32,350 nucleotides of DNA from Lachnospiraceae bacterium (lineage in GTDB: Bacteria > Bacillota > Clostridia > Lachnospirales > Lachnospiraceae). Shown here piece by piece: positions 1-32,350 of this stretch. The stretch is from NCBI GenBank assembly GCA_017463035.1, contig JAFTPY010000287.1:1-32350 (forward strand). The letters run 5' to 3'. The translations under genes and the position numbers were made by a program. Under the pieces are notes generated by a model. That model was not told where the DNA came from and searched no databases. It saw nothing but the letters and a program-made list of their open reading frames with translations. The first letter of the stretch is position 1, and each line of letters starts with the position of its first letter.

Positions 1-131
1 AAGAGACTTTCAAAATGTGGCAACCCTGTGTTCTTTGTAAAAACGCGGAAAAGAAAGCAGAAGAACCACGCCACGCCCGAGCCGCCGCGCAGAGGAGGGC
101 GGGTGGGGAGAAAATCTGCAAGAAGAAAAAA

Positions 132-163
132 CGGTTCTGACTTTTGCGGGCAGAACAGTTTTT
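132..163. terminator. Weak hairpin with flanking T/A runs; possible bidirectional terminator
   Basis: GTTCTG (134-139) pairs with CAGAAC (151-156) around an 11-nt loop. TTTTT follows on the + strand and TTTTTT follows on the - strand (rc of 125-130). The stem is only 6 bp. Confidence 0.3.
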
Positions 164-331
164 ATAAATATGCCTATTCTTTTAACCATACCTGGCCGAG
201 AACGCCTTTGATTTCGACTTCGGCGTTGTACTGTAGTTCATAGGAGCCTTGTCCGTTTTTGCTGGAGTGGCACATGACAATGCGTTTGCGCACCTTGAAG
301 TGGCATGCTGCATTTTTGGACTTTTGTATGC

Positions 332-718
332 TTACTTACGAAATTTTTCTGTTCTGATTTTATAAATCAAATACATAACCGAATGTGTCAACATCAAAAC
401 CCCGAAATATCCGGGAACCGCAAAGAAAGCATAAATAAATTGTCCGATACCGCCGAAGAACATGCCCCCGTCCGACGGAATAATCTCGAAATAGTGCAAG
501 AGAATCTGGACTGCGGAACCGATAAGGTGGTGCAGCAACAGAATCCACGGAATATATTTTTTGCGGTTTACGATGATGTAAAAAATCAAGTATACGAAGG
601 AAAGGATTCCTGCGGTGACTAAAAATCCGTCTGCGGCCTCGTGCAGGACGAAAAAACCGAGGACGATTAATACGGCATGAAACATATAGGCAATGAAAAT
701 TTGAAGTTTTGTTGTCAT
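332..718 (-). CDS. Small integral membrane protein (about 4 TM helices), function unknown
   Basis: 128-aa ORF made of strongly hydrophobic segments. A GGGGAG SD lies 7 nt upstream of the ATG. The gene starts 41 nt after the AraC gene stop on the same strand. Confidence 0.6.
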   Translation of the reverse strand: MTTKLQIFIAYMFHAVLIVLGFFVLHEAADGFLVTAGILSFVYLIFYIIVNRKKYIPWILLLHHLIGSAVQILLHYFEIIPSDGGMFFGGIGQFIYAFFAVPGYFGVLMLTHSVMYLIYKIRTEKFRK

Positions 719-759
719 TGAATTTCTCCCCTCTCTTACGGAAAACTTGAGCGTCCCGG

Positions 760-1749
760 CTATTTTTGCTGTTTGTCGCGGGTTTGGGTGACGCGTCGGT
801 TTTCTTTGTTGAATTCTTTAAATTCGGTCGGTGTACATTCTTTGAATTTTTTAAATACCCGGTTAAAGGTGGATATGCTGGCGAAGCCGGATTGCAGGGC
901 GATTTCCGTAATCGGCAGGTTCGGGTCTAACAATAACGTCTCCGCTGCCTTGATTCTTCTGGCACAGAGGTAATCGTAAAAGGCGGTGTCGGTAAACTGC
1001 CGGAACAGACGGGAAAAATGAAATTTGGAAAACCCGATTTGTGCCGCTACTTCTTCTAATGTAATATCTTCCATATAGTGGTGTTCGATATAATCAAAGA
1101 CAATATTAAACTTTTCTATGTATTCCCGTTGCTTGTTCGGCTGCATTGCGGGAAGAGAGGCGGGGATTGTGTCGTCACTGTTTCTGGCCAGCAGAACGAA
1201 AAACTGAATCAGCATGGCAAGAATGGACGGTTCGGCCAGGTCGTCGCCGTTGGCATATTCTTCAGCGATTTGTACCAGTAAGGCACGTACCTTTTCGTAG
1301 ATATCCGGCATGGTCTCCGGCGTAATCGGAGCGGAAATGGACGGGCGTGAGAATAATCGGGTAAAGCCTTTGAATTTGGTTAGGCCGGACAAATCAAACA
1401 GCAATACCAGACGATAACCGCCGGGAGGGGGAGTCAGCTCGTGCAGTTCTCCCGGAGGGATAATAAGAATCTCGTTTTCTTTCAAAAGGTATTCGTTTTT
1501 GTTTATTGTGACGGTATAGCCGTTTTGGAGCGGCATAATGATTTCTACGGTGGAGTGCCAGTGAAGAGGAAAGTTCCCCGGTTCATGGTTAATCCAGAGA
1601 AAAACGGAGGAATAGTCCTTGGAACGATGGGTTCTCTCATGGGTGCCGGCAATTTCCCTTTCGCGGAAGGATGCGTTACGCTCGCAGACCTTTTGACGTA
1701 ATTCTGCCAGATGTTCGATGTCGAAAGAAGTAGATTCAGTATTCAGCAT
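760..1749 (-). CDS. AraC family transcriptional regulator (N-terminal cupin sugar-binding domain plus C-terminal HTH)
   Basis: The cupin-like segment is HWHSTVEIIMPL...IIPPGELHEL. The C-terminal AraC HTH signature is FSKFHFSRLFRQ...ITEIALQSGFASISTFNRVFKKF. A GGAGGTG SD lies 7 nt upstream. The gene is divergent from the sugar operon. Confidence 0.9.
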   Translation of the reverse strand: MLNTESTSFDIEHLAELRQKVCERNASFREREIAGTHERTHRSKDYSSVFLWINHEPGNFPLHWHSTVEIIMPLQNGYTVTINKNEYLLKENEILIIPPGELHELTPPPGGYRLVLLFDLSGLTKFKGFTRLFSRPSISAPITPETMPDIYEKVRALLVQIAEEYANGDDLAEPSILAMLIQFFVLLARNSDDTIPASLPAMQPNKQREYIEKFNIVFDYIEHHYMEDITLEEVAAQIGFSKFHFSRLFRQFTDTAFYDYLCARRIKAAETLLLDPNLPITEIALQSGFASISTFNRVFKKFKECTPTEFKEFNKENRRVTQTRDKQQK

Positions 1750-2300
1750 AAACAGCTCACCTCCATATAATTGTTGTTAAATTTGCCTAGATTGGCATGC
1801 GGATACAACAATAAAATGCAAATACATACAATTTGTCAAAAATTGCTATTTCTATGATAGGAAAAGCAAAGGATAAAATGCATAAAAAAACTTCTGAAAA
1901 AGCGTATTTTATACTTGAAATTATACAAATATCATAATATAATTGGAGTAGGTTGTAAAGAGCCCTTTTAAAAATAGTCTGTTTCATACAGATTGCGACA
2001 TAACGGAGCAACAGATGAAAGTTCGAAAAGCAATATTTGATAAGCGCATTTTCGAAAAAAAGACTATAATGGCACTATACGCTACAAAAAAAGCTTTTTC
2101 CGATGTCGCCGTTTTTGGTGATTATGTACAAAATCGGAAACAGCACCCCTTTGGTTATTTTTTTTTGCAGAGGGAAGAAAGCCGATCCACATTTTACAAA
2201 GGCTGTGTGAACAGCCTTGATTGAGGTGTGCACCGGCTTTGGTTTGTCGTAAAGACAAATCGTTGTGCAAAGGGAATATGCACAAAGAAAGGAGAAAACT

Positions 2301-5225
2301 ATGTCAAAAGGAAAGAGAATATTCCTTACTGTAGTCGGAGTCGTGGCTGTGATTGCTGTGATTGTTGTAGTCAGCAAGCTCACCGGCGGCGACAATAACT
2401 TCAGTGAAAAGTATGAGGGAGCGAATCTCGAGACAAAGGGTGATTTCAAACGTACAGGTACATATACCGTATATTTGGAAGAGCACAAGGATTCCTCCAG
2501 ACCGCAGGGTGAAGAAATCGTGGTAGATCTTGCAAAGTACAACAAGGACAATGCAGAAAATACCGAGATTCTTACCGATTACCAGGGTGAGGCCAGCGTG
2601 CTTTACCAGGGAGACGGAGGCTATACCGAATGGCAGGTGACGATTCCGGAGGCGGGATTGTACCGTGCATATATTGAGTATTATCCGGTAGAGTCCAGAG
2701 GTGTAAGCATGGAGCGCAGCTTCTTAATTAACGGAGAGTTGCCGTTTTCCGGTTCCGATGCTTTGACGTTTACGAGACGTTGGGCAGATGCGGCTGCAGT
2801 TGTTACCGATAACCAGGGTAATGACCGTCGTCCGTCCCAGACCGAGAAGCCGGATTGGTGTTCCGCTTACTTTACGGACTATATGGGATATTATACAGAC
2901 CCGTATGAGTATTATTTCGAAGCCGGCACCAACACCATCGCATTGGATGCGGTGAACGAGCCGATGGCAATCCGTAAGATTTCCATCCGTCCGGTTGAGA
3001 AGGCATTGACTTATGAAGAGTACCTGGCAGCATGCCCGCAGGTTTCCGGCGGCGAGGATTACTTCAACGAGGTACAGGGTGAAGCGTCTACGGTACGTTC
3101 CGCACAGTCTCTGTATGCACGTTCCGACCATGCGTCCGCAAATACGGTTCCGTACAGTGTAACCCAGACGAAGTTAAACTACGGCGGCGGCGAGCAGTGG
3201 AAGGTTGCCGGTCAGTGGATGGAATGGGATATTACCGTTCCGGCAGACGGCTTCTACAACATTACCGTAAAGTCCCGTCAGTCTTATAACCGTGGCCGGG
3301 TATCCAACCGTGCGATTTACATCGACGGTGAGATTCCGTTTGAGGGATTAGGGGCTGTGGCATTCCCGTACAGCACCGACTGGATGAACATAACCCTTGC
3401 GGATGCCGAGGGCAATCCTTATGACATTTATCTGACCGCAGGTACCCATACCCTTCGTATGGAGGTTACCATGGGTGAGCTCGGTGATATTTTAAATGAG
3501 TTACAGGATTCCGTTATCCGTATGAATGATATGTATCGTACCATTCTCGTATATACCGGTGCTGTTCCGGATAAGAACCGTGACTATGACTTAGACAAGG
3601 TTTATCCGGAGGTTATGGAAGCAATGGACATCGAGTACAAGCGTTTGTACAAGACCATCGATGAGTACGTTGCATATACCGGTGAGCTTTCCGGTGATAT
3701 CGCAAATGTGCAGAAGCTGGCAAAGCAGATGGAAACCTTCATGAAGAAGCCGGAGAAGATTTCCAAGCAGTTTGCTACCTTTAAGAGTAACATCAGTTCC
3801 GTCGGTACTTCTATTATGAGCTTGGCAGAGGCACCGCTTGATATCGACCTGATTACCGTAACCGGTGTAAATGCACAGCCGAAGGAAGTTGAGACCAGCT
3901 TTTTCAAGAGTGCGGGTCACACCATTCGTTCCTTTATCGCTTCCTTTACCGTAGACTATGATGCTCTCGGTAATGTATATGAAGACGAGGAGGCAATTAC
4001 CGTTTGGATTACCACCGGTCGTGACCAGAGTAATGTATTAAAGGCTCTTGTGGATGATATTTTCACTCCGACCACCGGTATTCCGGTGAACATTAAGCTT
4101 GTACAGGGTACCGGTATGGTATTAAATGCAACCTTAGCAGGCACCGGCCCGGACATCGCAATTGAGATGGCACAGGGCGACCCGGTAAACTACGCACTTC
4201 GTAATGCAGCAGAGAAGATTAATCAGTTTGAGGGCTGGGAAGAAGTGCTTGCGGAGTATCCGGCAAGTGCAGTCGCACCGTACTGGTTCGAAGGTGATTT
4301 ATACGGTATTCCGTTGACTCATGTATACAACGTTATGTTCTATCGTAACGATATTTTAGAGGATCTCGGTGTTGAGGCTCCGGATACATGGCTTGATCTT
4401 ATCGACATGTTACCGACCTTGCAGCAGAATAACCTGGAAGTAGCGATTCCGTCCACTGAGCGTCAGATCAGCGGTACCACAAATCCGGACTTGTCCACCT
4501 TCATTGCTCTGTTGTATCAGAACGGCGGCTCTATGTATAGCGACAAGTTAACGAAGAGTACCCTTGCCAGCGAGGCAGGTGTTAAGGCTTTTGAATTGTA
4601 CACCAGCTTCTACAGCGATTACGGACTTCCGGTTGCATATGACTTTGCAAACCGTTTCCGTTCCGGTGAAATGCCGATCGGTATGCAGGACTACGATACC
4701 TACAATAACTTAGTAGTATTGGCTCCGGAAATCAGAGGTCTTTGGGAGTTTGCATTGATTCCTGGTACGGAGCAGGAGGACGGCACCATCGACCGTTCCG
4801 CTTCCTCTTGGGGCACCTCTTCCATGATACTTAAGAAGGATGACCGTTCCGAGGAAATGACCCAGAAGTGTTGGGAGTTCATGAAGTGGTGGGCGAATTC
4901 CGAGACCCAGACCAGATACGGTCGTGAGCTGGAGGCAGTTATGGGTACCGCCGCAAGATACAAGACCGCGAACAAGGTTTCCTTCGAGGAGCTTCCGTGG
5001 AGTGTAGACGAGATGACTGTCTTAAGAGAGCAGTGGTCTTGGACCGAGGAGGTTCCGGAAATCCCGGGCGGTTACTTCGTTACCCGTCACGTAACCAACG
5101 CAGCACGTAAGGTATACAACGAGAAGATGGACCCGCGTGAGACCTTGCTTGACTATGTAGACACCATTAACGACGAAATCACGAAGAAACGTGAAGAGTT
5201 TGGTTTAGCTATCGAGATAGAGTAG
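2301..5225 (+). CDS. Giant (975 aa) membrane-anchored extracellular solute-binding protein: N-terminal TM helix, two tandem CBM-like beta-sandwich repeats, a helical linker and a family-1 ABC sugar-binding domain
   Basis: I chose the ATG at 2301 (MSKGKRIFLTVVGVVAVIAVIVVV) because AAAGGAG lies 7 nt upstream; the ORF track begins at 2265. The internal duplication and the C-terminal SBP-like region (ITVWITTGRDQS...YGIPL...FYRNDIL) are visible in the translation. Confidence 0.85.
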   Translation: MSKGKRIFLTVVGVVAVIAVIVVVSKLTGGDNNFSEKYEGANLETKGDFKRTGTYTVYLEEHKDSSRPQGEEIVVDLAKYNKDNAENTEILTDYQGEASVLYQGDGGYTEWQVTIPEAGLYRAYIEYYPVESRGVSMERSFLINGELPFSGSDALTFTRRWADAAAVVTDNQGNDRRPSQTEKPDWCSAYFTDYMGYYTDPYEYYFEAGTNTIALDAVNEPMAIRKISIRPVEKALTYEEYLAACPQVSGGEDYFNEVQGEASTVRSAQSLYARSDHASANTVPYSVTQTKLNYGGGEQWKVAGQWMEWDITVPADGFYNITVKSRQSYNRGRVSNRAIYIDGEIPFEGLGAVAFPYSTDWMNITLADAEGNPYDIYLTAGTHTLRMEVTMGELGDILNELQDSVIRMNDMYRTILVYTGAVPDKNRDYDLDKVYPEVMEAMDIEYKRLYKTIDEYVAYTGELSGDIANVQKLAKQMETFMKKPEKISKQFATFKSNISSVGTSIMSLAEAPLDIDLITVTGVNAQPKEVETSFFKSAGHTIRSFIASFTVDYDALGNVYEDEEAITVWITTGRDQSNVLKALVDDIFTPTTGIPVNIKLVQGTGMVLNATLAGTGPDIAIEMAQGDPVNYALRNAAEKINQFEGWEEVLAEYPASAVAPYWFEGDLYGIPLTHVYNVMFYRNDILEDLGVEAPDTWLDLIDMLPTLQQNNLEVAIPSTERQISGTTNPDLSTFIALLYQNGGSMYSDKLTKSTLASEAGVKAFELYTSFYSDYGLPVAYDFANRFRSGEMPIGMQDYDTYNNLVVLAPEIRGLWEFALIPGTEQEDGTIDRSASSWGTSSMILKKDDRSEEMTQKCWEFMKWWANSETQTRYGRELEAVMGTAARYKTANKVSFEELPWSVDEMTVLREQWSWTEEVPEIPGGYFVTRHVTNAARKVYNEKMDPRETLLDYVDTINDEITKKREEFGLAIEIE

Positions 5226-5238
5226 AAAGGAGGATGAC

Positions 5239-6177
5239 ATGAGTAATAATACTTTATCGCTGTATTTGCGTAAGAAAAAAAGAGAAAGACAGATTATGTG
5301 GAAAAAGGCGAAGGCAAATAAGACCTGTTACCTGTTCATTCTGCCTTACTTCCTGTTGTTTTTTGTATGTTTTATCTTACCGATTGCAATGTCCCTGTTC
5401 TTAAGCTTCACTTACTTTAACGTACTGGAGGCTCCGGAATGGCGCGGCATGCAGAACTACATCAACTTAATTCTTGCCGACGACGTATTCCTTACCTCTG
5501 TAAAGAACACCTTCGTTTTGGCGGGTATTATCGGACCGGTAGGATACATTGCCTCCTTCCTGTTCGCATGGATGATTAACGAGCTGCCGCGTTATTTAAG
5601 AGCGGTTGCGGTCGTAGTATTCTACGCTCCGTCCCTTGCGGCAGGTTCTACCATGGCAATCTGGAAGATTATCTTTAACAACGACCCGTACGGTTGGATT
5701 AACTCCTTACTGCAGGTGTTCGGACAGGAGCCGGTGCTCTGGCTTTCCAATCCGGCGTATATGTTGGTTGTAGTAATCGTTGTTTCCGTTTGGTCCAGCA
5801 TGGGTGCAGGCTTCCTTGGTTTCGTAGCAGGTTTCCAGGGTATTGACCATTCTTACTACGAGGCTGCCTATGTAGACGGTTTGAAGAACCGTATGCAGGA
5901 GCTCTGGTACATCACCCTTCCGAGCATGAAGCCGATGCTTATGTTCGGTGCAATCAACTCCATTACCACCGCATTTAACGTATCCGATATTCCGGAGCAG
6001 TTGTGTGGTAACCCGAGTACGGACTATGCGGTACATACCGTTGTTACACACTTGAAGGACTATGGTAGTGTCCGCTTTGAGATGGGTTATGCATCCGCAA
6101 TCGCTACCGTTCTCTTCCTTGCAATGCTTCTTTGTCATAAGTTAGTACAGAAGATATTAATGAGAGTCGGAAATTAA
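5239..6177 (+). CDS. Carbohydrate ABC transporter permease (MalF/CUT1 type)
   Basis: Six hydrophobic segments and an EAA-like loop (YEAAYVDGLKNRMQELWYITLPSMKP). A strong AAGGAGG SD is present. The gene is adjacent to the SBP gene. Confidence 0.9.
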   Translation: MSNNTLSLYLRKKKRERQIMWKKAKANKTCYLFILPYFLLFFVCFILPIAMSLFLSFTYFNVLEAPEWRGMQNYINLILADDVFLTSVKNTFVLAGIIGPVGYIASFLFAWMINELPRYLRAVAVVVFYAPSLAAGSTMAIWKIIFNNDPYGWINSLLQVFGQEPVLWLSNPAYMLVVVIVVSVWSSMGAGFLGFVAGFQGIDHSYYEAAYVDGLKNRMQELWYITLPSMKPMLMFGAINSITTAFNVSDIPEQLCGNPSTDYAVHTVVTHLKDYGSVRFEMGYASAIATVLFLAMLLCHKLVQKILMRVGN

Positions 6178-6239
6178 TTTTACGGCGACCATACAATGAA
6201 GCATGCAGAGTTCTGTAAATAAAGAAAAGGAGAGAAGCG

Positions 6240-7103
6240 ATGAAAAAATTTAAATTAAAGCATAGAAAACCGGGCCGTTCCCGTGGCGGCGACCTCGGCG
6301 TATACATCATTTTGTTAATGTTCGGCTTTATGTTTGCGATTCCGCTTGTAATGCAGGTGTGTCAGGCATTTAAGCCGTTGGATGAACTTTTTAAGTTCCC
6401 GCAGACCATTTTGGTTCGAAACCCTACGTTAAACAACTTTAAGGACCTGTTTGTAATTATGGGTCAGTCCTGGGTACCGTTTTCCAGATACATATTCAAT
6501 ACTGTATTTATTACAGCAATCGGTACCGCAGGTCAGCTCTTAATCGCATCCATGGGTGCGTATGTACTTGCAAAGTATGACTTCCCAGGCGGAAGAAAGC
6601 TGTTCGCGATGATTACAACAGCCATGATGTTTAACAACTACGTTACAGCAATTCCGCTTTACCTTGTTATGGCAAAGTGCGGATGGCTGGATACCTTTAT
6701 TGCACCGATTCTTCCGGCACTGGCAGCTCCGATGGGTCTCTTCCTTATGAAGCAGTTCATGGAAGGTATTCCGGATTCCCTGCTTGAGGCAGCGAAAATC
6801 GACGGTGCAAAGGAATGGGGTATCTTTACGAAGATTGTCATGCCGAACGTTAAGCCGGCATGGTTGACCCTTATTATTTTCTCGGTACAGAGTCTTTGGA
6901 ACAATGCGCAGTCTACCTACATTTTCTCCGAGGAATTAAAGACTCTTCCGTATGCTCTCGGTCAGGTTACCGCAGGTGGTGTAGCCCGTGCGGGTGCAGG
7001 TGCAGCGGTTGGTTTGTTCATGATGATTGTACCGATCGGTATCTTCATTTTCTCCGAGAGTAACATCTTAGAGACGATGGCTAGTTCGGGTATTAAGGAA
7101 TAG
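6240..7103 (+). CDS. Carbohydrate ABC transporter permease (MalG/CUT1 type)
   Basis: EAA loop LLEAAKIDGAKEWGIFTKIVMPNVKP in a multi-TM protein, with an AAAGGAGAG SD. Confidence 0.9.
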   Translation: MKKFKLKHRKPGRSRGGDLGVYIILLMFGFMFAIPLVMQVCQAFKPLDELFKFPQTILVRNPTLNNFKDLFVIMGQSWVPFSRYIFNTVFITAIGTAGQLLIASMGAYVLAKYDFPGGRKLFAMITTAMMFNNYVTAIPLYLVMAKCGWLDTFIAPILPALAAPMGLFLMKQFMEGIPDSLLEAAKIDGAKEWGIFTKIVMPNVKPAWLTLIIFSVQSLWNNAQSTYIFSEELKTLPYALGQVTAGGVARAGAGAAVGLFMMIVPIGIFIFSESNILETMASSGIKE

Positions 7104-7115
7104 GAGGAGAGAATT

Positions 7116-8654
7116 ATGAAGCTTAAAAGAAAATTTGCGGCAGCTCTCCTTGCGGTAGCGACAATCGTCGCTGTATGCCCGGCAGGAGTTGCGAATGCAA
7201 CGGAAGTAAACAGTTATACCTATAATTACGATTACTGGGGATTGGAGTACGAATCTCCGGATGCGTACCGTCCGGTATCCTATACCGACGGTGCAGCTCT
7301 CGGTATTACGGCTTTGAAGGCTCCGAAGAGTATGTTCACCCGCGACAACAGCCTCTATATTGTAGACAGCGGTAACAATCGTATTCTTGAGCTTTTGGTG
7401 GAAGACACAGGTCTTTCCGTTGTAAGAGAGATTACCGGGTTCACCGGTGAGACGAAGGTGTTAAACGGCGAAGAGCCGGTGCTTACCTTCAATGCTCCGC
7501 AGGATATTTACGTTGCGGAAAACGGTGATATGTACATCACCGACCAGGCAAACTACAGAATCCTTCATTTGGATAAGGATTGTAACCTGATTAAAGAAAT
7601 GTTAAAGCCGGACAGCCCGCTTTTAGATCCGGAGAATCCGTTCGAACCGAATAAGATTGTAGTTGACCGTTCGGGACGTATGTTCGTTCTTGCAAAGAAC
7701 GTCAACAAGGGTGTTATGCAGTTCGAGGAGGAAGGTAATTTCGTGGGCTTTATCGGTGCAAGTGAGGTTGTCTTCAGCATGGCGGACATGATTAAGAAGA
7801 CCTTCTCCACCAAGGCACAGAGAGATCAGATGATTGACTTTGTACCGACGGAGTACAACAACCTCTACATTGACAATAAGTCCTTTATCTACTGTACCAC
7901 CGAAGTGTTCGAGGAAGCTGATTTGGATGCGGGAACCGCAAAGCCGATTCGTAGGTTAAATTCCCTCGGCGGAGATATTCTTATCCGTAACGGTGAGATG
8001 CCTCCTTGCGGTGACTGGCAGTGGGGTGATGCGGCAGGTATGAGCGGTGCGTCCAGAATCGTGGATATTACCGCAATGGATGACGAGACCTACTACGTTG
8101 TAGACCGTGTCCGCGGCCGTTTGTTCGGTTATGATGAGCAGGGACATCTGCTTTACGCCTTCGGCGGTCCGGGTAACCAGCTCGGTTACTTCACCTATCC
8201 GATTGCAATCGAGCATGTGGGAACCGACCTTTATGTACTGGATACCGTCACCGGCGGTATTACCAGATTCGCCAGAACCGAGTTCGGTGATTTGATTCAC
8301 AGCGCTTTGGATGAGTATGATGTAGGTAACTACGAAGGCTCCGCAGAGTACTGGGAAGAGGTACTTGCCATGAACGGTAACTACGAGCTGGCATACATCG
8401 GTATCGGACGTTCCTATCTTCGTCAGCAGGATTACAAGACCGCAATGGAATACTTTGAGGTTATGCGTGACGATGATAACTACTCCCGTGCATGGAAGTA
8501 TTATCGTAAGGACTGGATTGAAAACAACCTTGGTTATGTAATTATAGTACTTGTGGTACTCGGTTTCATTCCGGTTATTGTAAAGAAAATCAAAAAAATC
8601 AGATGGGAGGCGAAGGAGCAGTATGAGTATGAATCTGAAAGCAAAAATAAATAA
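7116..8654 (+). CDS. Secreted NHL-repeat beta-propeller protein with a TPR-like segment, a C-terminal TM anchor and a short K/E-rich cytoplasmic tail
   Basis: The signal peptide is MKLKRKFAAALLAVATIVAVCPAGVANA. NHL-like blades recur (LYIVDSGNNRILEL, MYITDQANYRILHL, YYVVDRVRGRLFGY, LYVLDTVTGGITRF). A TPR-like segment is YEGSAEYWEEVLAMNGNYELAYIGIGRSYLRQQDYKTAMEYF. The TM helix is LGYVIIVLVVLGFIPVIV. A TAGGAGGAG SD is present. Confidence 0.75.
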   Translation: MKLKRKFAAALLAVATIVAVCPAGVANATEVNSYTYNYDYWGLEYESPDAYRPVSYTDGAALGITALKAPKSMFTRDNSLYIVDSGNNRILELLVEDTGLSVVREITGFTGETKVLNGEEPVLTFNAPQDIYVAENGDMYITDQANYRILHLDKDCNLIKEMLKPDSPLLDPENPFEPNKIVVDRSGRMFVLAKNVNKGVMQFEEEGNFVGFIGASEVVFSMADMIKKTFSTKAQRDQMIDFVPTEYNNLYIDNKSFIYCTTEVFEEADLDAGTAKPIRRLNSLGGDILIRNGEMPPCGDWQWGDAAGMSGASRIVDITAMDDETYYVVDRVRGRLFGYDEQGHLLYAFGGPGNQLGYFTYPIAIEHVGTDLYVLDTVTGGITRFARTEFGDLIHSALDEYDVGNYEGSAEYWEEVLAMNGNYELAYIGIGRSYLRQQDYKTAMEYFEVMRDDDNYSRAWKYYRKDWIENNLGYVIIVLVVLGFIPVIVKKIKKIRWEAKEQYEYESESKNK

Positions 8655-9291
8655 GTCTGCTTGGACGAGATACAAAGAGTCTCTCAAGTATGCGCTGTAT
8701 ATTATGACTCACCCGTTTGATGGCTTTTGGGATTTGACCCACGAAAAGAGAGGTTCCATGGCAGCGGCAAATACACTGCTTATCCTGACGTTCCTGACAA
8801 ATCTCTGGGCAATGCGTTTTACGAACTTTATGTTCAATGATGTGCGTTGGGAACGTGTCAATATCTGGTCTCAGGTAGCAGGTATTCTGGCACCGCTTCT
8901 TCTCTACGTTGTGGCAAACTGGTGTCTTACCACGTTGTTCGACGGTAAGGGACGTATGAAGGATGTATATATGGGTATGTGTTACTCCCTTACACCATAT
9001 ATTCTTATTACGAATCCGATTACGATTATCAGTAATTTCGTGACAATGGAGGAAGGTGCATTCCTTGCTTACTTTGATTATTTGGCACTTGGCTGGGCAT
9101 TCTGTCTGATTCTCATTTCCGTAATGCAGATTCATGACTACTCCCTTGGTAAGGCTATTATGGCAATTTTATTCTCTGCTGTGGGAATGATGATTATTGT
9201 ATTCTTGGTAATGCTGTTCTTCAGCTTGGTAAGTGATGCGATTGCATTCTTCATCTCCATCGGTAAAGAGATATTGTTGCGTGTGTACTAA
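8623..9291 (+). CDS. Yip1-domain-like multipass membrane protein (about 5 TM)
   Basis: Soluble N-terminus (YALYIMTHPFDGFWDLTHEKRGS) followed by five hydrophobic helices. An AAGGAG SD lies 5 nt upstream. The gene overlaps the preceding gene by 32 nt. The Yip1 assignment is from recollection of the family architecture and is not verified. Confidence 0.7.
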   Translation: MSMNLKAKINKSAWTRYKESLKYALYIMTHPFDGFWDLTHEKRGSMAAANTLLILTFLTNLWAMRFTNFMFNDVRWERVNIWSQVAGILAPLLLYVVANWCLTTLFDGKGRMKDVYMGMCYSLTPYILITNPITIISNFVTMEEGAFLAYFDYLALGWAFCLILISVMQIHDYSLGKAIMAILFSAVGMMIIVFLVMLFFSLVSDAIAFFISIGKEILLRVY

Positions 9292-9310
9292 GCGAAAGGA
9301 GGAAGTTTAA

Positions 9311-11878
9311 GTGAAAAAGTTAGCTAAATTACTGTTGTTCCTTCTTTTTGCCGGTGTACTTTCCGCTTGTAATGCAGAGGAAGTCGAGGAAGAAATCGAG
9401 GTTCGTTACTACAATGCAGCGGATTATGAAGGAATGGAATTTAAAATGGAGAGCGATGACCTGCTCTTCGAGTTAGACAAGGATACGACGCAGTTTACCG
9501 TGAAGCAGAAGTCTACCGGTAAGGTTTGGTATTCCAACCCGGCGGAAGCGGCTTCCGATCCGATTGCGGATGCATCCAGTAAGCGTTTGTTACAGTCTAT
9601 TTTGGCAATTGAGTATTCTAATGTAAACGAGTTGCTGGTGAATCTGAATACCTTTGAGCACAGTGCAAATATCGAGCATGCGGGCGGAATGGGTATTTAT
9701 ACTCTTGAGCAGCCGGATGCCAACACCATTAAGGTGAATTACACCATCGGTAAGGTCGCTAGAACCTTTATTATCCCGCCGTCCGTGCCGGATGCGCGTT
9801 TTATGGAGTGGTATGATAAGCTGGACAGAAGCATCCAGAAAAAGCTGGACAGAGTTTATCGTAAGATTGATATCAACAATTTGTTGGCAACGGATGATAA
9901 GAGTGAGCTTTTGGCGAAGTATCCGGACTTAGAGACGACCTGTGTATGGGAGATTCGTACTTCTGCTAAGGATCATCAGAAGGAAGAGTTGCAGGAAGCA
10001 TTTGCAGCAATCGGATATACCAAGGAAGAGTACGAGAAGGATTTAGAGTACTATTCGTTGTCCGACGACAATGAAAAGCCGCTTTACAATATTTCCGTCG
10101 TATATCGTTTGGATGGGGATAAGTTAACTGTTGAGGTTCCGTTTGATGAAATCGAGTACAAGAAGGATTATCCGATTACCGATTTGACCCTTCTTCCGTA
10201 CTTCGGAGCAGGCAGTGCAACGGAAGAAGGCTTCTTGTTTGTTCCGGAAGGTTCCGGTGCAATCATCAACTTCAATAACGGTAAGACCAATCTTTCCGCA
10301 TACTATGCACAGCTCTACGGTTGGGATTACGGCTTAAAGCGTGACGTAGTCATTAATGAGACGAGAGCGGCGTTCCCGGTATTCGGTATTTCCCATGCCG
10401 ACGGTGCTATGCTGGGTATTGTAGATGAGTACAGTACACTTGCAACCATTCAGGCAGACGTTGCCGGAAGAAGACATAGCTACAATTTCGCATATGCGAG
10501 TTATGAAATGGTTCACGGCAGTAAGATGGACGTTTCCGCAAAGAGTGACCAGTCCATTATTTCTTACGAAAAGAAATTACCGGAAGGTGCAATCAGTCAG
10601 AGCTATCTTTTCTTAGACGGTGAGCACAATACATATACCGATATGGCGAAAGCCTACAGAGAAGATTTACTGGCAAAGTATCCGGAGCTTCAGAAGAGCG
10701 AGAATGCAAATGCTCCGATTTCCGTAGAAGTGATTGCGGCAATCGACAGAGTAAAGCAGGTTCTCGGTATGCCGGTAACACTTCCGGAAGTATTAACCGA
10801 TTTTGAGGATGCTAAGGCATTGATTACCGATATGGCAGCAGAAGGATATTCGAATTTGTCCCTGCGTTATGTGGGTTGGATGAACGGCGGTATTAACCAC
10901 TCCCTTCCGAAGGATATCGACATCACCAGCGGAATGGGCGGTAAGAAGGGCTTGACGGATTTAGTTTCCGCTACCGACAGTCTCGGCGTAGATTTATATC
11001 TCACCGGACGCACCCAGAATGTATATGACAGCGGCTTGATGGACGGATTTATGAAGTCCCGCGATGTTGCGAAGTACATCAGCCGTGAAGTGGTTGATAT
11101 TCCGGAGTTCTCCAAGATTTGGTTCTCTGATATTAATGAAAGCCGTTTGGAGCATCACTTCCTGCTCAGACCGAGCGTATGCGTCACCTTAATGCAGAGC
11201 ATTGCGGATTATGCAAAGGAATCCGGCGCAGGCGTAGGCTATGAAGACACCGGTTATTTATTAAGCGGTGACTACAATCAGAAGAGAAGCACTACCAGAG
11301 AAGCATCCATGGATATGCAGACCGCAAAGCTTGCCGAGGTGAAGGCAGCAGGAACCAAGGTTGCAATGACCGGCGGTAACGAGTATGTGCTTCCGTACGC
11401 AGACTTGTTAACCCAGGTTGATTTGTACGGTAAGGATAACCTGATTTTCGATGAAAAGGTTCCGTTCTACGAAATCGCAATTCACGGTCTGGTAGATTAC
11501 ACCGGAAATGCGGTAAACTTAAGCGGCGACGCATGGAATACCGTATTGAAGGCAGCAGAGACCGGTGCGGGCCTTACGTTTACCTTCTATTCCGAGCCGG
11601 CCAGCCTGATGCAGGGTACCGAGTACATGGATTACTTCGGTGCGAACTATGACGGCTGGAAGGATAAGGCAAAGGAATACGCAACCCGTTATGAGAAGGA
11701 AATGGCAGGTTTAAACAACCAGTTCATTACCGAGCATCGTATCCTTGCGGACGGTGTTACCGCAACGGTTTATGAGGATAATACGGTTGTATATGTAAAT
11801 ACCACGGTATTTGAGTATACGGATGAGAACGTAACGATTCCGGCTAGAGAGTATCTGGTAGAAAGGAGTGAGAAGTAA
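9311..11878 (+). CDS. 855-aa lipoprotein of unknown function (possibly the DUF5696 family)
   Basis: GTG start with an AAGGAGG SD. The lipobox is LLFAGVLSAC. There is no recognisable catalytic motif. I recall proteins of this size and context being annotated DUF5696; this is unverified. Confidence 0.7.
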   Translation: MKKLAKLLLFLLFAGVLSACNAEEVEEEIEVRYYNAADYEGMEFKMESDDLLFELDKDTTQFTVKQKSTGKVWYSNPAEAASDPIADASSKRLLQSILAIEYSNVNELLVNLNTFEHSANIEHAGGMGIYTLEQPDANTIKVNYTIGKVARTFIIPPSVPDARFMEWYDKLDRSIQKKLDRVYRKIDINNLLATDDKSELLAKYPDLETTCVWEIRTSAKDHQKEELQEAFAAIGYTKEEYEKDLEYYSLSDDNEKPLYNISVVYRLDGDKLTVEVPFDEIEYKKDYPITDLTLLPYFGAGSATEEGFLFVPEGSGAIINFNNGKTNLSAYYAQLYGWDYGLKRDVVINETRAAFPVFGISHADGAMLGIVDEYSTLATIQADVAGRRHSYNFAYASYEMVHGSKMDVSAKSDQSIISYEKKLPEGAISQSYLFLDGEHNTYTDMAKAYREDLLAKYPELQKSENANAPISVEVIAAIDRVKQVLGMPVTLPEVLTDFEDAKALITDMAAEGYSNLSLRYVGWMNGGINHSLPKDIDITSGMGGKKGLTDLVSATDSLGVDLYLTGRTQNVYDSGLMDGFMKSRDVAKYISREVVDIPEFSKIWFSDINESRLEHHFLLRPSVCVTLMQSIADYAKESGAGVGYEDTGYLLSGDYNQKRSTTREASMDMQTAKLAEVKAAGTKVAMTGGNEYVLPYADLLTQVDLYGKDNLIFDEKVPFYEIAIHGLVDYTGNAVNLSGDAWNTVLKAAETGAGLTFTFYSEPASLMQGTEYMDYFGANYDGWKDKAKEYATRYEKEMAGLNNQFITEHRILADGVTATVYEDNTVVYVNTTVFEYTDENVTIPAREYLVERSEK

Positions 11879-12811
11879 GTGGCGAAACATAAGAAGCAAA
11901 GAAATTTGCGCAGACGAAACGCAATTACGGGGTATTTCTTCATCTCTCCGTTTATCATCGGCTTTCTGGTATTTCTTTTAAAACCGATGATTGAATCCTT
12001 CCGTATGAGTTTCTGTAACGTATTGATTGCAGCAGGTCAGCAGGAAGGCGGTAAAGGTTTCATTTTGGAGCCGATTAAGACTTGGAAAGACTCCAACTAT
12101 TACAGAGCCTTTTTATATGACCCATACTTTAAGGATCGTTTGGTTGACTCTTTAAAGGAGATGGCAATTCAGGTTCCGGCAATTCTTGTGTTCAGTTTCT
12201 TTATTGCATTAATTCTGAACCAGGAATTCAAGGGCAGAGGCTTCGTAAGAGCTATCTTCTTCCTGCCGGTAATTCTTTCCTCCGGTGTTATTGTAGGTCT
12301 TGAGTACAACAACTCTTTGATGTCCGGTATGCAGGATGTCATTAAGGAGGCAGGTAACGGTATTAACATTACCGCAACATTGGAGACAATTTTAAAAACA
12401 ACCGGTCTGGGAGGTAAAATCCTGGACCCGGTATTTAAAATAATCGAAGCGGTATATGATGTGGCGCTGGCGTCCGGTATTCAGATTGTTATCTTTATTT
12501 CCGGCTTACAGACAGTGTCCACCAGTATGTACGAAGCAGCTAAGATTGAGGGCTGTACGGCATGGGAGAGTTTCTGGAAGATTACGTTCCCTCTTGTAAG
12601 TTCCATGATACTCGTAAATTTAGTTTACACTACGGTTGACTTCCTTATGAGAACAGATAATCAAGCCATGGTTTCGATTACCGAAAAGGTTAACCCGCAG
12701 ATGGAATATGGTCTCAGTGCCGCAATGGCATGGAGTTATTTCGGAATTGTTGCGGCAGTGCTCGGTATTCTGACCGCCATCATTTCAAAGAAGGTGTACT
12801 ATTATGAGTAA
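11879..12811 (+). CDS. Carbohydrate ABC transporter permease (MalF type), second system
   Basis: The GTG start directly abuts the upstream stop (TAAGTG). The N-terminus ITGYFFISPFIIGFLVFLLKPM is typical, and the EAA loop is YEAAKIEGCTAWESFWKITFPLV. Confidence 0.85.
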   Translation: MAKHKKQRNLRRRNAITGYFFISPFIIGFLVFLLKPMIESFRMSFCNVLIAAGQQEGGKGFILEPIKTWKDSNYYRAFLYDPYFKDRLVDSLKEMAIQVPAILVFSFFIALILNQEFKGRGFVRAIFFLPVILSSGVIVGLEYNNSLMSGMQDVIKEAGNGINITATLETILKTTGLGGKILDPVFKIIEAVYDVALASGIQIVIFISGLQTVSTSMYEAAKIEGCTAWESFWKITFPLVSSMILVNLVYTTVDFLMRTDNQAMVSITEKVNPQMEYGLSAAMAWSYFGIVAAVLGILTAIISKKVYYYE

Positions 12812-13805
12812 AAAAGTGAAAATTGCAAAGAGACATGATTTTTGGGAGAGAAACAGAAAGACGAACGGATATCTTCTTCAGAAGAAAATCGGTGATGTTG
12901 CATTCCGTTTCGTTCGCGCAGTGCTACTGTTCGGCCTGTGTTTCCTGATTCTCCAGCCGATTTTAAACAAGGTTTCCGTCAGCTTTATGGAGGAAGCCAA
13001 CTTATACGATGCAACGGTAATTAATATTCCGCGTGATTGGACGTTAGTTAACTATAGAATGGTACACGAGTTAATCAACTACTGGAAGTGCTTGTTCAAT
13101 TCCGTGTGGGTATCCTTTGTAGTTGCATTTTTACAGGTGGCTGCTGCTACCTTGGTAGGTTACGGTTTTGCAAGATTTAAGTTTCCGCTCAAGAACTTCT
13201 GGTTCGGTTGCGTTATTTTGTTAATCATTGTACCGCCGCAGACCATCATGAGCCCGTTGTACTTAAACTTCCGTTACTTTGATATTTTCGGTATTTTCAC
13301 GGCTATCTTCGGTGAGCCGCTGAACTTACAGAAGACCATGGCACCGTATCTTATGATGTGTGCTACCTGTATGGGTCTTAAGAGCGGTTTGTACATCTTT
13401 ATGCTTCGTCAGTATTTCCGCGGTGTACCGAAGGAATTAGAGGAAGCGGCATATGTAGACGGTTGCGGTAACTTCCAGACTTTCTTACGGATTATGCTTC
13501 CGGATGCAAAGTCCATGATCGTATCCTGTTTCCTGTTTGCATATGTATGGCAGTGGACCGACTCCTTCTATTCCAAGATGTTCCTCGGTAACATGGAACT
13601 CTTGCCGAAGGGACTCAACTCCATTGCAGGACGTATCGATAACTTTGTTAAGACAAACGGATACGGTACGAAGGCCAGCCAGGGTCTGTTAAATCAGATG
13701 ATTTCTACGGGTACTTTGATGGCAATTATTCCGCTTTTGATCCTTTATCTGTTCGCTCAGAAGGCATTTGTGGAGAGTTTAAGCCAGACCGGTATAAAAA
13801 TGTAA
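12804..13805 (+). CDS. Carbohydrate ABC transporter permease (MalG type), second system
   Basis: 8-nt overlap with the previous gene. The EAA loop is LEEAAYVDGCGNFQTFLRIMLPDAK in a multi-TM protein. Confidence 0.85.
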   Translation: MSKKVKIAKRHDFWERNRKTNGYLLQKKIGDVAFRFVRAVLLFGLCFLILQPILNKVSVSFMEEANLYDATVINIPRDWTLVNYRMVHELINYWKCLFNSVWVSFVVAFLQVAAATLVGYGFARFKFPLKNFWFGCVILLIIVPPQTIMSPLYLNFRYFDIFGIFTAIFGEPLNLQKTMAPYLMMCATCMGLKSGLYIFMLRQYFRGVPKELEEAAYVDGCGNFQTFLRIMLPDAKSMIVSCFLFAYVWQWTDSFYSKMFLGNMELLPKGLNSIAGRIDNFVKTNGYGTKASQGLLNQMISTGTLMAIIPLLILYLFAQKAFVESLSQTGIKM

Positions 13806-13858
13806 CAAAAAAATTCAAAAATCCAAAAAAAAAGCTAGCATTTTGTTACAAAATGCGG

Positions 13859-13864
13859 TATAAT
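13859..13864 (+). promoter_or_regulatory. Candidate internal -10 element (TATAAT) ahead of the second SBP gene
   Basis: A perfect TATAAT sits in the 173-bp A-rich gap after the permease gene. There is no good -35 hexamer. Confidence 0.3.
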
Positions 13865-13978
13865 GTCATTGGAAGTAATTCGATAGTGGCGCAGATGCGT
13901 TTGCTATAGAAAAGAGGAGCGACGATTTGATCGTCAGATGGGACGCCAAACCCAAAAATTAAAAGGAGGAATTTTGGT

Positions 13979-15421
13979 ATGAGAATTAAGAAGTATGCTG
14001 CAGCTTTCCTTGCTGCAACGACCGTTCTTGGTAGCCTTGCTGCTTGTGGCAACGGCGAGACCCCGGCAGTTGTTGATCCGACTGCTACCCCGAGTGCAGG
14101 AGAGGAGAAGCCGGGAGATGATAAGCCGACCGCTACCCCGACTCCGGCTACGACCCCGATCCCGGACAGAGATCTCGGTGGTATGGAAATTATCATCGGT
14201 GACCACTGGTCTCCGGAAGTTCCGGCTGATCCGACCAATGCTCAGGAAGAAGCTACCGCAAAGTATCGTCAGGAAATCTTCGAAAAGTACAACTTCAAGA
14301 TGCAGTCTAAGACTGTAGCTGGTTGGGGCGAGATGACCGACCTTTGTGTAAACTCCATCACTGCTGGTGAGCCGGCTGCTCAGTTGTTCGAGCTTGACTA
14401 CAGATTCGTAGCTAAGCCGATGCAGAACGGTCTTTTCTATGACCTTGCTACTCTTGATGAGCTTGACTTCTCCGAGGATAAGTGGAGCGTAGCAGTTAAG
14501 GATCTTATGACCAAGGGCGACAGCATCTACGGTATGAGAGCAGCTAAGTCTGAGCCGCGTGGTGGCTTGATTTGGAACAAGAGACTCTTCGAAGAGGCTG
14601 GTCTTGATCCGGATCTTCCGTATGACTTACAGGCAAGCGGCGACTGGACCTGGTCCAAGTTCGACGAGCTTTGTGCTAAGTTAACCCGCGATACCAACAA
14701 CGACGGTGTTACCGATATTTACGCTACCGTTTCTCAGGGCGCAGCAACCATGGGTTGTTTAGTTGCTTCTACCGGTGAGGACTACTTCGGTAAGGATGAG
14801 AACGGTAACCTTACCAATAACATGGGCTCCAAGGCAGTTCTTGATGCACTCAACTTCTGCGTAGAGCTTTACAACAAGGGTTACGAGATGCCGACGCCGG
14901 AAGGCGCTAACTGGGACTGGTTCTATGCAGCATTCCAGGAAGGTAAGGCAGCTATGACCTTCAACGAAGAGTATACCTGTCAGCCGGGCCAGACCTACGG
15001 TGACGCTATGGAAGATCCGGTTGGTTTCGTAATGCCGCCGAAGCCGGACGGACAGGAAGGTTATCATTCCTATGTATGTGATAACATCACCATCATCCCG
15101 TCCTGCTACGATGCAGAGACCGCTGGTAACATTGCATTCGCATACAATGTATACACCATGGCTACTCCGGGTTATGATGACCCGAACGACTGGAAGGAGA
15201 CCTACTACTCTCACTTCAACGATGAGAGAGCAGTTGATGAGACCATCGTTATGTTCAACGACGGCGTAAGCGCTCACTTCCTCAACCAGACCCTTATTTC
15301 TACCGACCTTGGTCCGGACCTTCTTTGGGTATATCCGTTCGCAAACGTTACCCCGGCTGACCAGGTTGCAGCAATCAAGGATTCTTGGGATGCAATCGTT
15401 GCTGAGGCAAATGGACAGTAA
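13979..15421 (+). CDS. ABC transporter extracellular solute-binding lipoprotein (family 1, sugar)
   Basis: The lipobox is VLGSLAACGNG. A Pro/Thr-rich linker (TPSAGEEKPGDDKPTATPTPATTPIP) precedes the SBP-like body. A strong AAAGGAGG SD is present. Confidence 0.9.
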   Translation: MRIKKYAAAFLAATTVLGSLAACGNGETPAVVDPTATPSAGEEKPGDDKPTATPTPATTPIPDRDLGGMEIIIGDHWSPEVPADPTNAQEEATAKYRQEIFEKYNFKMQSKTVAGWGEMTDLCVNSITAGEPAAQLFELDYRFVAKPMQNGLFYDLATLDELDFSEDKWSVAVKDLMTKGDSIYGMRAAKSEPRGGLIWNKRLFEEAGLDPDLPYDLQASGDWTWSKFDELCAKLTRDTNNDGVTDIYATVSQGAATMGCLVASTGEDYFGKDENGNLTNNMGSKAVLDALNFCVELYNKGYEMPTPEGANWDWFYAAFQEGKAAMTFNEEYTCQPGQTYGDAMEDPVGFVMPPKPDGQEGYHSYVCDNITIIPSCYDAETAGNIAFAYNVYTMATPGYDDPNDWKETYYSHFNDERAVDETIVMFNDGVSAHFLNQTLISTDLGPDLLWVYPFANVTPADQVAAIKDSWDAIVAEANGQ

Positions 15422-15442
15422 TTTATTTTAACATAGGTTTTT

Positions 15443-15473
15443 ACATAAGGGGTGGCTTGCCTGCCCCTTATGT
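15443..15473 (+). promoter_or_regulatory. Intercistronic stem-loop (10-bp stem, 11-nt loop) without a T-run
   Basis: ACATAAGGGG (15443-15452) pairs perfectly with CCCCTTATGT (15464-15473). It lies 22 nt after the SBP stop. It may stabilise the transcript 3' end or act as a partial terminator. Confidence 0.4.
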
Positions 15474-15517
15474 GTTACCTAAAAACAGGTGGGAGAGATT
15501 GGAAAGGAGTGTTGTGT

Positions 15518-16903
15518 ATGAGAAAAGGAAAAATAATCGGTTTGTTAGCGCTTGCTGCGACATTTCTTTTTGCGGGATGTTCCGGTTCTGTTGAAATCGG
15601 ACCGGTACCTACGATTACCCCAAGACCGACGGTAACGCCTGCACCGACACCGACTCCGGTGGTTATAGTGCAAGAAGGGACTGACGACAAAGTTGAAGAA
15701 GTCAGTGTATATGAGACAAAGAAATTTAAAGAATATTATGAAAAAGAAAATAAGCTTCCACAGTTAAAACTCGCCTATAAAGACCTGTTTTCCGTGGGCA
15801 TGGATGTTTTATTGATAGATGTTATGGATGAGAAGCGGGCTGCTATCATCAAGGAGCAGTTTGACACCATCGGCATTAAGCAGGATTTTATGCCGGAAAC
15901 TATTATGGATTATGAGACCGCGAAGGTAGCCGAGGACAAGACCCATATCCCGCTTATGTTTTCTTCGGCAGATGTGATTTTAAAGTTTGCGCAGGAGAAT
16001 AACATTGCGGTTCGAGGACCGCGTTTGATTATTGAAGAGACTCCGGCTTGGGCTTTCTCCAAGGATCTTGACCGGAATCAGGTGGTTGAGACTACGGATG
16101 CGGAGGGCAATGTTACAACTACGGTTGAATATGCGGACGCAGAAGTTATGACGATGCGTTTAGAGAATTATATTAAGGACATTATTACTTACTGTAATAC
16201 CAACTATCCGGGAGTGGTAATCTCCTGGGAAATCCTGGACAATCCGATTAATGCCGCAGAGTCCAGCGAAACAAAGTATCGTTCGAATTACTGGTTGAAG
16301 ACAATCGGGGATGATTATATTGTAAAAGCCTGCGAGTTTGCGAGAAAGTATGCAACGGCAGATCAGAAGCTGATTGTGTCTCAGGATGCATTAGACGAGA
16401 CGAAGACGTTGACACCGTCGGTTACTTTGTTTAATCTTTTGAAGGACAAAGGGCTGATTGACGGTATCGGTATCCAGTCGCATTACAGCCCGACCAGTCC
16501 GACGGTCTTTCTTATGGAGGACATGGTTAAGGCGCTGCATGGTACCGGATTGGAGCTTCATTTCACAGAGTTTAACGTGGATTCCAACGAAGGTAATCGC
16601 GGAGACCTGGACAAGACCGTAGAGGAACGTTTAGCCAGAGGGGTCAAGCGTAATAAGGCTTTGATGACGAATATTATGAATTACGAGTTAAAGAAGAATT
16701 ATGACATTACAAGCATTACGCTTGAGTCCTTGACAAATGATAATGCGAACCTGAATCAGGCCAAGGAGTACATTGACCATCTCACCTTGGAAGTGAAGTA
16801 CGGTGTTCAGCTCGAAAGTTATCCGAGTATCTTTGATGCGGATTTGAATGTATCGGAGGTTTTCTTCGCTATCATCGGAGATGCTACGATAAAGGGATAT
16901 TAA
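15518..16903 (+). CDS. GH10-like (xylanase-fold) lipoprotein with non-canonical active-site motifs
   Basis: I chose the ATG at 15518 (MRKGKIIGLLALAATFLFAGCSGS, lipobox) because GGAAAGGAG lies upstream. GH10-like motifs are DGIGIQSHY and LHFTEFNVD (compare ITELD). The WDVVNE block reads WEILDN. Confidence 0.7.
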   Translation: MRKGKIIGLLALAATFLFAGCSGSVEIGPVPTITPRPTVTPAPTPTPVVIVQEGTDDKVEEVSVYETKKFKEYYEKENKLPQLKLAYKDLFSVGMDVLLIDVMDEKRAAIIKEQFDTIGIKQDFMPETIMDYETAKVAEDKTHIPLMFSSADVILKFAQENNIAVRGPRLIIEETPAWAFSKDLDRNQVVETTDAEGNVTTTVEYADAEVMTMRLENYIKDIITYCNTNYPGVVISWEILDNPINAAESSETKYRSNYWLKTIGDDYIVKACEFARKYATADQKLIVSQDALDETKTLTPSVTLFNLLKDKGLIDGIGIQSHYSPTSPTVFLMEDMVKALHGTGLELHFTEFNVDSNEGNRGDLDKTVEERLARGVKRNKALMTNIMNYELKKNYDITSITLESLTNDNANLNQAKEYIDHLTLEVKYGVQLESYPSIFDADLNVSEVFFAIIGDATIKGY

Positions 16904-16932
16904 TGAACAGAATAGTAATAAGATAAGGATGT

Positions 16933-16981
16933 CGGGGCTGAATTTTGAAATATTCATTTTCAGAGTTCAGTCCCGGCTTTT
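16933..16981 (+). terminator. Candidate rho-independent terminator after the GH10-like gene
   Basis: CGGGGCTGAA pairs with TTCAGTCCCG (10 bp including one G-U pair). The stem is followed by GC and TTTT. Confidence 0.45.
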
Positions 16982-17076
16982 ACGTAAGAGAGTGTACAGA
17001 TGATAGATAGAATCATTGGAAAGGAAAGTTAAATCTAAAATTAATTTTGAAAAAGATGACGGAAAGGGGTACAAAA

Positions 17077-19230
17077 ATGAAGAAATATCAGGATGAAAGT
17101 CTTTCCTTTAAGGAAAGAGCAAAGGCTCTGGTTGCCGAAATGACACTGGAGGAGAAGGTGTTCCAGACCCTGCATTGGGCTGCGGCAATTGAACGCTTGG
17201 ACATTAAGGCTTACAATTGGTGGAACGAGGCGCTGCATGGCGTAGCCAGAGCAGGTGTGGCAACGGTGTTTCCGCAGGCAATCGGTTTGGCTGCAGCCTT
17301 TGACGAGGACATGATGGAGGAAGTGGGAGACCATGTTTCTACCGAAGGTCGTGCCAAGTTTAATATGCAGCAGAAGTACGGTGATACGGACATTTATAAG
17401 GGTCTCACTTTCTGGGCTCCGAATGTGAATATTTTCCGTGACCCGCGATGGGGACGCGGCCATGAGACGTATGGTGAGGATCCTTACTTGACCTCACGTC
17501 TCGGGGTCCGTTTTATTGAAGGTATGCAGGGCAAGGATGAGAAGTATTTGAAGGTGGCTGCCTGTGCAAAGCATTTTGCGGTTCATTCCGGTCCTGAAGA
17601 TGTGCGTCACAGCTTCAATGCGGAAGTCTCCAAGCAGGATTTGTATGAGACTTATTTGCCGGCGTTTAAGGCATGCGTAACAGAGGCAAAGGTGGAAACT
17701 GTCATGGGAGCCTATAACCGTACCAACGGAGAGGCGTGCTGCGGAAGTAAGACGTTGTTGCAGGATATTTTACGTGATGAGTGGGGCTTTGACGGTCATG
17801 TAACCAGCGACTGTTGGGCGATTAAGGATTTCCACGAGGGACATGGTCTGACCACGTCTCCGGTAGAGTCCGTGGCTCTTGCCATGAACAACGGTTGCGA
17901 TTTGAACTGCGGACATATTTATGTGAACTTGTTAGAAGCGGTAAAGCAGGGCCTGGTAACAGAAGAGACTTTGACCCGTGCGGTAGAGCGTTTGTATGTT
18001 TCCAAGATGCGTCTCGGAATTTTTGATGATCCGGAGCATGTTCCGTATAATACCATTGATTATTCCGTGGTAGACAGTAAGGAGCAGAAGGAGTTTAATC
18101 TTGCGGTGGCAAAGAAGACTCTTTGCTTGTTAAAGAATGAAGGAGCTGTTCTTCCGTTAGATAAGTCAAAGTTAAAGACGGTAGGTGTCATCGGACCGAA
18201 TGCGAATAACCGTAAGGCGCTGATCGGTAACTACGAGGGCACCGCTTCCGAATACATTACCGTATTGGAGGGAATTCAGGAGTATCTCGGAGATGATGTA
18301 AGAGTTCGCTATTCCGACGGATGCCATCTGTTTAAAAATAAGATTTCCGGTCTCGGTAGGGAGAATGACCGTATTGCAGAGGTGCGTGCGGTATGTGATG
18401 AGTCTGATGTAGTCATCGCTGTTATGGGTCTGGATTCCGGTCTGGAAGGGGAAGAAGGCGATCAGGGTAACGAGTGTGCCAGCGGCGATAAGCCGAATCT
18501 GGAGCTTCCGGGTCTTCAGAATGCGGTGCTGCAGACCATTTACGAAAGCGGCAAGCCGGTGGTATTGGTATTGTTATCCGGTAGTGCATTGGCGTTCCCG
18601 TGGGCGGAGGAACATATCCCGGCCATTGTACAGGCTTGGTATCCGGGAGCGCAGGGAGGCCGTGCTGTGGTGCAGATGTTGTTCGGTGAGTATGCTCCGG
18701 AGGGCAAGCTTCCGGTAACCTTCTATCGTAGTTCCGAAGAATTGCCGGCGTTTACCGATTATGCCATGAAGGGCAGAACGTATCGGTATATGGAAAATGA
18801 GGCGCTGTATCCGTTCGGTTACGGGCTCAGTTATACGGACTTTGCCTTAAAGAATGTTTCCGTATCGGGCGATGAGATTGCAAAGGGCGGAAGCATTACC
18901 GTAAAAGCTACGTTAGCTAATGTGGGTGACTATGACGGCGCGGAGACCGTACAGGTATATGTAAAAGCAAAGAATGTAAAGAATGCACCTTGGTTCCAGC
19001 TGAAGGGGCTGAAGAAAGTACGTGTCGCAAAGGGAGCAGAAGAGACTGTTGAGCTTACGTTAAAGGATGAAGCGTTTGCGTTGTATGATGAGGATGCTGC
19101 TTTTGTATTAAATGAGGGTGCGTATGAAGTATTTGTGGGTACATCGCAACCGGACAACAGAAGTATTGCATTGACCGGAAAGAAACCGGAGTGCTTCTCT
19201 GTTGTTTGTAAAAAGACAGAGATTTTGTAA
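17077..19230 (+). CDS. Glycoside hydrolase family 3 (beta-xylosidase/beta-glucosidase type), cytoplasmic
   Basis: I chose the ATG at 17077 (MKKYQDESLSFKERAKALVAEMTLEEKV). GH3 motifs are KHFAVHSGPE and GFDGHVTSDCWA (nucleophile Asp). The C-terminal part is Fn3-like (VTVKATLANVGDYDGAETVQVYVK). There is no signal peptide. Confidence 0.9.
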   Translation: MKKYQDESLSFKERAKALVAEMTLEEKVFQTLHWAAAIERLDIKAYNWWNEALHGVARAGVATVFPQAIGLAAAFDEDMMEEVGDHVSTEGRAKFNMQQKYGDTDIYKGLTFWAPNVNIFRDPRWGRGHETYGEDPYLTSRLGVRFIEGMQGKDEKYLKVAACAKHFAVHSGPEDVRHSFNAEVSKQDLYETYLPAFKACVTEAKVETVMGAYNRTNGEACCGSKTLLQDILRDEWGFDGHVTSDCWAIKDFHEGHGLTTSPVESVALAMNNGCDLNCGHIYVNLLEAVKQGLVTEETLTRAVERLYVSKMRLGIFDDPEHVPYNTIDYSVVDSKEQKEFNLAVAKKTLCLLKNEGAVLPLDKSKLKTVGVIGPNANNRKALIGNYEGTASEYITVLEGIQEYLGDDVRVRYSDGCHLFKNKISGLGRENDRIAEVRAVCDESDVVIAVMGLDSGLEGEEGDQGNECASGDKPNLELPGLQNAVLQTIYESGKPVVLVLLSGSALAFPWAEEHIPAIVQAWYPGAQGGRAVVQMLFGEYAPEGKLPVTFYRSSEELPAFTDYAMKGRTYRYMENEALYPFGYGLSYTDFALKNVSVSGDEIAKGGSITVKATLANVGDYDGAETVQVYVKAKNVKNAPWFQLKGLKKVRVAKGAEETVELTLKDEAFALYDEDAAFVLNEGAYEVFVGTSQPDNRSIALTGKKPECFSVVCKKTEIL

Positions 19231-19244
19231 AATAGCATAATAAG

Positions 19245-19286
19245 AAACGGGCTGTTGCATCGCCGGATGCACAGCCCGTTTTTTTC
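19245..19286. terminator. Rho-independent terminator shared by convergent GH3 (+) and mecA (-) genes
   Basis: AAACGGGCTGTTGCATC pairs with GATGCACAGCCCGTTT around a GCCG loop. TTTTTTT follows on the + strand. Confidence 0.75.
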
Positions 19287-19344
19287 GATGACTATCAAAA
19301 CGGATAAACACAAGTAAAATCCGCTGATTAATAAAAGTTAAATC

Positions 19345-20079
19345 TTAATTCAACTTTGCTAATGTCGCTAAAATGTCGTTGTCCGCAACCGGTACAAAGT
19401 GTTCTTTGTAATAAAGCAGAGAAGCATTGCTTGCAGAAACGGAGCTACCGTATTCGGAAGCAATATTGCAGATTTTGTTAAAATCTTCCGCGGTGTGGCC
19501 GTACATTCCGAGAAGAAGATAGTAACGCTCGTCGGAAGGATTTTTATAAAGCTTGGCAGTACCGTGATATCGGGAAACTACCACTGTGGCAAAACGGCTG
19601 ATTGCCGGTAGGGAATCAAAGGAATAAACCTTAACAAGAGACTCAGGCTTTTGTTCGCAGCTTTGGTCTTTGGTTCTGGAAAGTTCATCCGCTTTCTTTG
19701 TCAACATATCCTTGAACTGGGAGAAATAATTCAAAATCTCGTCCGCGAGAGCCGGAATCGGCATTTTATCGGAAATGTTTTCCTTTTCGGCAAACGGAGT
19801 GAAATTGGAAAATCTGGAATCCAGTTCTTCGGAATCTTCCATTTTGGTTACAACCAAAACGAGACAATCGGCATCTACCGGAATGGCCTCAATCATCAGA
19901 GGCATATCTTCGGTTTCAAAACCGCACTCGTAGGATGCCATTTGTACTAAATCACGGAATAGGGCCTTCGCTTTTTCACTGCCGTAGAACAATTCACTTA
20001 ACTGCAACTGACGCTCCTGTAAATCTTGCTTGTTCAAGGTACAACGGATCTGAGTATCACTTAAACGTTCGATTGTCAT
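19345..20079 (-). CDS. mecA: Adaptor protein MecA (ClpC adaptor family)
   Basis: The ATG at 20079 gives MTIERLSDTQIRCTLNKQDL, a typical MecA N-terminus. A GAAGGGGGTG SD lies upstream. The ORF track starts 66 nt earlier with no SD. Confidence 0.75.
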   Translation of the reverse strand: MTIERLSDTQIRCTLNKQDLQERQLQLSELFYGSEKAKALFRDLVQMASYECGFETEDMPLMIEAIPVDADCLVLVVTKMEDSEELDSRFSNFTPFAEKENISDKMPIPALADEILNYFSQFKDMLTKKADELSRTKDQSCEQKPESLVKVYSFDSLPAISRFATVVVSRYHGTAKLYKNPSDERYYLLLGMYGHTAEDFNKICNIASEYGSSVSASNASLLYYKEHFVPVADNDILATLAKLN

Positions 20080-20110
20080 GTGTATGCACCCCCTTCTTCG
20101 TGTTATACAA

Positions 20111-20139
20111 AGTATATAGTAATTTTCAACGAAAGTCAA
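20111..20139 (-). promoter_or_regulatory. Candidate sigma-A promoter for mecA
   Basis: On the - strand the element reads TTGACT, a 17-nt spacer, then TATACT. The -10 element lies about 30 nt upstream of the start codon. Confidence 0.45.
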
Positions 20140-20254
20140 TAACATAAATTGTGAAGTTTGTATAAAGAAGGTAAGGAAAAATGCGGGTTTAATTTTAGTA
20201 ATACTATACGAAAAATCGAAGGAAAGTTTGTGGAAATTGCGAAGAGAAAAATGC

Positions 20255-20284
20255 TTGCACGAAGCATTTTCGGAGCGTTATAAT
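20255..20284 (+). promoter_or_regulatory. Candidate sigma-A promoter for the kinase gene
   Basis: TTGCAC, an 18-nt spacer, then TATAAT. The -35 element is embedded in a 7-bp palindrome, AATGCTT-GCACG-AAGCATT (20250-20268). Confidence 0.4.
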
Positions 20285-20364
20285 AAATGCAGGTGAGAAA
20301 ATCACCGGCAATCCGACAACGAAAAGGACAAATCAGTGTGCGTAAGGCATACAGAAAGGAGAAG

Positions 20365-21657
20365 ATGGAAGAAGAATTATTATTTGGGAAGTATCGTGTA
20401 CTCCGGTTGCTTGCAAACGGTAGCGGAGGAGAGGTATTTCTGGCAGAGCATGAGAGGCTCGGAGAACGGCGTATCATAAAGCGTCTTTTAAAGAACAGGC
20501 CGTTCTATGAAGAACGTAAGCGGGAAGCACACACTTTGAAATTGTTGCACCATACGGCAGTTCCTCGTATTTATGATATTGAGGAGGACGCGTCTGCGTG
20601 CTATATTATCGAAGAAGATATGGGCGGGGAAACATTACATGATTTTCTTAACAGGCAGAAATGTCTCTCGACATCTTTTATATCAAATTATTCCATTCAG
20701 CTTTGTGAAATAATTGAATACTTGCATCGGGAAGGGATTCTTTATTTGGATGTAAAACCGGAAAATATTATGATCTGCGGAGAAAAGCTGACATTAATTG
20801 ATTTCGGCGGAGCAATACGAAAACAGGAGTATTCCGGAGTGATGTTCGGTACGCAGGGGTTTGCGGCTCCCGAACAGTATAACGGTATGGCAAAGGAAAG
20901 TTCCGATATATACGGAATCGGCCGTGTAATAGGAGTTATGCTGGGAGAGAAGAGCAAGGGTAGAGAAGAGTTGTTTGCAATCTATGAACGGTGTGTGAGG
21001 GATAATCCGGAAAAACGTTATCCGAGTGTTTCGGTTCTAAAAGAAGAGCTGCAAAAGGTTTATCGCGGAATAGGAAAAAAAGCACGGCGGAAGGGACGAA
21101 CTCCCGGATATATCGGTGTGGCCGGTATCCATGACGGTGCAGAGTGCGGAGTCTTTTGCACATTGCTTGCGACATATTTAAACGACAGGGAAAACAGCCG
21201 GATTGCATGTATTGATATGTCGGGGAAGCATATATTCGAACAATTTTATGAGAGTATGTTCGGAACAAGAAAAGCAGTACCGGATTGCTTTTTCCTGCAG
21301 GGAATATGCTACGTTACAGAAGCCTCTTCTGCTGTAATCGGAGCATATGCGGCAAAGGGATACGAAACAATCCTGCTTCATTTCGGTGTGTGGCAGGAAG
21401 AGAGCCGGGAGGAATTCTTCCGGTGTGACAGTCGGTTTGTTTTGGGAAATCTTTACCCGTGGCGGATGCCGGAATGGAAGGAATTCGCCGGGGCGGTAAG
21501 AGACGGAGCGGTGCGGAAAAGCATTACGGCAGTAATTACCGGCGGGGAGCGGGAAATGCTTCCGGCACGGTTCGGAAAGGTCGTCGAGATGCCGTATGTG
21601 GCCGATGTACTGCGAGTTGACCGGAATATCCGGAAATTGTTTCAAACCCTATTGTAA
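20365..21657 (+). CDS. Soluble Hanks-type Ser/Thr protein kinase with a roughly 180-aa C-terminal domain resembling a degenerate ParA/MinD P-loop fold
   Basis: I chose the ATG at 20365 (MEEELLFGKYRVL) because AGAAAGGAG lies upstream. Kinase motifs present are GSGGEV, IIKRL (Lys), YLDVKPEN, IDFGGA and FAAPEQ. No TM segment is present. Confidence 0.8.
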   Translation: MEEELLFGKYRVLRLLANGSGGEVFLAEHERLGERRIIKRLLKNRPFYEERKREAHTLKLLHHTAVPRIYDIEEDASACYIIEEDMGGETLHDFLNRQKCLSTSFISNYSIQLCEIIEYLHREGILYLDVKPENIMICGEKLTLIDFGGAIRKQEYSGVMFGTQGFAAPEQYNGMAKESSDIYGIGRVIGVMLGEKSKGREELFAIYERCVRDNPEKRYPSVSVLKEELQKVYRGIGKKARRKGRTPGYIGVAGIHDGAECGVFCTLLATYLNDRENSRIACIDMSGKHIFEQFYESMFGTRKAVPDCFFLQGICYVTEASSAVIGAYAAKGYETILLHFGVWQEESREEFFRCDSRFVLGNLYPWRMPEWKEFAGAVRDGAVRKSITAVITGGEREMLPARFGKVVEMPYVADVLRVDRNIRKLFQTLL

Positions 21658-21892
21658 CAAAAGCAATCCGAAGGTGCTACCATCCCGGAGGTTATTTTGC
21701 ATATCACACAGGTTCTGCCTCCGTATGGAATCGGACTCATAAGTGCCGCTGTGTCCCTGTGGGACGAAAACGGCTTGTTCTCTCAGGAAAAGTTGAAAAG
21801 GAAGATGGGACATGGCGGCAAAATGGGGTTGATTATTTTTTATAACTTGTATATACTAAATTACAGTAAGATACAGAAAAGAGGAAGCGCTT

Positions 21893-23644
21893 GTGAAGAA
21901 GAAAACGGGAGTTACAATAATCGGAGTGTTTGTGGCACTGCTTTTGATTGCGGCGGTGCTGGGTGTTGCTTTGGTGCGGAAGTATACCCCGAATAAAGAA
22001 TACATTGCACCGGAAGAGGTGGTAACAGTGCCGGAGGGAGAGGCATATGTTACCTTTTGGAATGAAAAATACGAGAAAAACGCACTGCTTTTAAACGGAG
22101 GGATTTACCTCGATTTAGATACGGTGTTTACCTATATTAACAAAGAGTTTTATTATGATGAGGAAGAATTTGTTTTGACCTATACTACGCCGAATGAAAT
22201 TATCCGGGCTTATCCGACGGAGGCGGTATATTACAGCAATAAGACAAGGAACGAATTGTCTCACGACCCGATTTTGACAAAGGGCGGTGTGCCGTATATG
22301 TCGTTAGAATTCGCGGCATTGTTTTCCGATGTAACCTATACGTTTTATGAGAATCCGTCCAGAGTGTTAATTCGTACCGGAGCGAAGGATGTATTGTCCT
22401 TGAAGACAAAGAAGGAGACAACGGTACGGGAAGCGGCGGATATCAAGAGCCCGAATTTGTGCGACTTAAAGAAAGACAGTGTTGTATGGTATGTGGACGC
22501 GGGAACCGAGACCAGTACGAAGTTTGTGAAGATTATGACCGAGGACGGATTGTTCGGCTTTGTGAGGAAGAAGGATTTAAGCGAAACCTATCATGAGAGC
22601 TATGCTTCCGATTATACTCCGGCGGTATATCCGCACATTTTATCGGATAAGGATGTGGTTTTAGGCTGGCATCAGGTGACCAATAAAACCGCAAACGCGG
22701 GACTGGAGGGCCTGATTAAGAACAATAGGCAGTTGACGGTAGTATCGCCGACCTGGTTCCGGCTGGCAAAGTGGGATAAGGAGAGTGAACCGGAAAATCC
22801 TCTTTTGTCACTGGCGGATGCAGCGTATGTCGAAACGGCGAAATCCTACGGCCTGGAAGTGTGGGGGCTGGTAGATAATTTTGATATTGCGGATGCGGAG
22901 GGGTTTGATCCGACCGCAAATTCTTACGAGGTGCTTTCCTCTACGAAAAAGAGAGAGGCGCTGATGAATGCGTTGGTGGCAGAGGCCATCCGGTATGATC
23001 TGGACGGTTTAAATATTGATTTTGAGATGCTTTCTTTAGAGACCGGTCCGCATTTTATTCAGTTTTTAAGAGAATTGTCCGTAAAGTGTCGTGCCAACGG
23101 TTTGGTGCTTTCCGTGGACAACTACGTTCCGTCTGCCCATGCGGCCTATTATGACTGGACGACGCAGGGAGAGGTAGTGGACTATGTAATTATTATGGCC
23201 TACGATGAGCATTATGCGGGTTCGGAGGTTGCGGGTTCCGTGGCATCCTACAATTACCTGACGAAGGCGGTGGATAATATTCTGACCATGGTGCCGAAGG
23301 AGCAGGTCATTATGGCAGTGCCGTTTTATACCAGATTGTGGACCGAAACAAAAGAAAACGGTAGTACAAAGCTGACGTCAGCCGCACTTTCCATGGTGAC
23401 TGCACAGACGGAGCTTTCCAGAAATAAAGTGACGCCGGTATGGGACGAGGAAACCCGTCAATATTATGCGGAGTACGAAAAGGACGGAGCTGTCTGTAAA
23501 ATGTGGATGGAGGATGTACAGTCTCTTCAGGAGAAGATTTTATATATCAGAAAGGCGGATTTGGCGGGCATTGCAGCCTGGAGACTGGGCTTTGAGTCTC
23601 CGGAGGTCTGGAATTTGTTTGAAAAGGATGTTCTTGCAGAGTAG
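21893..23644 (+). CDS. Membrane-anchored GH18-family (YaaH/YdhD-like) peptidoglycan/chitin hydrolase with an SH3b-like domain
   Basis: GTG start with an AAGAGGAAG SD. The TM anchor is VTIIGVFVALLLIAAVLGVALV. The SH3-like segment is VWYVDAGTETSTKFVKIMTEDGLFGFVRKKDL. The GH18 motif is YDLDGLNIDFE. Confidence 0.8.
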   Translation: MKKKTGVTIIGVFVALLLIAAVLGVALVRKYTPNKEYIAPEEVVTVPEGEAYVTFWNEKYEKNALLLNGGIYLDLDTVFTYINKEFYYDEEEFVLTYTTPNEIIRAYPTEAVYYSNKTRNELSHDPILTKGGVPYMSLEFAALFSDVTYTFYENPSRVLIRTGAKDVLSLKTKKETTVREAADIKSPNLCDLKKDSVVWYVDAGTETSTKFVKIMTEDGLFGFVRKKDLSETYHESYASDYTPAVYPHILSDKDVVLGWHQVTNKTANAGLEGLIKNNRQLTVVSPTWFRLAKWDKESEPENPLLSLADAAYVETAKSYGLEVWGLVDNFDIADAEGFDPTANSYEVLSSTKKREALMNALVAEAIRYDLDGLNIDFEMLSLETGPHFIQFLRELSVKCRANGLVLSVDNYVPSAHAAYYDWTTQGEVVDYVIIMAYDEHYAGSEVAGSVASYNYLTKAVDNILTMVPKEQVIMAVPFYTRLWTETKENGSTKLTSAALSMVTAQTELSRNKVTPVWDEETRQYYAEYEKDGAVCKMWMEDVQSLQEKILYIRKADLAGIAAWRLGFESPEVWNLFEKDVLAE

Positions 23645-23684
23645 AGAAAGCATATACTTGTAAAAATGTGTTTTTGGGTGTAAT

Positions 23685-24422
23685 ATGCAGAGGAAAGAAA
23701 GAGAACCGCTTGTTTTTCTGAAAAAGTATAAGCATATTTTTCTTTTGCTTATGTTCTGCCTGATGCTGTTGTTTGCAAAGAGCAAGGCAGGAGAACGTCT
23801 GGCCATGGTTTTCTCGGACAAAGAGAGCGGGACGGATGCGGTGATTGTGATTGATGCGGGACACGGAGGCGTTGATCCGGGGAAGGTCGGAGAAAACGGT
23901 ACTCTGGAAAAAGACATTAATCTTTCGATTGCCGGAAAGCTTCGGAGCCGCTTGGAACAAAACGGATTCCGGGTAGTAATGACAAGAGATAATGACGAAG
24001 GCTTGTACAGTGAGAATGCCCGGAACAAAAAGAGAGAAGATATGGAGGCGCGTGTCCGTGTGATATCCGAGGCGGACCCGGACTTTGTGGTGAGTATTCA
24101 TCAAAACAGCTTTCCCGACGCAAGCTGTAAAGGGGCACAGTTGTTTTATTATAAAGATTCGGAAGGCAGTAAGAAGCTTGCGGAAACGTTACAGAAAAAG
24201 CTTTTGGAGGTATTACAGGACGGGAATACCAGGCAGGCAAAGGCAAACAGTGATTACTATTTGCTTCGGAAAACGGCTTGCCCGGTGGTAATCGCCGAGT
24301 GCGGGTTCCTTTCCAATGCTGCCGAAGCGGCGTTACTTGCAAGTGATGCATATCAGGAAAAGGTAGCGGAAGCCTTGTGTTTGGGGATTTTACAGTATAG
24401 ATCCGAGGTGTCCGGGCAATAA
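23685..24422 (+). CDS. cwlD: N-acetylmuramoyl-L-alanine amidase, CwlD-like (Amidase_3)
   Basis: N-terminal TM helix followed by VIDAGHGGVDPGKVG, VSIHQNSF and AECGFLSN motifs. The roughly 245-aa size is typical of the germination-specific CwlD. Confidence 0.75.
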   Translation: MQRKEREPLVFLKKYKHIFLLLMFCLMLLFAKSKAGERLAMVFSDKESGTDAVIVIDAGHGGVDPGKVGENGTLEKDINLSIAGKLRSRLEQNGFRVVMTRDNDEGLYSENARNKKREDMEARVRVISEADPDFVVSIHQNSFPDASCKGAQLFYYKDSEGSKKLAETLQKKLLEVLQDGNTRQAKANSDYYLLRKTACPVVIAECGFLSNAAEAALLASDAYQEKVAEALCLGILQYRSEVSGQ

Positions 24423-24478
24423 TTTTTACAACAGGTATGCCCGTGACAAAAGGGAACGGAAGGAAGGTTTTTTGCCGG

Positions 24479-25552
24479 ATGGAGACTGAAATCATTAAAA
24501 TAAACAGAGACAATTTTGAGGAAGAGGAGCTTGACTTCGCCGCACAGTGCCTGCGGGAAGGAAAGCTGGTAGCATTTCCTACGGAGACAGTGTACGGACT
24601 TGGCGGAAATGCATTTGATGCCACGGCTTCGGCGCGGATTTATGAGGCAAAGGGGCGTCCTTCGGACAATCCTTTGATTGTGCATATTGCGGACAGGTCA
24701 GCGCTTACGGAGCTGGCGGCAGAGGTGCCGACAGCAGCGTATCGTTTGGCGGAGGCTTTTTGGCCGGGACCTCTTACCATGATTTTGAAAAAGAGTGATA
24801 AGGTGCCGAAAACGACTACGGGCGGTCTTGATACGGTGGCAATTCGTATGCCGGCGGACCCGGTGGCAGCGGCACTCATCCGACGTTCCGGTATTTATGT
24901 GGCGGCACCCAGCGCCAATGCATCGGGACGACCGAGCACCACAAAGGCAGAGCACGTCATTGAGGATTTGGACGGAAAAATCGATGTGATTATCGACGGC
25001 GGAGCGTCTGCCATCGGTCTGGAGTCAACCATTGTGGATTTGACGGGAGAGGTACCGCTTATCCTACGCCCGGGCTACATCAATGCGGAACAGTTGGCTG
25101 AGGTATTGGGGGAGGTGCGGTTTGACGAAGCGGTATTAAAGAGGAGCGCTTCAGAGAATATTGTGGCAAAGGCACCGGGGATGAAGTACCGGCATTATGC
25201 GCCGAAGGCGCCGTTGTATATTGTAGAGGGAAAGAGCGACGAAGTGGTTCGTTATATCAATACGGAGGCAGTGAAGAATGCAACGGAAGGACGTCTTACC
25301 GGCATTCTGGCCACAGAGGAAACGAAGAAGTGCTACACGGGCGGTATGGTGTTTTGCGTGGGAGAACGTGCCAATGCAGAGTCCATCGCGGCAGGGCTGT
25401 TTGATACGTTACGCAGCTTTGATGAAACCGGTGTAGGCGTGATTTATTCGGAAAGCTTTGCGGATAACCCGTTGGGGACAGCGATTATGAATCGCCTGCT
25501 TAAGGCGGCGGGATACCATATCATCCGACTTAATCAGGATGAGCATATTTAA
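24479..25552 (+). CDS. L-threonylcarbamoyladenylate synthase (Sua5/YwlC/TsaC type with a C-terminal Sua5 domain)
   Basis: Motifs are VAFPTETVYGLGGNA, RIYEAKGRPSDNPLIVH and SANASGRPS. The start is uncertain between 24437 and 24479; I chose METEIIKI. Confidence 0.9.
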   Translation: METEIIKINRDNFEEEELDFAAQCLREGKLVAFPTETVYGLGGNAFDATASARIYEAKGRPSDNPLIVHIADRSALTELAAEVPTAAYRLAEAFWPGPLTMILKKSDKVPKTTTGGLDTVAIRMPADPVAAALIRRSGIYVAAPSANASGRPSTTKAEHVIEDLDGKIDVIIDGGASAIGLESTIVDLTGEVPLILRPGYINAEQLAEVLGEVRFDEAVLKRSASENIVAKAPGMKYRHYAPKAPLYIVEGKSDEVVRYINTEAVKNATEGRLTGILATEETKKCYTGGMVFCVGERANAESIAAGLFDTLRSFDETGVGVIYSESFADNPLGTAIMNRLLKAAGYHIIRLNQDEHI

Positions 25553-25582
25553 AACAAAATGAATTCCAAGGAGGAAACAAAC

Positions 25583-26011
25583 ATGATAGCGTTAGGTTGC
25601 GATCAGGGCGGTTATGAATTGATGCAGGAGGTAAAGAAGCACTTAGTGGAAAGAGGACTGGAATATAAGGATTTCGGCACCTATTCTTCCGAGTCCGTGG
25701 ATTACCCGATTTACGGTAAGAAGGTGGCTCATGCGGTAGCAAGCGGCGAGTGTGAGAGAGGCATTTTGATTTGCGGAACCGGTATCGGCATCTCCATTAC
25801 CGCAAATAAGGTGAAGGGGATTCGTGCGGCTCTTTGCCATGATGTATTCAGCGCAGAGGCAACAAGACTTCACAATGATGCAAACATCCTTGCCATGGGC
25901 GGCAGAATCGTAGGACCTGGCTTGGCACTGATGATTGTTGATAAGTTTTTGGACACCCCGTTCTCTAACGAAGAGCGTCATGCAAGACGTATCGGCATGA
26001 TGGAGGACTAA
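25583..26011 (+). CDS. rpiB: Ribose-5-phosphate isomerase B (RpiB/LacAB family)
   Basis: The ATG at 25583 (MIALGCDQGGYELM) follows a CCAAGGAGGAAAC SD. The motif GILICGTGIGISITANK is present. Confidence 0.9.
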   Translation: MIALGCDQGGYELMQEVKKHLVERGLEYKDFGTYSSESVDYPIYGKKVAHAVASGECERGILICGTGIGISITANKVKGIRAALCHDVFSAEATRLHNDANILAMGGRIVGPGLALMIVDKFLDTPFSNEERHARRIGMMED

Positions 26012-26019
26012 ACTTAGGT

Positions 26020-26324
26020 GCAGACCTTGCCTTCTGATTTTTGTGATATCCGCGAAATTCGGTTTAATGGAATGGTTTTCTCTCGTGTTTCGGATGTGAG
26101 GCTTTCTAATTACTCCGGGAAAGCGTTTGACAGAGTGACGCAACCGGTCTTATGCGACATCCATGTCTTATGGCGACCTCGTCCAAACTTCCTGTTTGGC
26201 CGTTGCTACTTGTGAACGGAGTAATAAGAAAGTCTAGACATCCTGCACAAAGTTCGAAAGTCATGCCATTAAACCGAATTTCGCTGAAGACAAAAGGTGA
26301 AGAAGGCAAAGGTCTGCTTTTTTT
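26020..26324 (+). repeat. Roughly 300-nt long imperfect inverted repeat that folds as a rod and ends in a T7 run; candidate structured ncRNA, MITE-like palindrome or oversized rpiB terminator
   Basis: Outer stem: 26020-26035 pairs with 26301-26317 (16 bp, 1 bulge), then TTTTTTT at 26318-26324. Second stem: 26052-26074 pairs with 26262-26284 (23 bp, 1 mismatch). Third stem: 26092-26117 pairs with 26217-26243 (imperfect). Core helices: 26140-26149 with 26198-26206, and a hairpin at 26183-26199. Confidence 0.8.
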
Positions 26325-26333
26325 GTAAAGTTG

Positions 26334-26362
26334 TTGACACATAGTATTGTATTTGTTACAAT
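26334..26362 (+). promoter_or_regulatory. Near-consensus sigma-A promoter for hicAB
   Basis: TTGACA (26334-26339), a 17-nt spacer, then TACAAT (26357-26362). The element lies 20 nt upstream of the hicA GTG. Confidence 0.6.
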
Positions 26363-26382
26363 AGAGGTATATAGGGGGATAA

Positions 26383-26580
26383 GTGAAGAGTTTCTCATCG
26401 AGGGAAGTAATTAAGATGCTAAAGGATGACGGATGGTATGAGGTGAATGTGGAAAGGAGCCATCACCAGTTTAAGCATCCGACAAAGAGGGGACGTACAA
26501 CCATAAAACATCCGGATAAGGATATTCCGCGAAAGACACTTGATAGTATAGAACGGCAATCAGGACTCAGATTCAGATAG
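26383..26580 (+). CDS. hicA: Type II toxin HicA (mRNA interferase family)
   Basis: 65 aa. The motif REVIKMLKDDGWYEVNVERSHHQFKHPTKRGRTTIKHPDKDIPRKTL is typical of the HicA/YcfA family. GTG start with a GGGGGA SD. Confidence 0.85.
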   Translation: MKSFSSREVIKMLKDDGWYEVNVERSHHQFKHPTKRGRTTIKHPDKDIPRKTLDSIERQSGLRFR

Positions 26581-26602
26581 CCGGATATGGAGGAGGATTA
26601 CT

Positions 26603-27019
26603 ATGAAAATGACAGAACGTTATTGTTTTCCGGCGGTGTTTTCCTATGAAGAGGGGCAGGAGATTTCTGTGTTTTTTCCTGATTTGGATGTGGCGACCAG
26701 TGGGGTGAATGATGATGATGCGTTGCTATCCGCCAGAGAGTTATTGGGATGCGTGTTGTTTGGGTTAGAGGAGGATGAAGAAGAAATCCCGGTACCGACA
26801 CCGTTAACAGATGTACAGGTAGAAGAAAATGAACGCTCGGTTTTGATTGATGTATATATGCCGTCCGTTCGTATGGCACGTGTGAATCGTTCGGTAAATC
26901 GGACGGTTACATTGCCTGCCTGGCTTAATGCGGCAGCGTTAGAGCGTAATGTGAATTTTTCGCAGGTGCTGCAGGATGCGTTAAAGGATTTACTCGGAAT
27001 TGGAATTGTACGGAATTGA
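26603..27019 (+). CDS. hicB: Type II antitoxin HicB with a C-terminal ribbon-helix-helix-like DNA-binding tail
   Basis: A HicB-like N-terminal fold (YCFPAVFSYEEGQEISVFFPDLDVATSG) and a C-terminal RTVTLPAWLNAAALERNVNFSQVLQDALKDLL. A GGAGGAGG SD is present. The gene starts 22 nt after hicA. Confidence 0.8.
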   Translation: MKMTERYCFPAVFSYEEGQEISVFFPDLDVATSGVNDDDALLSARELLGCVLFGLEEDEEEIPVPTPLTDVQVEENERSVLIDVYMPSVRMARVNRSVNRTVTLPAWLNAAALERNVNFSQVLQDALKDLLGIGIVRN

Positions 27020-27113
27020 TTTGACTTTTGTTTTGCGGAAAAATATGGTATACTGATTTTATCGGCAAGAGTAAATGCTTGCCTAATATAACAGTATAAA
27101 GAAAAAGGAGATT

Positions 27114-27662
27114 ATGACTATGGGAACTAACAAGTATGCAGGAACGAAGACGGAGAAGAACCTTTGGGAAGCGTTTGCCGGAGAGTCTCAGGCAAGAAAT
27201 AAGTATACCTACTTTGCTTCCGTAGCGAAGAAGGCAGGCTATGAGCAAATCGCGGCACTGTTCTTACAGACGGCGGAGAACGAGAAGGAGCACGCAAAGC
27301 TTTGGTTTAAGGCATTGGGTGAGCTGGGCGATACCGCAGAGAATCTGTTACATGCGGCAGAGGGTGAGAATGCCGAGTGGACCGATATGTATGAGCGTAT
27401 GGCAAAGGATGCGGAAGAGGAAGGTTTCCTTGACCTTGCGGCTCAGTTCCGCGGCGTGGCAGCCATCGAGAAGATGCATGAGGAGAGATACCGTGCATTG
27501 TTACATAATGTAGAGGCTATGGAAGTGTTCAAAAAGAGCGGCGTCACTATGTGGGAGTGCCGGAACTGCGGCCATGTGGTTGTGGGGCTTGAGGCTCCGG
27601 CAGTATGTCCGGTATGTAAGCATCCGCAGGCGTATTTTGAGGTTAGAAAAGAGAATTACTAA
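27114..27662 (+). CDS. rbr: Rubrerythrin
   Basis: Diiron ExxH motifs ([19 protein letters not shown]) plus a C-terminal rubredoxin with CRNCG...CPVCK. An AAAGGAG SD is present. Confidence 0.9.
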
Positions 27663-27690
27663 GAAGTATAGGAATGAAAGAGAGACAAAG

Positions 27691-27719
27691 GGCTGCGAAG
27701 TAAATGCGCAGCCTTTTTT
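27691..27719 (+). terminator. Rho-independent terminator after rbr
   Basis: GGCTGCG pairs with CGCAGCC around an 8-9-nt loop, followed by TTTTTT. Confidence 0.7.
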
Positions 27720-27735
27720 ACAGAGGAGATTTTTT

Positions 27736-28914
27736 ATGGCTACTTTGTTATTGGCAGTGATTTATATGGCCTTCATCGGTCTGGGACTTCCGGATTCCTT
27801 ATTCGGTGCGGCCTGGCCGGCAATCTATACGGAATACGGATTACCCTTTTCCTTCGGTAGTTTTGTGACGGTGCTTTCCTTTTTCGGAACAACGATTTCC
27901 AGTCTTTGCAGTGCAAAGGTGATTAACCGGTTCGGCACCAATAGGGTAACGGCCTTCAGTACTGCATTAACGGCGGTGGCGCTTCTCGGGATGTCTTTTA
28001 CAGGGAGTTTCCTGCCGATGTGCTTGTGTGCGCTTCCTCTGGGACTGGGGGCAGGTGCCATTGACACGGCGCTCAATAATTACGTGGCGATTCACTATTC
28101 CGCCACACAGATGAGCTTTTTGCATTGTTTTTACGGTGTCGGTATTTCGGTAAGTCCCTACATATTGTCTCTGGTCTTAAACGGAGATGCGGGATGGCGG
28201 GGCGGTTACCGGATTGCGGTGTTGATTCAGGCAGTGATTGCGATTGTTTTGTTTTGCTCTATTCCTCTTTGGAAAAAGGTACACGGGAAAGAAGGCAGAG
28301 AGGAAGAGGCGGAAGTGAAAGCATTGCCGTTAAAGGAAATTGTAAGGATTCCCGGTGTAAAGGTGATGTGGGGGCTGTTTATCTGCTCCTGCACCATTGA
28401 ATGCACCTGCGGAAGCTGGGGAAGTACATTTCTGGTAGAGCATAAGGGCTTGGCGGCAGAGAAAGCGGCTGGGATTATCACGTTTTATTATGTGGGAATT
28501 GCCGTGGGCAGATTTTTGTCCGGAGTGGTGGCAACAAAGCTGCATAGCTGGACGATTATTAAAATCGGAGAAGTGATAATGGGAGTTGCCCTTGTTTTGT
28601 TATGCTTGCCGGTAAGCGGAGTGCTTCCGGGAATCGCCTTGTTTATGGTGGGCTTGGGAAACGGTCCGTTGTTCCCGAATTTCAATTATCTGACGCCGGA
28701 AAACTTCGGTGAAGAGTTATCGCCGTCGATTATCGGGACTCAAATGGCGGTTTCCAGCATTGCTATTATGACGACACCGGTACTTTGCATTGTATTGGGG
28801 CAGATGCTGGGAATGGGGATTTTTCCGATTTATTTAGTGGTATTTTTTGTTCTGATGATGCTTGCCATGTGGAGAGCAAGGCGTGTATTCGGAGGGCCAA
28901 AGAGTAACGAATAA
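27736..28914 (+). CDS. MFS transporter (12 TM), substrate unknown
   Basis: The ATG at 27736 (MATLLLAVIYMAFIGLGLPDS) follows an AGAGGAG SD, downstream of the rbr terminator. The ORF track's earlier start overlaps rbr and the terminator. The protein is hydrophobic throughout. Confidence 0.85.
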   Translation: MATLLLAVIYMAFIGLGLPDSLFGAAWPAIYTEYGLPFSFGSFVTVLSFFGTTISSLCSAKVINRFGTNRVTAFSTALTAVALLGMSFTGSFLPMCLCALPLGLGAGAIDTALNNYVAIHYSATQMSFLHCFYGVGISVSPYILSLVLNGDAGWRGGYRIAVLIQAVIAIVLFCSIPLWKKVHGKEGREEEAEVKALPLKEIVRIPGVKVMWGLFICSCTIECTCGSWGSTFLVEHKGLAAEKAAGIITFYYVGIAVGRFLSGVVATKLHSWTIIKIGEVIMGVALVLLCLPVSGVLPGIALFMVGLGNGPLFPNFNYLTPENFGEELSPSIIGTQMAVSSIAIMTTPVLCIVLGQMLGMGIFPIYLVVFFVLMMLAMWRARRVFGGPKSNE

Positions 28915-28936
28915 GAGGAATCGATACGAGAAAGTA

Positions 28937-28966
28937 AAAGGGTTAGCGCAATCGCGTTAACCCTTT
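28937..28966. terminator. Candidate bidirectional hairpin between convergent MFS and DUF402 genes
   Basis: AAAGGGTTA pairs with TAACCCTTT (9 bp), plus an inner GCG/CGC helix. The flanking T runs are weak. It overlaps the DUF402 stop codon. Confidence 0.35.
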
Positions 28967-29454
28967 CTGTATGTTTCCACTATTTTTTGATATTCCGCAA
29001 ATTCGCCGGTACGAATGATTCGGAGCAATGTATCCGCTGCATGCAAAGCCAAAGTCAAATCCGTTCCGGTAATCAGCCCCTTTTCGAAGGCTTCCGCAGC
29101 TTCGTCCAAGTCAAGCACATGAACCGAGCCGTCCGGTTCGATGACAATATCAATCAGCAAATCTTCCATTAGGCAGGTGGTGGTATTTGATTCTTTATCC
29201 TCGGAAATATGGACTCTCATAATGTCGCAGTACCAGTGGTAGAGACTACCGTCGGCCTTTGCCACACGAGTGATTTTCCAGTGCTTTTCAAAATCAAACA
29301 GGGAGATGCCGGAGGCAAAATCCGACCGTGGTTTTAAGACATTCCAGGAAGTGACCATGCGAGAGTCGTCCCAAAAGAGAACGGTGTCGTTCTTTAACGG
29401 AACACACTCTTCGGGAATATGACGTTTTCGAAACAATTGAAGGTTAGTGTTCAT
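28957..29454 (-). CDS. DUF402 family protein (FomD/Ntdp-like nucleoside di/triphosphatase fold)
   Basis: YHWYCDIM and DLLIDIVIEPDGSVHVLDLDE are characteristic DUF402 motifs. The protein is 165 aa. Confidence 0.7.
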   Translation of the reverse strand: MNTNLQLFRKRHIPEECVPLKNDTVLFWDDSRMVTSWNVLKPRSDFASGISLFDFEKHWKITRVAKADGSLYHWYCDIMRVHISEDKESNTTTCLMEDLLIDIVIEPDGSVHVLDLDEAAEAFEKGLITGTDLTLALHAADTLLRIIRTGEFAEYQKIVETYRKG

Positions 29455-29652
29455 TAAAATCCCTCCTTTGTAAGAAAAACAGGGGCATTTTGCAAGGTAC
29501 TTTTTGACCTTTTACAAGTAAAATTTGTTATTGACAGTATACCACTTTTTACGAAAAAATGGAAGTGGATTTCGTGGGATAGAGTGTGAATTTTTTGTCA
29601 ATACAATTGGTGAAAACTCTATAAATTTTGTGATAAAAAATGGAGAAAGAAC

Positions 29653-29681
29653 TATACATAATTTGAATTTTGTGGTAGAAT
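29653..29681 (+). promoter_or_regulatory. Candidate extended -10 promoter for the atp operon
   Basis: TATACA, a 17-nt spacer containing TGg, then TAGAAT (29676-29681). The element lies about 55 nt upstream of atpZ. Confidence 0.35.
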
Positions 29682-29736
29682 ATATGTGGTGTTTTTTTGC
29701 TTGTTTTTATCAAAACACCGGACAAGGAGTAAGCGC

Positions 29737-30051
29737 ATGCGAAACAGCAAAATCATCAAAGCCCTGATGCTTGTGACACAGCTTGGAATCAGCATGATGG
29801 TTCCCATATTTTTGTGTGTACTTGTAGGAGGATTTATTGATAAAAAGGCCGGTACCGGCTGGGTGATGCCGGTGTTCTTACTTCTGGGTATAGCGGCAGC
29901 TTTTCGTAACGTATACTATCTGCTGAAGCCTTTTTATGCAAAGGATAAGGCCAGAGAGGATGCGGAGCTTGCCTATATCGAACGCCTGAAGGCGGAAGGC
30001 AGACAGGCGGCGGAGCAAAGAAAGTCAGACCGGTCGGAACGTGGGGAGTAA
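29737..30051 (+). CDS. atpZ: AtpZ/AtpI-family small membrane protein of the F-ATPase operon, with a charged C-terminal tail
   Basis: The ATG at 29737 (MRNSKIIKALMLVTQLGISMMVPIFLCVLVGGFIDKK) follows a CAAGGAG SD. There are two TM helices. It is first in the atp operon. Confidence 0.6.
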   Translation: MRNSKIIKALMLVTQLGISMMVPIFLCVLVGGFIDKKAGTGWVMPVFLLLGIAAAFRNVYYLLKPFYAKDKAREDAELAYIERLKAEGRQAAEQRKSDRSERGE

Positions 30052-30110
30052 ATCGGCAGGGAGGCTGTACAGATAGGGGTAAAACGAAGAAGCAGTGAGG
30101 TGTTCCCGGA

Positions 30111-30620
30111 TTGACAGAGGAAGAAAAGAAAGAGCATTCCGTAGGCTGGCAATATGATTTTGATGAAGAGTACGGAGAGAATAACGAGTTTATGGAAGAA
30201 GCACCGTTGCTGACCAGAGAGGAGCAGGAGGCTCAGGTAAAGCAGACGTTGTGGGATTTGTATGCGGGGATTGCCGTAGCCGGGGTGTTGCTTCTCGGTA
30301 TCGGTAATTTGATTTTAAAAGGGGATTTGTTTTTTTCGCTGGGAGCTTTGGCGGGAGTGATTACAGCGGTGTGTCTTGCAGGTTACATGTATCACTCGGT
30401 TCTTGTTGCCACGGAGTACCCGGAAAAGCAGGCGGCGGGCTATATGAAACGTTCGTCTGCCATACGTATGGTAATTATGATAGCGGTCATCGGAGCTGCT
30501 GTATTCTTTCTCGGAATACACGGTTTGTTCGGGGCGGTTTTGGGAACACTGACCTTAAAGCTGTCCGCGCTGTTTTGGCCCGTCATTCATAAATACAACC
30601 CTTTTACGAGGGAAAAATAA
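30111..30620 (+). CDS. atpI: ATP synthase protein I (AtpI) with an acidic N-terminal extension
   Basis: Four hydrophobic helices, positioned directly upstream of atpB. The start is uncertain: TTG at 30111 with a GTGAGGTG SD, or ATG at 30192 with no SD. Confidence 0.6.
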   Translation: MTEEEKKEHSVGWQYDFDEEYGENNEFMEEAPLLTREEQEAQVKQTLWDLYAGIAVAGVLLLGIGNLILKGDLFFSLGALAGVITAVCLAGYMYHSVLVATEYPEKQAAGYMKRSSAIRMVIMIAVIGAAVFFLGIHGLFGAVLGTLTLKLSALFWPVIHKYNPFTREK

Positions 30621-30664
30621 ATCGCGCTGAACAAGCGTAGAATAAAGGAAAGGAGTGTGATAAC

Positions 30665-31417
30665 GTGGGAACTGGAATGCTGTCGCAAAGTGTGTTTCTG
30701 ACCCAGGAGGTGGATATCGGGATTACCGGTTATTTTCATTTTGAACTCGGCGGTCAGACGCTTTGGATTACGACGACCCATGTCAGTCTTTTGATTGTCG
30801 TGCTTGCACTTACGGTGTTCGCGCTATTTGCGAACAGGGCGATTAAAAAGGCGAATCCGGAGGATGTACCCGGTCCGTTTTTAAACGTGCTTGAGCTGAT
30901 TGTGGAATTAATCGATGGCCTGACAAAGTCCAACATGGGAAAACGGGGCGTACGCTTCTCGAATTATATCGGTACCTTGTTTGCGGTGATACTTGTGTGC
31001 AACATAAGCGGACTGTTCGGCCTGAGGCCGCCGACCGCAGACTACGGCGTGACATTGCCGCTTGCGTTGATTACCTTTGTACTCATTCACTATAACGGTT
31101 TCAAGTACGAGAAGGCGGGCCATGTAACCAAGCTGTTCCAGCCGGTACTGCTTACCCCGATTAATATCATCGGTGAAATCGCAACGCCGCTTTCCATGTC
31201 CCTTCGTCTGTTCGGTAATATTTTATCCGGTACAGTTATGATGGGCTTGTTGTACGGTTTGATACCGAAGCTGATTCAGGCGTTCTTATGGCCGGTGTTC
31301 GGTGTGTTGCATGTGTATTTCGATGTGTTTTCCGGTGCAATACAGGCGTATGTATTCTGTATGTTGACCATGGTATTTATTGCACAGAATTTCCCTGAGG
31401 ACGAAGCACAGGGATAA
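30665..31417 (+). CDS. atpB: F0F1 ATP synthase subunit a
   Basis: The conserved motif LSMSLRLFGNILSG carries the essential Arg. The start is GTG at 30665 (AAGGAAAGGAG SD) or ATG at 30677. Confidence 0.9.
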   Translation: MGTGMLSQSVFLTQEVDIGITGYFHFELGGQTLWITTTHVSLLIVVLALTVFALFANRAIKKANPEDVPGPFLNVLELIVELIDGLTKSNMGKRGVRFSNYIGTLFAVILVCNISGLFGLRPPTADYGVTLPLALITFVLIHYNGFKYEKAGHVTKLFQPVLLTPINIIGEIATPLSMSLRLFGNILSGTVMMGLLYGLIPKLIQAFLWPVFGVLHVYFDVFSGAIQAYVFCMLTMVFIAQNFPEDEAQG

Positions 31418-31443
31418 GTAACATCACAGTGTAAAATTTTTGA

Positions 31444-31728
<285 letters not shown>

Positions 31729-31763
31729 GAAGCTAACGAATAAATCATAAAGGAGGCCGGAAC

Positions 31764-32345
31764 GTGAACGGACTTTTAACGAAGTGTTCCACCCTTGCTT
31801 TTTTGGAAGCAGAGGCGGAGCCTAAGATGGAAGGTTACATTTTCGGACTCAGCCCGCAGCTTTTATTGGATTCTTTGATTTTACTTCTGGCAGTCGGCTT
31901 TATGTTTTTCCTGCTGTCCTATCTGTTGTTTAATCCGGCGCGCGACCTTTTAAATAAGCGTCGCGAAAAGATTGCAAACGAGATGGCGGATGCGGCAAAG
32001 GAAAAGGCGGACGCGGAAAGTTTTAAGGCAGAGTATGACGCCAAGTTAAAGGCAGCGGACAAGGAAGTTGAGACAATTCTCAGCGAGGGCCGTAAGAAGG
32101 CATTAAAGCGTGAGGATGAAATTGTAAACGAAGCAAAGGCGGAGGCATCCCGTATTATGGATCGTGCCAGCCGTGAGATTGAGTTGGAAAAGAGCAAGAT
32201 GAAGGATGAGGTAAAGCAGGAAATGGTAGCGGTGGCAACCGTGATGGCAGGTAAGTTTGTGGCATCCTCTCTTGACAGTGAAAAGCAGGCGCAGTTAATT
32301 GACGAAGCATTGAATGAAATGGGTGATGATACATGGCAAAATTAG
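31764..32345 (+). CDS. atpF: F0F1 ATP synthase subunit b
   Basis: GTG at 31764, 7 nt after an AAGGAGG SD. A single TM helix (LLLDSLILLLAVGFMFFLLSYLLF) is followed by a long charged coiled coil. An alternative ATG lies at 31827. Confidence 0.85.
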   Translation: MNGLLTKCSTLAFLEAEAEPKMEGYIFGLSPQLLLDSLILLLAVGFMFFLLSYLLFNPARDLLNKRREKIANEMADAAKEKADAESFKAEYDAKLKAADKEVETILSEGRKKALKREDEIVNEAKAEASRIMDRASREIELEKSKMKDEVKQEMVAVATVMAGKFVASSLDSEKQAQLIDEALNEMGDDTWQN

Positions 32346-32350
32346 CGGCT
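32332..32350 (+). CDS. atpH: Probable 5' end of ATP synthase subunit delta (truncated by the window edge)
   Basis: An ATG overlaps the atpF stop in the expected operon position. Only 6 codons (MAKISG) are visible. Confidence 0.3.

Follow-up and report, generated by a model that had tools for sequence, protein, structure and literature searches.

The window examined here, a stretch of 32,350 nt from a Lachnospiraceae bacterium (GCA_017463035.1, JAFTPY010000287.1), raises the question of what three genes foreign to canonical ABC importers are doing between two pairs of ABC permease genes. The first-pass annotation had described positions 2301–13805 as one head-to-tail operon of eight genes, encoding a giant solute-binding protein (SBP1), permeases P1a and P1b, an NHL/TPR protein, a Yip1-family protein, a DUF5696 lipoprotein, and permeases P2a and P2b, and had attributed to the three middle products a surface complex for glycan capture or processing. 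All eight genes are located on the + strand, and their coordinates agree with that description, as do the intergenic gaps, which in gene order are 13, 62, 12, −32, 19, 0, and −8 nt. Overlaps occur between the NHL and Yip1 genes (up to 32 nt) and between P2a and P2b (8 nt), and P2a begins immediately behind the stop codon of DUF5696. Every gene-family assignment made earlier was recovered by Pfam, P2a scoring below the curated cut-off, and a terminator scan detected no convincing terminator on the + strand within 2301–13805, as had been claimed.

The proposed end of the unit at 13805, however, does not hold, since a second solute-binding protein gene (SBP2, 13979–15421) and a gene for a GH10-like lipoprotein (15518–16903), both on the + strand, continue it to a terminator-like hairpin at 16931–16977 (+ strand; a 20-bp stem followed by TTTT). 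This hairpin is the strongest terminator-like site in positions 1–20000 and the likely end of the operon. We infer that the cassette genes are co-transcribed; the 173-nt gap preceding SBP2 and the 96-nt gap with a hairpin preceding the GH10-like gene both count against a single transcript. Altogether, the earlier observation was correct but incomplete, and its interpretation is partly supported.

The order giant SBP, two permeases, NHL/TPR protein, Yip1 protein, DUF5696 protein, two permeases, and SBP, comprising nine genes, recurs in every one of the 80 related loci retrieved, of which 53 are complete, 26 are truncated by a contig end, and one has an extra permease. DUF5696 identity across these loci ranges from 39 to 94%. 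All seven distant contexts show the same order at a DUF5696 identity of about 25–30%. DUF5696 invariably lies immediately between Yip1 and P2a, with gaps of 0–19 nt, and SBP2 comes after P2b wherever the locus extends far enough. All named matches belong to Lachnospiraceae or other Clostridia. Recurrence of the order in 80 of 80 loci places the arrangement far beyond chance, and the co-conservation of the extra genes with both permease pairs, on which the earlier proposal depended, is complete in both sets. A chance or selfish insertion of the middle three genes between unrelated ABC operons, for which the odd gene content is the only point in favour, is refuted by these comparative data and retains virtually no probability: the order is identical down to about 25% identity, the junctions are tight or overlapping, and no mobile-element genes are present. 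Judged by sequence comparison, the window operon is one copy of a widespread nine-gene cassette, and the view that the system is unstudied was borne out by a literature search, which found no paper on DUF5696 or PF18952. The extracellular parts of the cassette evolve fastest (median identity of 42% for DUF5696 and 45% for SBP2) and the permeases slowest (56–66%), as would be expected if the surface parts set specificity.

The first gene (2301–5225, + strand), whose ATG at 2301 is preceded by an AAAGGAG ribosome-binding site, encodes the 974-aa membrane-anchored protein SBP1, consisting of a TM anchor (predicted at residues 7–25), two CBM6/35-like modules, a linker region judged by eye to be helical, and a CUT1-type SBP domain. 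Pfam SBP_bac_8 spans only residues 600–885 (numbered in the 986-aa ORF), and this domain matched the PDB sugar-binding protein Lin1841 (5ysb, E = 2.7e-20). Residues 106–217 and 304–389 form an internal repeat (E = 5e-12). CBM_35 (E = 0.0015) and CBM_6 (E = 0.012) signals are both under the Pfam cut-offs in the window protein; precomputed matches to these families are present in SBP1 homologues, and the CBM35 entry 2w47 was retrieved from PDB with E = 0.007.

All four permeases, encoded on the + strand, contain the BPD_transp_1 domain and, on reading of the sequences, EAA-G coupling loops. The MalF/UgpA-like P1a (5239–6177) matched with E = 2.2e-15, together with a GlcT/UgpA-like NCBIfam model, the MalG/UgpE-like P1b (6240–7103) with E = 8.4e-16, and P2b (12804–13805) with E = 4.5e-13, the EAA loops of the latter two being at residues 183 and 214, respectively. 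P2a (11879–12811, E = 3.9e-5) scores 23.9 bits against a curated cut-off of 26.4, and its assignment as a permease is backed by NCBIfam matches and an EAA motif at residue 219. The identity between the pairs is only 22% (P2a versus P1a) and 23% (P2b versus P1b), which indicates old paralogues rather than a recent duplication. SBP2 is a lipoprotein (SBP_bac_1, E = 8e-17; lipobox LAAC), with the arabino-oligosaccharide-binding protein 6rjy as its top match in PDB (E = 1.2e-8). Two permease pairs and extracellular SBPs matching PDB sugar-binding proteins characterise CUT1-type (type I) importers. Neither the window nor the surroundings of any Pfam-annotated cassette contained an ABC_tran gene for an ATPase; Firmicutes sugar importers usually share an MsmK/MsmX-type ATPase encoded elsewhere. 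In the overall explanation that we tentatively prefer, the cassette would comprise two CUT1-type importers complete save for the ATPase, SBP1 with P1a/P1b and P2a/P2b with SBP2.

The gene at 9311–11878 (+ strand) encodes an 855-aa lipoprotein (lipobox LSAC) which is a full-length member of the PF18952 (DUF5696) family, matching profile positions 2–612 of 612 with 605.8 bits (cut-off 25.6; E = 1.2e-181). It had been described as devoid of a recognisable catalytic motif, but its AlphaFold2 model (pLDDT 78) displays a GH129/GH101-like glycosidase fold, consisting of a beta-sandwich, a TIM barrel, and a C-terminal beta-sandwich. Foldseek matched the model to 5opq (ZgGH129, E = 4.9e-31), to 5wzn (NagBb, an alpha-N-acetylgalactosaminidase of GH129; E = 6e-22), and to GH101 (E = 1.5e-14), and the target-normalised TM-scores of 0.66–0.69 for 5opq and 5wzn agree with the domain architecture of GH129. 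By sequence similarity, DUF5696 falls outside GH129: its profile retrieved ZgGH129 from PDB with E = 4e-11 across two short stretches and NagBb with E = 0.12, and structural alignments gave 12–14% identity. Xylan is not a substrate of GH129 and GH101 enzymes, which act on alpha-GalNAc or anhydro-galactose. The 5opq enzyme, also named DagB, is a 3,6-anhydro-D-galactosidase termed GH129-like by its authors (PMC5698469). While sharing the three-part fold with GH129, GH129-like, and GH101 enzymes, DUF5696 is longer than these by about 200 residues, among them a helical insertion and a low-confidence loop at 567–618, and is a lipoprotein fixed in an ABC cassette, here in a xylan context. The position of the ZgGH129 acid/base is not conserved in DUF5696, and the acidic pair that is conserved, D654 and D714, is 60 residues apart, a spacing closer to the GH36/GH31 pattern.

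Residue conservation was scored on 140 family representatives that are only 25–48% identical; D654 is kept in 135 of them, D714 in 130, R663 in 138, and E750 in at least 130, and strong conservation was also observed for N690 and H725. In the AlphaFold2 model, D654 and D714 are located in loops following predicted barrel strands 4 and 6. Asp646 was considered as the nucleophile and dropped because it is kept in only 54 of the 140 representatives, so that the assignment of Asp654 and Asp714 as the likely catalytic pair draws on conservation and predicted secondary structure. For the region of ZgGH129 Asp486, which did not align by sequence, a sub-profile search gave chance matches only. One could alternatively propose that DUF5696 lacks catalytic activity and serves as a glycan-binding or structural lipoprotein at the surface, having retained a glycosidase-like fold in the manner of SusE/F, with depolymerisation performed by other enzymes (GH10, GH11) or by neighbouring organisms. 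Such a role would fit the variability of residue 687, with which the ZgGH129 acid/base Glu517 aligns, and of position 691, as well as the clade-specific occurrence of D646. Moreover, the adjacent GH10-like protein (Glyco_hydro_10, E = 3.5e-34; lipobox FAGC) has WEILDN in place of WDVVNE, with Asn at the position of the catalytic acid/base Glu, and this loss indicates that the drift of surface enzymes towards binding roles occurs in the window locus. Nevertheless, we consider a purely binding role unlikely, since D654, D714, R663, N690, and H725 are strongly conserved at 25–48% identity and map to the C-terminal ends of predicted barrel strands or beyond them, in the region that holds the active site in TIM-barrel glycosidases; retention of these residues together would be rare in a protein that only binds. 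DUF5696 is probably a new surface glycosidase.

The NHL/TPR protein (7116–8654, + strand) is predicted to have an N-terminal signal peptide and a C-terminal TM helix, and its AlphaFold2 model (pLDDT 77.5) is a six-bladed beta-propeller with TPR helices. Pfam identified both TPR and NHL, the latter with 30 bits against a cut-off of 20, consistent with an NHL-repeat propeller. A Foldseek search with the propeller retrieved generic NHL domains at target-normalised TM-scores of 0.72–0.77 and no closer or specific match to any particular enzyme. The next gene (8623–9291, + strand) encodes a polytopic membrane protein of the Yip1 family (42.6 bits, cut-off 28.6; E = 7.5e-11), in which a hydropathy scan detected four clear segments and possibly a fifth; five are present in fused homologues. 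With the signal peptide, the TM segments, and the LSAC lipobox, the predictions agree with the earlier placement of all three extra proteins at the outer face of the membrane.

In two distant loci (L086 and L088), NHL and Yip1 form one polypeptide, each half of which aligns end to end with the respective window protein, the window Yip1 matching the C-terminal half with E = 1e-46 to 1e-54. This fusion argues for a physical complex of the two proteins; fusion of either to DUF5696 was never seen in the examined cassettes. Thus, of the surface complex proposed earlier, the processing part is supported by the DUF5696 fold and the CBM6/35-like modules of SBP1, and the complex itself only for NHL with Yip1, through the gene fusion. 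YknW, the one bacterial member of the Yip1 family that has been studied, is the fourth subunit of the Bacillus ABC transporter YknWXYZ (PMC4887032); like the cassette Yip1, it is a membrane protein with a Yip1 domain whose gene accompanies those of an ABC transporter. By analogy, NHL-TPR/Yip1 could be, instead of a scaffold for catalysis, an assembly or stability factor or gate of the translocators, or a surface sensor modulating transport, with DUF5696 acting independently. The accessory role of YknW (PMC4887032), the fusion of NHL with Yip1 and never with DUF5696, and the presence of TPR and propeller domains, which are typical protein-interaction modules, would all be compatible with this. 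However, YknYZ belongs to the MacB-type exporters, has a membrane-fusion protein, and is unrelated to the type I sugar importers of the cassette. The cassette Yip1 is coupled to an extracellular NHL propeller, in some cases within a single polypeptide. That DUF5696 is invariably placed between Yip1 and P2a suggests a joint role, and no cytoplasmic signalling domain is present. We consider this alternative rather improbable.

The glycosidases around the cassette bear on its substrate. The GH3 protein (17047–19230, + strand; Glyco_hydro_3, Glyco_hydro_3_C, and Fn3-like domains) is beta-xylosidase-like and without a signal peptide, its best PDB matches being beta-xylosidases (E about 1e-107). The GH10-like protein retains the nucleophile Glu (FTEFN; canonical TELD) and, having lost the acid/base, lacks the full set of catalytic residues of a GH10 xylanase; the GH10s encoded in more distant loci have canonical motifs. 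In about half of the loci, the cassette is followed by a GH10 gene. The flanks of close loci contain GH10 (43 loci, an upper bound), GH43 (28), GH3 (23; 3′ of the cassette in 22 and 5′ in one), GH115 (5), and GH8 (4), along with GH127 and GDSL esterase genes. The earlier guess of xylan fits the GH10, GH43, GH3, GH8, GH115, and GH127 genes, and these CAZymes would point to arabinoxylan as the substrate; the match of SBP2 to an arabino-oligosaccharide binder is in line with this. Distant cassettes adjoin GH31, GH116, or GH172 genes, or no CAZyme, and the xylan link thus holds only for this clade.

A role in the recycling, remodelling, or export of envelope glycans of the cell itself, rather than in dietary polysaccharide uptake, could also be proposed, given that one distant cassette (L089) has no catabolic glycosidase beside it and another (L090) adjoins acetyltransferase, amidohydrolase, and hexapeptide-transferase genes. 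This is very improbable, since extracellular SBPs together with BPD_transp_1 permeases that have EAA loops are the defining parts of an importer, and catabolic glycosidases and an AraC-type sugar regulator border most of the loci.

With its AraC regulator, two ABC importers, GH10-like, GH3, and GH-like DUF5696 proteins, the locus has the composition of a Gram-positive PUL (gpPUL). The Roseburia intestinalis xylan gpPUL reportedly comprises a regulator, an SBP, two permeases, GH43/GH3/GH8/GH115 enzymes, and a surface GH10. Both systems have a co-localised regulator, an ATPase-less CUT1 importer, surface CBM proteins, intracellular exo-glycosidases, and the same xylan CAZyme families, located in the cassette's case in its flanks. 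The cassette differs in its two importers in fixed order, in the invariant NHL-TPR, Yip1, and DUF5696 genes, and in SBP1, which is twice the usual size and has its own CBMs and a membrane anchor. To our knowledge, dual importers, a giant SBP, and the three extra genes are not part of described gpPULs. As in SusCDEFG of Bacteroidota, the genes for glycan binding at the surface, for a surface enzyme, and for a dedicated transporter are grouped, and specificity is exchangeable between loci; the likeness is functional only, without homology, since Sus relies on outer-membrane TonB-dependent transport and the cassette on cytoplasmic-membrane ABC import.

We propose, with somewhat less than even confidence, that the cassette is a modular Gram-positive system for glycan capture, cleavage, and import. 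Membrane-tethered SBP1 would hold plant-wall glycan at the cell surface via its two CBM6/35-like modules, in this organism most likely arabino- or glucurono-xylan oligosaccharides, and the DUF5696 lipoprotein would cleave or debranch it, presumably through Asp654/Asp714. Two classes of products could then enter the cell via the two importers, both energised by a shared MsmK-type ATPase encoded elsewhere. The NHL-TPR/Yip1 complex may act as a membrane scaffold keeping the enzyme and both translocators together, and cytoplasmic GH3 and GH43 enzymes would finish the imported sugars.

The operon may be controlled by the AraC-family regulator encoded divergently at 760–1749 (− strand; HTH_18, HTH_AraC, and AraC_binding). 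Among the 80 related loci, 35 have a homologous regulator close to the 5′ side of the cassette, nearly always in divergent orientation. The best match of a promoter scan, TTGAAA and TATAAT separated by 17 nt (1915–1943, + strand), lies about 350 nt 5′ of the first gene and is a promoter-like site by consensus match only (11/12). A direct repeat, ATAAAATGCA, occurs at 1811 and 1873, just 5′ of this site.

The ORF listing and the Pfam/NCBIfam scans bore out all eight plus-strand genes of the first-pass annotation, which had proposed a single operon at positions 2301–13805 with two ABC permease pairs placed around three additional genes. These genes encode a 974-aa solute-binding protein (SBP1, 2301–5225), permeases P1a (5239–6177) and P1b (6240–7103), an NHL/TPR protein (7116–8654), a Yip1-family protein (8623–9291, E = 7.5e-11), a DUF5696 protein (9311–11878, E = 1.2e-181), and permeases P2a (11879–12811) and P2b (12804–13805), with junctions from SBP1 through P2b of 13, 62, 12, -32, 19, 0 and -8 nt. 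The proposed end of the unit had to be moved, since a second lipoprotein SBP (SBP2, 13979–15421) and a GH10-like lipoprotein gene (15518–16903) follow P2b, after spacers of 173 and 96 nt, respectively, and the sole strong terminator-like hairpin found, with a 20-bp stem, lies at 16931–16977. Next comes a gene for a GH3 protein without a signal peptide (17047–19230), whose closest matches are beta-xylosidases (E about 1e-107). The predicted topology includes a single N-terminal transmembrane anchor in SBP1, a signal peptide and a C-terminal transmembrane helix in the NHL protein, a polytopic Yip1 protein, and lipoboxes in the DUF5696 protein, SBP2 and the GH10-like protein. No ABC ATPase gene was found within the window.

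The start ATG of SBP1 is preceded by an AAAGGAG site, and the highest-scoring promoter-like site in this region (1915–1943, 11/12 match) would give a 5' untranslated region of about 350 nt. A divergent AraC regulator gene is located upstream of the cassette (760–1749), and a direct repeat (ATAAAATGCA...) at 1811–1829 and 1873–1891, with a spacing of 62 nt, lies just 5' of the promoter-like site and is a candidate operator for this regulator. Within the 173-nt spacer preceding SBP2 (13806–13978), a lone TATAAT at 13859–13864 is a possible internal promoter; folding of this spacer was not meaningfully better than that of shuffled sequence (z = -1.8). Between the SBP2 and GH10-like genes (15442–15474) is a perfect 14-bp hairpin that lacks a T-run and may serve to stabilise the transcript or to terminate it in part. 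Searches for RNA elements in or before the operon returned neither Rfam matches nor tRNAs.

To find relatives of the cassette, one genome per GTDB species was searched with two peptide patterns derived from a DUF5696 alignment, and a DUF5696 relative was confirmed at 494 places. The cassette is common, and an exhaustive profile search of the DUF5696 family gave 5,851 clusters (50% identity) at E <= 1e-3 and 3,493 at E <= 1e-30. The best 80 of the 494 loci, with DUF5696 identities to the window protein of 39–94%, belong mostly to Lachnospiraceae, some being labelled Oscillospiraceae, Vallitaleaceae, Clostridia or Bacillota. When the nine window proteins were searched against every ORF of these loci, the order SBP1-P1a-P1b-NHL-Yip1-DUF5696-P2a-P2b-SBP2 was complete in 53, consistent but cut by a contig end in 26, and complete with an extra permease downstream in the remaining one. 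Gene contexts were also looked up for seven DUF5696 representatives only about 25–30% identical to the window protein, and all seven had the same arrangement as far as each contig extends: a giant SBP of 963–1114 aa, a permease pair, NHL, Yip1 and DUF5696 (up to 2431 aa), then a second permease pair, usually followed by an SBP. The co-conservation of the three middle genes with the permease pairs, as suggested by the first-pass annotation, was therefore upheld, and these comparative data refute the alternative that the three genes were inserted by chance.

Several variants of the cassette were also observed. Giant DUF5696 proteins with large extra regions occupy the cassette position in two loci (2431 aa, L087:10001-17296, and 1622 aa, L089:10001-14869), where the permease in the P1b position has about 590 aa. 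Directly 3' of the cassette in 17 Acetatifactor-type loci (including L047:9665-10612) is a protein family that lacks any Pfam match and measures about 316 aa, mostly in tandem pairs and often after a GH43 gene.

A profile built from 26 DUF5696 sequences matched, among PDB sequences, the 3,6-anhydro-D-galactosidase ZgGH129/DagB (E = 4e-11) and, weakly, NagBb of GH129 (E = 0.12). The AlphaFold2 model of the DUF5696 protein (pLDDT 78, pTM 0.77) matched the structures of ZgGH129 (E = 4.9e-31, target-normalised TM-score 0.67), NagBb (6e-22) and GH101 (1.5e-14), with GH36, GH97, GH31 and GH13 enzymes ranking lower. Its domains, a beta-sandwich, a TIM barrel and a C-terminal beta domain, follow the same order as in DagB (PMC5698469). 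Among 140 DUF5696 representatives with 25–48% identity, D654 is kept in 135, R663 in 138, D714 in 130, E750 in 133, N690 in 121 and H725 in 116. D654 and D714 lie in the loops following predicted strands 4 and 6, which would correspond to the usual nucleophile and acid/base site of retaining alpha-glycosidases with this fold; from conservation and predicted secondary structure, they are candidate catalytic residues. Asp646, located at the end of predicted barrel strand 4 and unchanged across 26 close homologues, was rejected as the family nucleophile in favour of D654, since it is kept in only 54 of the 140 wider representatives, and Glu691 (GGNEY) was rejected as the acid/base because the position is not conserved. 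Positions 646, 687 and 691 showed no sign of compensating for one another, and mapping of the ZgGH129 catalytic residues with a barrel-region sub-profile yielded only chance matches (imidazoleglycerol-phosphate dehydratase, prefoldin).

A rival reading takes the DUF5696 protein as a binder without catalysis; in its favour, the acid/base of ZgGH129 aligns with a variable DUF5696 position, and against it, the putative catalytic pair is strongly conserved. Given this variable position, the restriction of D646 to the clade of the window protein, and the fold and profile kinship to GH129 and GH101, DUF5696 is best regarded as an uncharacterised glycosidase-like family in its own right, akin to both yet a member of neither. 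In the library searched, there was no paper mentioning DUF5696 or PF18952, and no link to this family in work on GH101, GH129 and GHL.

In the model of the NHL protein, a six-bladed NHL propeller is accompanied by about four helices resembling TPRs and by a long helix at the C-terminus. Generic NHL domains were the best structural matches of the propeller and outranked every enzyme match listed, so a specific enzymatic match (lactonase, lyase) was rejected. The NHL and Yip1 genes overlap by up to 32 nt in the window, and in two of the seven distant cassettes the NHL/TPR and Yip1 parts are fused in one polypeptide (L086:4458-6536, 692 aa, and L088:7839-9950, 703 aa), each half of which aligns over its full length with the corresponding window protein (E about 1e-97 for NHL and 1e-46 to 1e-54 for Yip1). 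Such fusions provide Rosetta-stone evidence that the window pair acts as a single membrane complex. To our knowledge, YknW, whose partner is a MacB-like system, is the only studied bacterial Yip1 protein, and literature searches joining Yip1 with xylan and NHL or with ABC terms found nothing relevant. Genes of HlyD/YknX-like membrane-fusion proteins and FtsX-type permeases (MacB-like efflux) often occur just 3' of the cassette (L023, L036, L057, L066, L078 and L081) and may be mere neighbours. By analogy with the role of YknW for YknXYZ (PMC4887032), the NHL-Yip1 pair might alternatively be an assembly factor or a gate of the transporters.

In SBP1, only residues 600–885 match an SBP family in Pfam, and the C-terminal portion is a typical sugar SBP with Lin1841 as the best match (E = 2.7e-20). 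Within the first 560 residues there is an internal repeat (E = 5e-12), both copies of which give weak CBM35/CBM6 signals (Pfam E = 0.0015; PDB CBM35 entry 2w47, E = 0.007), and SBP1 homologues have precomputed CBM_35 and CBM_6 matches. For SBP2, the closest match is an arabino-oligosaccharide-binding protein (E = 1.2e-8). All four permeases carry EAA-G loops. Recent duplication as the source of the two importers was rejected, since the P1 and P2 permease pairs are only 22–23% identical and the SBP domains of SBP1 and SBP2 have no BLAST similarity; judged by this divergence, the two importers are old and distinct. The GH10-like lipoprotein retains the nucleophile Glu (FTEFN) and has WEILDN in place of WDVVNE, with Asn replacing the catalytic acid/base Glu; its closest relatives carry WDILDD or WDVLEE, and the canonical motif occurs in more distant loci. 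The protein could be a xylan binder that is no longer active, or an enzyme in altered form.

The flanking ORFs of the best 80 loci were clustered and the cluster representatives annotated. GH10 was present in the flanks of at most 43 loci, as the single-linkage cluster includes a GDSL esterase, GH43 of the beta-xylosidase type in 28, GH3 in 23, GH115 in 5 and GH8 in 4; CBM4_9 proteins were also present. In Clostridium sp. KNHs205, genes for GH10, GH43, a GDSL esterase and GH8 come after the cassette, and in Anaerocolumna cellulosilytica the cassette is flanked by GH43 at one end and by GH43-CBM6 and GH127 at the other. These xylan CAZymes tie the clade of the window cassette to arabino- or glucurono-xylan. 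The distant cassettes adjoin GH31, GH116, GH172, rhamnosidase-like or amino-sugar genes, or no glycosidase, and a role in recycling of envelope glycans is a rival to uptake of external ones. The cassette looks like a general platform with changing specificity, in line with which the extracellular DUF5696 and SBP2 proteins diverge fastest (median identities of 42% and 45%) and the permeases slowest (56–66%).

The best-supported reading is a surface system for glycan capture, cleavage and import. Architecture, folds, conservation and NHL-Yip1 coupling are its observed basis, and the remaining elements we infer. SBP1 would retain the glycan via its CBM-like modules, the DUF5696 lipoprotein would cleave or debranch it, two importers powered by an ATPase encoded elsewhere would take in two product classes, and NHL-TPR/Yip1 would be the organiser in the membrane. 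The locus falls within the loose definition of described Gram-positive PULs, yet adds a fixed double importer, a giant anchored CBM-bearing SBP, the NHL-Yip1 module and an invariant GH129-like protein, and there is a fair chance that it represents a distinct type of multi-protein machine. One could speculate, although we consider it rather unlikely, that it is a new class of Gram-positive glycan-import machine, in which an NHL/Yip1 scaffold physically couples two translocators, a tethered CBM-bearing SBP and a DUF5696 enzyme founding a new GH family, so that surface cleavage and import of both products occur in one assembly, which would make it a Firmicute equivalent of the Sus complex in Bacteroidota, redeployed for many different glycans.

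In the gut and rumen, Lachnospiraceae rank among the main degraders of fibre and producers of butyrate, and their capture and import of complex glycans is far less understood than that in Bacteroides. If true, the model would establish a new glycoside hydrolase family and the first nutrient-uptake role for bacterial Yip1 and NHL proteins, explain the giant CBM-bearing binding proteins, and offer a genomic marker predicting glycan use by Firmicutes. A direct test is possible in cultured carriers of the cassette, namely Clostridium sp. KNHs205, Anaerocolumna cellulosilytica, Anaerocolumna sp. AGMB13025 and Anaerotaenia torta DSM 100431.

Housekeeping and sporulation-type genes lie 3' of the locus (19345–25552), including MecA (minus strand), a Ser/Thr kinase, GH18 with a Cu_amine_oxidN1 domain, Amidase_3 and Sua5/TsaC, followed farther 3' by RpiB, rubrerythrin, an MFS transporter and the beginning of an F0F1 ATPase operon. 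No mobile-element genes were found downstream of the locus in the window, which places the cassette in core chromosomal DNA rather than on an island. A full-length copy of TwoAYGGAY, an RNA motif whose function is unknown (Rfam RF01731, 26085–26250, minus strand; 93 bits versus a gathering score of 43), sits between the rpiB-like and HicB-like genes and is unrelated to the operon.

Follow-up and report, generated by a model that had tools for sequence, protein, structure and literature searches.

A palindromic rod between rpiB and hicAB in a Lachnospiraceae genome belongs to the TwoAYGGAY family and is probably one copy of a dispersed fold-back DNA repeat

Introduction

Imperfect palindromes of about 127 bp with conserved arms, the ERIC or IRU sequences of enterobacteria, are present in many copies in transcribed intergenic DNA and have no transposase of their own. 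MITEs carry conserved terminal inverted repeats that match those of a parent IS, and they are bounded by short direct target-site duplications. Palindromes and terminators can also serve as targets of other elements: IS1397 and ISKpn1 insert into the loops of REP sequences, and class C group II introns insert after terminators.

The TwoAYGGAY motif (Rfam RF01731) was found by comparative genomics in 2010 in Clostridiales, gamma-proteobacteria and gut metagenomes. Its discoverers, Weinberg et al., rated it "probably RNA, not cis-regulatory" and described its closing stem P1 as "often very large" (PMC2864571). In the seed alignment of that year a single Psychromonas genome is represented by several copies. 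The RMfam authors reported in 2014 that both hairpins of the motif match a model of the CsrA site and proposed that the GGA loops bind CsrA (PMC4333381). A sponge for CsrA is the sole function proposed for TwoAYGGAY, and in a 2025 preprint it remains a "relatively unexplored motif". In the published descriptions of TwoAYGGAY that we read we found no mention of a dispersed repeat, of presence and absence among strains, or of copy-specific arms.

The DNA analysed here (the window) is a contig of 32,350 nt from a ruminant-gut Lachnospiraceae MAG. Between rpiB and hicAB it contains a rod-like imperfect palindrome for which an original prediction, made from the letters alone, offered three explanations: a novel and unclassified structured RNA, a MITE-like element at the edge of the hicAB insertion, or an oversized terminator. 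We report here that the rod is a further member of the known family RF01731. It is probably one among the dispersed copies of a palindromic fold-back DNA repeat that is non-autonomous and that Rfam catalogues as TwoAYGGAY.

Results

The + strand from 26010 to 26335 folded at -135.7 kcal/mol, compared with -83.1 +/- 5.0 kcal/mol in dinucleotide shuffles (z = -10.5; 0 of 100 shuffles folded as well). The - strand of the rod region folded at -120.4 kcal/mol (z = -9.5); the gene-sense + strand is more stable by 15 kcal/mol. A repeat search located inverted arms at 26027-26080 and 26256-26309 (54 nt, 76% complementary) and a second pair at 26099-26117 and 26217-26235 (19 nt, 89%). With z-scores of about -10 and the inverted arms in place, the rod-like palindrome of about 300 nt at 26020-26324 is real. 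It starts 9 nt downstream of the rpiB stop codon (26009-26011), in agreement with the original prediction. The predicted closing helix of 16 bp, in which GCAGACCTTGCCTTC (26020-26034) pairs with GAAGGCAAAGGTCTGC (26302-26317), is present as well, with T7 (26318-26324) directly 3' of it. So is the short direct repeat in the core, GTCTTATGCGAC (26147-26158) and GTCTTATGGCGAC (26165-26177); its two halves form the two sides of the second hairpin of the family, with the loop ATCCAT (26159-26164) between them. An 18-mer from the heart of the arms occurs in the 32-kb window in the two arms only. The open reading frames at 26018-26215 (+) and 26106-26342 (-) both contain EIRFNGM because of the palindrome, and they were rightly taken for artefacts. 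A small open reading frame in the core was also considered and rejected: the window reads ATG GAT GTC GCA TAA there, the covariation pattern is structural, and the mirror frames are artefacts. The rod and its surroundings are divided as follows.

26012-27085, + strand: strain-variable block of about 1.07 kb with the rod, hicA, hicB and the rubrerythrin promoter region (right boundary approximate)
26020-26036, + strand: 5' strand of the outer (host) hairpin, pairing with 26301-26317; the same helix occurs in allele L252, which has no TwoAYGGAY core
26037-26074, unstranded: left copy-specific inner arm, without similarity to the other fetched copies and only 55-58% identical to orthologous copies, complementary to 26263-26300
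26074-26261, unstranded: part conserved between copies (stems and central domain), from blastn and multiple alignment; the nhmmer core match is 26073-26265
26075-26117, unstranded: left conserved stem (TTTTCTCTCGTGTTTCGGATGTGAGGCTTTCTAATTACTCCG), conserved across paralogues
26118-26216, - strand: asymmetric central domain with the two family hairpins, from the cmscan alignment
26217-26262, unstranded: right conserved stem, pairing with 26075-26117
26263-26300, unstranded: right copy-specific inner arm, complementary to 26037-26074
26301-26324, + strand: 3' strand of the outer hairpin and T7 (26318-26324), the likely intrinsic terminator of sua5-rpiB; L252 has the same helix followed by U6
26334-26362, + strand: hicA promoter, TTGACA-17-TACAAT, 11 of 12 consensus positions, starting 10 nt after the end of the rod

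A scan of the 32-kb window against all Rfam families gave a single match, RF01731, at 26085-26250 on the - strand. The match covers model positions 1-168 of 168 with a score of 93.2 bits (gathering score, 43 bits; E = 2.9e-15), and cmscan places the family in clan CL00106. With a full-length match the core is already classified, and the label "unclassified" has to be withdrawn. The strand differs too, since the prediction had assumed the + strand. The window shares with the family the two GGA-loop hairpins, the junctions AGCAAC (within UAGCAAC) and CGGUUGCGUCA, a long and paired P1, and a host from the Clostridiales; related copies lie in Lachnospiraceae MAGs, within the host range of RF01731. 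Along the - strand the first loop is CAGGAA (TTCCTG on the + strand, 26189-26194) and the second is AUGGAU (ATCCAT on the + strand). The second loop fits AYGGAY, and the first keeps GGA but departs from AYGGAY; in most other copies the first loop reads ACAGGAGGU. The rod also differs from the described motif in reaching about 65 nt beyond the 168-nt model on each side, and the surrounding operon is read from the strand opposite to that of the model.

Copies were sought in one genome per species with the exact pattern CATGGATG N8-16 CGGTTGCGTCA, which spans the second loop and the junction, so the sample was ascertained with the second loop fixed. At least 113 loci matched, and about 79 of those listed were true family members, almost all from Lachnospiraceae MAGs. 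Among the matches listed, the Lachnospiraceae MAG RGIG8970 had at least 10 loci and Lachnospira RGIG8763 at least 11, several of them with two copies. An Rfam check of sampled loci found 21 copies in 16 loci, with scores of 92-131 bits. The sister genome GCA_054273375.1 holds at least 2 copies, and the window has one copy in its 32 kb. The original prediction had called for a count of copies in relatives. The count was high, with at least 10 dispersed copies in each of two MAGs, and a multi-copy dispersed repeat is evidence against a novel discrete ncRNA, a reading left without support. A blastn search of the element against plasmid and phage collections gave no match. Viral contigs matched in two exact-pattern scans, but none of these matches was confirmed by Rfam or nhmmer and they were dismissed as chance.

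The sampled copies are all intergenic. From simple ORF calls on sequences that are mostly MAG contigs, 25 copies were antisense to both neighbours (-,-) and 14 co-oriented with both (+,+), with a further 14 between convergent and 7 between divergent genes. Copies often lie directly after stop codons, for example after rplL or a rubrerythrin gene. Genes that recur next to copies are ordinary ones (HTH-TPR regulators, ABC transporters, a histidine kinase, spoVAD, rplL), and at the fetched loci these recurrent neighbours included no transposase. There the conserved stems lie about 118 nt from each other in every case, with no ORF between them.

When the element was compared by blastn with all fetched copies, only its positions 65-252, approximately, aligned (window 26074-26261). 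The part conserved between copies is about 190 nt long and consists of the asymmetric two-hairpin domain (about 100 nt) between two halves of a flanking stem of about 40 bp. Beyond this part most copies have unrelated arms: the left arms were unique in 39 of 63 copies, and the 70-nt flanks of one copy paired with each other at a mean of -55 kcal/mol, compared with -21 +/- 7 kcal/mol for flanks taken from different copies. Rods across the family are 233-435 nt long; their ends were placed by arm-to-arm alignment, since folding whole 490-nt windows to the minimum free energy gave too much noise to define them. The rod of the window showed the same division when compared with its orthologous copies in L247 and L236. 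The conserved stems were 95-98% identical and rpiB 87-93%, whereas the inner arms were 55-63% identical, and changes in one arm had their mirror image in the other. Eight copies, located at unrelated loci in at least 4 genomes, form a subfamily with a common unit of about 470 nt including the arms. In its alignment 95.5% of cells were paired, and 23 pairs had changed on both sides; shuffles gave 7.6 +/- 1.9 such pairs and slid controls no more than 9. Shared arms with two-sided changes indicate that arms can travel with the element and that their complementarity is actively kept. No terminal inverted repeats were conserved among copies; the ends are copy-specific and conservation is confined to the centre. 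Direct target-site duplications were found neither at the boundaries of the 8-copy subfamily nor in three comparisons of filled and empty sites.

A conserved centre with two GGA loops would suit a trans-acting sRNA made from the - strand, in which the loops titrate CsrA as in CsrB or RsmZ and the long stem serves only for stability. The SELEX consensus of CsrA is RUACARGGAUGU in a hairpin loop, and the loops of the - strand read A-C-A-U-GGA-U-G-U and C-A-GGA-A-G-U. Strong conservation of the central domain and both GGA loops extends from Clostridia to gamma-proteobacteria and far exceeds that of the arms, and in Psychromonas the loop sequence ACAUGGAUGU occurs twice. This agrees with the RMfam match to both hairpins cited above. 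Against a sponge, no promoter-like site was found on the - strand in a scan of 25500-26800 on both strands with the sigma-70 consensus, and the neighbours from 20 kb to 28.9 kb are all on the + strand. The same consensus gave no promoter at a fixed position in 63 copies, 25 of 60 copies have their Rfam strand antisense to the genes on both sides, and one hairpin is missing from the copies in L212 and L219 and the whole centre from L236.

Wobble pairs bear on the same question. Relative to the Rfam strand, the core contained 2022 Watson-Crick, 38 G-U and 40 A-C pairs and the arms 76 G-U compared with 96 A-C pairs; neither had an excess of G-U. In contrast, when pairs were counted by the strand of the neighbouring genes, 24 copies antisense to both neighbours had 77 wobble pairs in favour of the neighbours' strand and 29 against it, and that strand folded better by 5.4 kcal/mol on average. 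In 14 co-oriented copies the counts were 32 and 18, and the same strand was better by 6.3 kcal/mol. The strand energy differences of the antisense and co-oriented groups differed significantly (Mann-Whitney p = 0.0009), and the copy in the window, antisense to the Rfam model and more stable on the + strand, fits the pattern. This excess on the strand of the flanking genes suggests passive co-transcription and speaks against any role for which each copy would have to supply its GGA strand. Most simply, rods would be co-transcribed with the adjacent genes and, in the sense of those genes, be subject to some constraint at the RNA level or to a mutational skew linked to transcription or replication; the bias could be such a mutational strand skew rather than selection on RNA. 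The 1.4 Mb of fetched DNA contained no csrA, a result that is uninformative. We consider a CsrA sponge unlikely. The idea is retained because the conserved centre needs an explanation, though the present data do not support it.

In the window the gene order, all on the + strand, is GH18, amidase, sua5/tsaC, rpiB, rod, hicA, hicB, rubrerythrin and MFS transporter. The hicA promoter was the one promoter-like site that the scan of 25500-26800 found, and from its position hicAB would have a promoter of its own. Among contigs with an RpiB 97-99% identical to that of the window there were five allele classes.

L235, L237, L239, L241-L246: empty allele; the rubrerythrin gene begins 20-59 nt after rpiB
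L238, L240: filled allele as in the window; rod, then hicAB
L247-L251: filled allele with other inner arms; rod, then hicAB
L252: hairpin-only allele; an 84-nt hairpin with U6, then hicAB, without the TwoAYGGAY core
L236: centre-deleted allele; rod without the central domain

Since relatives do without it at this locus, the block from 26012 to about 27085 is strain-variable, with the rod as its left edge. The MITE-like element predicted at the edge of the hicAB insertion is closest to what we found: the element is multi-copy and polymorphic and the hicAB block varies among strains, but conserved terminal repeats, target-site duplications and a transposase did not appear. In L001, which is of the same species as the window, hicB has lost its 5' part, and the rod and hicA are gone. 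In L253-L258 (RpiB 94% identical) DUF402 directly follows rpiB. A metagenome scan of 80 more distant rpiB loci, at most 84% identical and from distant taxa only, found no element and no deep synteny.

Two other loci show what a filled site looks like. At the rubrerythrin-DUF402 locus, the site in L235 holds one terminator hairpin, which is bidirectional, GGGGCTGTCGCA-TAGTGAG-TGCGACAGCCCC. In L237, whose RpiB protein is the same as that of L235, this hairpin is followed by a TwoAYGGAY element and then by the reverse complement of the hairpin, with its loop and its stem asymmetry both mirrored. At the rplL locus, L221-L224 (RplL 98% identical) are empty, with the native terminator 18 nt after the stop codon, and L211, L213, L214, L217 and L218 keep the native terminator and have an inverted copy of it beyond the element. 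The inverted copy takes in native sequence that precedes the terminator, so that GCGAAATCAG reads CTGATTTCGC there. Both empty sites hold a plain terminator hairpin and the filled sites hold the hairpin with an inverted copy on the far side; a rod thus consists, in its outer part, of flanking host sequence and the inverted duplicate of that sequence. The sister genome GCA_054273375.1 is filled at the rplL and rubrerythrin-DUF402 loci and empty at rpiB. These comparisons are cases of gain or loss on short time scales; each can be read as insertion or as deletion, and L236 proves that central deletions occur. A terminator of the GGGGCTGTCGCA type was also considered as a high-copy repeat target, an idea that its mere 16 matches in 1.4 Mb do not support.

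The third explanation was an oversized terminator. The closing helix followed by U7 downstream of the rpiB stop codon looks like the end of the rpiB transcript, L252 folds at this place as a hairpin with U6, and from the sequence the outer helix with U7 probably ends the sua5-rpiB transcript. It is no compact, short-loop terminator: the closing helix encloses 266 nt, and a simple terminator scan makes no call. The U7 belongs to the host hairpin and is no feature of the family, because the outer helix and a U-run are also present in the core-less L252. Rods as terminators throughout the family were rejected, as a U-run followed the rod on the gene-sense strand in only 4/24 and 4/14 copies. The same counts weigh on a wider proposal, that the rod is a cis-acting RNA selected by the host, a long hairpin in a 3'-UTR or between cistrons that would end transcription, protect against 3' exonucleases or keep operons insulated, and that was duplicated as useful and not by mobility. 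The place of the rod, 9 nt after rpiB with a U7 end and the hicA promoter next to it, speaks for such a role, and so do the frequent positions right after stop codons, the wobble pairs enriched on the strand that flanking genes would transcribe, and the arm pairing maintained by two-sided changes. However, at empty alleles a good and compact terminator is already in place, to which the element adds nothing obvious, close strains do without the element, and stability alone would need no conserved asymmetric centre of about 190 nt. We regard host selection of this kind as rather unlikely.

One more alternative is a structure-specific recombination site, folded as single-stranded DNA or a cruciform and comparable to attC, at which small cassettes such as hicAB would be inserted. 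At the rplL locus, with identical RplL, six different genes directly follow the rod, among them hicAB, a BrxR-like gene, an acetyltransferase and an HTH gene. The rod and hicAB are missing together at the rpiB locus, hicAB stands behind rods at two unrelated loci, and the sites show no strand bias relative to the Rfam strand. But the proteins of the two hicAB pairs share only 31-36% identity, for which reason the two rod-adjacent cassettes were rejected as one mobile unit. In L252 hicAB is present although the core is not, ordinary conserved genes surround most copies, and neither a linked recombinase nor a second site where the cassettes end was seen. A recombination site of this type seems very improbable.

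Discussion

With moderate confidence, the observed family membership, copy number, presence and absence, architecture and inverted duplication of flanks lead us to regard TwoAYGGAY as a family of fold-back mobile repeats instead of stand-alone sRNAs. A copy is built in layers, with an asymmetric centre of about 100 nt carrying two GGA-loop hairpins, conserved inverted stems of about 40 bp, and complementary arms specific to the copy. Copies lie in intergenic DNA, often directly downstream of a stop codon and at or within the hairpin of an intrinsic terminator, and mobility would account for their gain or loss between close strains. At a filled site the neighbouring terminator hairpin would have been duplicated in inverted orientation beyond the element, and with this inverted second copy on the far side the palindrome would reach into copy-specific sequence. 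Template switching or fold-back copying could produce such a site, or an enzyme acting in trans. Copies would be transcribed passively with the neighbouring genes, whichever their orientation. In the window, the element lies antisense to the Rfam model inside the host hairpin that probably closes the sua5-rpiB transcript.

A stronger statement, which we put forward as possible but doubtful, is that TwoAYGGAY elements are a distinct kind of mobile element and not sRNA genes. A fold-back palindrome would copy itself next to or into terminator hairpins and duplicate the host flank in inverted orientation, so that each copy grows its own arms; it would spread by template switching in replication or by a structure-specific enzyme that recognises the two-hairpin centre. 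A purely selfish palindrome does not obviously need a strongly conserved asymmetric centre, which may point to a protein-binding site or to an RNA function.

Comparison with known repeats points from a classical sRNA towards a mobile palindromic repeat that remodels the ends of genes. Like ERIC or IRU sequences, TwoAYGGAY copies occur in either orientation, have variants with internal insertions or deletions, and would form hairpins in the mRNA of their neighbours. Unlike them, they conserve the centre and have copy-specific arms in a unit of about 230-435 nt, and there is no sequence similarity between the two. With MITEs such as Correia, RUP and Nezha they have in common that they are small, non-coding, multi-copy, intergenic, insertion-polymorphic and self-complementary, as seen in the many dispersed copies per genome in two MAGs and the insertion polymorphism at three loci. 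However, they duplicate the flanking host hairpin in inverted orientation, and the terminal repeats and direct duplications of MITEs were not found. The preference for terminator or palindromic sites directly downstream of genes is shared with IS1397, ISKpn1 and class C group II introns, but these encode a transposase or a reverse transcriptase and do not duplicate the target hairpin in inverted orientation. To the CsrB and RsmZ sponges the likeness would lie in the GGA motifs in hairpin loops, clan CL00106 and the CsrA binding proposed by RMfam. TwoAYGGAY differs from these in having two sites only and no promoter or terminator of its own, and in occurring in many copies and both orientations.

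As an annotation of the window the result is ordinary, as the Rfam family explains the rod. If our reading of the family is true, a caveat should be attached to "Cis-reg / RNA" in Rfam, and the way in which flanks are duplicated in inverted orientation would deserve study as a mechanism. TwoAYGGAY elements would also be a source of strain variation and of assembly breaks in gut Lachnospiraceae; among the sequences analysed here, several assemblies break within the element.

Strain variation and possible recombination at the rpiB locus

In the window, the TwoAYGGAY element (a rod-like palindrome), hicA and hicB form a block that is variable between strains. In strains which lack this block, and whose RpiB is 97-99% identical, rpiB is separated from the rubrerythrin gene by 20-59 nt. 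When present, the block provides the rubrerythrin gene with a promoter-like region on its upstream side, along with the hairpin GGCAAGAGTAAATGCTTGCC. Two other contigs (L236 and L001) carry deletion derivatives at the same locus. The L001 deletion apparently occurred between two short T-rich repeats.

Window 26012-27085 (right end approximate): strain-variable block of element, hicA and hicB, an indel relative to relatives
L236:1930-2130: deletion derivative; arms kept, central two-hairpin domain gone
L001:3430-3480: deletion derivative; element and hicA gone, hicB truncated at its 5' end

We compared window 24953-27019 with L238, a relative's contig whose rpiB locus is also filled. They share 99-100% identity in the element, against only 93-95% in the flanking sua5, rpiB and hicA genes. 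This excess identity suggests that the element/hicB region was recently recombined or transferred between lineages. Another contig (L010:1832-2195) matches the window exactly in rpiB and the element's left half but has a diverged right arm and hicA promoter, which implies a recombination breakpoint within the element.

For the window's species, several assemblies built from short reads (L008, L009, L013, L014 and L015) break inside the element, as expected of a palindrome or repeat. Such breaks may lead to under-counting of these elements in MAGs.

The rplL locus and a second dispersed repeat

The element is also found downstream of rplL in contigs L211-L220, which encode identical RplL. The gene directly 3' of it varies between contigs, with at least six different ones present, including hicAB, a BrxR-like gene, an acetyltransferase gene and an HTH gene, and rpoB does not follow rplL in these contigs. 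The region downstream of rplL is a candidate hotspot for small cassettes. Next to several TwoAYGGAY copies lies another short palindromic repeat, also dispersed, with approximately the sequence CGCGACCGAGCGACTTTGTCGCGAGGTGTGG.

L215, L216, L219, L220: CGCGACCGAGCGACTTTGTCGCGAGGTGTGG-type repeat, about 60-130 nt after rplL
L020, L044, L085: CGCGACCGAGCGACTTTGTCGCGAGGTGTGG-type repeat in the flanks

Variant copies and inverted pairs

Three copies whose arms differ have in common an additional segment, about 110 nt long, that closely follows the first GGA hairpin. Within this segment lies a terminator-like hairpin (AAAAGCGGAC...GTCCGCTTTT); the segment represents a nested insertion or else an optional domain.

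L037:3140-3440: copy with extra segment
L050:5320-5640: copy with extra segment
L054:6180-6490: copy with extra segment

In the Lachnospira MAG RGIG8763, elements occur as inverted pairs 200-400 nt apart (L052, L087, L089, L091 and L129), the first member on the - strand and the second on the + strand. These pairs mostly sit between tandem genes, and their spacer is AT-rich and unconserved. The 30-nt arms are subfamily-specific and differ between the two members.
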